Positions 1 to 58,704 of a stretch of 58,704 nt of DNA are shown piece by piece. The number at the start of each line of letters is the position of its first letter. Positions within the stretch are counted from its first letter, which is position 1. The translations under genes were made by a program, and so were the position numbers. Origin of the DNA: a virus; the IMG/VR virus record IMGVR_UViG_3300035494_000106, positions 1 to 58,704 of that record; one strand, 5' to 3'. The notes below the pieces were generated by a model. That model was not told the DNA's origin. It made no database searches and saw only the letters and a program-made list of their open reading frames with translations.

Positions 1-127
1 TTTGTATACCGAGTAATTTTGGGTCCGCGATATACGGGACGGGGGTAATACGCTACCCGCGCGCCCTGGTTCCCCCAGCCCCTCCGTCCCCTCGCCCAAA
101 AAGAATTATTTTTCTTCGCCCGTTCCC
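1..127. repeat. Terminal exact repeat, copy 1 (identical to 58578-58704)
   Basis: Hand comparison: tttgtataccgag...cttcgcccgttccc is present at both window ends, 127/127 identical. The length matches a common de Bruijn k-mer, so this is most likely a circular-closure overlap. Confidence 0.95.
64..97 (-). other. Run of C-tracts (G-tracts on the minus strand) in the divergent control region; potential G-quadruplex/i-motif
   Basis: ccc(64-66) ccccc(72-76) cccc(79-82) cccc(88-91) ccc(95-97) with loops of 7 nt or less. The complement reads GGGcgaGGGGacggaGGGGctGGGGG. Confidence 0.4.
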
Positions 128-139
128 TAGATTAGGGAA
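123..139. promoter_or_regulatory. Palindromic box 1, TTCCCTAGATTAGGGAA
   Basis: Perfect 7-bp arms around a 3-nt centre; 79 nt upstream of ATG 218. Confidence 0.7.
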
Positions 140-217
140 GCGCCCTGCAGCGCTTTGCCGGCTTGTGCATAATGGCATCGCCACTTCGGCAAACCGAAAC
201 TTTTTAGGAGAAACACC

Positions 218-784
218 ATGTCCCGTAAGAACTCCAACGCTCGCACTGTCGCCGCTTTCAACATCGCCGCATGGGCCACGCGCCTCGACAGCGCTGCGCT
301 CAACTTCGTGTCCGCTGGCAAAGCTATGCTCGACCTGATGCTCGAGGCGCGCGGCAAGGTCGAGCACGAAACCGCCAAGGAGAAGCTGCAGCACGCATTC
401 GGCCAGGCATACGCGGCCACCTACGGCGTGACCTTCGAAGAAGCCGTAAAAGCGAAGTCTGTACAGAACCGCGTGTCCGACGGTCTGGCCGTACTCAAAG
501 CCGCCAATCTGCCCGACTCGCTGCCGGGCAACATTCAGCAAGCGGCTGCCGCTTGCCGCAAGGCGAACCCGTCTGGCCGCAAGTCGAGCCCACGGCAGCC
601 AGTGGCGAAGGTCGCGGCCGCCGACGTTAACCCGCTCGCGCTGCTCGAGACCGCACTTGAAGCGCTGCGCAAACAAGCGGCCGACAACCAGCCAGCGCTG
701 GAACTGATTGGCGAGCTGGTCGACCTCGCCGGCGATCTGGCCACGGCGCTGGCTGGCGAGACCGAGGATCAAGCCGCTGCTTGA
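218..784 (+). CDS. Hypothetical early protein (188 aa), acidic C-terminus
   Basis: First gene of the + arm. Leader is tttttAGGAGaaacaccATG, and box 2 plus a hairpin follow the gene. Confidence 0.8.
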   Translation: MSRKNSNARTVAAFNIAAWATRLDSAALNFVSAGKAMLDLMLEARGKVEHETAKEKLQHAFGQAYAATYGVTFEEAVKAKSVQNRVSDGLAVLKAANLPDSLPGNIQQAAAACRKANPSGRKSSPRQPVAKVAAADVNPLALLETALEALRKQAADNQPALELIGELVDLAGDLATALAGETEDQAAA

Positions 785-801
785 TTCCCTAGTCTAGGGA
801 A
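785..801. promoter_or_regulatory. Palindromic box 2, TTCCCTAGTCTAGGGAA
   Basis: Starts 1 nt after stop codon 782-784 and is immediately followed by hairpin 803-826. Confidence 0.7.
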
Positions 802-802
802 T

Positions 803-826
803 AGCTAAGCCCCTCGGGGCTTAGCT
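803..826 (+). terminator. Hairpin terminator candidate after gene 218-784
   Basis: agctaagccc-ctcg-gggcttagct, a 10-bp perfect stem followed by actttgtat (weak U-tract). Confidence 0.5.
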
Positions 827-827
827 A

Positions 828-927
828 CTTTGTATGGATAGTACAGATAGCAGCGATGTTATCTTTCCACGCTAAATTAAGGTCTAGCGGAGCTTAATTT
901 AGCTAGATTTATACTATCTATACAAAG
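828..927. repeat. Nested inverted repeats (about 100-nt cruciform/structured-RNA candidate)
   Basis: Outer arms ctttgtatggatagta (828-843) and tactatctatacaaag (912-927), 15/16 complementary. Inner arms gctaaattaag (871-881) and cttaatttagc (893-903), perfect. Confidence 0.7.
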
Positions 928-969
928 TGGCTAAGGTTCGGCGGTAAATCCGCCTAATGTATCCAAGGA

Positions 970-1270
970 TAGTAAAAAGTCGGCGCGGAATAGTAAAAAT
1001 TCCAGAAGGCTTTACTACTCTGCAGGCCGCGTGGTTGCTGGTCTGTAGTAAGAATAGTAAGAATAGTAAAGGAAAAATTGAATACCCCTTAGGGATTTTT
1101 CAGCTAACTGGTTAAGTTAGCGCTGGCGCTCCGTCCCTTAGCGCTAAAATTAGCTTAGCCGCTTCCTAAACCGCCACCGCGTATAGGAGCGTCGAAAAAA
1201 CCCTTTACTATTCTTACTATTTGACTAGAGCCCAGTATCCATGCGGGTTCCAGCGATGCCGACTTTACTA
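970..1270. repeat. Iteron array, nine copies of TAGTAA(A/G)(A/G) in both orientations
   Basis: Plus-strand copies at 970, 991, 1046, 1055 and 1064 (the last three in direct tandem). Minus-strand copies at 1010-1018, 1203-1210, 1211-1219 and 1263-1270. The region is AT-rich and free of ORFs. Confidence 0.75.
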
Positions 1271-1369
1271 TTCCGTTAGCTACTGGGCGCCGTTTCTTTG
1301 CTATTTCGGCCCGAATCACGTGACAACGAGTTTTTTAAAGTTTCTCGGCCGCTTAGGCTTGGAGTTAGC

Positions 1370-1397
1370 TTGCCCGGAGTGCCCATTGTGAGATAAT
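1370..1397 (+). promoter_or_regulatory. sigma70-like promoter candidate (TTGCCC-N16-GATAAT) for the 1502 operon
   Basis: -35 at 1370-1375 and -10 at 1392-1397. The -10 is embedded in hairpin 1379-1403. Confidence 0.3.
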
Positions 1398-1403
1398 GGG
1401 CAC
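1379..1403. promoter_or_regulatory. 9-bp perfect hairpin/operator candidate, gtgcccatt-gtgagat-aatgggcac
   Basis: Seen directly; overlaps the candidate -10. Confidence 0.5.
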
Positions 1404-1453
1404 CTAATCTGTACAAACTGCACCAACGCTAGCATCCCTACCATCCGTGCCAT

Positions 1454-1470
1454 TTCCCTAATCTAGGGAA
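1454..1470. promoter_or_regulatory. Palindromic box 3, TTCCCTAATCTAGGGAA
   Basis: 32 nt upstream of ATG 1502. Confidence 0.7.
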
Positions 1471-1501
1471 TATGCCCGACCAACGCTGAATGGAGCTGAT
1501 C

Positions 1502-1654
1502 ATGACCTATTCGACCTTTGCCGTAGACGTCCTATGCCGCGGCGCGGTGTTCGCCTGCAATGTGGCTGACCAATGCGGCGTGCCTGGCGCCACGATAGCC
1601 AAGTGGCTTTCCCGCCTTAACCTCCGGGCCCGCGCGCAAGAGGTGGCAGCATGA
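1502..1654 (+). CDS. Small HTH-like protein (50 aa; below the ORF-track cut-off)
   Basis: Hand translation MTYSTFAVDVLCRGAVFACNVADQCGVPGATIAKWLSRLNLRARAQEVAA. GGAG lies upstream and the stop overlaps the next start (ATGA at 1651). Confidence 0.5.
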   Translation: MTYSTFAVDVLCRGAVFACNVADQCGVPGATIAKWLSRLNLRARAQEVAA

Positions 1655-1887
1655 TCAAGCTAGCCGCAGTGTGGTCGGCCGCAGTCGTGGCCACGGCGCT
1701 GGCCGCAGTCGCGCTGGCCGTTCGGATCGACGCCATCATGCGACTGGTAAAGGAAGCCGCACGCAAGGGCCCGATCAGCCGCCGGCGGATTGTCCGGCGA
1801 ATCCTGCTAGAACTGGTCGCGCTGGTCGCGCTGTCCGCTGCGCTGGGCGTGTTCGGCGCGTGGGTCTGGCTCGGCTGGACGGCATAA
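1651..1887 (+). CDS. Small membrane protein, two hydrophobic helices
   Basis: AAVWSAAVVATALAAVALAV and LELVALVALSAALGVFGAWVWLGW flank a basic loop. Confidence 0.7.
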   Translation: MIKLAAVWSAAVVATALAAVALAVRIDAIMRLVKEAARKGPISRRRIVRRILLELVALVALSAALGVFGAWVWLGWTA

Positions 1888-1904
1888 CCAAGAGTCGAAA
1901 CCCG

Positions 1905-1921
1905 TTCCCTAATCTAGGGAA
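1905..1921. promoter_or_regulatory. Palindromic box 4, TTCCCTAATCTAGGGAA, with extended arms (cccg...acggg)
   Basis: Intergenic between 1887 and 1987. The flanks lengthen the stem to about 11 bp. Confidence 0.7.
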
Positions 1922-1986
1922 ACGGGTCTGCCGGGCATAGCCTCCCGGCACTGACGAGACAGGCTAACCACAACTGATTGGAGGGC

Positions 1987-2616
1987 ATGATCATGCCTGA
2001 GACACGGGAAATAACCATATACCAGTTCGACGAGCTGAGCGACAAAGCCAAGGAGAAAGCCCGCGAGTGGTACCGCAACGGCCAGCTCGACTACGACTGG
2101 TGGGAGGCCGTCTACGACGACGCCGACAAGATCGCCTCGATCATCGGCATCGACATTGACCGCAAAGACAAGAACACGCCGGCGATCTACTTCAGCGGGT
2201 TCTCGAGTCAGGGCGACGGCGCCTGCTTCGAAGGCTCGTACCGTTACAAGAAGGGCTGGCGTAAAGAGCTGGCCGAGTACGCTCCGCGGATCGGGACCAA
2301 CGCCGACATCTGGCAAATCGCCGAAGCGCTACAAGCCATCCAGGCGCGCCAGTTCTACAAGCTGGAGGCAACCTGCTGGCAGCACGGCCACTACCGGCAC
2401 AGCGGCGGCATGAGCGTCGACGTGGAGCACGCTGACGACCGCTACCGCGACATTGGCGACGCCGAGGACGAGATTCGAGACCAGCTCCGACTATTCGCCG
2501 ACTGGATCTACGGCCGCCTCGAGCAGGAGCACGACTGGCTGACAAGCGACGAGCAGGTCGACGAGGCGATCCGCGCCAACGAATACGAATTTCTCGAAAA
2601 CGGGAGCCTAGCATGA
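1987..2616 (+). CDS. Conserved phage/plasmid-type protein of unknown function
   Basis: GGAGGG RBS; start at ATG 1987 or 1993. Motifs YQFDELSDKAKEKAREWY and FSGFSSQGDGACFEG. The family name is not verifiable here. Confidence 0.7.
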   Translation: MIMPETREITIYQFDELSDKAKEKAREWYRNGQLDYDWWEAVYDDADKIASIIGIDIDRKDKNTPAIYFSGFSSQGDGACFEGSYRYKKGWRKELAEYAPRIGTNADIWQIAEALQAIQARQFYKLEATCWQHGHYRHSGGMSVDVEHADDRYRDIGDAEDEIRDQLRLFADWIYGRLEQEHDWLTSDEQVDEAIRANEYEFLENGSLA

Positions 2617-3002
2617 TCGAAATGAAGACGAGCGAGCTGATTGGGCCGGCGCTGGATTGGGCGGTGGCTATGTCTGAAGGCGCCACCAACCTGTACTTCG
2701 ATACGGTGGCGTGCTGGTGGTTCACCCTCAATGGGGCGGACCGGGTACTGAGTAGCGGCTGGTCAGAGAAGCAGAACTACTGCCCATCGACCGACTGGCG
2801 CTACGGCGGGCCGCTGCTCAAACCGAACCGGATCAGCCTGACGCAAAAGCACTCCGGCTGGGTAATCGCGTGCATCTACGACTCCAATGATGAGCCTACC
2901 CATATGCAACTGGCAGAAGACCCTCTGATCGCCGCCATGCGCTGCCTTTGTGCATCCAAGCTGGGCGACACGGTGCAGGTGCCACAGGAGCTGCTGCCAT
3001 GA
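2613..3002 (+). CDS. DUF2591 (NinX-like) family protein, paralogue A
   Basis: N-terminal ELIGPALDWAVAMSEG is typical of DUF2591 as I recall it. ATGA coupling on both sides. Confidence 0.75.
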   Translation: MIEMKTSELIGPALDWAVAMSEGATNLYFDTVACWWFTLNGADRVLSSGWSEKQNYCPSTDWRYGGPLLKPNRISLTQKHSGWVIACIYDSNDEPTHMQLAEDPLIAAMRCLCASKLGDTVQVPQELLP

Positions 3003-3346
3003 CCACCAAACCAACACACACCACCGTGCGCCGGCGGCACTCCGTCGGCGCCCGCAGAGCTCTGGACAAGGCCAAGCGCGAGCAGCTGGAACGCGAACTG
3101 GCCGACGCACTGGCATCACTGGACACACCAGCCGGCAAGGTCGGACTCCCTAAAGTAGGGAAGCCCCGGATCGTCGTCACGCTGACCGTTCGGCTACTCA
3201 ACGAAGGCGGGCTGCCTCGGCGGTTCGAGTGGACTGCGCCTCCCGGCACGTGGCCGGCTGAGGCCGTCCATCTGGCGAAGTTGGCAGCCCGTAAGGCCGG
3301 GTTCGTCGTCCACGCCCACATCGACACCGAGGAGCGAGTCCTATGA
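2999..3346 (+). CDS. Hypothetical protein (115 aa)
   Basis: ATG 2999 overlaps the stop at 3000-3002. Contains palindromic box 5. Confidence 0.65.
   Translation: MTTKPTHTTVRRRHSVGARRALDKAKREQLERELADALASLDTPAGKVGLPKVGKPRIVVTLTVRLLNEGGLPRRFEWTAPPGTWPAEAVHLAKLAARKAGFVVHAHIDTEERVL
3146..3162. promoter_or_regulatory. Palindromic box 5, CTCCCTAAAGTAGGGAA (inside ORF 2999-3346)
   Basis: The only copy that is fully intragenic; it encodes LPKVGK. Confidence 0.5.
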
Positions 3347-3744
3347 CCAGCATCGAAGTGAAAACCGCCGACCTGATCGGGCCGGCGCTGGACTGGGCGG
3401 TGGCCATGGCCGAGGGTGCGAAGCCTGAGAGGCCACATGACGGTCAAGTAAGTTTCGGCAGCGTCCATCTGCTATGCGGCAGTGATCAGGAGCGTGGATT
3501 TCACGCCCCGTTCTACTCGCCGTCCACCGACTGGAGCCAGGGCGGGCCGCTGATTGCGCGAGAGCGCATCGGACTGTGGCCCACTTCCAATGGCTATTTT
3601 GCTGAGAAGCGACACTTCGGTCGCCATCACAAGGCAGGGCGCAGTTACGGCGAAGGCCCCACATCCTTGATCGCCGCCATGCGCTGCCTCGTCGCCGCCA
3701 AGCTGGGCGACACGGTGCAGGTGCCCGAGGAGCTGCTGCCATGA
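3343..3744 (+). CDS. DUF2591 (NinX-like) family protein, paralogue B
   Basis: DLIGPALDWAVAMAEG plus a C-terminus nearly identical to paralogue A (AAMRCL..KLGDTVQVP.ELLP). Confidence 0.75.
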   Translation: MTSIEVKTADLIGPALDWAVAMAEGAKPERPHDGQVSFGSVHLLCGSDQERGFHAPFYSPSTDWSQGGPLIARERIGLWPTSNGYFAEKRHFGRHHKAGRSYGEGPTSLIAAMRCLVAAKLGDTVQVPEELLP

Positions 3745-3947
3745 TCGCCGCCCTGCTGATGTACGTCTGCGCCAGCACCGTGCTGGACAGTTGCGAGGTG
3801 TTCGTCGACCGCACGTGGGAAGGCCCGGCAGCTGCCGCAGAGTGTGAGGACTACCTGCGTCGGACCCGGAACAAGGTGCCGCTGCTCTACCGCCAGCGCG
3901 GCGAGCACGTGCTTTACGTCTGTGACGTGCAATCGGTTGGAGAATAG
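3741..3947 (+). CDS. Hypothetical protein (68 aa)
   Basis: ATGA coupling at 3741; a hairpin follows the gene. Confidence 0.6.
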   Translation: MIAALLMYVCASTVLDSCEVFVDRTWEGPAAAAECEDYLRRTRNKVPLLYRQRGEHVLYVCDVQSVGE

Positions 3948-3960
3948 TTGCCTCGAACCG

Positions 3961-3983
3961 CAGGGCCAGGCATACTGGCCCTG
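3961..3983 (+). terminator. Hairpin terminator candidate after gene 3741-3947
   Basis: cagggccag-gcata-ctggccctg, a 9-bp perfect stem 14 nt after the stop. The downstream U-tract is poor. Confidence 0.4.
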
Positions 3984-4037
3984 TAAGTTCAGTTTACAGA
4001 GGGCTTACCGGCAAGCACGGGCTTGCCAGTGCGCCTT

Positions 4038-4054
4038 CTCCCTACTTTAGGGAA
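4038..4054. promoter_or_regulatory. Palindromic box 6, CTCCCTACTTTAGGGAA
   Basis: 33 nt upstream of ATG 4087. The centre is the complement of boxes 5/7/9. Confidence 0.7.
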
Positions 4055-4086
4055 CGCACAGCCTCAACTTTTCAGGAGACACCATC

Positions 4087-4569
4087 ATGCGCAAAATCAC
4101 CGAAGCCGCCATTCAGGCGTTCCTCGCCGGCGAGGAGTTCAGCCGCGACAACACTCGTGTCGAGGTCCGTCCGTTCAAGGGCGAACTCGGGGACCAAGTC
4201 ATTCTGGTTCTGCACGGGAACCCGATCGCTGCCTACCTCGAGGACGTTGGACCGACCAGCCTGCGGGTGTGCGACGGCAACCACCAGACCCGCACCACGA
4301 AGGAGCGCCTCAACGGCCTGCCCGGCGTACAGGTACACCAGAAAGCCGGCCAGTGGTACCTCAACGGCACGGCGTGGGACGGCAGCTGGACCCACGTCGG
4401 CGGGGTGATGATCATCAAGCGTGTTGGCGACCGCCGCTACCGCGTCGAGTACCCGCGCAGCGCCGCTCGGGAGCCGATGGTGTTCCCCAGCCGCAAGGCC
4501 GCCCGCGTGTTCGCCGAGGTGGAAGCCGCAAACCACGGGTACGACCTGATCGCCGAGGCCGAAGCATGA
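4087..4569 (+). CDS. Hypothetical protein (160 aa); the C-terminus carries an FPSxxAAxxFAEVE motif
   Basis: Consensus leader caacttttcAGGAGacaccatcATG. Distant member of the small-paralogue family. Confidence 0.8.
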   Translation: MRKITEAAIQAFLAGEEFSRDNTRVEVRPFKGELGDQVILVLHGNPIAAYLEDVGPTSLRVCDGNHQTRTTKERLNGLPGVQVHQKAGQWYLNGTAWDGSWTHVGGVMIIKRVGDRRYRVEYPRSAAREPMVFPSRKAARVFAEVEAANHGYDLIAEAEA

Positions 4570-4820
4570 ACGCCAAGCTGGAACACCTGCAGAAGCGCGA
4601 GATAGCGCGGGCGATCGCGCAGGTAGAAAAAGCCACGGGTCGGGGCGCTATTGCGGAAGCCGTGCAGTACGCAGGCCAGCTGATACACCAGGAAAACAAA
4701 CGCTCGGACCGCACGCTGGGCGCGGCCATGCAGAAAGCCTTGGCCGAGCGCGAAGACCTGCTGGAGCTGATGCGCCAGCTGAACGACGCGACGCGCAAGA
4801 AGATTGACTCCCTAAAGTAG
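4566..4820 (+). CDS. Hypothetical coiled-coil protein (84 aa)
   Basis: ATGA coupling at 4566; the stop lies inside box 7. Confidence 0.7.
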   Translation: MNAKLEHLQKREIARAIAQVEKATGRGAIAEAVQYAGQLIHQENKRSDRTLGAAMQKALAEREDLLELMRQLNDATRKKIDSLK

Positions 4821-4824
4821 GGAA
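4808..4824. promoter_or_regulatory. Palindromic box 7, CTCCCTAAAGTAGGGAA
   Basis: Contains the TAG stop (4818-4820) of ORF 4566-4820; 12 nt upstream of ATG 4836. Confidence 0.6.
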
Positions 4825-4835
4825 TGGAGCCGACA

Positions 4836-5387
4836 ATGACCGAACAAGCCGAACAGAACGCCCCGGGAATCAGCAGCGAGGAGCTGGCACGCCTGACCGC
4901 CGAGTTCCTCAACCGTGGGTGCCAGATCGCCGTCTGTGCGCAGGGAGAGACCGCCCTGCCCTACGGCGTCGCCGCCGCACGCAAAACCGAGACCGCCGCG
5001 CGCAACGCCCGCACAGAGGGGCTGCGCCGCAAGGCCGAGAAGGCCGACGCGCTGGACGTGGAAGCGATCCGCAAGGCGCTGGACGCCGACGACAAGTCGC
5101 TGATGCCGAGGATATCCAACGAACGCCTCAAGCGGTTGGTACACGCCTATTTCAAGGACGACGCCCGGGCGCAGGCGCTACTGCCGGTGAACCGTACGGT
5201 CGCAGCCGAGCGCCGAGCGCAGGAAGCGATCAAGCGAATCGTGGCGCTGCGCGACAGCGGCATGGTGGGGATCAAGAGCATCGCCGCCGCGCTCGACCTA
5301 CAGTACGACTACGTGGCCAAGCTGAACACCCAGCACCAGCTGGGAATCATGAAGGCTTCGCCCGGATTCAGGAGCAAGAAGGCATGA
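4836..5387 (+). CDS. Hypothetical protein (183 aa)
   Basis: GGAG at 4826-4829, 6 nt before ATG 4836. The ORF track offers an alternative ATG at 4824. Confidence 0.75.
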   Translation: MTEQAEQNAPGISSEELARLTAEFLNRGCQIAVCAQGETALPYGVAAARKTETAARNARTEGLRRKAEKADALDVEAIRKALDADDKSLMPRISNERLKRLVHAYFKDDARAQALLPVNRTVAAERRAQEAIKRIVALRDSGMVGIKSIAAALDLQYDYVAKLNTQHQLGIMKASPGFRSKKA

Positions 5388-5647
5388 TCACTCGAACCTC
5401 ATTCAACAAGCGATTGCTGGATAACATCGGCGAAGCCATGCGCGTGGCTGCCTACAACTCGCGGATGTGGTCGGCTGCTGCCGGCTGCGCCTCGAAGGGC
5501 ACGGCCTACGTGCCGAACGCCAGGGGCCGCCTGATGATGCGCGTGGACCACGCCCGGGGAGAGCCGCAGGCGTTCCAGTTTTACGACAAGCACCAGCGCA
5601 ACATCACCAGCATGGTGCTCGAAGCGCTGCGCCGGGGGCGACCATGA
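5384..5647 (+). CDS. Hypothetical protein (87 aa)
   Basis: ATGA coupling at 5384. This is the coding-like part of ORF 4919-5647. Confidence 0.65.
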   Translation: MITRTSFNKRLLDNIGEAMRVAAYNSRMWSAAAGCASKGTAYVPNARGRLMMRVDHARGEPQAFQFYDKHQRNITSMVLEALRRGRP

Positions 5648-5979
5648 CCCCGCTCCAGCGCTGGGCGGTATCGAACGCGTTCGCCCGCGCGCTGGTGATC
5701 ACGTGGAGTTGCGCGCCGTTCGGACCGATCAAGTTCGTCAAGTGGTTCATCCGCTGGAAGTCGTTGGGACGGGTGGCCGTCGACCTGAACTTGGCGTGCG
5801 ACAAGCCATCCGACGCTGGCTACCTGTTCGCCCCGCGCATGGTCGAAGTGTACGGGTACGAGCGAGCTCGGCGGGTGGCTCTCGCCACGGTGAGGATCGA
5901 AGGCAACATAGCGGCTGGGCACCCGTTCGACTTGGGCGTGCTGATGTGGTTCGTCCACCACGCCCGGGCGGTGATGTGA
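5644..5979 (+). CDS. Hypothetical protein (111 aa)
   Basis: ATGA coupling at 5644. Confidence 0.65.
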   Translation: MTPLQRWAVSNAFARALVITWSCAPFGPIKFVKWFIRWKSLGRVAVDLNLACDKPSDAGYLFAPRMVEVYGYERARRVALATVRIEGNIAAGHPFDLGVLMWFVHHARAVM

Positions 5980-6296
5980 TGGCCTACGCAACGGCCGACA
6001 TGGCCGCCCGGCTGTTCGAGCTCGGGTTCTCCAGTATGCGGATCGGCCTGGACCGCGAGGAGGGGTTCTGCAGGCTACGCAACGGCCGGACGGAGACGAT
6101 CATCTACACCTGGGACAAGCGCGACCGGACCTCGCTCGAGGTGCCGCCTGCCGAGGAGGTGTTCTGGGTCGCCAGTTCGGCCGGCGTGTCGAAGGCCGGC
6201 GGGCTCGAGGTGGTCGTGCCGGCCAGTGAGCGGTGCCCGGACCCGGTGACCTGTTTTGTAAGTGCGGAGGTGCGAGGATGGAAACGCCAGACCTGA
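5979..6296 (+). CDS. Hypothetical protein (105 aa)
   Basis: TGATG coupling at 5977-5981. Confidence 0.6.
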   Translation: MAYATADMAARLFELGFSSMRIGLDREEGFCRLRNGRTETIIYTWDKRDRTSLEVPPAEEVFWVASSAGVSKAGGLEVVVPASERCPDPVTCFVSAEVRGWKRQT

Positions 6297-6574
6297 TGCC
6301 GCCCGGCTGGGAGCGTGGGGACCGTGGGCTGACCACCTGCGCGCACGACTTGGTGTGGACCCGGCGCGACAGCAGCCTGAGCAAGATGGTGCAGCGGGTG
6401 CAGTTCGACTTGCACCAGGGTGGGTACGTGTTCGGCGTGGTCGGCGTAGACGCGACTTATAGTCGACCTCGGCCGAACGTTGCGCCCGCCACCTACAGGT
6501 TCAACCCAATGTCACCAGTGTTCCCTTCGCCGCAAGCAGCAGCTGTGTGGGCCACGATCGAGGGGCTGACATGA
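6278..6574 (+). CDS. Small paralogue-family protein (98 aa)
   Basis: N-terminal PPGWERGD; C-terminal VFPSPQAAAVWATIEG. Confidence 0.65.
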   Translation: METPDLMPPGWERGDRGLTTCAHDLVWTRRDSSLSKMVQRVQFDLHQGGYVFGVVGVDATYSRPRPNVAPATYRFNPMSPVFPSPQAAAVWATIEGLT

Positions 6575-6630
6575 GCAGGGGACAGCAGCCCACGACACCG
6601 TTCGGCGGCTGACAACCAGTTGGAGATTGC

Positions 6631-6657
6631 TTGCTACCGCCGTGGGTAGTGTAAACT
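6631..6657 (+). promoter_or_regulatory. Promoter candidate with a TGTAAACT box (-10-like TAAACT at 6652-6657)
   Basis: TTGCTA (6631-6636) lies 15 nt upstream, or CTTGCT at 16 nt. Intergenic, upstream of the MoxR gene. Confidence 0.35.
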
Positions 6658-6689
6658 AGGCTTACATTTTCAGTAACACCAACCGCAAC

Positions 6690-6706
6690 TTCCCTACTCT
6701 AGGGAA
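6690..6706. promoter_or_regulatory. Palindromic box 8, TTCCCTACTCTAGGGAA
   Basis: 28 nt upstream of ATG 6734 and downstream of the TGTAAACT box at 6650-6657. Confidence 0.7.
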
Positions 6707-6733
6707 TCAACCAACGATGTTCAGGAGAACACC

Positions 6734-7894
6734 ATGAAAGTCAACGACCTGACCGCTATCACCGTCGCCCTCTACAACGCGAACCGCACCGGCATGTACT
6801 GGGGTTCGCCAGGCATCGGCAAGTCGGACAGCTTCCGCGCCGCCGCTGAGCAGATCAAGAACTCGCTGGGCCTGACTGGTCCGGTGCTCGAGCGTCACCA
6901 GATCAAGCCGTTCCTCGCACGTGGTGGCGATATCCGCACGACCTTCGGCCTGTTCGACCTGCGCCTGTCGCAGATGGACCCGGTGGAAGTGGGCGGCCTG
7001 CCGCGCGAGAACCGCACCAATGGCACGATGGAGAAGCTGCCGCCAAGCTGGTTCGCCCACACCCTGCGCGACGACCTGCCTGACTTCGGCATCCTGCTGC
7101 TGGAGGAGCTGCCGTCCGCACCAATGAGCGTGCAGACCGCGGCGTACCAGATCACCCTGGACAAGGTGATCGAGGACTACAAGTTGAAGGAAGGCTGGGC
7201 CACGTTCGCTGCGGGCAACCGCCTGACCGACGGCGGCCAGTACTTCAAGATGCCGAACGCATTGGCCAACCGCCTGTGCCACATCGACGTCGAGTCGGAC
7301 GTGGACAGCTGGCGCCAGTGGGCACTGGAACACAACATCGACCATAGCCTGATCGCGTTCATCAGCTTCCGCTCGGACCTGCTGAACACCACCGAGGACC
7401 ACGTGAAGAACAAGGGCAAGGGCTTTGCCTTCGCCACCGAGCGCCAGTGGGCTGCGGTCAACGACTTCCTGACCAACAACCCAGGCGCCGACGCGTCGGT
7501 GATGCACGCTGTGGTGAGCGGCCTGGTGGGCTCCGGCCCGGCCGCCGAGTACATCGGGTTCCGTGACGTGTGGAACAACATGCCGAGCATCGACGGCATC
7601 CTGATCGAGCCGGACACTGCGATCCTGCCTGAGGACGCGGCCACCCAGTTCGCCGTGATGACTGCGCTGGCGGCACGTGCGACCTATGACAACCTCGCCC
7701 AGTGCCTGCGCTACACCGACCGTCTGATGGCCAAGGGTCGCCCGGAGATGGCCGTGCTGTTCATCAAGGACATGCAGATTCGCCAGAACCTGGCATTCGA
7801 ACAGGCCAAGGCAGAGGGCCGGGCGTTCCAGCGCGCTGAGGCGTCGCCGGCGTACACGATGTGGGCCTCGCGCAACGTCCAGCTGTTTGGCTGA
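6734..7894 (+). CDS. MoxR-type AAA+ ATPase
   Basis: Walker A GSPGIGKS and Walker B ILLLEEL. Consensus leader ttcAGGAGaacaccATG. Paired with a downstream VWA protein. Confidence 0.9.
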   Translation: MKVNDLTAITVALYNANRTGMYWGSPGIGKSDSFRAAAEQIKNSLGLTGPVLERHQIKPFLARGGDIRTTFGLFDLRLSQMDPVEVGGLPRENRTNGTMEKLPPSWFAHTLRDDLPDFGILLLEELPSAPMSVQTAAYQITLDKVIEDYKLKEGWATFAAGNRLTDGGQYFKMPNALANRLCHIDVESDVDSWRQWALEHNIDHSLIAFISFRSDLLNTTEDHVKNKGKGFAFATERQWAAVNDFLTNNPGADASVMHAVVSGLVGSGPAAEYIGFRDVWNNMPSIDGILIEPDTAILPEDAATQFAVMTALAARATYDNLAQCLRYTDRLMAKGRPEMAVLFIKDMQIRQNLAFEQAKAEGRAFQRAEASPAYTMWASRNVQLFG

Positions 7895-8199
7895 TGGCCA
7901 GCGAGCGGAAGAAGCGGGCCAAGCAAATGGCCCGCCTCGGCTGGGTGTGGGAGCCGAGCTGGAACAGCTGGGTATTCTTCGACCTGTGGTCCAACCCGGC
8001 AGCGTACATCCAGTATCGGGCGGGACAGAAAGACTGGCAGCTTGGCGAGGTGTTGCACCCTGACGGGGTTCCTGAGTGGGGCGAGGCGTTCGGCAGTCCC
8101 CTGGCCGCAGCTGTATTCGCTGAAGTGCAGCTCGCCGACAGGCTGGCCGCCGTGCGGAAGGAGATTGAGGGCTGCAACAGGGAGCGCATTGGACTATGA
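7894..8199 (+). CDS. Small paralogue-family protein (101 aa)
   Basis: TGATG coupling. LGWVWEPS ... EAFGSPLAAAVFAEVQ. Confidence 0.7.
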   Translation: MASERKKRAKQMARLGWVWEPSWNSWVFFDLWSNPAAYIQYRAGQKDWQLGEVLHPDGVPEWGEAFGSPLAAAVFAEVQLADRLAAVRKEIEGCNRERIGL

Positions 8200-8570
8200 A
8201 CGCCCAAAAAACACCGACCCAACTTCGCCGTGAGCACGAAGCCCGCACCGGAATGCGGGCGAACATGAGAACGTTCGGGTTCGAGGCGGTCAAGTACCGC
8301 CTCACTGGTGAGCCGACACGGTTCCGTGAGCAGACGGCGCGGGGCGAAGGAGGGTTCTTCATCCAGCGCACAATAGACAACATGTGGCGCATCGGCTGGC
8401 AGTCCGGCCGGCCGGTAGTCGGGGTCAAGGGAGGGCAGTGGTACCCCGAGCGCCCAGTCGAGTCACCATTATTTCCCGGGCCAGTAGCCGCAGCGCTGTG
8501 GTTCGAGGTGGAGAAATCAAATGGAACGATCCGTTTTAGACAGAGCCAAGACGCAGCTCGTACTCAATGA
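8196..8570 (+). CDS. Small paralogue-family protein (124 aa)
   Basis: ATGA coupling. ...GGQWYPERPVESPLFPGPVAAALWFEVE. The tail overlaps the VWA gene start by 50 nt. Confidence 0.65.
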   Translation: MNAQKTPTQLRREHEARTGMRANMRTFGFEAVKYRLTGEPTRFREQTARGEGGFFIQRTIDNMWRIGWQSGRPVVGVKGGQWYPERPVESPLFPGPVAAALWFEVEKSNGTIRFRQSQDAARTQ

Positions 8571-9723
8571 GCCGTTCTACGCCACGATTCTACTCAAGCT
8601 GGAACTGGTTGAGTGTGAGTCGGTGCCGGGGCTCGGCCCGCTGTGGCTGGCTGCCACCGACGGGCAGCACCTGTTCGTCAACCCGAAGAACTTCGAGCAG
8701 CTGTCCGTGGCCAAGGCCAAGGGCGTGCTCAAGCACGAGGTGATGCACGTCGCCCAGCTCCACCCGTTCCGCGGGCAGGGCAAGGAGCAGGTGCGCTGGA
8801 ACAAGGCGACCGACGACGTGATCAACCCGATGATCATCGACGAGGGCGGCGAACTACCTGACGGCGTGCGCTCCGGTGTGCGCGGCATGTCAGCCGAGGA
8901 GCGTTACAAAGACCTGCCGCCTGAGCCGCCGGGACAGGGAGGTGGCGGCTCTGGTCCGCACGACCCGCTGGGGCACGACGTCCTGCCGGCGCCGGACAAG
9001 AGCCAGGCTGCGGTGGACAAGACCAAGGCGATGATCGCCCAGGCTGCGTCGGTAGCGAAGGCACGCGGCAAGCTGCCCGAGTCGCTGCGCTCGGAGATCG
9101 ACAAGGTGCTCAAGCCCCGCGTCGACTGGAAGGAGCAGCTGCGCCAGTGGCTGACCGAGGCGTCGCAGGCGGACTACTCGTTCCGCCGACCGAACCGTCG
9201 CTTCATCACCGGCGACGATCCGATCTACCTGCCGTCGATGATGGGTGACAACCAGGCGATGGACACGCTGGTCGTGGTGCTGGATACCTCTGGCTCCATC
9301 ACGATGGCTGAGCTGTCGCAGGGGCTGGGCGAAATCTGCGGCGCCGTGGCTGACGTGTCTCCGAAGCGGTTGGTGGTAGCCTACTGCGACGCAAAGGTGC
9401 AGCACCACGACGTGTTCGACCAGCCGCAGGGTGCAGAGGTAGCCAAGTCGTTCGAGCACCACGACGTGTTCGACCAGCCGCAGGGTGCAGAGGTAGCCAA
9501 GTCGTTCGAGCGCCACGGCGCGGGCGGCACGAACATGGTGGCGGCCCTCAAGTGGGTCAACCGCAACTACCCGACGGCCAAGGGGGTGATCGTCTGGACC
9601 GACGGCGAGACTCCGTTCGGCAACGAGGAGGACTACGAGTACCCCGTGCTGTGGGCGATTACCTCCCCTCGTATCGAAGCGGACTGGGGGACAACGCTGC
9701 ACGTTGTCGTCGGCGATGACTAA
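8521..9723 (+). CDS. Metallopeptidase-like (HExxH) + von Willebrand A domain protein (DUF2201-type partner of MoxR)
   Basis: HEVMH zinc motif, MIDAS-like VVVLDTSGS and GGTN. Contains the 54-bp duplication. Confidence 0.9.
   Translation: MERSVLDRAKTQLVLNEPFYATILLKLELVECESVPGLGPLWLAATDGQHLFVNPKNFEQLSVAKAKGVLKHEVMHVAQLHPFRGQGKEQVRWNKATDDVINPMIIDEGGELPDGVRSGVRGMSAEERYKDLPPEPPGQGGGGSGPHDPLGHDVLPAPDKSQAAVDKTKAMIAQAASVAKARGKLPESLRSEIDKVLKPRVDWKEQLRQWLTEASQADYSFRRPNRRFITGDDPIYLPSMMGDNQAMDTLVVVLDTSGSITMAELSQGLGEICGAVADVSPKRLVVAYCDAKVQHHDVFDQPQGAEVAKSFEHHDVFDQPQGAEVAKSFERHGAGGTNMVAALKWVNRNYPTAKGVIVWTDGETPFGNEEDYEYPVLWAITSPRIEADWGTTLHVVVGDD
9403..9510 (+). repeat. Perfect 54-bp tandem duplication (x2), in frame within the VWA gene
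   Basis: 9403-9456 = 9457-9510. Encodes HHDVFDQPQGAEVAKSFE twice. Confidence 0.95.
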
Positions 9724-10006
9724 GTGGCAGCCGCTGCACTCGGCGTTCCCAGGTGATACGGCGCAGGTGCTCAAGTACCTGCTGCCGAACACGCTGGTGA
9801 ACGCCACGGCGGTTGCGAACGCGCCAACCCACGACGATCCGCTGGGTACAAAGCCGAAGCTGACGGCGGCATACAGGCCGAGCTTGTCCGGGGCGCCGAG
9901 ACTGCAGTTCAAGGTGTTCGACAGGCATACGCCAGAGCTCGAGCCCGAGGCGATGGAGGTGTACCTGTACGTCGAGTGGCCAGAGGTATTCAGGAGGGCG
10001 CCATGA
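9716..10006 (+). CDS. Hypothetical protein (96 aa)
   Basis: ATG 9716 overlaps the VWA stop. The ORF track offers a TTG start at 9704. Confidence 0.55.
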   Translation: MTKWQPLHSAFPGDTAQVLKYLLPNTLVNATAVANAPTHDDPLGTKPKLTAAYRPSLSGAPRLQFKVFDRHTPELEPEAMEVYLYVEWPEVFRRAP

Positions 10007-10269
10007 TCGCCGGCTGGGTGGCCCTCAAGGAAGGGTACTGCCGGGCCAAGCTGGAAGTCGGCGCCAATGGGCGGCCGCACATACCGAAGTTCGACCGGAT
10101 GCACGCGCCGCACGTCATGCCTGACAGCTGGGGTGGTGGATGGGTAGCCCTCGACGGTTCGCCGGAGGCCAGGCCATTCCCCAACCGACTGGTGGAGGGC
10201 GTGGTGTTTCCCACAGCAGAGGCTGCGATGGTCGCGGCCGAGGTAGAACTTGCCAATCGGCAACCATAG
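10003..10269 (+). CDS. Small paralogue-family protein (88 aa)
   Basis: AGGAGGG RBS and ATGA coupling. IAGWVALKEG ... VVFPTAEAAMVAAEVE. Confidence 0.7.
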   Translation: MIAGWVALKEGYCRAKLEVGANGRPHIPKFDRMHAPHVMPDSWGGGWVALDGSPEARPFPNRLVEGVVFPTAEAAMVAAEVELANRQP

Positions 10270-10277
10270 TGTAAACT
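10250..10277 (+). promoter_or_regulatory. sigma70-like promoter candidate, TTGCCA-N16-TAAACT
   Basis: -35 at 10250-10255 and -10 at 10272-10277, preceded by TG. Upstream of gene 10330. Confidence 0.5.
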
Positions 10278-10286
10278 CGGTATACA

Positions 10287-10303
10287 TTCCCTAAAGTAGG
10301 GAG
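10287..10303. promoter_or_regulatory. Palindromic box 9, TTCCCTAAAGTAGGGAG
   Basis: 27 nt upstream of ATG 10330. Begins about 10 nt after the -10-like TAAACT at 10272-10277. Confidence 0.7.
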
Positions 10304-10329
10304 TAGCCGCAACTTTTCAGGAGTAAGAC

Positions 10330-11202
10330 ATGAACGCATACGACACTTCGAACATCCATGCCCGTGTGATGTTGGTCAATCTGAACATCGCTCAGTGGTC
10401 GGCCCGCAAGATCGACAAGCGCGCCTCAGCCGAGGTGGCTGCGGCCAACAAGGCAGAGTCCCGCAACGGCGCGTACTACAAGTCATTAGTAGAAGGCGGC
10501 TCGCTCGAGAAGATCAAGCGCCTGGTCACCCAAGCCCGCGCCGAGCACTACCACCGCACTCTGCCATGGTCTGACGCCGGGCCCCGCGTGTTGGCGAACA
10601 CTGGCTACCTCGAGTACGCCCAGAAGATGGGCGAGTTCGGGCAGCAGTTCGACAGCCTGGTCGCTCAGTTCCTCAAGGAGTACCCGCTGATGAAGCAGGA
10701 GGCCAAGCGCCTGCTGGGCAACCTGTTCGACGAAGCGGACTACCCGGACCTGCAGCGTGTCGCCGACAAGTTCTCGTTCAAGACCAGTGTGACGCCGCTG
10801 CCGATCGGCGACGACTTCCGCTGCGACCTGGGCCAGGAAGAAGTCGACCGCATCCGCGCAGAGATCACGGCCACCACGACCAGCGCTGTGCAGCAGGCGG
10901 TGACCGAGGCGTACGAGCGGATCAGCAAGGTGGTCGACTCGTACATCGACCGGCTGGCCGGCGCCGAGACTGTGTTCCGCGACAGCCTGGTGGGCAACGC
11001 CCGCGATCTGGTGGATATCCTGCCGTCGCTGAACATCACGAACGATCCGAAGCTGGCCGAGCTGACCAGCCGACTGCAGAGCAAGCTGTGCGCCCACGAC
11101 CCGGACGCTCTGCGCAACAACCAAACCGTGCGCAAGGCCACCTATGAGGAGGCCGTGTCGATGCGCAAAGACCTGCTGGATTTCTTTGGGGGTGCGATGT
11201 GA
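10330..11202 (+). CDS. DUF3150-like protein (290 aa)
   Basis: Consensus leader caacttttcAGGAGtaagacATG. The family assignment is from memory of N-terminal LNI.QWSARK-type proteins that accompany MoxR/VWA pairs. Confidence 0.75.
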   Translation: MNAYDTSNIHARVMLVNLNIAQWSARKIDKRASAEVAAANKAESRNGAYYKSLVEGGSLEKIKRLVTQARAEHYHRTLPWSDAGPRVLANTGYLEYAQKMGEFGQQFDSLVAQFLKEYPLMKQEAKRLLGNLFDEADYPDLQRVADKFSFKTSVTPLPIGDDFRCDLGQEEVDRIRAEITATTTSAVQQAVTEAYERISKVVDSYIDRLAGAETVFRDSLVGNARDLVDILPSLNITNDPKLAELTSRLQSKLCAHDPDALRNNQTVRKATYEEAVSMRKDLLDFFGGAM

Positions 11203-11537
11203 GTCACCACGAATCGAACGACGAGCTCACCCGCCGGATGGTCCGGCTGGAGACCCGGGTCAGCAACGCACTGCGCTGCGTGGGGATTGTCCCCGGCGCC
11301 ACGCCGGCGGACGCCACGACTGGCCGGGCAATCTACGACGTGGAGGGCCCGCAAGGGCTCCCCGCGGTGTACGTCACCACGCCTGAGGTAACGATCGGGG
11401 AAGTCCTCGCTTGTGCAACACGTGGCGGCAACGGCAGCAGCACCGACGTGACAGTCGTGCTGTGCAACCAAGTGGTGGGCGTACTCCGCGTCCACGGAAA
11501 ACCCAGAGGGCATAAGCCATGCAAACAGAAAAACTGA
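11199..11537 (+). CDS. Hypothetical protein (112 aa)
   Basis: GTG start overlapping the stop (GTGA). Confidence 0.6.
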   Translation: MSHHESNDELTRRMVRLETRVSNALRCVGIVPGATPADATTGRAIYDVEGPQGLPAVYVTTPEVTIGEVLACATRGGNGSSTDVTVVLCNQVVGVLRVHGKPRGHKPCKQKN

Positions 11538-11890
11538 TCGCCACCGACGCACCGTCCAAAGAAGAACTGATGGCCGAGGCCAAGGCCGAAGCAACCAAGG
11601 CGCTTGAGAGCGGCGCGTCGTTCGTGCTGGTCACCGTGGCCCGGAACGAGTCAGGCTCCCAGATCGGCATGATCGCCGCCGTCGACCAGCGCGAGCTGTA
11701 CGAGGCAGCCGTGGCGCTGACCACTGCGGTGGGTGCCATCTCGATCGGCGACGCTGGCATGTCCGCCCTGCCCGCTGACGCAGCTCAGACCTTGGCCCTG
11801 ATCTCAGGCATCCGCTCGCTGCAGAGCTACGCCACCGACGCAGTCAATGCCGCTGCCTCGGTGCAGCCGACCACTGAATCCAAGCACTGA
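11519..11890 (+). CDS. Hypothetical protein (123 aa)
   Basis: ATG 11519 with an AGAGGG RBS. Confidence 0.7.
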   Translation: MQTEKLIATDAPSKEELMAEAKAEATKALESGASFVLVTVARNESGSQIGMIAAVDQRELYEAAVALTTAVGAISIGDAGMSALPADAAQTLALISGIRSLQSYATDAVNAAASVQPTTESKH

Positions 11891-11892
11891 CC

Positions 11893-12177
11893 GTGCGCCG
11901 GAGGCTCAGCAAACAGCACTGCCGGTGCACCTCGAAGACGAAGTGCGGCCGGCGGTTCAAGGGGTTCCCGGGCGTGACGCCTTGCCCTCACTGCGGAGCC
12001 GCCGGCAGGTTGGACAAGTGGGCGGACAAGAAGCCCTGGAAGAAACGCGACAGGCTCTGCTACTGCAGCGCCTATGAATGGGGCGCGTACGGGTCGCCGC
12101 ACCGTGAGGGGTACGGCGCCTGCTACTACGCACCGAGGAGGGACGATGACACCCAAGAAACCGATGCTGGCGTGTGA
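11893..12177 (+). CDS. Cys-rich putative zinc-ribbon protein (94 aa)
   Basis: CRC..KC and CPHC pairs, GC-rich third codon positions, GTG start. Overlaps the ligase start by 32 nt. Confidence 0.5.
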   Translation: MRRRLSKQHCRCTSKTKCGRRFKGFPGVTPCPHCGAAGRLDKWADKKPWKKRDRLCYCSAYEWGAYGSPHREGYGACYYAPRRDDDTQETDAGV

Positions 12178-13048
12178 CGCGCCGGCCGTTCTCAACTTCC
12201 CGCTGGTCGTCAGCCCTAAGCTGGACGGCATTCGCTGCACAGTCTGGCCAGGCGAGCCGATGACCCGGGCGCTCAAGCCAATCCCCAACAAGTTCGTGCG
12301 TGAGACACTGGCCACCGCCCGGCTGCCGGCTGTGTTCGACGGCGAGCTGGTGGTAGGTGAGGCGAACCACCCCGATGTGTACCGCCGCACTACTAGTGGG
12401 ATCATGTCGCACGAGGGCCAGCCCGACTTCACCTTCTGGGTGTTCGACTACGTGCCAGGGGTTACCAACGGACTTATCGAGAACACCTTCGAGGCCAGGT
12501 ATGCGCGGCTCACCAACCAGACCGGCGCGATCCAGGCAGTGCACCCCTGGTTTAAGGTGCTGCCTCAGACCGTGGTGCACAACCGCGACCAGCTGGATGG
12601 GTACGAGCAGCAGATGCTGGCCGAGGGGTTCGAGGGGATCATCGCCCGCAGCCTCGACGCCCCATACAAGCACGGTCGGTCGACCCCGAAGGAAGGCTAC
12701 CTGCTGAAGGTGAAGCGGTTCGTGGATACCGAGGTCGAGGTGGTCGGTGTCGAGGAGCTGATGCACAACGCCAACGAGGCGACGATCAACGAGTTGGGCC
12801 ACACCCAGCGCAGCAGCGCCATGGCAGGGCTCGTGCCGGCCGGCGTACTGGGTGCGCTGATCTGCCGCTGGGGCGCGCACACGTTCAAGGTCGGCACCGG
12901 GTTCACGGCTGAGCACCGGGCTGAGCTGTGGCAGAAGCGCGACGCGCTGATCGGCAGCCTGGCGAAGATCAAGTACTTCGAGCAGGGGATGAAAGACTTG
13001 CCTCGCCACCCGGTGTGGTTGGGGTTCCGCGACGGGAGGGACATGTGA
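12146..13048 (+). CDS. ATP-dependent DNA ligase
   Basis: Adenylation motif SPKLDGIR (KxDG), EGIIA and LLKVK motifs. GGAGGG RBS before ATG 12146. Confidence 0.9.
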
Positions 13049-13395
13049 TGAACAAGCAAGAGCACGAAGCCCTGCGGCTGTGTGTCGAAGCGCTCGACCA
13101 GCTGCTGCCGTACCTGGCCAAGGTGCCGGCCGACGTCGGGCTGCTGAACGATGCGCTGGTGGCAGCACGGCCGCTACTCAAGCAGGAGCCAGCCCCGGCG
13201 CAGACCGCCCCGCAGGGCAAGTTCGCCATCGGCGACCGCGTGAAGAAGACCAGTGGCAGCGAGTGGGTCGGCCGCGTCTGCGGCACCTACTCCACACCCC
13301 TGACCCCGGAAGGCTACGCCGTGGAGAGCGAAGCGCACGCCGGCAGTGTGCAGATTTACCCGGACAAGGCGCTGGAAGCTGCGCCGGAGGAGTGA
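13048..13395 (+). CDS. dfrB: R67/DfrB-type (type II) dihydrofolate reductase homologue with a 58-aa N-terminal extension
   Basis: Residues 59-110, [52 protein letters not shown], match 36/52 positions of R67 DHFR as remembered, including GSVQIYP. Confidence 0.8.
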
Positions 13396-13397
13396 CC

Positions 13398-13736
13398 ATG
13401 GCCTGCGTTGTGGTGTACCCGAACCCGATGAAGCCGAAGCCAGGGCGCCCGCTCTGGCACATGCTCAAGGGGCAGCTGGATGGCAAGCCGTGCCGCTGGT
13501 CAGTCACCGTCTGGTACGACGTACCCGAGCAGGCGCTCGGGTATGACGAGGTACTGGGCATCCACGAGAAGAACCCGCGCAAGCTGTCGCTACGAGTCGA
13601 CAAGCCAAGCTGGTTGCAGGACGTCATTCGGGAAGTGATCGACCCGGAGATGGCCGCCGAAGCCGAGCGCGTCCGCGCGATCGTGCCCGACGGCAAGATC
13701 ACCAACATCAAATGGCAAGCAGTTCAGGAGAGATAA
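13398..13736 (+). CDS. Hypothetical protein (112 aa)
   Basis: GGAGGAG RBS before ATG 13398. Confidence 0.7.
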   Translation: MACVVVYPNPMKPKPGRPLWHMLKGQLDGKPCRWSVTVWYDVPEQALGYDEVLGIHEKNPRKLSLRVDKPSWLQDVIREVIDPEMAAEAERVRAIVPDGKITNIKWQAVQER

Positions 13737-13737
13737 T

Positions 13738-14196
13738 GTGAACCAGAACGACGAGCAGGTGATGGTCGTACCGCGGGAGCTAGCAGCCCGCGCAGCGGGC
13801 AAGCTGAGCGACTTGGGACAAAGCCAAGTATCAGAACCTTTGTTTGAGATCATCAACGAGCAGGACGAGCTGCGTGGTACGCCCCGCCACCGGCGAGCTG
13901 GCTACGACGTCGACGTACCTGGCTACGAGAAGCTGCGCAACGTACTCGAGCGGGCGTACGACCAGGCAGCAGTAACCAAGGGCGCCGAGCGGCACGCCAA
14001 CGACAGACCGTTCCACGAGCAGCCGATGCAGACCATCGCCGACCGCCGTGGCATCGGCTTCATCCTCGGCCAGGTCGACAAGAAGACCGAGGAAGCGCAA
14101 GGCATGATCGACCGCGGCGAAAACGACAAGGCGGTCCACGAACTACTCGGTGCCATCGTGTACCTGGCTGGCGCCATCATCTTTCTGGAGAAGTGA
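13738..14196 (+). CDS. Possible MazG-like/all-alpha NTP pyrophosphohydrolase-family protein
   Basis: GTG start after AGGAG. KGAERHA...GQVDKKTEEA...ELLGAIVYLAGAIIFLE resembles phage NTP-PPase-like proteins, but the assignment is weak. Confidence 0.6.
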   Translation: MNQNDEQVMVVPRELAARAAGKLSDLGQSQVSEPLFEIINEQDELRGTPRHRRAGYDVDVPGYEKLRNVLERAYDQAAVTKGAERHANDRPFHEQPMQTIADRRGIGFILGQVDKKTEEAQGMIDRGENDKAVHELLGAIVYLAGAIIFLEK

Positions 14197-14197
14197 C

Positions 14198-14899
14198 ATG
14201 ACTCAAGATGTCAGCATCGACCTCGAAACCCTGGGCAAAAACCCGCAGGCGCTTATCCTTTCGATCGGCGCCGTGAAGTTCAACCGCCACACTGGCGTGA
14301 TCCTCGACGAGTTCTACCGTGTCATCGACATTGAGGCCGAGGGCGGCGGCGTCATTGACGCCAGCACCGTGGCCTGGTGGATGCGCCAGGAGGCAGCCGC
14401 GCGTGACGCTGTCTTCGGCGAGGAAGTAGATAAGGTGCCGCTGCTGCACGCACTGGTGGAGTTCAGCGAGTGGCTCGGCTACAACGAGGAGCTCGAGGAC
14501 GGCAAGTGGCCGGACGTGTACCTGTGGCAGCGCGGGGACAAGGATGCGCAGTGGCTGACCAGCGCCTACGAAGGCATGGGCCTGCGGGTTCCGTTCCCCT
14601 ACTGGGCGGTGGGCGACCAGCGCACCCTGTGCAACGCCATCCCTGCCACCTATCCTGGCCGTGCCGGCGTGCACCACAACGCGTTGGCGGACGCCATCTA
14701 CCAGGCGGGCTGCATCCACGCTGCGTTCGATCGGATCAAGCAGCTGGATACCCTGCGCGTCGAGCGTACTGAGGACGGCCTGCGCGTGCGCTGCGTGAAC
14801 GACGTTGGCACCGCCGCTGTGTACGTCGACCCGGTCGGACTGGCGCACGAGGTGTTCGCTGCTCAGGCCACGGCGCCGTCGGACAGCGAAACGGAGTGA
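14198..14899 (+). CDS. DnaQ-like 3'-5' exonuclease
   Basis: ExoI IDLETLG and ExoIII HHNALADA (H-x4-D). Confidence 0.85.
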   Translation: MTQDVSIDLETLGKNPQALILSIGAVKFNRHTGVILDEFYRVIDIEAEGGGVIDASTVAWWMRQEAAARDAVFGEEVDKVPLLHALVEFSEWLGYNEELEDGKWPDVYLWQRGDKDAQWLTSAYEGMGLRVPFPYWAVGDQRTLCNAIPATYPGRAGVHHNALADAIYQAGCIHAAFDRIKQLDTLRVERTEDGLRVRCVNDVGTAAVYVDPVGLAHEVFAAQATAPSDSETE

Positions 14900-14905
14900 C
14901 GTGTC

Positions 14906-14937
14906 GTGGGTGTGGTGTATACTCACACCACACCCAC
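14906..14937. promoter_or_regulatory. 13-bp perfect inverted repeat, gtgggtgtggtgt-atactc-acaccacacccac
   Basis: Intergenic between the exonuclease stop (14899) and the HTH gene start (14953). The loop plus flank reads TATACT, which is -10-like. Confidence 0.6.
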
Positions 14938-14952
14938 ATACCGAGAAGCAGC

Positions 14953-15204
14953 ATGATCAACTGGCGAGACGCCTACAACGCCCTGTCGAGGGCAGGCTAT
15001 AGCGACAGCCAGATCGCAGACCTGGCGCAGCTAAGCCGGTACGTTGTGAACCGCGTGCGCAACGGCAAGTACATTCACAACCACCTCGGGCCTGGCTACG
15101 AGGGTGGCATGGCAGTGCTCGGCGCTATCGACGCCGCGGTGGGCCAGGGTCTTTTGCCGGCAGACCCAATGAACAAAACGGCAGAAGGCGAGCCTGAGCA
15201 GTAG
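14953..15204 (+). CDS. Small HTH DNA-binding protein (83 aa)
   Basis: SDSQIADLAQLSRYVVNRVRNG. Preceded by the 13-bp inverted repeat. Confidence 0.7.
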   Translation: MINWRDAYNALSRAGYSDSQIADLAQLSRYVVNRVRNGKYIHNHLGPGYEGGMAVLGAIDAAVGQGLLPADPMNKTAEGEPEQ

Positions 15205-15245
15205 CGAGTTCACGGATAGGCCGTGGCCGCTACGGAGGCTATGCC

Positions 15246-16400
15246 ATGAGCAAGATTGCAGACGAGCTACACGCAGCATCCCGACCCCTGTTTGAGGCGA
15301 TCGCCGCCATCATCGAGGGCAAGAGTACGTCGGCACCCCAGCCGCAGCCGGACCCCCAGCCAGAGCCGCGCAAGCGGGGCGTCATGGGGCTGAACCTGGG
15401 TATGGGGGCTGGAGCCGAAGGGTTCCTGCCTGGCACGCAGGGGCAGCATTACATGCTGCCGGTGGAGTCGGAGATCAAGCGGGCCGTCGAGCAGTACGGC
15501 GTGAAGCGGTTCAGGATCGGTGGGCTGTGGGAGCGGTGCATCAAGCCCGGCGGCAAGTCGGAGGTGTACCTAGGGCACGATCCGCAGGGCAAGCCGTACA
15601 CCCTGACGCAGGCGCTGCAGGTGGGGCGCTGGTGCAAGAAGTATGGGGCCACGATCCTCTGGGACTTAATGCACAACTACGGCGGCTACAGCAGCACCGG
15701 CAGTGGGGCGCAGCGCAAGAAGGTAGGTGCCACTGGCGGACCAAGCACCAAGCTGTTCGCCAAAGACTGGGCGGCCATCATCAAGGTGCTGCGCTCCGAC
15801 CCGGATTGTTGGGAGGCGACGTACGGGATCGACACTATGAACGAGTGGGTAGGCGTCAGCCACGCCACCGTGTTCGACGCGGCGCAGCAGTTCCTCGACG
15901 AGTGCGCCCCGCTGCTGGACAAGAAGATGGCGGTGTTCGAGGGTGCGGACTGGTCCAGCACAATCAACTGGGTCAAGAACAATCCCGACTACCACAAGCT
16001 GAAAGACCCGCGCGGTCCTGGGCTGGTCGAGTTCTCCGGCCACCTGTACCTCGACCAGAACGCCGGCGGTGGGTATGACACCGGCGACACGATCAGCGCG
16101 CAGGAGATGGCGGCGGGCGCGACGTTCGAGAACATCGGCGTCAAGCGGGCCGAGTCGTTCTTCAACTGGTTGGAGAAGAACGGGGTGAAGGGCAGCATCG
16201 GCGAGACGATTGTGCCTGGCGATTTCCCCGGGCTGTTGAAGGGCATGGACAACCTGATCCGCGAGGCGCTGGACCGCGGAGTCGACGTCTACGTGTTCGG
16301 GATGGGCGACTGGTTCGGCAAGACCGCGCACCACAACGTCGAGAGCGCACGCAACAAGAACATGCTGGAGCTGGTTAAGACCCACGCGAAGGCGAGTTGA
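15246..16400 (+). CDS. Glycoside hydrolase family 5-like (clan GH-A TIM barrel) enzyme
   Basis: The ordered signature fits GH5: LWDLMHNY, TMNEW (acid/base NE), GHLYLD (HxY), SIGETIV (nucleophile GE), GDWFG. Has an N-terminal PQPQPDPQPEP linker and no obvious signal peptide. Confidence 0.75.
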   Translation: MSKIADELHAASRPLFEAIAAIIEGKSTSAPQPQPDPQPEPRKRGVMGLNLGMGAGAEGFLPGTQGQHYMLPVESEIKRAVEQYGVKRFRIGGLWERCIKPGGKSEVYLGHDPQGKPYTLTQALQVGRWCKKYGATILWDLMHNYGGYSSTGSGAQRKKVGATGGPSTKLFAKDWAAIIKVLRSDPDCWEATYGIDTMNEWVGVSHATVFDAAQQFLDECAPLLDKKMAVFEGADWSSTINWVKNNPDYHKLKDPRGPGLVEFSGHLYLDQNAGGGYDTGDTISAQEMAAGATFENIGVKRAESFFNWLEKNGVKGSIGETIVPGDFPGLLKGMDNLIREALDRGVDVYVFGMGDWFGKTAHHNVESARNKNMLELVKTHAKAS

Positions 16401-16441
16401 CAACCAACCGCCCGTCCAGGCGACGGGCACTCGGGGGCTAC

Positions 16442-18589
16442 ATGCTGACACCCATAACGATTGACTTCGAGACCTACTACTCGAGCAAGGCCAACGGCGA
16501 ATACTCACTGACGTGGATGACGGCCGAGGAGTACGTTCGTGACAAGCGGTTCCAGATCATCGGCTTCTCCCTGAAATACGGCGACGCCCCCAGCCAGTGG
16601 TTCTCTGGCGACGAAGCCTACATGCTCGGCATCATCCGCAGTATCGACTGGTCGAGGGCCATGGCGATCGGGCACAACATGTCTGAGTTCGACAGCCTGA
16701 TCCTGACGGAAATCTGCGGAGTACGGCCGCGTGCCTACGGCTGCACGCTGCAGATGGCACGCGCGCTGCACGCCGGCAAGCAGGCCAAGAGCCTGGAGAA
16801 ACTGTGCGAACTGTACCGCCTGCCACCCAAGGGCAAGGAGGTGCTCAAGGCGGTGGACAAACGCCGCGAGGACTTCACGCCGTACGAACTGGCTGAGTAC
16901 GGCGCCTACTGCGGCAACTCGGCGTACGCCCGCAACCCTGACGGCACGCCGCGCTGGGGCGACAGCGACCTGACCTGGGAGGTGTTCAAGCTCATGGCGC
17001 CGTTGATCCCGCGCAATGAGTTGCAGTTGGCGCACCTGTCCACCCGGATGTTTGCCGAGCCACGACTCGCCCTGGACCTGCCGCTGCTGCGCACGATGCA
17101 GGCAGACATGGCGGCGCGCAAGGGCGAGCTGCTGTTGAAGGTGGCCGATATCCTGAAGATTCCGCAGATGGCTCCAGCCGAACGGACCCTGGCGGTGCAG
17201 CGGGCGCTGCGCAAGGACGCTGTGCTGGCCGACGTGCTGGTCAATCAGTACGACCTGCAGCCGCCGATGAAGGCCAGCCCGAAGCAGCGCAACCCCGACG
17301 GCTCGCCGAAGATGGTGTATGCGTTCGCCAAGACCGACGAGGGCATGGACGAGCTGCTCAACTTCGAAGACCCCGACGATCCGGTCGGGTCGGAGGAGAT
17401 ACAGGCGCTGGCAGCTGCGCGCCTGGGCGTGAAGTCGACTCTGGCCGAGAGCCGCGTCGCTCGCTTCGTCGGTATCGCCGAGCGCGGCAACCTGCCAGTG
17501 CCCTTGGCATTCGGCAAGACGCACACCAGCCGGCTGGCCGGCGCGCAGAAGATCAACATGCAGAACCTGTCGGGCAGTAAGGGGGTACACGCCCGCACGC
17601 CGATCGGCACTTTGATCTGGACACCTGGCGGAGTGACAAGGCTTCACAAGTTTAACAAGGCTACCAACCAGCTAATGGATATCAACGGTACCATCTACTC
17701 GGCCGACGCATGCCACGTCGCCGGGCTGCGGGACGCGATCGTCGCGCCGCATGGCAAGAAGCTGGTGGTGGCCGACTCGAGTCAGATCGAACTGCGCGTC
17801 TGCCACCTGCTGGCCGGCCAGCTGGATACCGTCGAGGAGCTGCGCGCGGGCATCGACGTGTACTCGTCGTTCGCCTCTACCCTGTACGGCCGGCCGATCA
17901 CCAAGGCCGACAAGAAGGAGCGCCAGCACGGGAAGGTAGGCATGCTGCAGCTGCAGTACCAGGCGGGCGGCAGCTCGTTCCGCAACGCCGCGCGGATCAT
18001 GGGTGGAGTTCGCTTGACCGAGGACGAGGCGTACGGCACAGTGGACACATACCGCAACCGCTTCACCTACGTGCGTCAGTTCTGGGAGAAGTGCCGCCGG
18101 GCAATCGTGAAGATGCACCAGGGCGGCGGTGGCTACATCGACGAGTGGGGGCTTTGCCAGCTGGAGCACAATCGCATTGTGATGCCGGGGCGCATGCCGC
18201 TCGTCTACGAAAACCTCAGGCAGGAGATGCTAGAGGGGTTCGGCAATCGTGGGCCGGAGATGCAGTGGGTCTACGACGACAAAGAAAAGCGGATGATGAA
18301 GAAGATTTACGGGGGCTCCGTGACGGAGAACCTGTGCCAGTGGATCGCGCGGCACGTGGTGTTCGACCAGATGCTGGAGTGCGAGCGCCGCTGGGGCAAC
18401 TACCACCGCGATGGCGTGGGCGTGGTCCTGACCGTGCACGACGAGATCGGTCTGGTGGTGGACGAGGACGACGCCGAAGAATGCCTGGCGTTCTGCCTGG
18501 ACGTAATGAGTCAGCCGCCGGTGTGGTGGCCTCAGCTGCCGGTGAAGGCAGAAGGCGGCATCGGGCAACGATATTCAGAAGCGAAATAA
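16442..18589 (+). CDS. Family A DNA polymerase with an N-terminal 3'-5' exonuclease domain
   Basis: IDFETYY (ExoI); motif A DSSQIELRV; motif B RQHGKVGMLQLQYQAG; motif C VHDEI. A TTG at 16397 is an alternative start. Confidence 0.95.
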   Translation: MLTPITIDFETYYSSKANGEYSLTWMTAEEYVRDKRFQIIGFSLKYGDAPSQWFSGDEAYMLGIIRSIDWSRAMAIGHNMSEFDSLILTEICGVRPRAYGCTLQMARALHAGKQAKSLEKLCELYRLPPKGKEVLKAVDKRREDFTPYELAEYGAYCGNSAYARNPDGTPRWGDSDLTWEVFKLMAPLIPRNELQLAHLSTRMFAEPRLALDLPLLRTMQADMAARKGELLLKVADILKIPQMAPAERTLAVQRALRKDAVLADVLVNQYDLQPPMKASPKQRNPDGSPKMVYAFAKTDEGMDELLNFEDPDDPVGSEEIQALAAARLGVKSTLAESRVARFVGIAERGNLPVPLAFGKTHTSRLAGAQKINMQNLSGSKGVHARTPIGTLIWTPGGVTRLHKFNKATNQLMDINGTIYSADACHVAGLRDAIVAPHGKKLVVADSSQIELRVCHLLAGQLDTVEELRAGIDVYSSFASTLYGRPITKADKKERQHGKVGMLQLQYQAGGSSFRNAARIMGGVRLTEDEAYGTVDTYRNRFTYVRQFWEKCRRAIVKMHQGGGGYIDEWGLCQLEHNRIVMPGRMPLVYENLRQEMLEGFGNRGPEMQWVYDDKEKRMMKKIYGGSVTENLCQWIARHVVFDQMLECERRWGNYHRDGVGVVLTVHDEIGLVVDEDDAEECLAFCLDVMSQPPVWWPQLPVKAEGGIGQRYSEAK

Positions 18590-18601
18590 GCGGGGGTGAT
18601 T

Positions 18602-18769
18602 ATGGTAGTGGACATGAAGAAAGCCCGGCTCCGTGCCGGGCTGATGAAGGCGGCCGACACAGCCACACAGCTGGCCAACTTGGTGAAGTCGCCGGCCGAC
18701 CGGGCGCGGCTCAAGGCCAAGGCCGAGCGCCTGGCCAAGCGTGCAGAGGAGCTGCCGACATGCGGATGA
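18602..18769 (+). CDS. Small basic helical protein (55 aa; below the ORF-track cut-off)
   Basis: GGGGGTG RBS before ATG 18602 and GC-rich third codon positions. Overlaps the next gene start. Confidence 0.5.
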   Translation: MVVDMKKARLRAGLMKAADTATQLANLVKSPADRARLKAKAERLAKRAEELPTCG

Positions 18770-19857
18770 TCATTGCAGGGTCTCGCGGGATCGACAGCTC
18801 GGCTGACTACGTGCGGCTGAAGAACGCGGTGATGAAGTTCCCCATGCCGACGGAGATCATCAGTGGCGGGGCCAAGGGGCCGGACCAGATGGGCGAGCGT
18901 ATCGCCGCCGAGTTCGGCATCCCGGTCAAGCAGTTCATCCCGAAGTGGCAGAACCCCGACGGCTCGACCAACAAGGGCGCCGGCTTCATCCGCAACGGCG
19001 ACATGGCTGTGTACGCCAGCGAGGTGGAAGGTAGCGTGCTGGTGGCGATGTGGGACGGCGTCAGCCGTGGCACGGCGCAGATGATCGAAGTGGCCAAGAA
19101 CTACGGGCTGACCGTCGAGGTGGTTCACCCGATGGCTGGCATCCTCAAGGACGCCACGCCGGCGGAGCCGTATATCTTCCCACAGTCGCACTCGTCGCTG
19201 AGCGTGTTCGAGACCTGCCCGCGCCAGTACGAAGCCAAGTACATCACCCGCGAGGTCAAGTTCCAGCAGGGCGCAGCCGCTGCCTGGGGCGACAAGGTGC
19301 ACCTGGCGCTGGAAGGGTACCTGCTCAGTCAGGGTGCGCAGGCGCTGCCGCCGGAGATGGCACAGTACCAGGGGCTTGGGCAGTGGGTACTCCAGCGGGC
19401 GCAGCAGAACGGCGGCATCATCCACGTGGAGCGCAAGGCCGGGGTCAAGAAGGACCGGACCGCCAGCGCCTACGGCGCCAAGGGGAACTGGTTGCAGGGC
19501 AAGATCGACGTCACGATCGTCTACCCGCACCTTGCCAGCGCCGAGGTATTCGACTGGAAGACCAACGAGAAGATCAAGAACGACGCGACCCAGCTGAAGA
19601 TGTACAACGGGTTCACGCTCGCTGGCTTCCCTGAGGTCGAGGTGGTACGCAGCGGCTACGTGTGGCTCAAGCATGGGCAGATCGCCCCGCCGCTGGCCAC
19701 GTCGCGCGACGGCATCGACGATATCTGGGCCGTGTTCCAGCAGAAGTACGACCGCCTGCGCGACGCGTACATGCGAGGTACGTTCCCAGAGCGGCCGAAC
19801 GGACTGTGCAAGAAGTACTGCGACGTGCTGTCCTGCCCGCACAACGGGAGGAAGTAG
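18760..19857 (+). CDS. Fusion of a SLOG/DUF2493 (YspA-like) domain with a Cas4-like PD-(D/E)XK nuclease
   Basis: N-terminal MIIAGSRG..ISGGAKGPDQ..WDGVSRGT. C-terminal FETCPRQY, IDV...FDWKT, QLKMY and CKKYCDVLSCP (4-Cys cluster). Only the part from 18760 onward is taken from ORF 17710-19857. Confidence 0.85.
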   Translation: MRMIIAGSRGIDSSADYVRLKNAVMKFPMPTEIISGGAKGPDQMGERIAAEFGIPVKQFIPKWQNPDGSTNKGAGFIRNGDMAVYASEVEGSVLVAMWDGVSRGTAQMIEVAKNYGLTVEVVHPMAGILKDATPAEPYIFPQSHSSLSVFETCPRQYEAKYITREVKFQQGAAAAWGDKVHLALEGYLLSQGAQALPPEMAQYQGLGQWVLQRAQQNGGIIHVERKAGVKKDRTASAYGAKGNWLQGKIDVTIVYPHLASAEVFDWKTNEKIKNDATQLKMYNGFTLAGFPEVEVVRSGYVWLKHGQIAPPLATSRDGIDDIWAVFQQKYDRLRDAYMRGTFPERPNGLCKKYCDVLSCPHNGRK

Positions 19858-19859
19858 CC

Positions 19860-20099
19860 ATGGCGTCCGCACCGAGGGGGTGGACGGAGGAGCAGGCCAG
19901 GGCAGCGGTGCAGTTGGGGTTCACGTTCCCATTCGGCAGTCAAGCTAGGAGCGGGTTCGGCAACGCAGTGGCGGTACGTGGGAGGCACCGGGTGTACCCA
20001 CGGCTGGACCTGACTGTCGGCGGCCAGACGATGTTCGAGCCGTACACCGCAGGCCCGAATAGAAACGACGGGTGGGCGAAGCGTGGGTGCCCGAGGTGA
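19860..20099 (+). CDS. Small paralogue-family protein; the C-terminal motif is displaced into the -1 frame
   Basis: GGGAGGAAG RBS. N-terminal APRGWTEEQ. The family motif VTFPTPEAAVVWADIEG is encoded at 20096-20146 in another frame. Confidence 0.55.
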   Translation: MASAPRGWTEEQARAAVQLGFTFPFGSQARSGFGNAVAVRGRHRVYPRLDLTVGGQTMFEPYTAGPNRNDGWAKRGCPR

Positions 20100-20153
20100 C
20101 GTTCCCTACGCCGGAGGCCGCCGTGGTCTGGGCAGACATAGAGGGGTGGGGCA

Positions 20154-20582
20154 GTGGCACAAACTCCTGAGGGTAAGGTAAAGGACAAGGCCCGTGCGCT
20201 GTACAAGCAGCACGGTGCCAAGTACGACCGGGCCGCCATGACGGGGATGGGGCAGAACGGGCGGGCAGACGATCTGGTCTGCCGCAGCCCGGACGGCCAC
20301 TTCGGCGGCGTGGAGTTCAAGCGCGACAACGTGTTCAAGGTCAGTGCCCTGCAGCGCGTATGGCTGCAGGAGACGGAGCGCTGCGGCGGCAGCAGTATGG
20401 TGGTGAACCTCACCAACCTGACAATGCTCGAGCAGTGGCTCAAGGCGCCAGGCTGGCGGGTCAACGCGGTGTTCGAGAAGGACACTTGCGTCGGCCACGT
20501 GGCCAGAGCCACCGGGCACGAGGACGTGTTCATTAAAAACCCCGACGCGAAGTCGGGGAAAGACAGAGCATCACGGGCGTAG
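20154..20582 (+). CDS. VRR-NUC domain nuclease
   Basis: GRADDLVCRSPDGHFGGVEFKR fits the PD-(D/E)xK core of VRR-NUC. GTG start after GAGGGG. Confidence 0.8.
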   Translation: MAQTPEGKVKDKARALYKQHGAKYDRAAMTGMGQNGRADDLVCRSPDGHFGGVEFKRDNVFKVSALQRVWLQETERCGGSSMVVNLTNLTMLEQWLKAPGWRVNAVFEKDTCVGHVARATGHEDVFIKNPDAKSGKDRASRA

Positions 20583-20615
20583 GCCCGCCCATAAACTACA
20601 ACTGATTGGTGAGAC

Positions 20616-22187
20616 ATGCTAGTCCACAAGGAATCGAACAGTCTCATACTGAAGCTGCGCGACCCGTCGAGGGTCACAACCCACCTTCCCTACGCGAGGG
20701 TGGTACCGCTGGCAGGCGTCGGCGACGTCACCCAGGTGCGCTTCGGCCTGGACGAAGCGAGGGTGCTGCGCAACCTCGGGATCAACGCGCCGTCACCCAT
20801 TCGCTACTTCTACCAGTACCCGATGCGGTCGCCGCTGCGGCCGTTCGACCATCAGGTGACCACCGCCGAGTTCCTGACGCTGAACCGCCGGGCGATCTGC
20901 CTGAACGACATGGGCACTGGCAAGACGCTGTCCACGCTGTGGGCGGCCGACTACCTGATGGAGCACAAGCAGGTGCGCCGCGCGATCGTGGTGTGCCCGA
21001 AGTCGACCATGCACTCGGTGTGGGAGAACGAGGTGTTCACCCACCTGCTGGCCAAGCGTAAGGTGCTGGTGCTCAACGGCGACCGCGGCAAGCGCCTGCG
21101 CACCCTGGCCCAGCCGGCGGATATCTACGTGATCAACCACGACGGCCTCAAGGTCGTCGAGCACGAGCTGCGCAAGCGGGACGACATTGACCTGTGGATC
21201 GTCGACGAGGCCAGCGCCTTCCGCAACGCACAGAGCAAGCGACACAAGCTGCTGGCCGACCTGATCCGTCCGACCTGCACACTGTGGCTGCTGACCGGCA
21301 CACCGTGTCCGCAGGAACCGACTGACGCGTGGGGGCTGGCCAAGCTGCTGCACGGCAACGCCGTACGCCCGCAGTACTTCCGGCAGTTCAAGGAGCAGAC
21401 CATGCTCCAGATCACCCAGTACAAGTGGGTGCCCAAGCCCGACGCGTTCGAGCAGGCGTACGCCATCCTGCAGCCTGGTATCCGGTTCAAGAAGGAGGAC
21501 TGCCTGGACCTGCCGGACGTCACGTTCCAGACCCTGACGTGCCAGCTGTCGCCGGATCAGCAGGCGGCGTACAAGACCATGATCACCACGCTGGTGGCGA
21601 ACATCAAGGGCGTGGATATCACTGCGGCCAACGCGGCGGTGAAGATGGTCAAGCTGCTGCAGGTGTGCGTCGGCGCGGTGTACGACGAGTTCGGGCAAGG
21701 GTACGAGATCGACAGCTCCGACCGCCTCAAGGTGTGCGAGGAGCTGTGCGAGCAGGCGGCTCACAAGGTCATCATCTTCGTGCCGTTCACCCATGCGCTC
21801 AATCAGGTGGCTGCCCACCTGCGCAAGCGGTGGACGGTCGAGACGGTGGACGGTAGTACCTCCGACACGCGGCGCAAGGAAATCTTCAACGACTTCCAGA
21901 ACTCGCCCAACCCCAGGATTCTGGTGGCGCACCCGCAGACCACGGCCCACGGCCTGACGCTGACGGCGGCGGACACCACGATCTGGTACGCCCCGGTGAC
22001 CAGCCTCGAGATATTCGAGCAGGCGAACAACCGCATGAACCGTCCGGGCCAGAAGAACAAGATGACCGTGGCGATGATCGCCGCGACCACCCTGGAGCAG
22101 AACCTGTACCAGGCGCTGAAGACCAAGCAGGCCGACCAGAACGCAGTGCTGTCGATGTTCAAGTCGGAACTGGGATTGGATACTTGA
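20616..22187 (+). CDS. SNF2-family helicase/ATPase
   Basis: Motif I DMGTGKT, motif II VDEASAF, HPQTTAHGLTLT and QANNRMNRPGQ. Confidence 0.9.
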   Translation: MLVHKESNSLILKLRDPSRVTTHLPYARVVPLAGVGDVTQVRFGLDEARVLRNLGINAPSPIRYFYQYPMRSPLRPFDHQVTTAEFLTLNRRAICLNDMGTGKTLSTLWAADYLMEHKQVRRAIVVCPKSTMHSVWENEVFTHLLAKRKVLVLNGDRGKRLRTLAQPADIYVINHDGLKVVEHELRKRDDIDLWIVDEASAFRNAQSKRHKLLADLIRPTCTLWLLTGTPCPQEPTDAWGLAKLLHGNAVRPQYFRQFKEQTMLQITQYKWVPKPDAFEQAYAILQPGIRFKKEDCLDLPDVTFQTLTCQLSPDQQAAYKTMITTLVANIKGVDITAANAAVKMVKLLQVCVGAVYDEFGQGYEIDSSDRLKVCEELCEQAAHKVIIFVPFTHALNQVAAHLRKRWTVETVDGSTSDTRRKEIFNDFQNSPNPRILVAHPQTTAHGLTLTAADTTIWYAPVTSLEIFEQANNRMNRPGQKNKMTVAMIAATTLEQNLYQALKTKQADQNAVLSMFKSELGLDT

Positions 22188-22211
22188 CACGGATTGTATA
22201 AGGTGTAAACT
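22184..22211 (+). promoter_or_regulatory. sigma70-like promoter candidate, TTGACA-N16-TAAACT
   Basis: Consensus -35 at 22184-22189 (overlaps the SNF2 stop) and TGTAAACT at 22204-22211. Lies 30 nt upstream of ATG 22242. Confidence 0.6.
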
Positions 22212-22241
22212 GACAGCACACCAACCCAACGAGGTGACGAC

Positions 22242-22838
22242 ATGCAACAGAATGATCCGGTCCATCAGGACCAAGGCCAGTGGTGGTTCTACGACTGCAC
22301 ATGGACCGGGCGCTTCGGCCCCTATCCCGACGAGGCTACCGCTCGCGGGAACCTCCAGCAGTACGCCGCCTGGCTGGAAACCCAGAAGGTCGAGTCGGCT
22401 CAGCCGGCTGCAGAACAACCCGCTGAGCAGCAAGAGAAGGCTACCGAGGAGCCCAGCGAGGTCGCCGCAGCAGCCCAGCGCTACGCCGAACTGCGCGACC
22501 TCAAGGCCGAGATCACCGCCCGCCACAAGGAAGAACTGGCGGTGGTAGAGAAGGAACTGGCAATGGTGGACGCCGCATTGCTGGGTCACTTGAGCAACAT
22601 GGGGGTCGATTCCGTGAAGGCCGGTAACCTGACCGTGTTCTTCCAGACCGAGCTCCGCGCCGGCATCGGCGACAAGGGCGCACTGATGGACTTCATCCGC
22701 CAGAGCGGCCAGCCCGAGCTCCTCCAGAGCCGGGTCAGCAGCACCGTACTCCGTGAGTACATGGAGAAGAACGGTGGCCACACCCCGCCAGGTGTGACCG
22801 CCCAATTCGAACGTGTCATTCGTGTTCGCAAAAACTGA
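22242..22838 (+). CDS. Hypothetical protein with a central coiled coil (possibly Gp157-like)
   Basis: Own promoter candidate upstream. The family guess rests on position next to the SSB/nuclease genes and is weak. Confidence 0.7.
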   Translation: MQQNDPVHQDQGQWWFYDCTWTGRFGPYPDEATARGNLQQYAAWLETQKVESAQPAAEQPAEQQEKATEEPSEVAAAAQRYAELRDLKAEITARHKEELAVVEKELAMVDAALLGHLSNMGVDSVKAGNLTVFFQTELRAGIGDKGALMDFIRQSGQPELLQSRVSSTVLREYMEKNGGHTPPGVTAQFERVIRVRKN

Positions 22839-22853
22839 CGTAGGAGCTCCAAC

Positions 22854-24266
22854 ATGAGCAACGTGGTCCCCTTCCAAAACATGCAAGCCCCTGCCTTCCT
22901 GGCCCAGGTCAACCTTACCCCGGATCAGGTTCGCGCGATGAACGCAGCCGCAGCCGTCGGTACCGGCGGTGGCGGTCTGAACAAGATCAGCCTCAAGCAG
23001 TCCCGCTTCCGTATGGTCGTGGGTGGCCAGGAGCAGATCATCCCCTCCCTGTCGATCGACATGGTGCTGGTGCGCGTCAACGACGGCATCAACAAGACTT
23101 GGTACGAGAAGGACTGGAACCCGAACGAAGACGCCGGCATGCCGGACTGCTCCAGCGACGACGGCATCACCCCGCGCGCTGACTCTCCGAAGCGCCAGTG
23201 CGACACCTGTGCTGCCTGCCCTCGCAACCAGTGGGGCTCGAAGATCAATCAGGTGACCGGCGCCAAGGGCAAGCAGTGCCAGGACACCAAGCGCATGGCC
23301 ATCCTGCCGCCGGGTCCAGACGGACGCTACGCATCCAGCGACAGCCTGTTCCAGCTGGCCGTGCCGCCGGCATCGCTCGGCGACTTCGGTGGGTTCGTGC
23401 GCAACCTGGCTGCCATGCCAACCCCGGCTGCGTACAACATGGTGGTGTGCGAGGTCTCGTTTGACCCTCAGGTCACCTACCCGAAAATCCTGTTCCGCCC
23501 CAAGCGCTGGCTCGACAACGACGAGTGGGAGCATGTCAGCAAGCTGTACGATGATCAGGAGACCAAGCGCGTAGCTGGCCTCGCTGAGGCCCAGACCATG
23601 CAGCTGACCAATGCGAACAACGTCGCGCCGCAGGCCCAGCCGCAGATGCAGCAACAGGCTCAGCAGAACTGGAACCAACCTCAGCAGCAGGTGCAGCCGC
23701 AGCAGAACTGGAACCAACCTCAGCAGCAGGTGCAGCCGCAGCAGAACTGGAACCAGCCGCAGCAGATGGCTCAGCAGCCTCAGGCCGTTGACCAGGGCGC
23801 CAACTGGAACCAGCCCCAGCAGGCCCAGCCGCAGCAGAACTGGAACCAGCCGCAGCAGCAGCCTCAGCAGCCGGTGCAGCAGCAGCCTCAGCAGCAGCCT
23901 CAGCAGCCGGTGCAGCAGCCGGTGCAGCGCGAACGTGGCAAGCCGGCACCTGGTCGTAGTCGTCGGACCAAGGAGGAGATGGAGGAAGACCGCCTGGCCG
24001 ACGAGCGCGACGCTATGATGGCGCAGCAGAACGCTCAGACCCAGCAGCCGGCGCAACAGCAGGCTCAGCAACCGCAGCAGAGCTGGGGCCAGCCGCAGCC
24101 GGTGGCTCAACAGCCGGTACAGCAGGCCCAGCAGATGCAGGTCGACCCGAACAACCCCTGGGCCGGCGCCGGTCAGCAGCCTCAGCAGACGGGGGCTCCG
24201 ATCCAGCCCAACGTCATGGGCGGTGACGTAGCCAGTGCCTTCCAGGGCTGGGACGATCCGCAGTAA
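22854..24266 (+). CDS. Putative ssDNA-binding protein with a Cys4 cluster and a long Q/P/N-rich linker
   Basis: C..SDDG..C.TC..CP.NQWGS, then QQNWNQPQQ repeats and an acidic tip, FQGWDDPQ, reminiscent of the SSB linker and tip. Inferred function. Confidence 0.75.
   Translation: MSNVVPFQNMQAPAFLAQVNLTPDQVRAMNAAAAVGTGGGGLNKISLKQSRFRMVVGGQEQIIPSLSIDMVLVRVNDGINKTWYEKDWNPNEDAGMPDCSSDDGITPRADSPKRQCDTCAACPRNQWGSKINQVTGAKGKQCQDTKRMAILPPGPDGRYASSDSLFQLAVPPASLGDFGGFVRNLAAMPTPAAYNMVVCEVSFDPQVTYPKILFRPKRWLDNDEWEHVSKLYDDQETKRVAGLAEAQTMQLTNANNVAPQAQPQMQQQAQQNWNQPQQQVQPQQNWNQPQQQVQPQQNWNQPQQMAQQPQAVDQGANWNQPQQAQPQQNWNQPQQQPQQPVQQQPQQQPQQPVQQPVQRERGKPAPGRSRRTKEEMEEDRLADERDAMMAQQNAQTQQPAQQQAQQPQQSWGQPQPVAQQPVQQAQQMQVDPNNPWAGAGQQPQQTGAPIQPNVMGGDVASAFQGWDDPQ
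23661..23765 (+). repeat. 39-bp tandem repeat (about 2.7 copies) encoding QQNWNQPQQQVQP
   Basis: 23661-23699 = 23700-23738 exactly; a third partial copy follows and a degenerate copy lies near 23833. Confidence 0.9.
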
Positions 24267-24272
24267 CCACCC

Positions 24273-24294
24273 ACGGGGCGCTTCGGCGCCCCGT
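24273..24294 (+). terminator. Hairpin terminator candidate after the SSB-like gene
   Basis: acggggcgc-ttcg-gcgccccgt, a 9-bp GC-rich stem with a tetraloop, 7 nt after the stop at 24266. The U-tract is weak. Confidence 0.45.
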
Positions 24295-24312
24295 TCCTAA
24301 GAGGATACCGCT

Positions 24313-24639
24313 ATGCTTTCGAAAGAAGAGTTCGCCGCATTCCTGGCGCTGCTACTGGCCTTTGCCAAGGCCAATGGGTTCTCGGCCGTCATGGTCGCCA
24401 AGGCGCTCGGCGTGAGCCACCAGACTACCGCCCGCTGGATCGCCGAGGCACGCCGCCTGGCCGCCGGCGAGGAGCCGAAGATCACTGCCTACACCTTCAT
24501 GGTCGAGCCCGTTGCCGAGAAGCTCAACCGACTTAACGAACTGAACGAAGCCAGCGGCCTGTACGCCGCTATCACGCGCGAGACTCCGCAGAAGAAACTG
24601 GAGATTCTTCATGGGGCACTGGACGGCCGGGCGCTCTGA
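24313..24639 (+). CDS. HTH DNA-binding protein (108 aa)
   Basis: VMVAKALGVSHQTTARWIAEAR. Confidence 0.7.
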   Translation: MLSKEEFAAFLALLLAFAKANGFSAVMVAKALGVSHQTTARWIAEARRLAAGEEPKITAYTFMVEPVAEKLNRLNELNEASGLYAAITRETPQKKLEILHGALDGRAL

Positions 24640-24670
24640 TAGACTCAAAGCGCCCGCGAAGGAGGCCCAC

Positions 24671-27600
24671 GTGGATACCCTAGAATTTCTCCGTTTGGTT
24701 TGGCCGTCCAATGGCCAGTATCTGATCCTGATCCCCATCCAGTTTCCAGACAAGGTGACCGGGAAAACGATCAAAAGTTTCAAGCACTTCGCATACCAGA
24801 CTATTGAGGAGGCCGCAACCGCCGCACAATCTCTAGCCAACGATCGGGACAACCCGGTCGACGTGTTCTTCGCCCTCGGCTCCGTCAAGGAAGACTTGAC
24901 CCGGATGCGCAAGGAAGACCGCGAGGCACTGGGCAAAAAGGTTCGAGGCGTGCACCGCAGTGGTCACGACAACACCTGCGAGGTGAAGGCGTTCTGGCTG
25001 GACCTCGACGTCAAGGCTGATCCTCAGGCGTACGCCACCCAGCCAGAAGCGGCTACGGCGCTGCGCGAGTTCTGCCAGGTTATGGGTCTGCCCAAACCAA
25101 TGGTCACTTCGTCGGGCGGTGGCCTGCACGTGTACTGGCCACTGACCGAAGCGCTGGACCCGGACAAGTGGCAGCACTACGCTTCTATCCTGAAGCAGTT
25201 GTCAGATAGCTGGGGGCTGCGTGCCGACCCGTCCAGAACAGCAGACCGCGCGAGCGTCCTGCGGCCGGTAGGCACCCACAACTGGAAGACCGGTGCGCCT
25301 CGCACTGTGCAGGTCGTAATGGCCAGCCAGCCTGTGTCGACCGACGCGTTCCTCCAGCGACTGGCCTACCTCGTCGAGACGATGAACCTGCCGCCGGTGC
25401 AGCCGCCGCGCCACCAGCTGAACGTTGCGCAGGGGATGGTGCTGCCTGGCACCCCACTGGCCGGAAACCCACTGGCTGCGGCCGTGGACGTGGCAGCGAT
25501 GAACGAGGCGGCTGCGGCCGGCGCAGGCTACGAGCAGGCGGACCCGCGGGAGGTGGTTGCCAAGTGCCCGCAGCTAGCCTGGCAGGCGGCGAACCAAGCG
25601 GCTGTGCCCGAGCCACTCTGGTACGCCATGATCGGCTGCCTGCGCCACGCCAAGGACGGAGCCAAGGCGGTGCACTTCATGTCGAGGCAGAGCCCTACCT
25701 ACGACGTGATCGTCACCGACATGAAGCTGCAGCAGCACGCAGACGGTGGGTTCCCGCCAAGCCTGTGCGCCACGTTCGAGCACCATCGACCAGGCGGGTG
25801 CGACGGCTGTCCGTTCCGCGGCAAGATCAAGACACCGCTGCAGGTTGTGCGCAAGCTCGAGCAGGTGGCACCGCCGGTGGTTCAGCTGGCCGCGGCTGCC
25901 GGCACCGTGTCGATCGCACTGCCTCCGCCGCCCCCGCCGTTCAAGCGGGTGGTGAACCCTATGACCGGGACCGCGCGGATCGCAATGACGGTCGGCGACA
26001 AGAACGGGGTCGAGGAAGATATCGTCCTGTACGAGTACGACCTGTACCCGTCGCGGCTGATCTTCGACGAACGGGAGAACCGCTACAACGTGGTGGTCCA
26101 CCGGTGGCTGCCCAAGGACGGCTGGAAGGAGTTCGATATCCCGACCGGCAAGCTGTATGACCGCAAGCAACTGGCCATGACGCTCGGCGACATTGGCGTG
26201 ATGCCCGACCTGGGGCATGTGGAGGAGATCGTGCAATATCTCGTTGGCTACATCCGCGACCTGCAGAAAGTAGCTGCAGCGTCGACGATCTACGCTCAGC
26301 TGGGCTGGCGCCCGGAGATGGACAAGTTCGTGCTGCCAGACCGGATCATCACCGCCAGTGGCGTGGAGCCGATCACGGTCAGTCGCAACATCACCAACGC
26401 GCTCAGCTGGATGGAGCCGCGTGGCGACCTCGAAGTGTGGAAGCGCGTAGTGGCTGCGTACGAGCGCCCTGGCATGGAGGCCCACCAATTCGGCTTCGGC
26501 GTGGGGTTCGCGTCGCCACTGTTCGCGTTCACCAACTTCGGCGGCATGCTGGTATCCATGATCGGCGAGCGCGGCGCGGGCAAGTCGTCCTCAGCCATGT
26601 CGGCGAACTCGATCTATGGCCACCCGAAGATGGGCTGGGCTGACCGGGAGAACGACACTGCCAGGGCGTTCGTGCAGAAGCTGGGCGTGCTGAACAACCT
26701 GCCGGCCACCTACGACGAGCACACCAACCTCGACGGCGACATGGTGTCGGACCTGTGCTACATGGTCTCGAAGGGTCAGGGGCGCCAGCGCCTGCAGCAG
26801 AACGGCGACGCCGCGCAGAACCACGGCAACTGGCACCTGATGATGCTGATGACTGGCAACCGATCCCTGAATGCGCGGCTGGCCACAGCCAAGGCTGACA
26901 GCTCGGCAGAGGCGGCCCGGGTATTCGAGTACACGGTCCCACCGCAGACCATGAGCAAGGCCGACGCCGACCTCAACTGGGGACCGGGCGGTCTGATCTT
27001 CGACAACTTCGGCCTGGCCGGCGAGCCGTACATTCGGCACGTCATCCAGAACCAGGCTTGGGCGAAGGAGCGGGTCAAGTACTGGGTGCGCGAGGTGGAT
27101 GCCGCCGGCAACGTGAACAGCGGCGAGCGCTTCTGGTCAGCCGGCGTGGCGTGCGTACTGACTGGGTTCGAGCTGGCCAACCAGTGCGGGCTGACCAACG
27201 CCGACATTGGCCGGCTGTTCACCTTCGCCATCCGGGTCATCCACAGCATGCGCGCCGAGGTGGAGGAGAACACTCGTAGCCCGATCGGTCTGGTGTCCGA
27301 GTACATCAACTCGAACCTGCGCAGCATGATCGTGCTGACCAGCGACGCGAACACTCAGGGGTTGGCTCAGGTGCAACACGCGCCTACCAGCGACCGGCTG
27401 CGGATCAGGCTGGAGCGCCACACTGGGCGGCTGTACATCGACCGGGCTGACTTCCGCCGGTTCTGCGCCAAGGCACAGATCGACCCGAACACGGTGCAGC
27501 GCGAGCTCACGAACGCCGGTGTGCTGCGGGCCAACGCCACTCGTATCGTGCTGGGTCGGGACACGGTGTTCCGCACGGCGCAGACGATGTGCTGGCTCCT

Positions 27601-27697
27601 CGACGCCAACGCTCCGGCGCTGGCTGGCGTTGGCGACCTGTCGGCGGTGGCGACTGCTCCGGCACCTCAGCCTCAGCCAGCGGCGACGACGCCGTGA
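24671..27697 (+). CDS. Primase-polymerase (prim-pol) fused to a P-loop replicative helicase
   Basis: FWLDLDVK (DxD), SSGGGLHVYWPL, Walker A GERGAGKS and Walker B-like ATYDEH. GTG 24671 follows AGGAGG; an ATG at 24611 is an alternative. Confidence 0.9.
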   Translation: MDTLEFLRLVWPSNGQYLILIPIQFPDKVTGKTIKSFKHFAYQTIEEAATAAQSLANDRDNPVDVFFALGSVKEDLTRMRKEDREALGKKVRGVHRSGHDNTCEVKAFWLDLDVKADPQAYATQPEAATALREFCQVMGLPKPMVTSSGGGLHVYWPLTEALDPDKWQHYASILKQLSDSWGLRADPSRTADRASVLRPVGTHNWKTGAPRTVQVVMASQPVSTDAFLQRLAYLVETMNLPPVQPPRHQLNVAQGMVLPGTPLAGNPLAAAVDVAAMNEAAAAGAGYEQADPREVVAKCPQLAWQAANQAAVPEPLWYAMIGCLRHAKDGAKAVHFMSRQSPTYDVIVTDMKLQQHADGGFPPSLCATFEHHRPGGCDGCPFRGKIKTPLQVVRKLEQVAPPVVQLAAAAGTVSIALPPPPPPFKRVVNPMTGTARIAMTVGDKNGVEEDIVLYEYDLYPSRLIFDERENRYNVVVHRWLPKDGWKEFDIPTGKLYDRKQLAMTLGDIGVMPDLGHVEEIVQYLVGYIRDLQKVAAASTIYAQLGWRPEMDKFVLPDRIITASGVEPITVSRNITNALSWMEPRGDLEVWKRVVAAYERPGMEAHQFGFGVGFASPLFAFTNFGGMLVSMIGERGAGKSSSAMSANSIYGHPKMGWADRENDTARAFVQKLGVLNNLPATYDEHTNLDGDMVSDLCYMVSKGQGRQRLQQNGDAAQNHGNWHLMMLMTGNRSLNARLATAKADSSAEAARVFEYTVPPQTMSKADADLNWGPGGLIFDNFGLAGEPYIRHVIQNQAWAKERVKYWVREVDAAGNVNSGERFWSAGVACVLTGFELANQCGLTNADIGRLFTFAIRVIHSMRAEVEENTRSPIGLVSEYINSNLRSMIVLTSDANTQGLAQVQHAPTSDRLRIRLERHTGRLYIDRADFRRFCAKAQIDPNTVQRELTNAGVLRANATRIVLGRDTVFRTAQTMCWLLDANAPALAGVGDLSAVATAPAPQPQPAATTP

Positions 27698-27981
27698 GGA
27701 TCACCAACCACGCGAGGAAGCGGTGGCAGGAGCGCCACCCTTCCCTCGACATGCACGCAGAGCTGGCGGCAGCCAGGCGCCCTTCCAAGCGCCTACGCTG
27801 CCTGCTGGAGTTGCCGACCCATGCCGTGCCTACCAAGCTCCGGGCGGCGCGGCGCTACCTCATAACTGACAACGACGTGGTGTTTGTGCTGGACGGCGCC
27901 GACGTCGTCCTTACGGTGCTGCGCCTGGGCGAGGCCAAGCGCCGCGCCCGGAGCATGCGCAGGCGGGAGAAGTCAAACTAG
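27694..27981 (+). CDS. Hypothetical basic protein (95 aa), last gene of the + arm
   Basis: GTGA coupling with the primase stop. ITNHARKRWQER is faintly DUF4258-like (not verifiable here). Its 3' end overlaps the convergent gene by 9 nt. Confidence 0.55.
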   Translation: MRITNHARKRWQERHPSLDMHAELAAARRPSKRLRCLLELPTHAVPTKLRAARRYLITDNDVVFVLDGADVVLTVLRLGEAKRRARSMRRREKSN

Positions 27982-29016
27982 CTCGAGGGTACTCACGAAC
28001 CGTGTCCAGAAGGCGCTGGGCGGCTCGACTCCTGGCAGGTAGAACCCGAAGGGCTGGCCGTCGTCGTACTCGGCCGGCATAGCCACGCTGCTGCCAACGA
28101 GCGTCTCGATCGCTTGGCCAACGTCGAAACCTGCGGGGGCTGTGCTCTGCAGTGCGGTCGCCTCCTTGTCCAGGGTGTAAACGAGCGAGCGGCTTGCCGA
28201 GTAGATCATGGCCGCCTGATCGGTGCGGTACAGGTAGAACGGGCCAATATCCAGTCCGGGCGTACCCGTTACTGACGACGGCGTATAGAAGTTGACCGTT
28301 GCGCGCTCCACCGCCGGGGCATGCCGGAGCAGGCGCGCCGCCAGCATGTACAGTTGCCCGGCCGGGAACAGTTCAACCGGATCGCCCGAGCGCCACGACC
28401 ATTTGCTCGGGATGCTGGGGAACACCCCGGTATTACTCAGCGGCAGCGGCCCGAATACGTCCGCCCACGCCCATTTCCACATGTCCCCGTCGTGCCATGC
28501 CACCACCCCGTACAGCCCTTCGGTCGTATGAACCCACGACATGCGCGCGCCCTCGACAGAGCCCACCATGGGGCGATCGCCCAGAGAGTAGGACGCGCCC
28601 GTGATCGCCACGCCATCCCACCCGTACAGCACCGTGGTCAGGTACTCGGAGCCCTTTTCGACAAATACCTTGACGATCCCAGCAGCCGTTGGTACCAGAT
28701 CGAACAGCATGGCACCGTCCATGTACAGCCCGAGGCCTGCCAGCGGTGAGTCGTCACACACGACGTAGGTGTACTCCGGCGCATCCGCCGGCGAGGCGCT
28801 GACTGCACTCCACACGAGGCCGTTGAACAGCGGGTCGTAGCTGACCACCAGATCGCCGTAGGGGCGCGGCATGTCGCCGACCGAGACCTGACCAATGCGT
28901 TCAACGTCGCCCGCCGCGTCCTTGAGGTAGGCGTACATGTCCCATTGCAGGTCCGGGTAATCGGGGGTCAGGTGTGACCCAATGATGTGCAGAACAGCAG
29001 ACGGCGTAGCAGGCAT
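27973..29016 (-). CDS. Virion/tail-associated protein (347 aa), last gene of the late arm
   Basis: ATG 29016 lies 2 nt after the upstream stop. The N-terminal extension of the ORF track is not used. Confidence 0.7.
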   Translation of the reverse strand: MPATPSAVLHIIGSHLTPDYPDLQWDMYAYLKDAAGDVERIGQVSVGDMPRPYGDLVVSYDPLFNGLVWSAVSASPADAPEYTYVVCDDSPLAGLGLYMDGAMLFDLVPTAAGIVKVFVEKGSEYLTTVLYGWDGVAITGASYSLGDRPMVGSVEGARMSWVHTTEGLYGVVAWHDGDMWKWAWADVFGPLPLSNTGVFPSIPSKWSWRSGDPVELFPAGQLYMLAARLLRHAPAVERATVNFYTPSSVTGTPGLDIGPFYLYRTDQAAMIYSASRSLVYTLDKEATALQSTAPAGFDVGQAIETLVGSSVAMPAEYDDGQPFGFYLPGVEPPSAFWTRFVSTLELV

Positions 29017-29017
29017 A

Positions 29018-29968
29018 TCAGATGCTCTCGATCTGGGCCACGAGGGTACCGGCTGCGCTGGCCGCGCCGCTGGCAATGTTACCGAACGCCTGGGCTACCT
29101 GCCCCACTGCCGGCAGGCCGGCGCGCAGGATGCTGGCGGCTTCCATCTCGCGGTCGTCGCTGCGCAGGTCTGCGTTAAGTCCGGCCTTGGCGGCTTCGAG
29201 CCTCAGCTGTTCGAACGCCACCTCGACGTTGTGGTAGTTCGACAGCGCGGCGTAGAAGGCCGACATGGCCTGCGCTCTGATCCTGGCGCGCTCAATGTCT
29301 CGGTCTGGCACTGCGAACCACATCTGGTAGAAGCGGGCCATAGCGTCCATGATGCCCAGCTTCAGGCGGATCGCCTGCTCCTCGGCGAACTTCAGCAGCT
29401 CCAGCTTGATCTCCGCGTCCTTGATCGCCTGGGCGATGTTGACCTCGGCGATGGCCTGGTCGGCGTCCGACTCCGCCTGCGACAAGGCAGCCACCAGCGC
29501 GCCCGGCGGGAGCGAGAACCCGCGGGAGGAGAAGGACGCTTCCAGCGAGCGCATGGACGAGTTGGCAGAACGGTACGCCCGGTCTCGAGCCTGGTGCCAC
29601 ACGATCTCGAAGACGGTCTTGTCCATACCGAACGGCTTGGTGCCGCTGATCACGCCACACAGCCAGTCCTCTGGTAGCGTGCGCAGGCACTGGTTGATAG
29701 CCGGGAAGTACTTCTCGATCCAGGCATCGGCTTCGTTGTTCAGGCGGATGATCTCAGGCGCAGTGCTGTTGCCGTTCTCGAACAGCTCACTGAACTTCGG
29801 TGCCGGCCCCAGAGAGGGGCGGTTCACGCTGTGGCGAAACTTGGTGTCCGGCGCGCGCACGGAGTTGAACGCACCTATCCAGCCACGCGTGTTCTGGGCC
29901 TCCGCCAGCGCCCGCTGCGCGATCTCCATGAGGCTGTTCGTCGTCGTTTCGTATTCGGTGCTGGCCAT
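29018..29968 (-). CDS. Virion-associated helical protein (316 aa)
   Basis: Tightly packed in the late operon. Confidence 0.75.
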   Translation of the reverse strand: MASTEYETTTNSLMEIAQRALAEAQNTRGWIGAFNSVRAPDTKFRHSVNRPSLGPAPKFSELFENGNSTAPEIIRLNNEADAWIEKYFPAINQCLRTLPEDWLCGVISGTKPFGMDKTVFEIVWHQARDRAYRSANSSMRSLEASFSSRGFSLPPGALVAALSQAESDADQAIAEVNIAQAIKDAEIKLELLKFAEEQAIRLKLGIMDAMARFYQMWFAVPDRDIERARIRAQAMSAFYAALSNYHNVEVAFEQLRLEAAKAGLNADLRSDDREMEAASILRAGLPAVGQVAQAFGNIASGAASAAGTLVAQIESI

Positions 29969-29970
29969 GT

Positions 29971-32643
29971 CTATCCCTCAGCGGGTGGTTGCCTCAGTAT
30001 ATACCGTGGGTCGGACGAACTGTCTCCGACCCGCCCCAGCACGTGGAGGCCGAGCGACGGCGTCCCGTTATAGGCGAACTCTTGTCCCAACGAGTTGCGC
30101 ATAGACGTGGACGTGGCGTCGTAGAGCAGCTCCCACGTGGCGCCGCCATCGACCGACGTCAGCACCTGGCCGATCTCCTCGGCCTGGCCTCGCCGCAGCG
30201 TGAGGCACGGCTGCTGGACCACCGCACCCTCGGCGTCCTTGATCTCGAACTGGTAGCAGCTCAACGCCAAGAACATGCCGATCTGCTGGTTGCCGTCGTC
30301 AGGCAGCGTAGCCACCACCTGGGCAGTGCCCGTGGTGGCGGAGAACCTGCACACCACGGCGTCGTAGTACCGACTGGAGGAGATGAAGCGACGCCGGTGC
30401 AGCACGAACATAATGTCGGTGTCGCTGACCTGCGCGAAAGTGTTCATCTCCATGCCGGCGGTTACGAACTCGTCGGCGTAGAAGTCAAGCAGCTCGAAGT
30501 CATTGTCGTCCGCCAGGCTGAACATCCCCAACTGCTGGCGGCGTTGCGCGTTAACGGTGGAGCCGAACCAGCGCATGGGGTCCAGCAGGGCGTTGCCGTA
30601 CTTGGCCTCGGTGATCGGCTCTATGTTGCCACCCAGCGCGCGGGTGTCGACCACATGCTTCGCCCCGTCGACGATGAACCACAGCTCCTCGTACTTCGCG
30701 CGGTCCGGGTATGGGCCGAACTCCCGGTCGGTGTAGAAGACTGGTCCGCCTACCGAGCTGTTCTCGCGGCCGAGGTAGTCGACCGTATAGGGCATCGGCA
30801 CATTCACGCCGATCATGCTGAGGGCCGAGGCCAGGTACGGATTGCGTTCGTAGCGCACAGCGCGCACGGCGTACGTGCGGCGGGTACCAAGCACACAGCT
30901 GTAACGGACCTGCGGCAGGAAGGCGACAGCTGGGTCCATGCCGGAGCCGAACTGTGGGCAGTCAGCCGGACCGATCACGTCGTGGAAGGCTGACGTGACT
31001 GTGAACGAGTTGGGGTTGGCAATGCTGGTCCGCACGAACACCAGCCCAGTCTTCGCCACGGCCAGCAGCGCTTCGGTAGGCGCAGTCGGCTGGTCCTGGG
31101 TGGCGCGGCGGCTGGAGTCGACCGGCACTAGGGCGTTGTCCAGCGACTTGAACGCCACGGCGTACTCTACCTCGTCCCCCACCAGCGTGGTGTAGACGGC
31201 GCCGAAGACCGCAGGCATGGGGTTGTCACTGTCGATCAGCGGGATGTACGCCTCTGGCGCTGTGCCCATCGCCCACGTACCAATGGCCTGGCGAAACATG
31301 GCGGACCGAGCGGCCACAGTGCCAGGCTGGAACCAGGCCGGTAGATCACTGAGGCGCACGCGCGTGCCACTGACCCAGTCCATGGCGCTAGACCCTATGG
31401 ACGGGTACCCGTCAGGGTACGGGATGCCCTGGGCATCTAGCGGAAAGCCGGCGCGGCTCCTGTCAGTGCGCTGCACATAGCGAACGTCCGGCGCCGCGTC
31501 TACGCTGTATCGGAACCAGTTGTCGTTCTCCTCCGGCGTCACCGGCGTCGGTGCGAACTTCATAAGCACCAGTTCTGGGTGGCCGGCCGCTGGTACCAGC
31601 GCGGCGCCGACCTCGTAGAACGCCGAATAAACGAGGGACCGCGCCGACACGTAGCCGACCTGCGCATTGACGCCGTCTGGCGTAACGGACCCATGGAGAA
31701 GAAACAGGTCGTCATCCAGGCGGAACATCGGCGCGGCCACCAGAGCCTCAGTTCCGTTGTAGGCGATGCCAGGCAAGCAGTTCTGGCGGTACGCCAGGTG
31801 CGACTCGCGCGTAACGATGTGGGCGTACGTCGGGCCTACGCCGCCCTCATATTCGTCAGGCAGCAGGCGCGGAGTAGGTGTATCCCCCACGCGCAGCCAT
31901 GGATGGTCCGCCGGCTCGCCCGTGAGGTCGGTACGCTGGGCTGCGCCGATGAACAGTAGAGTGGCTCCAAGCCTGGCGCTGACCCAATCATCTTGCACCT
32001 GCACGGTCCACGAACCACGCGGGCTCCAGTGGGTGATCTGTAAGCTGGCGCTGATCAGCCGGAACCGCGTCAGCCACGGGGCGATGCCTATGCTGTTCTG
32101 ACCTGGGACGAACGAAGCCAGGGCGCCACCCACCCACGCGTGACTGACGCCGTAGCGCGCCGTATCCAGCTTTGCCCCAGGAGCATAGAAACCTGCGTAC
32201 GGACCGTCCAATAGCGCCGTGGTCGATGTGTGGTTCACGGCGCGGCTGGCGTCCCGGTCGCGGAACTTGGCCTGGTTCATATACCCGCTGAAGCGTGGAA
32301 GCCCCGTTCGTTGGCCGTCCGCTGGTCGGTCAGGATCGTACTGGCTCGGCGGCAGCCGCCCGCCACCAGCCTTCAGCCGCACGCTCGTAGGCAGCCGCCA
32401 CTGCTCGGTCTGGCTGTTCGTCTGCTCGTAGATCATGGCCACGCCCCACAGCGCGACCAGGCGGACCCCCAGCTCCACGGCCGTGGCTACGTTGAAATCC
32501 GCCTTGCCGGCGATGGTGACGATGTAGCCACGGAGCACGAACGACTTGGCCGTGCCCGTCGCTACTAGCCGCCCTACCTGAATAGCTCTGCGACGAACAA
32601 CCGGGTCTGGCTCGCCGGCGAACCGGACGATGACCCGCTTCAT
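29971..32643 (-). CDS. Large virion structural protein (890 aa)
   Basis: ATGA coupling at 32640-32643. Beta-rich composition; no enzymatic motif seen. Confidence 0.8.
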   Translation of the reverse strand: MKRVIVRFAGEPDPVVRRRAIQVGRLVATGTAKSFVLRGYIVTIAGKADFNVATAVELGVRLVALWGVAMIYEQTNSQTEQWRLPTSVRLKAGGGRLPPSQYDPDRPADGQRTGLPRFSGYMNQAKFRDRDASRAVNHTSTTALLDGPYAGFYAPGAKLDTARYGVSHAWVGGALASFVPGQNSIGIAPWLTRFRLISASLQITHWSPRGSWTVQVQDDWVSARLGATLLFIGAAQRTDLTGEPADHPWLRVGDTPTPRLLPDEYEGGVGPTYAHIVTRESHLAYRQNCLPGIAYNGTEALVAAPMFRLDDDLFLLHGSVTPDGVNAQVGYVSARSLVYSAFYEVGAALVPAAGHPELVLMKFAPTPVTPEENDNWFRYSVDAAPDVRYVQRTDRSRAGFPLDAQGIPYPDGYPSIGSSAMDWVSGTRVRLSDLPAWFQPGTVAARSAMFRQAIGTWAMGTAPEAYIPLIDSDNPMPAVFGAVYTTLVGDEVEYAVAFKSLDNALVPVDSSRRATQDQPTAPTEALLAVAKTGLVFVRTSIANPNSFTVTSAFHDVIGPADCPQFGSGMDPAVAFLPQVRYSCVLGTRRTYAVRAVRYERNPYLASALSMIGVNVPMPYTVDYLGRENSSVGGPVFYTDREFGPYPDRAKYEELWFIVDGAKHVVDTRALGGNIEPITEAKYGNALLDPMRWFGSTVNAQRRQQLGMFSLADDNDFELLDFYADEFVTAGMEMNTFAQVSDTDIMFVLHRRRFISSSRYYDAVVCRFSATTGTAQVVATLPDDGNQQIGMFLALSCYQFEIKDAEGAVVQQPCLTLRRGQAEEIGQVLTSVDGGATWELLYDATSTSMRNSLGQEFAYNGTPSLGLHVLGRVGDSSSDPRYILRQPPAEG

Positions 32644-34559
32644 CTACCCCACCGCCTAGCCGTAGCCGGCGCTATCCACTCGACGCCCTCGAGCGTGGCG
32701 CGGGTGGCATTCACCAGCTCCAACCGTACAGTCCACTGACGGGACCGGATGCCCTTGCCCGTGGCAGTGCGGTAGGTATAATCGTTGCGGCGGGCGCGGT
32801 ACATGCGCTCTACACCATCGTCGCCGCGCACTGCCACATACACGTCGCCGTCGGTTGCCAGGCCAACGTAGACGTACTGGAGCGCCTTGACCGCCAACGA
32901 CTCCGAACCGATTGTGGCGAACTCCACGATAGCGTCGATGGGGTCTTGATTCGGCTCGATCGCATACAGGCCGTCCGGCGCTACGCCGTAGGTGTGCTGT
33001 CCGACGGAGGTGAAGCCGGAGAAATTGAACCCCTCGAACCGAGTGACGGCCCCAGTCAGTACGTTGGTGGCGTACTGGACCGCCGCGTAGTGGGCGTTCT
33101 TGTCTGGCCAGCCACCGCGCGAGGCTTGGTCGGAGATACGCAGGCCGGAGCGTAGCGCCACTTCCAGCGTGGCGGCGAAGCTCATGTTGTCCTGCAACAG
33201 CAGGCTGTCGTAGACCGCCACGTCCAGCAGCAGGGCGAACGTGATCGTCGACCCTACTCCCAGCTCACTGTTGATCACCGCGTACAGGAGCCCGTCGGCC
33301 CGCATAGACGCAGCCGCGACGACGCCCTCGTACATGCGGACGTTACCCTCTGGCATATCCGGGTCGGTGCCGAAGACTTGCAGGGCAGGCAGATTCAGGC
33401 TGGCTTGACCGTACGGGTAATCGGCGCCGATGGAAGTGAAGCCGGGCAGCATCAGGTCGCCGCTGGCTATCGCTCCTACCTTGAGGTCGCCAGATACCAG
33501 CAGGCCGGGGATCGCCACCGCGCCGCCCACGACCGTCGGCACGTTGTATCCGCCATCAGCCTCGACCGCCAGAGCTGGCAGCCGGGCGCGCGCAGAGCCC
33601 ACCGGCCAGGCGCCGGCGAGACCTCCATAAAGCTGCAGGCCAGGGAGGGTCACTTGCCCAGTGGCACCTGGCTTGAGCACGCGCCCCTCGAAGCCAGCTG
33701 TGCCCTTGGCGCGAGCGGAGTAGTCGAGTATGCCAGAGGCCCGGCCCATGAACGCCGCGCTGCCGCGAGCCTCCATCTTGGCCATGCGGAAGCCGACGCG
33801 ACCACGGGCTCGAGCCCGGTCTGGCACCGAGTGCTTAAAGCCTACCGACCCCCGAGCCTTGCCCACCACCTCAGTGAGGAAGCGCGGGTTGTCGATGTAG
33901 TCGCCGGCGAGGAACAGCAGCGTCCTGATCTGGGCAGGCTGGCCAGCTGGCACGCCCAGCAGCTCGGCGCGCCAATCTCCCACCGTCACCACAGTGGTGT
34001 CGCCGCGGCGGGCCACGGTCACCAGCGGGCTGTCCGACGGCACGTACGGCGCCGTACCAACCACCTGGCCTGCAGCGAGCACTTCGATCACGCCGTCGCG
34101 CAGGTACACGCCAGCCGTCACCGTGGAAGGCAGGGTGCCCTTGCTCGGGTACGGAGCCACGCCGACGATGACGCCGACCGGGAACCGGTCGTAGTCGAAG
34201 ACGAAGGTAAAGTCGCCGGTGCTGTTGAAGATCGAGTCGGCCGCGGCGTTCCAGCCCTTGCGCATGTCGACGTAGTTGTAGCCGGCCACGTACGGCGCGG
34301 GCGGGATCGCCGGCACGCAGTAGATCGACCAGTTCCAGTAGTAGCGCGGGTTGGTCTTGAAGCTGCTGGTCGCCACGTTGTAGTTGTAGACCGCGTACGC
34401 CTCGGCCGGCGACATTGGCTCGTAGCGCACCGAGTCGGCGCCCTGACCAACAAGGGCGGGCGAGAACCCCGTGACGAAGCACCGAGCCGGAAGCCCAGGC
34501 GAAGCGGCTTGCCCCGGGTGATACTTGGTGACAGCCGGCTTCGTGAGCTTATTGGCCAT
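32640..34559 (-). CDS. Virion structural protein (639 aa)
   Basis: Late-operon position. Confidence 0.8.
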   Translation of the reverse strand: MANKLTKPAVTKYHPGQAASPGLPARCFVTGFSPALVGQGADSVRYEPMSPAEAYAVYNYNVATSSFKTNPRYYWNWSIYCVPAIPPAPYVAGYNYVDMRKGWNAAADSIFNSTGDFTFVFDYDRFPVGVIVGVAPYPSKGTLPSTVTAGVYLRDGVIEVLAAGQVVGTAPYVPSDSPLVTVARRGDTTVVTVGDWRAELLGVPAGQPAQIRTLLFLAGDYIDNPRFLTEVVGKARGSVGFKHSVPDRARARGRVGFRMAKMEARGSAAFMGRASGILDYSARAKGTAGFEGRVLKPGATGQVTLPGLQLYGGLAGAWPVGSARARLPALAVEADGGYNVPTVVGGAVAIPGLLVSGDLKVGAIASGDLMLPGFTSIGADYPYGQASLNLPALQVFGTDPDMPEGNVRMYEGVVAAASMRADGLLYAVINSELGVGSTITFALLLDVAVYDSLLLQDNMSFAATLEVALRSGLRISDQASRGGWPDKNAHYAAVQYATNVLTGAVTRFEGFNFSGFTSVGQHTYGVAPDGLYAIEPNQDPIDAIVEFATIGSESLAVKALQYVYVGLATDGDVYVAVRGDDGVERMYRARRNDYTYRTATGKGIRSRQWTVRLELVNATRATLEGVEWIAPATARRWGR

Positions 34560-34566
34560 AGGTACC

Positions 34567-35013
34567 TCAGCTGGAAGGCATGGCTACCGCGAAATAGTCG
34601 ACCTTCTGGACGGCGCCGGCCGTCATCGCAGTGCTGGAGAAGTTTAGTTCCGCGCCCGCTACGGCCACGTCGCCCTGAATGCGCAGGCGGGAGGCGCTGG
34701 CCCCCCCACTGTCGCCGGCGGTAACCCAGCGGAAGAACGTGGCCACGCCGGTTTTTGCGGCCGTGCCGCGCCACACCTCTGCCGTGTCCTTGGTGATGAC
34801 TGCCCCCTGCGGCGTAGTGGCCAGGTTGAGCCCGCCGCCGGCGCCGTCCAGGCTGATCTCCACCAGCAGCTCGGCACCGGCGGGGATAGCATCGTCTGCC
34901 GTAGCCGGCGCGGTGCCGGAGTACACACGCAGGAACGAGCTGGCCATAGCCTGCCGGAGAGACCCGGTGCCCAGCAGGTAACCGGCCAGGCCGGTGCTGA
35001 TCTTAGTTGTCAT
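34567..35013 (-). CDS. Small virion protein C (148 aa)
   Basis: ATG 35013 (MTTKISTG). Weak resemblance to the two upstream small proteins. Confidence 0.65.
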   Translation of the reverse strand: MTTKISTGLAGYLLGTGSLRQAMASSFLRVYSGTAPATADDAIPAGAELLVEISLDGAGGGLNLATTPQGAVITKDTAEVWRGTAAKTGVATFFRWVTAGDSGGASASRLRIQGDVAVAGAELNFSSTAMTAGAVQKVDYFAVAMPSS

Positions 35014-35425
35014 GGCTGATGCCCTCGATGATGATCTCGCCGATCGGGAAGCGCAGCTGGCCACCCACGTTCACCGTGCGCGCGGGGTCCAGTGGCAGCA
35101 CAGCCAGGGCGTCACCGCCGGTGGCTGCAGTGTGGATCACCAAGTAGTTGACCGTGTACGGAGCGGCTGCCCCAGACGCGTCGAACAAAACCTCGGCGGC
35201 GTTGGTGGCGTTCCAGAACCCGTTAGGGTCCAGCGCATCGGTAAAACTGATGGCCTTGCGCGCGTAGTTCGGGTCTTGCGAGGTCTGGACTTCGAAGTCC
35301 TGGCCCGCTGCGCCGGGCTCGCCGGTATGCAGCGCCGCGAACCACGCCGTGGGGCGGGTCGGTACAGCGCTGGTGGTGAATAGGTGCTTGATAATGTGTT
35401 CGCTGGAGAGCGTAGTAGTCGACAT
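35003..35425 (-). CDS. Small virion protein B (140 aa)
   Basis: MSTTTLSSEH...; late operon. Confidence 0.7.
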   Translation of the reverse strand: MSTTTLSSEHIIKHLFTTSAVPTRPTAWFAALHTGEPGAAGQDFEVQTSQDPNYARKAISFTDALDPNGFWNATNAAEVLFDASGAAAPYTVNYLVIHTAATGGDALAVLPLDPARTVNVGGQLRFPIGEIIIEGISHDN

Positions 35426-35435
35426 GATCTTGGCC

Positions 35436-35939
35436 TCAGGCGTCTACAGAAACGAGGACGGTACCCGCCAGCACGCGCAAGGTGCTGCCTGCCACCACGT
35501 CCACTGGGGATGGGAACCGAACGATCGACAGCAGCACGCCGGTGCCTGTGCCCTTGGCTTCGCTCGACACGACGAACCCACCGTAGAGGCGCTGGTCGGA
35601 AGTGAAGGTGAACTCGGCACGGGACAGGTTGTTGCTGATATCGTTCACGCCGTCGTACGCATGCACCCAGGCTGGGCGAGTGGTCTCGGAGTAGGCCACG
35701 CTCTCGCCAGCGGTTGTCGGCAGGTCGGCAGACGTGGTAGCCATGGTGGGCACGTAGTTGCCCGCGAACAGACCGATGTACCAGTTGCTGATCGGGGTGG
35801 CCAGGCCGCGCAGCAAGCCAGCGATGTGGTCGATGCCCACCTGCGGAATGAGGTTGTTCACCACGAACCGGTCGACAACGACGCCGTCGATCAGGTGCTC
35901 CACCTCGTACTGCAGCCCTCCCTTGATAATGCTTCGCAT
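35436..35939 (-). CDS. Small virion protein A (167 aa)
   Basis: ATG 35939 (MRSIIKGG), 2 nt after the upstream stop. Confidence 0.7.
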   Translation of the reverse strand: MRSIIKGGLQYEVEHLIDGVVVDRFVVNNLIPQVGIDHIAGLLRGLATPISNWYIGLFAGNYVPTMATTSADLPTTAGESVAYSETTRPAWVHAYDGVNDISNNLSRAEFTFTSDQRLYGGFVVSSEAKGTGTGVLLSIVRFPSPVDVVAGSTLRVLAGTVLVSVDA

Positions 35940-35941
35940 AG

Positions 35942-37180
35942 TCAGACGACCTCCACTTCGAAATAGTCTCGCGCGGCGAGCGGGTTTCGGCCTGTCTGCC
36001 CACGCATAGTTGTGACGACAGCTCTTACACCATCGCATTCTACAACGCCACTACTACCTGCGTCACCAATGTCGGGGGCGTAGCGGCTCTCGCTCGGGAG
36101 CGTCACGCTGCCGTCTGGCCCGCCTACTGCCAGGCCGTACGGAGTCATCCACCCGACTCGCAGTTGATCAGCAGTTTCGCCCCGCCCGGGCAGGCGTACG
36201 CCCGTACCGGAGACCGCGGGGTAGTCAAGGACAACGCGCTGCGCCGGGTCGCCGTCAACGCCGGCAACGAAGTAGGTCTTGTCGGCGCTGATGAACAGGC
36301 CGCTACCGCACGCCATAAGCATTCCGACTGGCGACGGGTACTGGAAGAACCGCTCAGCGTAGCGGCGCGAGTGCGGACGCAGCGGGTTCGTCAGCCACAC
36401 GGAGTTGCGAGTGGCCACCGCCAGCGTGCCGTGCACGGCTGCGATCCAGTAACCTGGCTCCGGCGCGGTCTCGCCCTCAGTCACCAGGCGCTGGGTGTAG
36501 TCGCGCGGGGCGCTCAGGAGTAGAGGCGTGGAAGCGTTCTCCGCCTGCAGGTAGAGCGTGCTGCCGTCAGCCACGCTGGCGTAGATTCGCAGCGTGTATC
36601 CAACAGGCGGCGCGGGCGGGGTGACCGACAGGGTACGGTCTGCTCCAACCACGATGACCTTCGATCGGTAGACCCCGCCTTCTTCCCCGAACTCGTTCAC
36701 CAGCGTAGCAGCCACCCGGTACACGCCTGGGCGCGACGGTACTCCGCCGGCTACCGCAGCCACCTGAGGCTCCGGCGCAGTTGGTACGCCCCACGGCCGC
36801 ACCACGCCTGCCTTGTATCTCAGGCATTCCGTCTCTGTAGAGAAGAACAACTCGTCGTTCAGTACCGCCCCGGCGAAGGCCCCAACCATGTCGATGGTGC
36901 GGATCACCCGCGAGCTGTTGGTGAGGCGGTTGTACTCGACCAGCTTATCGCCGTCGGCAATAAGAACCATGTCGCCAATAGCCAGCGCTCCGCGTACGTT
37001 CTGCCCGTCGTAGACCTTGCGTGCACCAGGGCGCAGGGCGAACGCGCCGTCCTGCGTGGCCACCACGTTGACGGCGTCGGCCACGTAGCCTTCCTGTACC
37101 CGCCCCCGGTGGGAGCGGTTGTCGATCCCGCCGGGCCAACGGTCCTCGCGGTACGATCCATCCTGCTGTAGGGTAGGCAT
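35942..37180 (-). CDS. Virion/tail protein (412 aa)
   Basis: ATG 37180 (MPTLQQDG) overlaps the endolysin stop (TGATG). Confidence 0.75.
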   Translation of the reverse strand: MPTLQQDGSYREDRWPGGIDNRSHRGRVQEGYVADAVNVVATQDGAFALRPGARKVYDGQNVRGALAIGDMVLIADGDKLVEYNRLTNSSRVIRTIDMVGAFAGAVLNDELFFSTETECLRYKAGVVRPWGVPTAPEPQVAAVAGGVPSRPGVYRVAATLVNEFGEEGGVYRSKVIVVGADRTLSVTPPAPPVGYTLRIYASVADGSTLYLQAENASTPLLLSAPRDYTQRLVTEGETAPEPGYWIAAVHGTLAVATRNSVWLTNPLRPHSRRYAERFFQYPSPVGMLMACGSGLFISADKTYFVAGVDGDPAQRVVLDYPAVSGTGVRLPGRGETADQLRVGWMTPYGLAVGGPDGSVTLPSESRYAPDIGDAGSSGVVECDGVRAVVTTMRGQTGRNPLAARDYFEVEVV

Positions 37181-37725
37181 CAGATCACCACCCGGTGGAG
37201 GAACCACCCGAAGACGAAGTCTTCGTTCTTCTCGCGCTTCTCGCAGAGGTAGATGTAGCGCTCGCCCTGCATGGCGTTGAGCGCCGTGAGCATGACGATC
37301 TCGCCGTCGCGGCCTCGATGCTTCAGGAACGCCTCGAGCGCGGCGCGGGTGTTCTTACCAACCACGCCGTCCGGCTTCAGGTCCGGGTACAGTTCGCCCT
37401 GTCCATTGAACACATTGAGCGCCCGCTGCAGAAAGCCGCCGGCGATTTCCACGCCCATGTTGACGCCGGTGTCGAACAGCTCCTCGGCGATGGCCTCAGA
37501 CAGCAGCATCACCCGGTCAAAACCAGGCTTGATCAGGTACTCGCTGCGGAAAATCTGCACCGCCTCACTGCGTGGCAGGTTGCGCATGTCGCCGGTGTAC
37601 CCGTTGGCTCTGGCCACCTTCTGGGTAATGCCCCACTTGGTGGGGCCGCCAAGGTCGCTTGGGTGGTCCGAGTACCGCCCCTCTTTGCCGATGGTGTTGT
37701 TGATGATCTGGTCGATTTTGCTCAC
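37180..37725 (-). CDS. Endolysin, GH108-type lysozyme with a C-terminal peptidoglycan-binding domain
   Basis: KEGRYSDHPSDLGGPTKWGIT is the GH108 N-terminal signature; the C-terminal DGVVGKNTRAAL is PG-binding-like. GTG 37725 follows GGGAGGG. Confidence 0.85.
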   Translation of the reverse strand: MSKIDQIINNTIGKEGRYSDHPSDLGGPTKWGITQKVARANGYTGDMRNLPRSEAVQIFRSEYLIKPGFDRVMLLSEAIAEELFDTGVNMGVEIAGGFLQRALNVFNGQGELYPDLKPDGVVGKNTRAALEAFLKHRGRDGEIVMLTALNAMQGERYIYLCEKREKNEDFVFGWFLHRVVI

Positions 37726-38027
37726 TGTACCCTCCCGCGCACCCAGCGCTGCAGCTCTATGTACCGATCCCGAACCTGGCGGGCGCACTTGTTGTTGGCT
37801 ATGGTAGCCGCTTCGCGCTCCAGCTGCGTCATCGCCACGGTGATCGGCGTGTACGCGCAGGCTTCCTCGACCAGCCTATCGTCCGGCTGCTCTGGCTTCG
37901 GGCACTGGGCAGGGTAGACCAAGCGATCGGTTGTAGATGCACACCCAGTCAAGGTCGCGCTCAGGATCAGTAGGGCACACAGCGTCGCGGTACTTCGTGA
38001 CATAGCGGATGACCTCGCGGTCGACAT
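37722..38027 (-). CDS. o-spanin (Rz1-like lipoprotein), partly embedded in the i-spanin gene
   Basis: Lipobox LTGC after a hydrophobic signal (LCALLILSATLTGC). Starts in a different frame inside Rz; an internal ATG at 38003 is also possible. Confidence 0.7.
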   Translation of the reverse strand: MSTARSSAMSRSTATLCALLILSATLTGCASTTDRLVYPAQCPKPEQPDDRLVEEACAYTPITVAMTQLEREAATIANNKCARQVRDRYIELQRWVRGRVQ

Positions 38028-38274
38028 ACTGCACCTCCACGGCGGCAGCTTTCTCTGCTGCGTCGATACGTTCGCTCGACGCCTTCCTGTTCTCGACGCC
38101 AGCCGCCTCGACCTTCATCGCCAGCTGCTTCTGGTCTTCCTGCTGCTGCGCCAAGTCCTGCTTGAACGAATACATCTCGTTCTCGGCTATGGTACCGCGC
38201 AGCCACCACGCAGCGGCTGCAGCCACCAGCGCGGCCGCTGCGTACGGCAGGAGCCGCAGCACTAGGGGGTGCAT
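37876..38274 (-). CDS. i-spanin (Rz-like)
   Basis: N-terminal TM helix LLPYAAAALVAAAAAWWL followed by a coiled-coil region. Confidence 0.75.
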   Translation of the reverse strand: MHPLVLRLLPYAAAALVAAAAAWWLRGTIAENEMYSFKQDLAQQQEDQKQLAMKVEAAGVENRKASSERIDAAEKAAAVEVQYVDREVIRYVTKYRDAVCPTDPERDLDWVCIYNRSLGLPCPVPEARAAGR

Positions 38275-38567
38275 GCGTGCGCCAGCCTGTGTCGAGTCAC
38301 CATCTGTACCTGGCCGAGGAACACGATGGCCACGGCCAGGTTGTAGGCGATGAACATGGGGCCGCTGAGCAGCTGACTATGCGCCAGTGGCGGGTGCTCC
38401 AGCCACGCCAGTGAGGTGGCCAGGAGGAACAGGACGCTCAACATGCAGATGGACGCCACGGCCGTCTTGTCGCTTTCTCGAACCTGGCCTGCTTTGCGGA
38501 AGAACATCACCGACTTGGCGATGATGAACAAATGGATCAGTGCGGTTAGTACCGAGACGATGATCAT
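38262..38567 (-). CDS. Membrane protein, 3 TM helices (second holin/antiholin candidate)
   Basis: Three hydrophobic helices; lower GC than the surroundings. Confidence 0.65.
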   Translation of the reverse strand: MIIVSVLTALIHLFIIAKSVMFFRKAGQVRESDKTAVASICMLSVLFLLATSLAWLEHPPLAHSQLLSGPMFIAYNLAVAIVFLGQVQMVTRHRLAHACTP

Positions 38568-38568
38568 G

Positions 38569-38934
38569 TTATTTGCTCCCGAAGGGCAACAGTCGGTCTA
38601 TGAACGCGATGAACCTGGCCTCAAGAGCGTGCACTACGGGGAAAGCGAAGAAGCCGAGTAGCATCACAATACTATCCCTGAACTGGTTTTCCTCTGGGAT
38701 CAGCCCGCCAAGGGCTTTGCCAAGGAACGCGGCGAGGATCACGTTCGCCACCAGCACGCCCCATAAGAACTTGCGGTTCTTCGTTGCGTTCAAATAGTAG
38801 AAGTTGGCAATGCCCCCGAATGCGCCGAGGAGGCCGAGGTGCCCCCAGAGCAACACCCCCTCGAAAAAACGTAGCAGTCGATCGACTATATCCACAGCGC
38901 GCTCCTTAGGCTTGTGCTCGCACAATGCTACCAC
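38569..38934 (-). CDS. Holin candidate, 3 TM helices
   Basis: GVLLWGHLGLLGAFGGIANFY, FLWGVLVANVILAAFLG and SIVMLLGFFAFPVV. GTG start overlaps the stop of the giant gene. Confidence 0.7.
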   Translation of the reverse strand: MVALCEHKPKERAVDIVDRLLRFFEGVLLWGHLGLLGAFGGIANFYYLNATKNRKFLWGVLVANVILAAFLGKALGGLIPEENQFRDSIVMLLGFFAFPVVHALEARFIAFIDRLLPFGSK

Positions 38935-41900
38935 GTACCAACCTGTTCCATAATAGACCGGGCTGGTGGCCGTGCCGACGCGGCGCCGTACGAGCTGGCG
39001 TTGAGCTGTGACTTGACCCGCGTAACGATGGCCCGGCGCAGGTCGGAGCCTTTGACGGCCATGTCGGGGAAGTCAGAGTTCCACCGGTGGATGCTGTCCA
39101 TCGCCTCGTTGATCATGTCCTGATCGCTGGTGGCGTGGCCCAGGGCGAGGCGCCCCAGGTACCGCTGCTTTAAGGTCTGAGCCCGGATGCTGGCTTCGTA
39201 GGTGGCGCCGCGGATTTCCTCAGCCTCACGGCGCCCGCCGCTGCGCAGGCCCATCACACCAGTGACGGTGTCCCAGATGCCCGGCTCGTAGTAGACGATC
39301 TGGCGGGAGTCCTTGGCGCCCTGCTGCCCCTCGAAGAACGCCTTGTATACGTCGCGCACGCCGGCCGGAGCCAGGTTCTTGACGGCTGCCACGTGGTCGC
39401 CCTGGATCGCCTTCTCGATGCCGGTGAACAGGTTGGCGCCCAAGCCTGCCCATGGGCCGAGGTGCTGCAGGACGTAGTACTGGAACGTCTCCTTGGCGCT
39501 GGCACCCGCCGGGGCGTAGTTGCCGCCGAACGACACCAGGCCATCGGCGCCCACGCGGCTCAGGTCCAACGCTCCTGCGAGCAGGCCGTGGGCCAGCCAC
39601 TGCGGTGCTGCGCGAACGAACTCGGTGCGGCTATCCAGCAGGTCGTCATCGTCGCGGAACGCGTCGGCGATAAAGAACGCGATCGGCGCCAGGACTGTGC
39701 CGGCGGCGCCGGTGAGTGCAAGCTGGGTGCCCAGCTGCCAGGCCAACGCGCGGCGGGCCACCTGCTTCTCCTCCGGCGTGCCGGAGAACGAGTCGCGGAT
39801 ATCCTTGGCCATCATGGCCAGCATGTTCACGCGGTACTGCTGAAACTGGAACACCACCTTGCGCCACGGCCCCTGCATCACGGTCGGCTTGTTCGACTGG
39901 CTGTAGTCGTACTGAGTGGTCAGGGTCGCTGCGTCCGCCACGTCAGCGATCTCTGCCAGCTGTTCCGGCGTAGCCTGCCCCTTGATCCCGCGCTTCTGCA
40001 TCTCCAACCGGGTTGCGGCCAAAGCCACCACCTGGCGGTTGAACACCTCGGAACGGTGCATGAACATCCCGCCGATCTCTAGCGCCTTGCGCCAGCCACC
40101 GGACATGGACATGCCGACGTCGCCGGCGGCGAGGCTGGCCATGTCGTGCCACAGGGTGAAGTCCAGAGTGCCGCGCACGAACAGTTCCTGCAGTACCTGC
40201 CGCTCGACGCTATCTGCAGCCAGGATGGACTTGGCTCCCAGCATGTCGCCGCGGCTCTTGGCGAAGTCGGCCAGCGCCTGCTTGACGCCGCGCAGTGCTG
40301 CGCCGCTGCCGTAGCTGCCAGCCAGTCGCGGTAGGGTGACCATCGGGGTCTGCATGGAGTTGATCAGCAACTGGCTCGGCGAGGACAGGAACCACAGGAA
40401 GCCAGCCTGGCTAAGCGCGTCTGCCACAGGTGAGCGCTCCTGACGAAGGGACGCTTGGTGCTGCCGCTTGGCCGCCTCCAGTACGCGCTGGCGCTTGATA
40501 CCGTCTGCGTCGTTGGCGTTGTCGCTAGCCACTTCCTGCAGTTGCACCAACTTCTCGCTGATCTGCCCGTCGTAGCGCAGGCTGGCCACGCTGCGGGCCG
40601 CCTTGATCGAGTAGTCGCTGAACGCGCGGAACGCGTCAGTGGTTGCGCCCTTGGTGTTCTTCCGGCGGTTGGCGTGCTGCAGGAACGAGCCCTGGGGCAG
40701 TGACTGCAGGTACGCTTCCACCAGCCCCTCGCGGATAGCGCGGTGCAGCTGCGGGTCGGCCGCCTGCGACACGATGCCGTCGGTAGCTCGCTCGATCGCC
40801 CGGATGGTCTGCTGACTGATGCCGTCCAGCTCCCAGTTCTGCTCGCGGCGCAGCGTTGGCTGCGACACGCTGTAGCTCGAGGAGTCGGCGTAGTCGCCAG
40901 TCAGCAGTTCCTTGCGGGTGGCGTTCGCCTCCTCGATGGTGTCGTGGCCAGAGAACCACTCGATCCGGCCGTTCTTATCGCGGACGGTTACCAAGTAGTC
41001 GCCGTAACGCTGCAGCGGGGAATAAGGACCGGTCCGCATCTTCTTCATGGCCGACTCGATCCGGTCGCCATACAGCTCCTTGAACTTGTCGCTGGCGAAG
41101 AACTCGGCGTCGGTCTGGCCGCCGGTCTTGTAGACCCGGGCGATCTCGTTGCGCAGTGCGTTGAAGCGGGCATTCCACATGTAGGAGTAGAGTGCCTGGG
41201 TCTCCTTGTACAGCTGCTGACCTTCCTGCCCTACGGACTTCCACAGCTTGACCAGGTCTCGGTGCGCCTGCTCCCGCTCGGCCTGCGTGAAGTTCATCTC
41301 GGCGTAGTTGAGCTGCGACTGCTTGTCCATGGAGCGGTCAGGCCATAGCCGGTAGAGCGTGCCCACCTGCTGCATCTGGTTCCAGGCTTCCATGCGCGCC
41401 GGGTTCCGCTGCGCGAACGCCTTGATCTTGTTGGCCGTGGCCATCGGCGAGACTTCGCCGAGCTGCTCGCCGTGGTAGTTCAGCTCACGCCCAGAGGTGA
41501 TGATCTTGTTGAAGGTGGCTTCCTTGCCACGCTTCAGGCGGGCGAACTCACCCAGCTTGCCGCTGAAGTACTTGTCGTAGAGGTTGGCCAGCTGGTTGAG
41601 CGGGACGGCGTCCAGAACCCCAGCCCGTACCTTGTCAGCCGCAGTGGCGGTGCCCAGCGACTTGACCTTCTGCAGTGCGTCGAGGCCAATGCCCTTGGCG
41701 ACGTCGGCGATGTTGCGGCGGGTGCCGTCGCCCTCGGCGGAAGCAGCAGCGATCACCTCGTCTATGTCAGCCACAGCGCGGGAGAACCGAGCGTCGCCGG
41801 CGAGCCAGGATGCTGGGTCGTTCATGGCGAACTCTAGCCCCTGCAGGTGCCCAGCGTTGCGGTTGAGCGCGGCGGGACTGGTACCCTTCGCCACTGCGGC

Positions 41901-44900
41901 GGTGTCTCGCAGCAGGGCGTCGACCTGCTCGTTGGTCATGGTCAGCTTGGAGTAGCCCAGCATGGAGGCGAACGCGTTCTCCACGGCGGAACGCGCCTTG
42001 GTCAGCACGTCGCCGCTGACCTTCTCCCCGCCGGCCAGCATGTCGGCCAGCACTTCTTCCGCAGCCAAGCGGCGCAGACCGCCCTGCTCTGGGTCGGTGG
42101 TGCCGGCCAGCTCGTGCATCTTGGCCTTGATCCGAGTGCGGGTCGCGGCGTTGGTCCACAGGCGGTTCACCACCGCAGGCAGCCGGTCGCCCAGCAGGGC
42201 AGCCAAACCAGCGTGGCCGCGCTCGTGAGCCAGCGTCAGCGCCATCTGCTCGCCGTTGGCCAGGTTCTCGCGGATCAGGTACACCTTATCGCCAGCGAAC
42301 ACACCGCGCGCGTCTGGCGGGGCGGCGTGGCCGGTCATAGCCTCGAAGTCGGCCACAGTTTCCACAGCCACCACCTCCGGGCTGCCGGCCGCGCGGTTGC
42401 GGTTGGCTGCAGCTACGAGGGTGGCGAACTGGGTCAGGTCCATAGGCGCGCCGCGCTCGCCGGCCGGTGTGCGATCGAACCGGGCGGTGCCGTTTTCGAG
42501 GGCGTCGTACCGCAGGTTGAAGTCGTTCGCCAGCGTGTCTTGGTCCTTGGGCTTCAGCTTGGCCCAGCCGGAGTGATTCTTGATAGCGATGAAGTACTCG
42601 TCCAGCATGTCGGTGCTGTTGGCGTCCATCAGCATGTCGGCATAGGCGTCCACCGTCGCGGTGTAAGCATCGGTGGTCGGGTCCAGGCGCATGTTGCGCT
42701 GAATCATCTGGTCGATGTTGAGCGGCTGCGGCGAGGAGAAGTCGACCGGCGCCGGCGCGGTAACGGCAGGAATCCGACCCGGCAGTTCGCGCAGGGCTTC
42801 GGCCTTGGTCTCGCCGAGGTAGATGCCCTGGTTACCGCCCACAGCCTGGCCGTCCACCTCCGACAGTATCCAGCCGCTCAGCGTCACGCCGCCGTCTCCC
42901 TGCTGCCGGAAGATTCGCGCGCTACGTCCGTCGCTCAGGCCGACCTCGTAGTAGGTGCCGCCGTCCGTGTAGCCGCCGCGTACCTGCTTGGAGCCGGTGA
43001 CGCGGGGCAGGGTCGGTGCTTCCGCAGTTTCGCGTGCGGCCGAGCCTCGGTCGCCGGGTTCTGCGCCCTGCGTAGGGGCGACAGCATCCATCTCGTTGTT
43101 CAGGCCGTCGTCGACCGCAGGGGCAGGCTCGACCGCAGGGGCAGGCTCGACCGCAGGGACAGGCTCGACCGCAGGGGCAGGCTCGACCGCAGGGGCAGGC
43201 TCGACCGCAGGGACAGGCTCGACCGCAGGGACAGGCTCGACCGCAGGGACAGGCGATCCTGCCAGCGCGGCGTACTTCTCGGCCAGCTTCGCTGCGAACA
43301 ACGGCGCGCTGGCAGGATCGCCGGCCACCTTCGGCGCTACCTCAGCCAGGAACTGCGCCGCGTTCGGGCTGAGCGGGTTCACGCCGGCCGCCTGAGCAGC
43401 AGCCTCGAAATCCTGCCACGCCTTGCCGCGGAAGTGCTGCGGCTTCAACCCGAGCTCGCGGGCCAGGGCTTTCTTCCACGTCGGGGCTGGGGCGTCGAAG
43501 TCGATCGCCTGCTGGTTCTTCGGCGCAGGAGTCGGGGCCGGCTCTACCGGCGCTGCGTCCACAACCTGCGGGAACGCTCCCTCAGCCGGCAGCGGGCCGG
43601 CAAACAGGTCGGTTCCGCCGAGGCGTCCACGGTTGCGCTGTGCATCCACCACGCCGAGCAGGCCGGCACGCGGCGGAGCCGGCACCTCCTCGACTTCCAT
43701 GAGCGGTGGAGTAGGTGGGGTTACCTGCGGCCGGCGGCCAGTAATGTCGTAGAGCGAGCGCAGCGGCGCGGGCGCCGGGGTCACTTCCTCTACAGCCACC
43801 TCCTCCACGGTCGGCGTCGGTATGCCGACCGGAGTGGCGCCCATGTCGATCTCCTCGACAGGGACCGGCGCGGCGCCAAGGTCGATCTCCTCGATAGGCG
43901 AGTCACCGAGCCCGCTAGGCTTGATCGGCGAGCCCTGGCTGGCGTTCTCCCGCTGCAGTTGGTCGCGCAGTGCTTGGCCCAGCGGAGTGTCTGCACTCGG
44001 GCGCGCGCTGCGCAACGAGACCAGTCCGCCCATACCGCCGCCGAGGACGCCGCCAGCCAAGCCACCGAGGGCGGCCTGCTCGCCTACGCCGGCGAACAGA
44101 TCAGTGTTGGGGGTGAACAAGTTCTGAGCTATACGCTCGGTAGCGGACTGCGCCGATTCCTCAGCAGCCTCGCGCGCGAAGCCGCCGCCTACGTTGCCGG
44201 CCAAGCTACCAGTGAGCCCCAGCCGCGCACCGCCAGGCAACGCATTGGCTGCGGCGGTCTCAAGCGCACCGGCGCCCGTAAGGCGCATGACGGCGGGGGC
44301 CGCCACCCCCGCCAGCACGCCGGCCCCCAGGCCGCCCAGCTGCTGCTCCAACTCTGTTGCGCCTGCCTCACGGGCGGCGTTGATCGTGTCCACGTTGACC
44401 GCGCCTGCTACCTGGCCGCCCACCGCCCTACCAAGCGCCTTCTGCGCCGCTTTACTGGCCACCTGCTGAGCAGCCTGACCAGTCAGCCCACGAGCGGTAG
44501 CATTCGCTGCGCCAGCCACTGCGCCGGCGCGAGCAGCTGCGGCGCCCGGCAACAGCGACGGCAGGTTGCTTACAAGCAGTTGCTGCAGGAACGCCGGGGA
44601 GGTAGCAGCTTCGCCTAGACCGGCCAGTACGCCCTCATTCTCTAACGTCTGCGAGACATTCTGCGCAGCCCGCTGTGTCGGGGCTGACTGCCACGAGGAG
44701 AGAATCTGCTGCGTCTCGCCAAAGTTGTCGGACAGCCCAGTCACGCGGTCGAGCACACCGAGGCTGGCCATGTTAGCAAGGCCGTAGCCGGCCTGGCCGA
44801 GGCTGACAGCGCCGCTTAGCAGCTGAATCGGGACGTTCGCCAGTGCCTCGCCCCAGGTATTCGAGCGCGTCGCCTCGGCCTCAGCTGCAGCCTGACGCAG

Positions 44901-44987
44901 GGCCGCGGCTTCGTCCGCCGCTCGCTGCGCGCGTTGCGCCTCTTGAAGCTGCCTTGCGCGTGCTACGATCTCGGCGTACGTGGCCAC
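38928..44987 (-). CDS. Giant virion protein (2019 aa) with a zincin HExxH motif and a PLxR(Y/F)G-type motif
   Basis: GTG start after GGGGAGA. AHERGHAG at 42213-42227; SPLQRYGDY at 41001-41018. Has Gly/Ala-rich hydrophobic N- and C-terminal segments and 8x PAVEP(A/V). Confidence 0.85.
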   Translation of the reverse strand: MATYAEIVARARQLQEAQRAQRAADEAAALRQAAAEAEATRSNTWGEALANVPIQLLSGAVSLGQAGYGLANMASLGVLDRVTGLSDNFGETQQILSSWQSAPTQRAAQNVSQTLENEGVLAGLGEAATSPAFLQQLLVSNLPSLLPGAAAARAGAVAGAANATARGLTGQAAQQVASKAAQKALGRAVGGQVAGAVNVDTINAAREAGATELEQQLGGLGAGVLAGVAAPAVMRLTGAGALETAAANALPGGARLGLTGSLAGNVGGGFAREAAEESAQSATERIAQNLFTPNTDLFAGVGEQAALGGLAGGVLGGGMGGLVSLRSARPSADTPLGQALRDQLQRENASQGSPIKPSGLGDSPIEEIDLGAAPVPVEEIDMGATPVGIPTPTVEEVAVEEVTPAPAPLRSLYDITGRRPQVTPPTPPLMEVEEVPAPPRAGLLGVVDAQRNRGRLGGTDLFAGPLPAEGAFPQVVDAAPVEPAPTPAPKNQQAIDFDAPAPTWKKALARELGLKPQHFRGKAWQDFEAAAQAAGVNPLSPNAAQFLAEVAPKVAGDPASAPLFAAKLAEKYAALAGSPVPAVEPVPAVEPVPAVEPAPAVEPAPAVEPVPAVEPAPAVEPAPAVDDGLNNEMDAVAPTQGAEPGDRGSAARETAEAPTLPRVTGSKQVRGGYTDGGTYYEVGLSDGRSARIFRQQGDGGVTLSGWILSEVDGQAVGGNQGIYLGETKAEALRELPGRIPAVTAPAPVDFSSPQPLNIDQMIQRNMRLDPTTDAYTATVDAYADMLMDANSTDMLDEYFIAIKNHSGWAKLKPKDQDTLANDFNLRYDALENGTARFDRTPAGERGAPMDLTQFATLVAAANRNRAAGSPEVVAVETVADFEAMTGHAAPPDARGVFAGDKVYLIRENLANGEQMALTLAHERGHAGLAALLGDRLPAVVNRLWTNAATRTRIKAKMHELAGTTDPEQGGLRRLAAEEVLADMLAGGEKVSGDVLTKARSAVENAFASMLGYSKLTMTNEQVDALLRDTAAVAKGTSPAALNRNAGHLQGLEFAMNDPASWLAGDARFSRAVADIDEVIAAASAEGDGTRRNIADVAKGIGLDALQKVKSLGTATAADKVRAGVLDAVPLNQLANLYDKYFSGKLGEFARLKRGKEATFNKIITSGRELNYHGEQLGEVSPMATANKIKAFAQRNPARMEAWNQMQQVGTLYRLWPDRSMDKQSQLNYAEMNFTQAEREQAHRDLVKLWKSVGQEGQQLYKETQALYSYMWNARFNALRNEIARVYKTGGQTDAEFFASDKFKELYGDRIESAMKKMRTGPYSPLQRYGDYLVTVRDKNGRIEWFSGHDTIEEANATRKELLTGDYADSSSYSVSQPTLRREQNWELDGISQQTIRAIERATDGIVSQAADPQLHRAIREGLVEAYLQSLPQGSFLQHANRRKNTKGATTDAFRAFSDYSIKAARSVASLRYDGQISEKLVQLQEVASDNANDADGIKRQRVLEAAKRQHQASLRQERSPVADALSQAGFLWFLSSPSQLLINSMQTPMVTLPRLAGSYGSGAALRGVKQALADFAKSRGDMLGAKSILAADSVERQVLQELFVRGTLDFTLWHDMASLAAGDVGMSMSGGWRKALEIGGMFMHRSEVFNRQVVALAATRLEMQKRGIKGQATPEQLAEIADVADAATLTTQYDYSQSNKPTVMQGPWRKVVFQFQQYRVNMLAMMAKDIRDSFSGTPEEKQVARRALAWQLGTQLALTGAAGTVLAPIAFFIADAFRDDDDLLDSRTEFVRAAPQWLAHGLLAGALDLSRVGADGLVSFGGNYAPAGASAKETFQYYVLQHLGPWAGLGANLFTGIEKAIQGDHVAAVKNLAPAGVRDVYKAFFEGQQGAKDSRQIVYYEPGIWDTVTGVMGLRSGGRREAEEIRGATYEASIRAQTLKQRYLGRLALGHATSDQDMINEAMDSIHRWNSDFPDMAVKGSDLRRAIVTRVKSQLNASSYGAASARPPARSIMEQVGTW
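43111..43254 (-). repeat. 18-bp tandem repeat x8 encoding (PAVEP[AV])n in the giant virion protein
   Basis: Units tcgaccgcagggGcaggc / tcgaccgcagggAcaggc in the order G,G,A,G,G,A,A,A. Confidence 0.9.
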
Positions 44988-44990
44988 TGC

Positions 44991-46244
44991 TTATCTCCCC
45001 TGCGCTAGCCCTGATGCCTGGCGGTAACGTGCCAGTTGCGTTTCGTCGTAGGGTATCAGGTTGCCAGCCGCGTCATAAGTACCCACCGGGTTGCCGAGCA
45101 TATCGAGTGCGATACGCTGGTTGGGCTGCCCGCTGCCGGATACGATCGAGGCTGCAGTCTGCAGGTCTCCGTTCTGCAGCGCGTCGAGCGCCAGCTGAAG
45201 CTGGAGCTGACGAAGCTCGGCCTGCGCCGCGGCGTTGACGTTGGTGCCGCTGGTGTTCTTCGCCAGCGCTGCCTGCAGCGTTGCATCGGCAGCCGCTTGC
45301 CGGCCCGCCAGGCCGTATTGCCCACTCAGGTCGGTGGCTAGCAACCGATTCTCGCCCTCAGCCAGGGTGCGAGCCATGGCCCCGGCGTTCTGCACGTCGG
45401 CGATCGCTCGCTGCCCTGCAGTCTGCTGGGCCTGCAGCCCAAGTTCGGTGACACCGCGGGACTCTTGCATTGCGGCCGGAGCCGTCGCCTCCAGCACGCG
45501 CCGTGCCTGCCGGATTTCCAGCGGGGTGCGGGCGTCGCGCAGGTCGTCCACAGCGCGCTGCTGTTCTAGCCCTGCCAGCGCGGCCTGACGGCGCTGTGCC
45601 CGCTGCTGGTCAACCACCTGCATGTTCGCCAGGTACTGGGCAGCCGTCGGCGCGCCGTTCACGCCGAAGCCAAAGTTGATGCCGGCGGTTTGCGGTGCGC
45701 GGGGGGTTGTGTTCTGTGCGTTGAATACGCCGCGTTGGGCCGGCTGCATGATGCCGCCTTCCGGGCGTAGGCTGGCGATCGACTGGGCGATCTGGGAATT
45801 GATCGCGTTGACCTCGCCCTGACCGAGCAGCGGTACCGCCGGCGGCTGGGGCGCAGTAGGCGCAGTAGGTGCAGTAGGAGCGACCGCAGCCGGCGGGCTC
45901 GGCTCGCGCGGGGGGTTTTGAGTCGGAGCTGCCGGCTGGGCGCCGAGCAATCCTAACACCCGACGCTGGATGTTGCGACCCAGAGACGCGTTCGCCTCTG
46001 CGAAGTTGGCCACACCCTGATCCATGGTGCCCAGCGCGCGGCTGGTGTAGAAGTCCTGACCACCGGCCAGGGTGCTTGGGTCACCGCCTACCAAGCGGGT
46101 GACGCCGCTCCGCGCTGCGTCTAGCGCCATGGCGGGTACAGCGGTGTACGCCCCGAGGTACGCTTGGCCAACGGCCTGGCCCACGTTGATCGGGCGCCCG
46201 TCGTCGACCATGCGCCCAGTGACAGGATCATAAACAAGCGCCAC
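44991..46244 (-). CDS. Virion protein (417 aa), Ala/Gln-rich coiled coil
   Basis: GTG 46244 follows GGAGGT. The upstream part of ORF 44991-46418 overlaps the previous gene and is not used. Confidence 0.7.
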   Translation of the reverse strand: MALVYDPVTGRMVDDGRPINVGQAVGQAYLGAYTAVPAMALDAARSGVTRLVGGDPSTLAGGQDFYTSRALGTMDQGVANFAEANASLGRNIQRRVLGLLGAQPAAPTQNPPREPSPPAAVAPTAPTAPTAPQPPAVPLLGQGEVNAINSQIAQSIASLRPEGGIMQPAQRGVFNAQNTTPRAPQTAGINFGFGVNGAPTAAQYLANMQVVDQQRAQRRQAALAGLEQQRAVDDLRDARTPLEIRQARRVLEATAPAAMQESRGVTELGLQAQQTAGQRAIADVQNAGAMARTLAEGENRLLATDLSGQYGLAGRQAAADATLQAALAKNTSGTNVNAAAQAELRQLQLQLALDALQNGDLQTAASIVSGSGQPNQRIALDMLGNPVGTYDAAGNLIPYDETQLARYRQASGLAQGR

Positions 46245-46249
46245 GGTCG

Positions 46250-46972
46250 TTACCTCCAGTTTGCGTTTACGCGGAACTGTACGTCCTGCGCGAGAAGTCG
46301 TTTGGATTGCTTGGACAATTCCCCTACCGTCTCCTCGAACCGCTTGCGGTGCTGGCTCGCCTTGGCCAGGGCTTCGAGGTCGGCGTCGTGGTTGCGCAGT
46401 GCACGCCATGCAGCCCACTCAAGAATGTCGAGGTGGTATTCGTCGGGGATTTCAGGCTCGGCCTTCAGGTCCGTAGCCTCGAGCTTGCGCAGCGGCTTGC
46501 GCGCGACCCGAAGGATCAGATCGACCCCGACAACATCTTCGCCCGGCACCGGCCACACGCCCAGCTTTCCAGATTCGCGGTCGGTGTAGAACCAGCGCGG
46601 CGCGCAGTTGGTGTGCTGCCGTCCCCAGTCCTCAATACTGGTCGAGTAGGTGACGTCTGCGCCGCTAGTCATGCCGGAGTAAGTAGCCCGGCGAAGGTTC
46701 ACGTGACCAACGCGAGCGCCGAACACAGCAATTACCCGAGGGTCAAGCGCATAGCTATCCACCCCTGGAGACAGCCGGATGCGCGTGACGTCTGGCGTGG
46801 TCTCGTCGCGGATGCACAGCGTGCCCACGGCGAACTTGACCACGCCTTCCTCGATGTACCGAACGAGCGATCTGTCGTCGAGGAGGTAGCTGTCCTGGCT
46901 GTGCCCGACTTCGTCGCTCACGTCGCGCAGGATGTTCTCCCGCAACTCCTCCAGCAGCTCCTCCAGGCTCAT
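46250..46972 (-). CDS. Head-completion/adaptor-like protein (240 aa)
   Basis: Position between the capsid genes and the internal/tail proteins. The function call is inferred. Confidence 0.7.
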   Translation of the reverse strand: MSLEELLEELRENILRDVSDEVGHSQDSYLLDDRSLVRYIEEGVVKFAVGTLCIRDETTPDVTRIRLSPGVDSYALDPRVIAVFGARVGHVNLRRATYSGMTSGADVTYSTSIEDWGRQHTNCAPRWFYTDRESGKLGVWPVPGEDVVGVDLILRVARKPLRKLEATDLKAEPEIPDEYHLDILEWAAWRALRNHDADLEALAKASQHRKRFEETVGELSKQSKRLLAQDVQFRVNANWR

Positions 46973-46973
46973 G

Positions 46974-47360
46974 TCACACGTCCGGGTGCAGGGTGTACGG
47001 GAGGCGCGGTGCGCTGCGCATGCCTACGATCTGCATCTTCTCGTTGATTTCGGGCAGCGCATGCACTGCGTTGTTCAGCACTTCGAGCACGCTGGCCGGC
47101 ACGCGAGTGCGTACGCCGGGCATCAGGATGTACTGCTTGCCGTTGACCCCGATGAACTGGCCGTTCGGTGGAATCTCACGGTTGTCGTGCAGGGTGATCT
47201 CGTAGGTGCGCTCACCCTTGGTGGCGGCCTCAGCCTCAGCTGCCTTCGCGGCGTTCTGACGCTTGTTGGTCTGGCGCGGTTTGGTTTCCTTCTTCACCTG
47301 CGGCGGGGCGATTGCGGATTCTGCGCTGGCGCCAGGTACTTGAGTTCCCAGGTTTTCCAT
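46974..47360 (-). CDS. Hypothetical virion protein (128 aa)
   Basis: Tightly packed late gene. Confidence 0.7.
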   Translation of the reverse strand: MENLGTQVPGASAESAIAPPQVKKETKPRQTNKRQNAAKAAEAEAATKGERTYEITLHDNREIPPNGQFIGVNGKQYILMPGVRTRVPASVLEVLNNAVHALPEINEKMQIVGMRSAPRLPYTLHPDV

Positions 47361-47635
47361 CAGTTTTCACCTCGTTTGAATGCTTCTGTCAGTGCATCGT
47401 CGTAGTCTTCGCCGTCGTCAGGCTTCTTGCGCAGCTGCGGCAGGAGCTCCGTCAGGTCGGCTAGCAACGCTTCTGGTGTGGCGTAGACACGCTGGCGCTC
47501 GGGGTCTTGCCACGAGCTGTTTTCCTGGCGGTTCTGCGCACGTATTTGGGGGTCGTCGTAGCTCAGGATAAGGCCGTTGTCGGCCACGCTGATTCTCATG
47601 TAGTCCATGTGCACGCTCGCCGGTTGTGCGTCCAT
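47360..47635 (-). CDS. Hypothetical acidic protein (91 aa)
   Basis: First gene after the capsid terminator. Confidence 0.65.
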   Translation of the reverse strand: MDAQPASVHMDYMRISVADNGLILSYDDPQIRAQNRQENSSWQDPERQRVYATPEALLADLTELLPQLRKKPDDGEDYDDALTEAFKRGEN

Positions 47636-47640
47636 AAAGC

Positions 47641-47663
47641 AAACCCCGTACTAGACGGGGTTT
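47641..47663 (-). terminator. Rho-independent terminator just after the major capsid gene
   Basis: The minus strand reads aaaccccgt-ctagt-acggggttt followed by gcttt. Stem of 9 bp, 26 nt after the stop at 47689. Confidence 0.7.
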
Positions 47664-47688
47664 ACTATCAGCCAATGCCTACAAAGTG

Positions 47689-48729
47689 TCAATTCGAGGC
47701 GGCGACTTCGGCGCGTACCAAGAACGCATCCTGCAGGATAACCGTGGCATTCCACAGCTTCCAACCGGCGGTGCCGCGCTGGGCCAGCGGGTCGTCCGAG
47801 GACGGCTTCGGCTGAACGACCATGATGGTGGCGACGTTCTTGCCGCGCAGCACCACAGCACCGAAGGCGTCGCGGGCCAGGTAGAGGATCGGGTACACGT
47901 CGGCGTTGGTGCCGCCGGTGCTGATCATCGTGCCTGCCGCACCACCAGCGTCGGCCCACGGCTCGAACACGGTGGAACGGATGTAGCGCACATCTTCCAC
48001 CGAACCCAGCTCGCCCGGGAACGGAGTCACGGAAGCGTAGTGCTTGGTGGAGATGAACCCGTCCATGTCGCGGATATCGTTCTCGACGTCCGGGTGGATC
48101 AGGGCGATGTACGACGCCTCGATCGGCTGGGTGTTGTACGCCGGGCTCGACTTCAGGGCCGAGGTGATCATCGGAGCGTTCTGACGCTTCAGCGAACGGG
48201 TGATCCGACGCTGCAGCTCCAGGGTGATCGGGGTGTTCACCGCAGCGCGGGTAGCGCCGTTGGCGTAGAACACGTTGGTGCCGGACTTCAGCACGTTGAA
48301 ACGCAGGGTCTCGACGGTCAGAGCAGCCTCGTCACCGAGGATGTTCATCAGCTCGCGGAGCAGCGCCGGGTAATCTTCGTGGGTGTCCTGAATGACGTCA
48401 GTGAACCCTACGAAGTCACCGTACTGCTGCAGCTGGACGCTGTAGTCCTTGCTCGCCAGCTTCTTGCCGACGGGAGTAACACCCTCGGTCAGCGGGGTCA
48501 GGGCCAGCGGCATGCCGTAGTTGCCCGGATTGCCGGAGTAAGAACCGGTGCCACCCTCGAGGAAGTAGCGACGGAACTTGGCAGTCTGGGTGTTGTTGGT
48601 CGGCACCACGAACGACTGACCAAAACGCTCGATGGTCATGTTCGGGATGGCGCGGGTCAGAAAACCGGCTACGGAGTAGGCGGCCTGGCGCGGGGTAATG
48701 TCGCCGTATGCGGTTCCAGTGTAGGCCAT
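47689..48729 (-). CDS. Major capsid protein (346 aa), probably N4 gp56-type
   Basis: Follows the scaffold gene and is followed by a strong terminator. The C-terminal DDPLAQRGTAGWKLWNATVILQD resembles N4-like capsid proteins as I recall them. Confidence 0.8.
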   Translation of the reverse strand: MAYTGTAYGDITPRQAAYSVAGFLTRAIPNMTIERFGQSFVVPTNNTQTAKFRRYFLEGGTGSYSGNPGNYGMPLALTPLTEGVTPVGKKLASKDYSVQLQQYGDFVGFTDVIQDTHEDYPALLRELMNILGDEAALTVETLRFNVLKSGTNVFYANGATRAAVNTPITLELQRRITRSLKRQNAPMITSALKSSPAYNTQPIEASYIALIHPDVENDIRDMDGFISTKHYASVTPFPGELGSVEDVRYIRSTVFEPWADAGGAAGTMISTGGTNADVYPILYLARDAFGAVVLRGKNVATIMVVQPKPSSDDPLAQRGTAGWKLWNATVILQDAFLVRAEVAASN

Positions 48730-48755
48730 TATGGCGCTCCTTTTCGTTCAGTCGT

Positions 48756-49775
48756 TCAAGAATTGGCCAGCTGCGCCGAGGCTTCTTCGAACGCTCCATC
48801 GAAGTCGTTCCGATCTGCCCCTTGCTGCCGCGGACGCTGTGCTGCTGGTACTGCTGCCAGTGCAGCCACCGCCTTCTGGTCTACGACCTTGGTCGGTTTC
48901 GGCTGCTGTTCTTGCGCGGCTGACGAGGCTGGTGTAACTGGCGCTGCACCCGTCGGAACCTTCGCTGCCTTGTAGAGGTTCAGCACCTCTACGACTTCCG
49001 CCGCGCTGCCCTGTTCAAGCACCCGCTTGAACGCCGGACGTACCACGGACGGTTGAGTTTCCACCCACGCATGCACCTCGGGCGCAATCTGATCGAGATC
49101 AGGGTGCGCGGCGAGCACAGTTGCTCGGTGGTTGTTCACCTCCACTGATTGCACAGAGGTCATCAGTGGCGCCAGGAACTGGTTTAGCTGCTGAGTATAC
49201 GCGCTCAGCGCGTTGGATACAGCGGCCTGCGTGTTGGCCTGCATCATCCGCTCGATGGCCACGTACTCGTCGGGCCATTCGGTCTTGAACTTGGCGATCG
49301 ACGCCTTATCCGCGTCGTTCAGCAGGTCGTCGACGTTGACTACCTTCGGCTTGGCCGGCTCCTCGGCCGGCGCCTGCTGGCTGCGTTTCTTCTCAGCCTC
49401 GATCTGGGCCTCGGCGATAGCCTGAGCCAGGAACTTTGGGTCGATCTGATCGGCTGCCGGCGGCTGCGCAGGCGGCGTAGCGTCAGGCTTCGCAGGTTCC
49501 TGAGGCTTATCGCTGCCCTCAGCACCTTCAGCGCCCTCACCACCTTCAGCTCCCTCGCCACCTTCAGCGCCCTCAGCACCTTCGGCACCCGCGTCGGCGC
49601 CCGCGTCGGCGCCCTCGCCGCCTTCGGCACCATCAGTACCCGCAGCCTCGTCCACACCGCCTTTGCCCGCAGTGTCGTCGGTTGGCACCACTGGTTCTCC
49701 AGACGCAGCAGCGAACGCGGCGTCGAAGTCGTCCGTAGTATCCAATGTTTCTTTAGTATCGTTTTCTTGGTCCAT
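48756..49775 (-). CDS. Scaffolding protein
   Basis: Acidic and low-complexity ((GAEG)n), helical, located between the portal and capsid genes. Confidence 0.75.
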   Translation of the reverse strand: MDQENDTKETLDTTDDFDAAFAAASGEPVVPTDDTAGKGGVDEAAGTDGAEGGEGADAGADAGAEGAEGAEGGEGAEGGEGAEGAEGSDKPQEPAKPDATPPAQPPAADQIDPKFLAQAIAEAQIEAEKKRSQQAPAEEPAKPKVVNVDDLLNDADKASIAKFKTEWPDEYVAIERMMQANTQAAVSNALSAYTQQLNQFLAPLMTSVQSVEVNNHRATVLAAHPDLDQIAPEVHAWVETQPSVVRPAFKRVLEQGSAAEVVEVLNLYKAAKVPTGAAPVTPASSAAQEQQPKPTKVVDQKAVAALAAVPAAQRPRQQGADRNDFDGAFEEASAQLANS

Positions 49776-49823
49776 AGTGGCTATCTACTCCGCAGTTTAC
49801 TCTCTGTCAAGTTTTTGGCCCTA

Positions 49824-50051
49824 TTACTGGACCTTTAGTAGGGAAACCAACCGGTCTATCCGCCCAAGGTCTCCCTGGTGCCGGTAGATTTCCACCGGGT
49901 TGTCCGACCGTTGCAGGGCGTTGCCGATCTTGTCTTGCTCGTCACCCAGATACTTGAGCAAGGCTAGGTGCAGCGGGCTGCCCGCCTGCGCCTTGGCGAC
50001 TTTCTGCAGTTCGTTGCGCGAGGGCGACGAGTTGTTCTGGGCTTGTTCCAT
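49824..50051 (-). CDS. Small protein (75 aa) overlapping the portal 3' end
   Basis: GGAGG lies 9 nt before ATG 50051. Third codon positions are much more GC-rich than in the portal frame across the overlap. Confidence 0.6.
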   Translation of the reverse strand: MEQAQNNSSPSRNELQKVAKAQAGSPLHLALLKYLGDEQDKIGNALQRSDNPVEIYRHQGDLGRIDRLVSLLKVQ

Positions 50052-52068
50052 TTTTCAGCGCCTCCAATAGGGCTTTGAGCACGGCCGTGTCGGCAGCGTC
50101 CAAGTTCTTCTGTGCCTGCGTGAGCGCCTTCATGGTGTCGGCGTTCATCGACTTCAGCTGAGCCGCGAGCATCTCTGCCTGCTGCTGTTGGGCCTGCTGT
50201 TGGGCCTGCTGTTCTGCCTCCTGGGCCTGCCGAACTTCTTCCTCCGAAGCCATGAGGTCTTCGATAGGGAGGTCGCGTACCTTCAGCCGCTCCTGCAGCA
50301 GCCGCTGCGGGCGCAGGTAGATTCGTTCTTCCGGGCGCAGCGTATTGGCCAGGTTGTCCAGCGCGAACGCGCGCACTTCCTTCGCCATCAGGCTGGTTGC
50401 ACCGCGCGCTATGGGGCGAACGTCGCCCTGCATCTTGTCGCTGTCCACGTGGAACTGACGATTCCACTGTACCAGGGCGTGGATCACGCTGACGGTGAAG
50501 CGGTCGAAGTTGCGCACGATATCCTTGAACGGCAGGGCGGCGTTGCCGTAGATCATCGACGCCCCGCCGGTGGTCCGCAGCGCCTCGCCCGACACACCTT
50601 CCACGTCTCCGCCGGTCACCGGGCTGACGAACGTCTCACTGTCGGCGAACTGGTCGAAGCGAGCAATGGCCTGCAGCAGTTCTGGGATGTGCGAGTTGAA
50701 CGAGATCGAGCGCACGGCCTGCTGTTGGCCGTTGCCGCCCTCACGGAGCCAGACCTTGAACGGCTGAATCTCGTGGTTCGTCTGGCTGGAGGAGATCAGG
50801 TCGAGGTCGACCTCGACGTTCGGGCCGCAGACAGTCGCCGCGTTGTCCACCAGCATGCGCGAGAACGACGACACAGCCAGCTGGCTGTCGCGCATGATCG
50901 GAGGGAGGCCCGACCCCATCAGGTTTACCTCGTCTTCCTCGAACACGAACTGGTGGTAGACCTTCGTGCCGAAATCGAACGGGTTGCGGGCCAGCTTTAC
51001 CACCCTGCCGCACAGTAGCCAGGCGGTGTAGCGAACGTCGTCCCGGTCGGTGACGTCCTCTGGCAGCTCCATCCCCGCAGCCCGGAGCAGCTTCGCCGGG
51101 GCCGAGCCCCAGTACTCGAGCAGCTCATACTTGCGCGAGTCGCGCACGGCGTCCTTGGCCTGGCCGCCCAGCGTCTGCAGCAGGTCTTCGTGGCTGTAGC
51201 GCTGGTAGTTCCCCTCGGGGTGGGCGTCGACCAGATACTGGATCAGCGACCCGTCGAACTCAGGCCGCTTGGCCAGCTGCATCAGCTGCGCGCGCGAGTA
51301 GACATGGCGCTGGAACTCACCCTCCATCTGCTCGAACGAGGAGGCGCTCATGTCGGGGTAGTAGTCCCAGCACGGGACGAACTCGAAGTAGGGGCGGAAC
51401 GAGTCCACGTCGACGACCTGCACAACGCCGGCGTCGTCGATCTGGTACCGGGACATGCGGTCGGTGACGATCATCGGACCCTTGACGACGCCTGGGCCGT
51501 ACAGCACAGCCGAGTGCACCACGCGGCGCACCAGCGTCTCATAGTCGCAGCTGTCGTACGGGTTCACGTCCTGCAGCTGGTCGATGATGGCCTTCTCCTG
51601 AGCCTCCGCCGACTTCTTCGCGGTGTCGTGCACCAGCTGGTCGAGCACAGCCTGGGTCGGCTGCTGGTCAGGGTTCGCTGCGCGCCACTCGTTGAGGGCG
51701 TTGATCAGCACCTCGGCGGGCATGCTCGGCACCGCACTGGCCGACAGCGACCAGTTGCGTTCGCCGGACGGGAACAGCAGAGACATGAGGCGGGAGACCA
51801 TACTCACGCACTTCACGCGGGTGCGCTTCGGGTACGCCCGGCTCTTGCCGGCGGCCATGTTCTGCTCGTAGTCTGGGTCGTACTTGCCGAGGTACTGGCG
51901 CAGGTTCTTGAGCCACTGTTCCTCAGCTACTGCCCGGTCCTTCTTGTAGATGGCGAACCGGTTGGTCAGTATCGTGCCGAGCTTGCCCAACCCCTCACTC
52001 GGCTCTGGCGCCGGATCAGTGCTTGGTTGATCGAGTTCGTTGTCGTCCGCCATTTTTTCACCAGGCAT
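49942..52068 (-). CDS. Portal protein (about 700 aa)
   Basis: Size and position immediately after TerL. An alternative ATG lies at 52053. Confidence 0.8.
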   Translation of the reverse strand: MPGEKMADDNELDQPSTDPAPEPSEGLGKLGTILTNRFAIYKKDRAVAEEQWLKNLRQYLGKYDPDYEQNMAAGKSRAYPKRTRVKCVSMVSRLMSLLFPSGERNWSLSASAVPSMPAEVLINALNEWRAANPDQQPTQAVLDQLVHDTAKKSAEAQEKAIIDQLQDVNPYDSCDYETLVRRVVHSAVLYGPGVVKGPMIVTDRMSRYQIDDAGVVQVVDVDSFRPYFEFVPCWDYYPDMSASSFEQMEGEFQRHVYSRAQLMQLAKRPEFDGSLIQYLVDAHPEGNYQRYSHEDLLQTLGGQAKDAVRDSRKYELLEYWGSAPAKLLRAAGMELPEDVTDRDDVRYTAWLLCGRVVKLARNPFDFGTKVYHQFVFEEDEVNLMGSGLPPIMRDSQLAVSSFSRMLVDNAATVCGPNVEVDLDLISSSQTNHEIQPFKVWLREGGNGQQQAVRSISFNSHIPELLQAIARFDQFADSETFVSPVTGGDVEGVSGEALRTTGGASMIYGNAALPFKDIVRNFDRFTVSVIHALVQWNRQFHVDSDKMQGDVRPIARGATSLMAKEVRAFALDNLANTLRPEERIYLRPQRLLQERLKVRDLPIEDLMASEEEVRQAQEAEQQAQQQAQQQQAEMLAAQLKSMNADTMKALTQAQKNLDAADTAVLKALLEALKNGTSPEQLVALAQRTAESRQGAGGQPAAPSLAQVSG

Positions 52069-53479
52069 AGGAGTTGGGCTTGTTGAATCCGAAGCCTACA
52101 GACGCGGCCTTGCGACGTCTAGCATCGCGGGCGTTGCCACTCTTGAACTCCATGCACATGTACTGACAAGCGTCGTGTACGTGGCTGAAGCTGTTCTTCT
52201 CCGGCGAGTCGGCCGTCTGCCCCTTGTTGCTCACGGCGTACCGGTACCCAGACTTAAACCCGCGGATCAGGGTGGTGCAGGACGGGTCGATCAGCAGCGC
52301 AGGTCCGGCGTCGGTCAGACGGCAGAGGTAGTCGTTAACGGCGTCTAGGCGATCTACCAACGAGTTGCTGCTTGCCGGCCTGACCTTGACGCCCAGCTCC
52401 TCCTCCAGAATCTGGCGCACCGAGCGCTCGTCTGTCTGCGCGCGCTGGGCCGTAGCCGGGTCGGCGGCGATCAGCAACTGGGCACGCGGCAGCTCCATGT
52501 TGAGCATCGGCCGGACCTTCTCGCGGCAGAACCGTCGTGCCCCCATGTTCTCGCTGGTCAGCTCGCGCAGGATCAGCAGCCGGCCATGCGGGTCGTACTG
52601 CCCGAACGTAGCCGCCGGGGTCAAGCCGGCGTCGAACCCCATGACCAGGGGCAGGTGCGGGTTGTAAATCAGCGGGCGCTTGGACACGTGCAGGTCGGGG
52701 TTGAACGCGCGGTACACCGGCTTGCCCTTGAGGCTGTAGCCCCACTGCACCTCGATGAACTGCTTGATCCACTCCTCGGACTTACCGTCCGCCAGGTTCG
52801 TATAGTACTCGCGCCCGCCAGGCAGGTTGCCGACGTTCTCCGCATGCGGGCTGAATCCACTCGGCTGCTGGTAGTAGCCCAGCTTCTTCGCCTTGGCCGA
52901 GCCGTCGTGGTCGTTCTCCCACGGCTGGTACAGCCAGTCGTACCACCAGCTGTCCTCGTTGCCCGGGTTGGTCGCGCCCCACATTCCCCACCACGTGGCG
53001 CCGCCGTCCTTCGCCGACGGGTACCGACCGCAACGGCCGGACAGGGCTTCGACGATCGCCTGCGGAATCTCCACGAACTCGTCGAGGATCGCGCCGGTGA
53101 CCTCCAGCGACAGCACGCGCCGCACGTCTTCCGGGGTGTCGAGGGGGCGGAACATGATCTCGGCCTCGACGTCGCCGTAGCGCAGCCAGAACGTTTTGCT
53201 GTGCGAGACGTACTTACCGGCCTGGCCGTCTGGGAACCACGTGAACCACGACTTCAGTGTGGTGTCCGCCAGCTGCGGGGCGGTGTTACGGACGATCACC
53301 CAGCGGGTCCGGCGAATGCCATCCACCGGCGATGGCGCCTGCAGCGCTGCACGGTGGATGATCTTGAACAGGATCGCCGTGGTCTTTGCCGAACCGACTG
53401 GGCCGACGATGAACGAGTAGAACCGGTCATCGAGGATGAACTGCTCAGCAATCGGTTCGGGTGTGTAGCTGATCGTCAT
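52058..53479 (-). CDS. terL: Terminase large subunit
   Basis: Walker A GPVGSAKT, Walker B AILDEF, and nuclease-domain acidic motifs GFDAG and HVHDA. Confidence 0.9.
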   Translation of the reverse strand: MTISYTPEPIAEQFILDDRFYSFIVGPVGSAKTTAILFKIIHRAALQAPSPVDGIRRTRWVIVRNTAPQLADTTLKSWFTWFPDGQAGKYVSHSKTFWLRYGDVEAEIMFRPLDTPEDVRRVLSLEVTGAILDEFVEIPQAIVEALSGRCGRYPSAKDGGATWWGMWGATNPGNEDSWWYDWLYQPWENDHDGSAKAKKLGYYQQPSGFSPHAENVGNLPGGREYYTNLADGKSEEWIKQFIEVQWGYSLKGKPVYRAFNPDLHVSKRPLIYNPHLPLVMGFDAGLTPAATFGQYDPHGRLLILRELTSENMGARRFCREKVRPMLNMELPRAQLLIAADPATAQRAQTDERSVRQILEEELGVKVRPASSNSLVDRLDAVNDYLCRLTDAGPALLIDPSCTTLIRGFKSGYRYAVSNKGQTADSPEKNSFSHVHDACQYMCMEFKSGNARDARRRKAASVGFGFNKPNSYAW

Positions 53480-53931
53480 GCGTCATCCCCGTCGATCGTG
53501 ATGCCGCGCTTTTCGTTCTGGCCGAAGTTGATGCTGATGCTGAACCCGGCGATGTTCCCCTTGTTCAGCTGCGCCGGCTGGTCCAGCCCGCCCCAGCGCA
53601 CGACGTCCTCGATCAGGCGGGTGACGACCTTCTGGTCAGTCTCCGGCGACATGATCATCTCGTGCACCTTGGTCAGGTAGAAGTCGGCCTGCAGCTGCGA
53701 CTTGAGGCGGAACGTCGCGCCTTCCTTCTCGAGCTGCTTGCGCAGGTCAGCTACCTGCAACGCGAACTGCGGGTTCTTGCAGATGGCCTCGAACTGATGG
53801 TACTGCAGATCGTGGGCGTCAAGGATCGACTCGGTGCTGGTGCCCAGCGCGACGTCCATGACCAAGTGCATGGACCACTCCGGGCGCAGCTCCGGGCCTA
53901 CCGGGGATACGAGCGCTAAATTCGTGGACAC
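53476..53931 (-). CDS. Terminase small subunit candidate (151 aa)
   Basis: ATGA coupling to terL. GTG start after AAGGAGGG. The call is by position only. Confidence 0.55.
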   Translation of the reverse strand: MSTNLALVSPVGPELRPEWSMHLVMDVALGTSTESILDAHDLQYHQFEAICKNPQFALQVADLRKQLEKEGATFRLKSQLQADFYLTKVHEMIMSPETDQKVVTRLIEDVVRWGGLDQPAQLNKGNIAGFSISINFGQNEKRGITIDGDDA

Positions 53932-54005
53932 AATGCGGCCCTCCTTTTGTGGCGAGGGTAGTCTTACGCGCGCGAGTTTACAAGGCCGCTCGGTGGCGGG
54001 CTAGG

Positions 54006-55625
54006 CTACGCGTCTCCGTAGTAGAGCGCCCACCTTGTCGCAGTCATACTGCTCCCAGTCAGGTTCCACGTTATCGCCGGCATGGTGCCCTCGAACGGCT
54101 GCGACACACCGACTAGCGTGGAGACGCTGTTGGTGCTGGTTATCCCCATGGTGCCGTGGTTGTAGTCGACTAGCACTTCGCCGCTGGGGTACGGCTGCAC
54201 CGCCTTCGTCTCAGGCCCGACTGAGTCGGCCGCGATCATGTCAAATACGAACTTCGACACCTCAGGGAGCAGCGGGCTGGCCGGGACAACGCCGGAAGGG
54301 GGAGACATTGAGTAGAACGAGGTAAGACGCCTAGCGAGCGGCTTGGTCCCGGCGCCTCGGAAAACCATCAGCGCTACGACGCACCTCGACGAAGCTGCGT
54401 CAAACACCACCGGGTCTAGGGACGTTACCTGTTTGGTGCGGACAAACCACGCCTCGTCCCCTGTCTCCAGCTTGCATGGGTTCCATCCGGCGTGGGACGG
54501 GTCGTATAGGTACCCTTGGGTGTAAGCGACAATCGTATCGCCTATTTGCGTCCCCGCCGGCAGCGGCAGCGTAAGGCTCTGGACGCTGGTGTTCTCAAGC
54601 GCCTTGTGGCGCACTACGGAGCCGACGAATTGGATGTGCGCGCCAGCGCTCAGTGTCATGGTCCGAGAGCCTGAGCCGACGTTTGCCACGGCAACGAACC
54701 GCTTAAGCGCCGGCGCCCACGCGATGCCTACCCAGTTGTCATCGCTCGGCGTGGTCTTCTTCGTCCATGTTATCCCGTCCGGGCTGGTGGCCGAGCGCGC
54801 GCCAGTGCCGGCCAGGCTTGTAGCGACGAACTGCTTTGCTTCTTCGCACCACACAACGTCAGAAAGCGACAGATCGGACGGAGTTGTGCGCTGCGTCCAG
54901 TTGATGCCGTCAGGGCTGGTCATCGCCCCATTGGCTCCAGAACTCACAGCCGTGGCGACGAGCAACCCCAAGGACTGCGACCAACACACCCCCACCCATA
55001 TCTGTTGCGGGCTAGGGCGCGAAGTCCAATTGATCCCATCCGGGCTGGTCATAACGCGCGACCCTGTGCCGGACGAAGCCACTGCGACGAATAGCCCTAT
55101 CCCCGGCGCCCAGCACACCTCTTGCCAGCTCTCCGGGGCAGAGTTCTGGCGTAGCGTCCAGTTCGCCCCATCTGGACTGGTCATAACGCATTGGCCAGTC
55201 CCGTCCGGCGACACTGCGACTATGAGCGACAACTCGGGAGACCAGCACAACCCCAGCCACGTCCTCACGGGCGCTGATCTGGCAGTCCAGATGATCCCGT
55301 CCGAGCTCGCGGCGACGCCGCCACCGCCAACCGCGACGAACAAGCCTATCCCGCTGCACCATACGACCTTCGACAACGAGCCCCCGGAAATGGGATTCGT
55401 TCTGGACGTCCAGTTGATTCCGTCGGGACTGGTAATGATGAAGCCGCCCGTCGCCGACTCTACGGCAACAAAAAGCCCTCGCTCCGGCGACCAACACACG
55501 TCGCGCCAGGCTCTGCCCGATACAGATGTGCGCGCCTTCCATGCGCTGTCCAGTACTAACGTTGCCGACGGCTCTGGTGGCGCGATGGCCCGGCGAATCG
55601 CCGCGGCCAGAATACCGAGCATCAT
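54006..55625 (-). CDS. Asp-box (BNR-like) repeat beta-propeller protein, probable receptor-binding/tail protein (539 aa)
   Basis: Six repeats of ...CWSPE.GLFVAV...TSPDGINWT.R. ATGA coupling to the tail fibre gene. The upstream part of ORF 54006-55934 is not used. Confidence 0.8.
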   Translation of the reverse strand: MMLGILAAAIRRAIAPPEPSATLVLDSAWKARTSVSGRAWRDVCWSPERGLFVAVESATGGFIITSPDGINWTSRTNPISGGSLSKVVWCSGIGLFVAVGGGGVAASSDGIIWTARSAPVRTWLGLCWSPELSLIVAVSPDGTGQCVMTSPDGANWTLRQNSAPESWQEVCWAPGIGLFVAVASSGTGSRVMTSPDGINWTSRPSPQQIWVGVCWSQSLGLLVATAVSSGANGAMTSPDGINWTQRTTPSDLSLSDVVWCEEAKQFVATSLAGTGARSATSPDGITWTKKTTPSDDNWVGIAWAPALKRFVAVANVGSGSRTMTLSAGAHIQFVGSVVRHKALENTSVQSLTLPLPAGTQIGDTIVAYTQGYLYDPSHAGWNPCKLETGDEAWFVRTKQVTSLDPVVFDAASSRCVVALMVFRGAGTKPLARRLTSFYSMSPPSGVVPASPLLPEVSKFVFDMIAADSVGPETKAVQPYPSGEVLVDYNHGTMGITSTNSVSTLVGVSQPFEGTMPAITWNLTGSSMTATRWALYYGDA

Positions 55626-57454
55626 GCCGGCATCTCCAGGGCGCCGATCAGCGTCCATGTGTCTGCCGCTACACGCTTGAGCGTCACGGCGACGTACTGC
55701 TCGGCCGTTACAGCGTTGAGGCTGGCGGGCTTGTTGATCGTTACTCCGGCCCCGGCCGTGAACGTAACGGCCCCGGCTGCGGCCTGCTCGAAGTGAATCT
55801 CGGCGTTCGCTTCCCACGCCACGCTGGACTGCGGCGGCACCGTTATCGTCACCGCGTCGGTGCAGCGGAGGTACTTGCCGGCGTCCGCCAGGGCTAGCGT
55901 CTTCGAGGTGGCCAGGCTTTCGACCGTCGACCACGGCTGCACCGTGCCGCCACCTCCAGCCGCCGCGATGGTGATGGTGTTCGCCACGTCGTCATAGGTG
56001 ATCGTGACGTTAGCGCCCTGCACCAGGGTTGCGCCCATCACGTCCTGCACCGCCTCGGCGAAGTCGCTGATCGTGGTGCTGGCCTGCGTGCCGGTATGGT
56101 TCGCCCGGTCAAGCAGGTATGCGTCGGTCTGGTTCGCCGTGGCATTGGGGGCGATGCCATCGAGCTTGGTCCGCATCGCGGTGATCTGCGCCTGGAGCTT
56201 GCCCAGGGCTACCAGTACAGAGTCAGTCGCCGCGATCACCGCGTCGGTGGCCAGGCTGAGCCCTGTCAGCACCGTGGCGCGCACGCGGGCAGCGGTGAAC
56301 CATAGGTTCGTCGAGCCTTCGGCGAGCGTGTCGGTGCTCGTGTTCGCCGTAGCGCCCGCCGCGATGCCGGCGAGCTTTGTCTTCTCGCTGTCCGTGAACG
56401 CGTTGGTGTCAGCGTTCGACTCGTAGAGGGTCTTTACCTGCGCCGCAGTAATAGGGTCCGCGGCGCCTGCCTGCGCTGTCCAGCCGTCGTCAGTGTCCCA
56501 GATGTACCGCAGCACGGGCGAACCGGCGCCTGCGTCCACGTCTGCATAGTCGCCCGCGCTCGCCGTGGGCAATGCTGTCTGGAGCGCGGTCAGGTTGGTG
56601 AACGTGCCCCGGTAATGCGAGCCCTCGAGCCCGGCCAGCTTCGCCTTCTCGGCGCTGGTGAAGTCCTCGGTAGAGAGCTGTTTGCCCACCACCTTGTCGA
56701 CCTTCGTCGCCAGACCGTCAGCGAGCGCCTGCGGCTGTACGGCCGTATCGGCGAGCTCACCCTGGGCAGCAGTGGCCGCGCCTATGTCGCCGGCAGTGGC
56801 TGGGATGAACGGCTTGTCTGCTAGGTCCACGTAGGAGCCGCTGGTAGCGACGGCGGCCAATACCGGCAGATCGCTCGGCTGCAGCGGGGTGAACCCGAGC
56901 GCGCTGGTGACGTCGGAGCTGAGCAGCGTAACTGTCCCCGCCCGACCGTTGAACGTCGACACGCCCGCAGCCAGTGCTTCTACGACTACCCACAGGCCGT
57001 CCTTGCGCCCGTACACCTGACCGTTGGCCGGCGCCTCCTCGACGTAGGATACCGTCGGCAACGGCGTCGACCCGGAGGCCGACACGTCGCGCACGGTAAA
57101 CAGCAACTCGTTGTCATTCAGGTCGCACAGTACCTGCCCACGCGGATGCTGCGCATCGTACGCAATCAGCTGCGCCTCGTAAACGCCAGGGTCCATGGCG
57201 AAGTTGCTGAGATCAATCGTCAGCGCGCCCCCGGCTGCCGCAGTGAAGACTTCCGGGTAGGCCGTCGAGTCGATCACAACCGGCGTGTCGGAAGGCAGAA
57301 TCAGGACGAACTGGGTCACTTCGGTCAAGTCGACCGGTACAAACTTGCGGTCTACGACCTTCTGGACGACAAGCGAGAACTTGTTGTCGCGCCCTGTGTA
57401 GACGACCCCAGTGTGGATCAAGCGCAGCTGCTTCGGGGATACGTCACCAAGCAT
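55622..57454 (-). CDS. Tail fibre protein (610 aa)
   Basis: Repeated FTSAEKAKLAGL / FTDSEKTKLAGI motifs and HTGTQ..TISDF, both typical of phage tail fibres. Confidence 0.85.
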   Translation of the reverse strand: MLGDVSPKQLRLIHTGVVYTGRDNKFSLVVQKVVDRKFVPVDLTEVTQFVLILPSDTPVVIDSTAYPEVFTAAAGGALTIDLSNFAMDPGVYEAQLIAYDAQHPRGQVLCDLNDNELLFTVRDVSASGSTPLPTVSYVEEAPANGQVYGRKDGLWVVVEALAAGVSTFNGRAGTVTLLSSDVTSALGFTPLQPSDLPVLAAVATSGSYVDLADKPFIPATAGDIGAATAAQGELADTAVQPQALADGLATKVDKVVGKQLSTEDFTSAEKAKLAGLEGSHYRGTFTNLTALQTALPTASAGDYADVDAGAGSPVLRYIWDTDDGWTAQAGAADPITAAQVKTLYESNADTNAFTDSEKTKLAGIAAGATANTSTDTLAEGSTNLWFTAARVRATVLTGLSLATDAVIAATDSVLVALGKLQAQITAMRTKLDGIAPNATANQTDAYLLDRANHTGTQASTTISDFAEAVQDVMGATLVQGANVTITYDDVANTITIAAAGGGGTVQPWSTVESLATSKTLALADAGKYLRCTDAVTITVPPQSSVAWEANAEIHFEQAAAGAVTFTAGAGVTINKPASLNAVTAEQYVAVTLKRVAADTWTLIGALEMPA

Positions 57455-57471
57455 GATCAGCCCTCAGAAGG

Positions 57472-57747
57472 TTACGGGGTGACCGGACCTGCCTGGTACG
57501 CCACTGCCACTCGGTTGAGCTTGCGGCACATCATCTGGCGGGTATCACTGGTGGTGAACACCGGCGGCTGCCCGTCGAACGCGTACTCGTCGATCACCAT
57601 CTGGCGCACGATCGCATTGAGCTGGCGGCGCCACTGGTCGAGGGTCGGGGATGGGGCAGTGAACTGGGCGTCGCCGCTGAGGTTGAACAGCTCGTTGAGC
57701 TTGCGGCGCGTTGCTGCGCGGGTGTCTTGCGTGCGAAAGCGGATCAT
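57472..57747 (-). CDS. Hypothetical protein (91 aa)
   Basis: Precedes the tail fibre gene; a promoter candidate lies upstream. Confidence 0.65.
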   Translation of the reverse strand: MIRFRTQDTRAATRRKLNELFNLSGDAQFTAPSPTLDQWRRQLNAIVRQMVIDEYAFDGQPPVFTTSDTRQMMCRKLNRVAVAYQAGPVTP

Positions 57748-57777
57748 CGTCGTCTCCGGGCCGGCGGGAATGAGCCC

Positions 57778-57806
57778 AGACTAGGCCGTCCGTGGCGTGC
57801 AGTCAA
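57778..57806 (-). promoter_or_regulatory. sigma70-like promoter candidate on the minus strand, TTGACT-N17-TAGTCT
   Basis: Reverse complement of agtcaa (57801-57806) and agacta (57778-57783), in the 107-nt gap upstream of gene 57747-57472. Confidence 0.3.
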
Positions 57807-57854
57807 GGCTCTCCAGAGCCGGTCGGACTAGCCGCCGGCTCCCTTGGTCTCGCC

Positions 57855-58460
57855 TCAGACCTGGGCTTTGCCGTCTGCGCCTGGAGCTACCGGCTTGACG
57901 CCGGGGCCACCACCGGTGAACCGGCCATAACCCGACACGTCGGTGCGCAGGGACGCGGTCGACTTCAGGGTCGGCATGTCCTCTGGCAGGTCGGTCGTGT
58001 CTTCGCCCAGACCCAGCTGGCGAGCCAGCTCCTCGATCACCAGACGCTGGGCTTCGTGCGGGAACGCTTCGCCGATGCGGTCGAAGATATCGGCCGGGCG
58101 AACTGCCGCCGCTCCGTCGGGATCATCCACCCATTGCTCGGTCTGTTCGTCGTAGACCTTACCCACCACCGATCGGCCGTTGACCATGTGCGGCTTCGGC
58201 GTGTCGCCGGCGTGTGCCAGGGTCTGGCGCACTCGGGCCTTGACCTCGGGGTTTTCTTCGACGCCTTCGACTGCGGGCTTGATCGCCTGCTCGGCGTTGG
58301 AGTCAGCTGTTTCCTGAGCCTTGGCCTGATCTTGCTGCTGCTTCGCAGTTTCCTGCTGGGCCTGCTTCTCGGCTTCGGTAGGCTCGGGCTTTGTGGCTTC
58401 GGAAGTCTGCTATTCGGTTGGCTTCTGATCTTCCGGCTTGGTGTTCTGTGACTTGGCCAT
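57855..58460 (-). CDS. First late-arm gene, 201 codons, interrupted by an in-frame TAG at codon 17
   Basis: GGGAGAG RBS plus ATG at 58460, with TAG at 58410-58412. The 60 codons after it are coding-like with no start codon before GTG 58232 (where ORF-track entry 57855-58232 begins). Confidence 0.6.
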
Positions 58461-58577
58461 GGTGTCTCTCCCGGGAGGTTGGCTTCGCTATTGACCCGCT
58501 GCGCAGCGGAGGGTTCAGCGTAGGAGGCTGGTTAAAATTTGGCCAGAAAATTTTTGGGGCTTGGTAACTTTGGGGAC

Positions 58578-58704
58578 TTTGTATACCGAGTAATTTTGGG
58601 TCCGCGATATACGGGACGGGGGTAATACGCTACCCGCGCGCCCTGGTTCCCCCAGCCCCTCCGTCCCCTCGCCCAAAAAGAATTATTTTTCTTCGCCCGT
58701 TCCC
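58578..58704. repeat. Terminal exact repeat, copy 2 (identical to 1-127)
   Basis: Same 127 nt as the window start. Confidence 0.95.

Follow-up and report, generated by a model that had tools for sequence, protein, structure and literature searches.

T4-type phages encode a FolA-type dihydrofolate reductase (DHFR), frd, which is always paired with a thymidylate synthase, td, and is a core gene. The gene described in this work resembles T4-type frd in that it would supply a phage-encoded dihydrofolate (DHF) reductase from among the replication genes (PMC12466917), but the folds are unrelated (FolA versus an SH3 tetramer) and the gene is swappable, whereas frd is core and synthase-paired. It belongs to the family of R67 DHFR (DfrB1), phage homologues of which were published in 2020, 2023 and 2025 and are annotated in GenBank phages. 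Freshwater viromes yielded dfrB-like genes (PMC7265639), tests in 2023 covered two homologues from phages, Pseudomonas-phage DfrB-H3 and Vibrio-phage DfrB-H4 (PMC9835603), and 20 viral homologues were analysed in 2025 (PMC12486381). The phage reservoir that an earlier note on this DNA put forward as a possibility is not new. Viral cluster-II DfrB proteins and a DfrB-TS fusion have been experimentally shown to be DHF reductases (PMC12486381). Like the protein studied here, they contain tetramer-forming domains, encoded by DNA viruses or fused, but their ThyA lies within 20 kb or is fused to them, giving a clear thymidylate-cycle rationale, whereas the genome studied here has neither ThyA nor ThyX. 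The earlier note remarked that, with ThyA missing, the usual phage reason for carrying a DHFR is missing too. This absence is usual for the clade, ThyA being present in only 3 of 10 cluster-I viral genomes (PMC12486381), and the closest cultured DfrB carrier, phage PS-1, likewise has no annotated thymidylate synthase. Finding DfrB in one more phage that lacks ThyA enlarges a published, partly tested class by a single member, and therefore leaves the resistance-reservoir picture unchanged.

The window analysed here, the whole 58,704-nucleotide stretch of IMG/VR record IMGVR_UViG_3300035494_000106, is a complete, circularly assembled podophage genome of ~58.6 kb, since nucleotides 1–127 are identical to nucleotides 58578–58704. 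Its sole DNA similarity to known phages (76–84% over 82–166 nt) lies in the ligase gene and is to Xp12-like Xanthomonas phages. Pfam scans of all called genes in both arms detect no ThyA, ThyX, dCMP deaminase or ribonucleotide reductase, in agreement with what had been read from the sequence by eye, and no FolA (the threshold for ThyA-family (PF00303) and ThyX searches was E ≤ 0.01). With no ThyA-family or ThyX gene, the complete genome does not hold a thymidylate-cycle module. An Xp12-style, folate-dependent ThyA-family dCMP methyltransferase, making 5-methylcytosine, was considered as a rationale for the DHFR and rejected because the genome has no ThyA-family gene.

Genes of the locus (Table 1) were called with a scored dynamic-programming method. 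The DfrB open reading frame (ORF) encodes 115 aa, its translation is exactly the one written in the earlier note, and its coding status is supported by codon-position GC. The TGATG at 13046–13050 is present in the sequence, so that the ligase stop overlaps the ATG of the ORF and the ORF is coupled to the ligase; in an alignment, the same Shine-Dalgarno/TGATG junction is found in the sister contigs L124 and L125. Stops and starts overlap or abut from the ligase through the exonuclease, as in an operon, and no terminator-like sites are found on the + strand between 10.3 and 16.4 kb. The ligase is assigned by Pfam DNA_ligase_A_M and DNA_ligase_OB_2 and by PHROG 114 (E = 2.9e-66). The replication-arm setting of the ORF, with an exonuclease gene nearby, is supported. 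Family searches with gene 25 gave no match. Gene 26 had been called MazG-like, which is unproven: Pfam, NCBIfam and PDB sequence searches return no MazG match, and in Foldseek (best E-value 1.1) the matches to HisE, AF_0060 and a MazG-related protein, all-alpha NTP pyrophosphatases, are weak and non-significant. Gene 26 has 509 homologues; its helical C-terminal domain is conserved with an invariant KGxERHA motif, and residues ~100–150 are modelled by AF2 with pLDDT > 90.

Table 1 Features of the DfrB locus in the window
Feature	Position	Strand	Residues or size	Description and basis
ATP-dependent DNA ligase	12074..13048	+		Likely start ATG 12146; conserved left flank of the variable locus
Shine-Dalgarno GGGAGGG and TGATG overlap	13034..13050	+		Shine-Dalgarno at 13034–13040, read from the sequence
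Two-module ORF	13048..13395	+	115 aa	Complete; helical N-terminal module, joint, DfrB SH3 module
Slot-1 module	13048..13185	+	1–46	Predicted helical hairpin; AF2 model
Joint	13186..13215	+	E47–Q56	DNA GAGCCAGCCCCGGCGCAGACCGCCCCGCAG; PAQTAPQ type
DfrB/R67-type SH3 module	13216..13377	+	G57–E110	Pfam, PDB alignment, Foldseek
C-terminal tail and stop	13378..13395	+		AAPEE and TGA; DfrB is the last module of the protein
Gene 25	13398..13736	+	112 aa	Conserved right flank of the variable locus
Gene 26	13738..14196	+	152 aa	PHROG 13898 and 8209 (function unknown)
Rv2179c-like DEDD 3'-5' exonuclease	14198..14899	+		Pfam PF16473, E = 2.7e-37; PHROG 255 exonuclease

Residues 57–110 of the protein are a bona fide cluster-I DfrB (R67-type) SH3 domain. 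The Pfam family DHFR_2 (PF06442) matches these residues over profile positions 22–75 of 78 with 83.8 bits (E = 7.5e-24; gathering cut-off 25 bits), which bears out the DfrB identity first proposed from the letters alone, and a PDB sequence search with the window protein finds R67 DHFR at E = 8e-19. A recount over residues 59–110 gives the same 36 of 52 identities to R67/DfrB1 (69.2%) that had been counted by hand, as does tblastn against plasmid dfrB1; over the part that was aligned, the R67 sequence used for that hand count matches PDB chain 1vie. All pore and interface residues are kept, namely K67 (R67 K32), W73 (W38), Y81 (Y46), T86 (T51), H97 (H62), and S100-V-Q-I-Y104 (S65–Y69), which we take from the R67 literature to be tunnel and interface residues. 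PMC12486381 is cited for these roles as well. All of them are invariant in a 24-sequence alignment that includes R67. The homologues number roughly 925 in total.

The AF2 model of the monomer has strands at residues 64–67, 74–81, 89–94, 101–105, and 109–111, with block-mean pLDDT of 79–89 in the core, and the predicted fold superimposes on R67 DHFR. In Foldseek against the PDB, the top seven matches are R67 DHFR entries, with TM(target) of 0.86–0.90 and rmsd of 1.3–1.4 Å. The window protein therefore shares with R67 DHFR/DfrB1 (PDB 1vie, 2rk1) the SH3 fold, the core identity and the key residues, and the same homotetrameric tunnel enzyme would be expected from the model and the sequence. It is unlike R67 in length (115 versus 78 aa), in having Thr in place of R67 W45, in carrying a folded helical module and a joint where R67 has a short disordered N-terminus, and in its gene context, an operon of a lytic-type phage where R67 has an integron cassette. 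The median dN/dS of the SH3 cassette is 0.31 over 528 pairs, indicating purifying selection.

The earlier note saw in the gene a possible ancestor of the clinical resistance family. This is unlikely. Identity to plasmid DfrB1/2/3/4/10 is 69–71%, and NCBIfam trim_DfrB (NF000331) scores the protein at 92.4 bits against an AMR cut-off of 137; therefore, the gene is not the direct source of the clinical alleles, the origin of which is placed in Burkholderiales by work cited in PMC12486381. Nor does it have the form of a clinical allele (~78 aa, in an integron or mobile-element context), the 115-aa product being encoded in a phage ligase–exonuclease operon. We consider it very improbable that the gene is a resistance determinant that protects the host from trimethoprim or natural antifolates, with the phage as a vector or source of clinical dfrB. 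The family does give very high trimethoprim resistance when expressed, and a close relative in P. aeruginosa (P0051) is named a DfrB-family resistance protein by NCBI, but apart from the low identity and the score below the cut-off, the Pfam scans of the window show no integrase or lysogeny gene, the GC content of the gene is close to that of the genome (0.68 versus 0.64), and PMC12486381 concludes that trimethoprim did not drive the evolution of DfrB homologues and that they lie mostly away from mobile elements.

The 58-aa N-terminal part is helical as proposed, with two helices predicted by AF2 at residues 3–23 and 30–45. It had been read as an extension of the domain; it is no dedicated part of the enzyme, but a module in its own right, from a gene family in which several modules are shuffled. 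The slot-1 module has no match in Pfam or PHROG. It also heads the alleles in L096, L124, and L125, and a related copy in L221 lies within a protein without DfrB. The joint that follows is predicted to be disordered (AF2 pLDDT < 50 at residues 49–55), and has its core GCGCAGACCG at 13198–13207; no second PAQT[AE][PQ]Q motif occurs in the window. Its left half is like joint type A and its right half like joint type C of the family described below. The window allele is the minimal form, made up of slot 1, a hybrid A/C joint, and DfrB.

In 130+ phage and prophage ORFs, mostly of Stutzerimonas and Pseudomonas, joints connect shuffled modules in a fixed slot order: slot 1, joint A (PAPAQDE), slot 2, joint B (RPAQTEQQP), slot 3, joint C (PIAQTAPQ), and a terminal slot. 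The joint orders AB, BC, and CD are counted 52, 56, and 56 times, respectively, versus 2 for CB, 4 for CA, and 0 for BA. The window ORF is a member of this family, with one joint that carries a GCGCAGACCG-centred island between unrelated modules. Wherever family ORFs carry DfrB, it is the last module, and the 80 viral loci examined have the SH3 core at the C-terminus of the ORF. Directly upstream of DfrB, 57 different module types are found, as counted by strict clustering of fixed 40-residue windows; searches of Pfam and PHROGs gave no functional annotation for the partner modules.

The joints are conserved as DNA and are a specific mark of this gene family. The codons of the joint do not vary in 80–81 of 81 instances, and at SH3 four-fold sites of the same 72 loci the major-codon share is 0.50–0.69. 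The conserved DNA island spans ~30 nt, and the sequences on either side of it are unrelated in 120 and 80 contexts. In DfrB ORFs, 92 copies of the joint motif are found among 22.5 k residues; other six-frame sequence has 4 in 1.94 M residues. The exact joint 21-mer is present in 101 ORFs, 35 of which have DfrB. A scan of bacterial genomes for the 21-mer gave 24 matches, many of them due to chance in GC-rich genomes; those with family context are confined to Stutzerimonas, other Pseudomonadaceae, and a few probably mis-binned MAG contigs. Modular endolysins and receptor-binding proteins are similar in that small autonomous domains are recombined at linkers in many combinations, but the ~30-nt linkers of the family described here are conserved at synonymous sites and follow a fixed A-B-C order, and the gene belongs to the early/replication arm. 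No prior description of the joint/slot architecture was found in the searchable literature, which is weak negative evidence.

The nearest comparison among tested proteins is DfrB-H3 (PMC9835603), which we take to be the PS-1 protein PS1_05 (A0A0H5ARK7; 167 aa). Like the window protein, PS1_05 is phage-encoded, has a cluster-I-type core (79% identity over residues 51–107), and places its C-terminal SH3 after an N-terminal extension with a joint of the same family. The upstream modules differ, however, and PS-1 is a temperate siphophage with its DfrB gene in an early int/methyltransferase/Bet-Exo region; the window phage shares no other genes with the PS-1 phage type.

Five alleles are known at this locus, those of the window, L124, L125, L096, and L231. 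Between flanking genes that are 88–98% identical, modules are gained, lost or replaced: the alleles of L124 and L125 hold extra modules, and those of L096 and L231 are without DfrB and have other terminal modules. In particular, the ligase is 97–98% identical in L096 and L125, and gene 25 keeps its position in L096, L124, L125, and L231, with 88–92% identity. The cultured relative Rollin has no DfrB. DfrB is an accessory (non-core) cassette at this locus. A conserved ligase–DfrB–exonuclease partnership was also considered and rejected: 80 other DfrB-bearing viral loci share no neighbouring genes of the window, the only genes in common besides DfrB being NinX-like ones, and 37 of 40 ligase-anchored loci from viral contigs show no DfrB match.

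The hybrid joint shows that the window allele arose by deletion or fusion between joints, and some loci (L128, L166) have DfrB modules that are truncated or frameshifted, as would be expected if the allele were a decaying passenger, a recent deletion product without a selected function. We regard this as highly improbable, because the frame is intact with a strong Shine-Dalgarno sequence and translational coupling, all key residues are kept in a domain under purifying selection, and a protein identical to the 115-aa product (P0001) is found on 4 contigs.

On balance, the best explanation is probably that the gene is an accessory, tetramerising, trimethoprim-insensitive DHFR cassette of a modular gene that undergoes joint recombination. 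Judging from published homologues, four copies would form a DfrB1-like homotetramer, the central, positively charged tunnel of which would hold one NADPH and one dihydrofolate; with such a tunnel, reduction of DHF to tetrahydrofolate and intrinsic insensitivity to trimethoprim would be expected. The N-termini would point away from the tetramer, so that the 46-residue hairpin and the joint should be tolerated, and the hairpin and disordered joint would be displayed four-fold. The cassette may supplement host FolA, regenerating tetrahydrofolate for dTMP synthesis that depends on host ThyA, and the dTMP would serve replication of the 58.6-kb genome of a phage without a thymidylate synthase of its own. 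Recombination between joints would insert, delete and swap modules, and may be the route by which DfrB passes between unrelated phages. Alternatively, the joints might be sites at which a polyprotein is cleaved by proteolysis.

Published data on the family bear directly on this explanation. [quoted passage not shown] Activity is retained in N-terminal fusions (PMC12486381, PMC9835603). Other cluster-I homologues raise the trimethoprim MIC by 75 µg/mL or more, and a kcat of about 0.5–2.5 s^-1 would be expected for the window protein. The closest tested phage homologue, DfrB-H3, gave no trimethoprim resistance in E. coli because it was not expressed there (PMC9835603). The efficiency of DfrB enzymes is described as about 100-fold below that of FolA, and the authors argue that the domain may serve for binding or oligomerisation and reduce DHF only as a promiscuous side activity (PMC12486381). 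In addition, deletion of FolA-type dfrA genes from lytic phages left the burst size unchanged (PMC12466917); therefore, even conventional phage DHFRs have no established benefit through dTMP supply. A simple auxiliary-metabolism role would not predict that the enzyme is fused to 57 or more unrelated small modules.

It is possible, but in our view unlikely, that the DfrB SH3 has been selected to tetramerise upstream effector modules, with DHF reduction incidental. Mutagenesis of R67 has shown that pore residues also contribute to tetramer assembly, so that conservation of the pore residues fits this reading too. DfrB always stands last, behind the same joint and after 57 or more upstream module types, the locus tolerates other terminal modules (L096, L231), no folate-linked partner is found in this complete genome or in PS-1, and PMC12486381 proposes two native roles, one of them oligomerisation. 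However, the only upstream module of the window allele is a 46-residue hairpin, with no obvious cargo that needs multimerisation, and across the 24 aligned sequences no change is seen at the residues corresponding to K32, Y46, and T51 or anywhere in the S-V-Q-I-Y strand. Active tetramers elsewhere differ in their B4-strand motif (PMC12486381, Table 1), and the invariance seen here is therefore compatible with selection on ligand binding. Multimerisation of effectors and enzymatic activity are not mutually exclusive.

Ligand binding could also be the function in itself. The tunnel could bind NADPH, an ADP-ribose-containing molecule or another nucleotide-derived molecule, so as to buffer the ligand or donate it to replication and repair enzymes, or to sequester a host signalling or immune nucleotide early in infection. 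PMC12486381 gives nucleotide binding as the second of its proposed native roles; there, homologues retain NADPH affinities in the low-micromolar range but differ in DHF affinity, and ADP-ribose is weakly bound by DfrB1. The gene has an early/replication/recombination setting here, in PS-1, and in MW202697, and is hypervariable and accessory, as we would expect of counter-defence genes, which often are. Nevertheless, we consider this reading doubtful, as it draws on genomic context and on weak binding by DfrB1, and no known anti-defence family is matched.

Besides the accessory DHFR cassette, which we prefer, we tentatively propose, at less than even confidence, that DfrB is the terminal cassette of an undescribed slot-and-joint shuffling system of Stutzerimonas and Pseudomonas phages, in which the joints (core GCGCAGACCG) would be portable recombination sites and DfrB would be kept mainly for multimerising upstream effectors. 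If this is true, the slot-and-joint system would be a major natural vehicle for the spread of DfrB, with at least 251 IMG/VR viral contigs carrying DfrB domains versus 20 in the 2025 survey; the number of viral DfrB genes is at least tenfold that reported. The architecture bears on the question left open in 2025, whether the DfrB domain is natively there to reduce DHF or does so as a by-product of binding or oligomerising. One SH3 cassette behind one conserved joint with dozens of unrelated partners amounts to a natural experiment, and sister phages that differ by the presence or absence of DfrB provide isogenic-like natural variants. The short, DNA-conserved joints offer a concrete, checkable mechanism for the shuffling of small domains among phages.

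The product of the DfrB ORF is translated exactly as in the earlier note. As described there, the ORF is coupled to the upstream gene, with its start codon (ATG 13048) overlapping the upstream TGA (TGATG, 13046-13050). A Shine-Dalgarno sequence (GGGAGGG, 13034-13040) precedes the ORF. It lies in a tightly packed early/replication operon, and no terminator-like site was found on the + strand between 10.3 and 16.4 kb of the window. Residues 57-110 match Pfam DHFR_2 (PF06442, 'R67 dihydrofolate reductase'; 83.8 bits, gathering score 25, E = 7.5e-24), the R67 DHFR chains of the PDB (E = 8e-19) and PHROG 31682. The R67 sequence given in the earlier note agrees with the PDB chain, and its count of 36/52 identical positions with R67/DfrB1 (69.2%) is reproduced by recounting and by tblastn against plasmid dfrB1.

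The AlphaFold2 model of the window protein (mean pLDDT 77) is composed of three parts: a hairpin (helices 3-23 and 30-45), corresponding to the helical N-terminal extension already proposed; a disordered segment (residues 49-55); and a C-terminal five-stranded barrel. Its best seven PDB matches are all R67 DHFR entries (TM 0.86-0.90 on target, rmsd 1.3-1.4 Å). The counterparts of R67 K32, W38, Y46, T51, H62 and the S65-V-Q-I-Y69 strand are invariant in a 24-sequence alignment including R67. The DfrB/R67-type domain is confirmed: the C-terminal module belongs to the DfrB family of SH3 domains and lacks none of the tunnel and interface residues. Purifying selection acts on this module (median dN/dS 0.31).

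The two contig ends are identical over 127 nt (nt 1-127 and 58578-58704, in direct orientation). We interpret this repeat as assembly overlap, the genome being circular (or terminally redundant), and therefore the window as a complete genome of ~58.6 kb (about 58,577 bp; 64% GC). Gene calling with a codon-position GC score gave 67 genes, and ARAGORN found no tRNA genes. All 67 genes, from both arms, were scanned with Pfam as concatenated pseudo-proteins, and selected genes also singly. No ThyA-family, ThyX, dCMP deaminase, ribonucleotide reductase or FolA gene was found among the called genes of either arm, and the coding density leaves no space for a hidden one. The statement that the DfrB gene has no thymidylate synthase partner is thus correct for the complete, Pfam-scanned genome. 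The nearest cultured relative, Pseudomonas phage Rollin (DNA polymerase 49% identical), has much of the replication arm in common with the window and lacks DfrB.

Table. Annotated features of the window
Feature	Position	Strand	Basis
DfrB ORF, intact, 115 codons	13048-13395	+	translation
DUF2201 putative metallopeptidase/VWA protein	8521-9723		Pfam
GH5-like ('cellulase') gene, 384 aa	15246-16400	+	Pfam, E = 3e-9
YspA/SLOG-type domain (Pfam YAcAr) + PD-(D/E)XK nuclease, single 365-aa ORF	18760-19857	+	Pfam
ATP-dependent ligase	plus-strand arm	+	Pfam
Rv2179c-like 3'-5' exonuclease	plus-strand arm	+	Pfam
Family A DNA polymerase	plus-strand arm	+	Pfam
SNF2 helicase	plus-strand arm	+	Pfam
Primase-helicase	plus-strand arm	+	Pfam
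Podophage-type structural genes (SU10-type adaptor, GP4 gp80-like fibre)	minus-strand arm	-	Pfam
GH108 endolysin	minus-strand arm	-	Pfam

The neighbouring gene 26 (13738-14196, +) had been called MazG-like, a label that finds no support in Pfam, NCBIfam or PDB sequence searches. Its helical bundle is confidently modelled; fold matches are non-significant (best E = 1.1), several of them being HisE/MazG-type all-alpha NTP pyrophosphatases, and the label is only a hint. The domain has no Pfam family and is widespread in phages (509 homologues, including one in Pseudomonas phage Persinger), with K81-G82 and E84-R85-H86-A87 among its invariant residues. Gene 26 is a candidate for a new pyrophosphatase-like family.

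Several other window genes have unusual features. The DUF2201 gene contains a perfect 54-nt tandem duplication (9401-9508), which lengthens the VWA-like domain by an in-frame repeat of 18 residues, HHDVFDQPQGAEVAKSFE, and may be a very recent event or an assembly artefact. The GH5-like gene lies between the exonuclease and DNA polymerase genes, an odd place for a glycanase, and is 96% conserved in the sister contig L096. A 470-aa replication-arm protein (22854-24266), for which no family match was found, has as its C-terminal half a long imperfect Gln/Pro-rich repeat (23646-24140; units such as QQNWNQPQQQVQP; DNA periods 39 and 18 nt). Inside a giant 2019-aa virion-arm ORF on the minus strand (38928-44987), an 18-nt unit (TCGACCGCAGGGGCAGGC when read on the + strand) is repeated in tandem about nine times (43075-43290). 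Two paralogous P22 NinX-like genes (2613-3002 and 3343-3744), 0.7 kb apart, have 68- and 82-nt DNA repeats in common at their ends.

DfrB homologues had been described from phages before. In 2020, dfrB2-like ORFs were reported from freshwater viromes (PMC7265639), and 26 GenBank phage records carry a DfrB annotation. The closest cultured carrier, PS-1, is 79% identical in the core, and none of its 79 annotated genes is a thymidylate synthase. Of the two phage homologues tested by Lemay-St-Denis et al. 2023, DfrB-H4 (Vibrio phage) conferred trimethoprim resistance and DfrB-H3 (Pseudomonas phage) did not, which was attributed to absence of soluble expression (PMC9835603). A 2025 survey characterised 148 homologues, catalogued 20 viral ones and found activity in 114 of 123 predicted tetramer formers (PMC12486381). 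It also linked the homologues to genes of replication, recombination and repair and described fusions with other domains, an NTP pyrophosphohydrolase among them. The window protein, which has the VQIY strand and is 69% identical to DfrB1, clearly belongs to cluster I of that survey. ThyA is present in only 3/10 cluster-I viral genomes (PMC12486381). The unexplained folate-linked function suggested in the earlier note is common to most of the clade, in which lack of ThyA is the norm.

By analogy with the tested homologues, the window protein would tetramerise, bind NADPH and DHF in a central tunnel and reduce DHF regardless of trimethoprim. If soluble, it is likely to be active in vitro. With less confidence, the phage would gain extra DHF-reductase capacity, so that host ThyA keeps supplying dTMP. 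Against this being the whole story are the inefficiency of this enzyme class, the promiscuous fusion of the domain to dozens of unrelated modules and its dispensability in sister phages, as well as the unchanged burst size of lytic phages from which a FolA-type dfrA was deleted (PMC12466917).

The dispensability is seen at the locus itself, which is polymorphic for DfrB among sister phages. The N-terminal 52 residues of the window protein occur in only 2 of 925 database homologues, P0002 (178 aa) and P0003 (171 aa), both encoded on short contigs that have the window's gene order, and each with a different ~60-residue module inserted before the SH3 core. L096, an IMG/VR contig more closely related to the window (flanking genes 88-98% identical), carries at the same position a 473-residue ORF with the same N-terminal module, then about six others, and no DfrB domain. 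In L231, a fifth allele, the ORF begins with a different module, contains two joints and lacks DfrB.

The modules are connected by near-identical joint peptides, which fall into three types: A, EPAPAQDE; B, RPAQTEQQP; and C, APIAQTAPQ. The sole joint of the window protein (nt 13186-13215) falls where the model is disordered. The left half of its DNA resembles joint A and the right half joint C, the product expected from recombination between two joints flanking a middle module.

At least 251 IMG/VR contigs encode a relative of the SH3 core. In the best 80, the core is the C-terminal end of a longer ORF; these loci have no genes in common with the window besides NinX-like ones in some temperate-phage loci, and most of them resemble temperate PS-1-type phages, with the DfrB gene in the early int/Bet-Exo region. 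The joint motif is found 92 times in the DfrB ORFs (22.5 k residues) and four times in the rest of the six-frame sequence of the same loci (1.94 M residues). One identical 21-mer encodes 31/33 PAQTEQQ joints, and likewise 38/44 IAQTAPQ joints. As a synonymous control, we used 72 loci with differing SH3-core DNA (mean pairwise identity 83%, minimum 67%): the major-codon share at four-fold sites of invariant core residues is 0.50-0.69, whereas 80-81 of 81 joint instances use the same codons. The conserved DNA island is ~30 nt, centred on GCGCAGACCG, with unrelated flanks on both sides (120 unique contexts for type B, 80 for type C).

Joint order is fixed, with forward pairs (AB 52, BC 56, C-DfrB 56) far outnumbering reverse pairs (CB 2, CA 4, BA 0) and skips (AC 7, B-DfrB 12, A-DfrB 1). 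The slots vary in content: the 40 residues directly upstream of the last joint form 57 clusters among 76 unique DfrB ORFs, and a recognisable Zn-ribbon module is found next to 10 different modules on its left and 6 on its right, and stands last in 5 ORFs. Among 101 distinct viral ORFs with the exact type-B 21-mer, 35 end in DfrB and ~64 do not. Among bacterial genomes, it is mainly those of Stutzerimonas species and other Pseudomonadaceae that carry true members, in line with the GC content of the window and with the Pseudomonas phage related to it. This linker or slot architecture is not mentioned in the searchable literature, the 2025 survey included.

Recombination between the ~30-nt joints would shuffle the modules, and is the best-supported mechanism for the architecture, judged from these sequence patterns. 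Such lengths are within reach of Red/RecT-type recombinases, as in recombineering, and PS-1-type phages encode these enzymes adjoining the DfrB gene.

Joint-linked ORFs without DfrB are found in L096 (681-2102), in L126-L227 (IMG/VR) and, in bacterial genomes, in L239, L243, L244, L250, L252 and L254. Among the modules that recur in them are a Zn ribbon with four Cys pairs (AYVECRECTDCGH...), the TYTAVDMATAAAQGFRDGQ module and a PHROG 8298 match (FAAAMKAKLAKSR...GGWDD); recurring C-terminal endings include ...RAALSAQGGE. In the IMG/VR members L128 and L166 the DfrB modules are truncated or frameshifted, a sign that in some phages the cassette undergoes decay as well. In a 45-kb podophage (L082, MW202697.1; 3696-5820), a 68-aa R67-type DHFR gene lies between two ORFs annotated as DNA polymerase. 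This arrangement suggests that the cassette was inserted within a split polymerase gene or beside it. A class II RNR is encoded ~5 kb downstream.

The promiscuous fusions bear on the main rival to the enzymatic reading, in which the cassette is retained as a hub that tetramerises the modules upstream of it and catalysis is incidental; we regard this as possible but rather unlikely. More speculative, and improbable, is a nucleotide-binding or sponge role. The 2025 survey proposed that native DfrB function may be nucleotide binding or oligomerisation, not DHF reduction (PMC12486381). The three readings are not mutually exclusive, and DHF reduction remains the one we favour.

The window protein is 69-71% identical to plasmid DfrB1/2/3/4/10, and its NCBIfam AMR score (92.4) is below the cut-off (137); it is therefore a family member, not a named resistance allele. 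Direct ancestry of the resistance family, raised in the earlier note, is unlikely on these figures, and as far as sequence can tell the protein is not a plausible direct ancestor of clinical dfrB. The phage reservoir put forward in the earlier note had already been published. The window DfrB is a further member of a known, recently well-studied class. What it adds is that DfrB is here the exchangeable last cassette of a modular, slot-and-joint gene family whose joints are conserved as DNA, and that viruses carry far more DfrB genes than had been reported (at least 251 IMG/VR contigs versus 20 viral homologues in PMC12486381).
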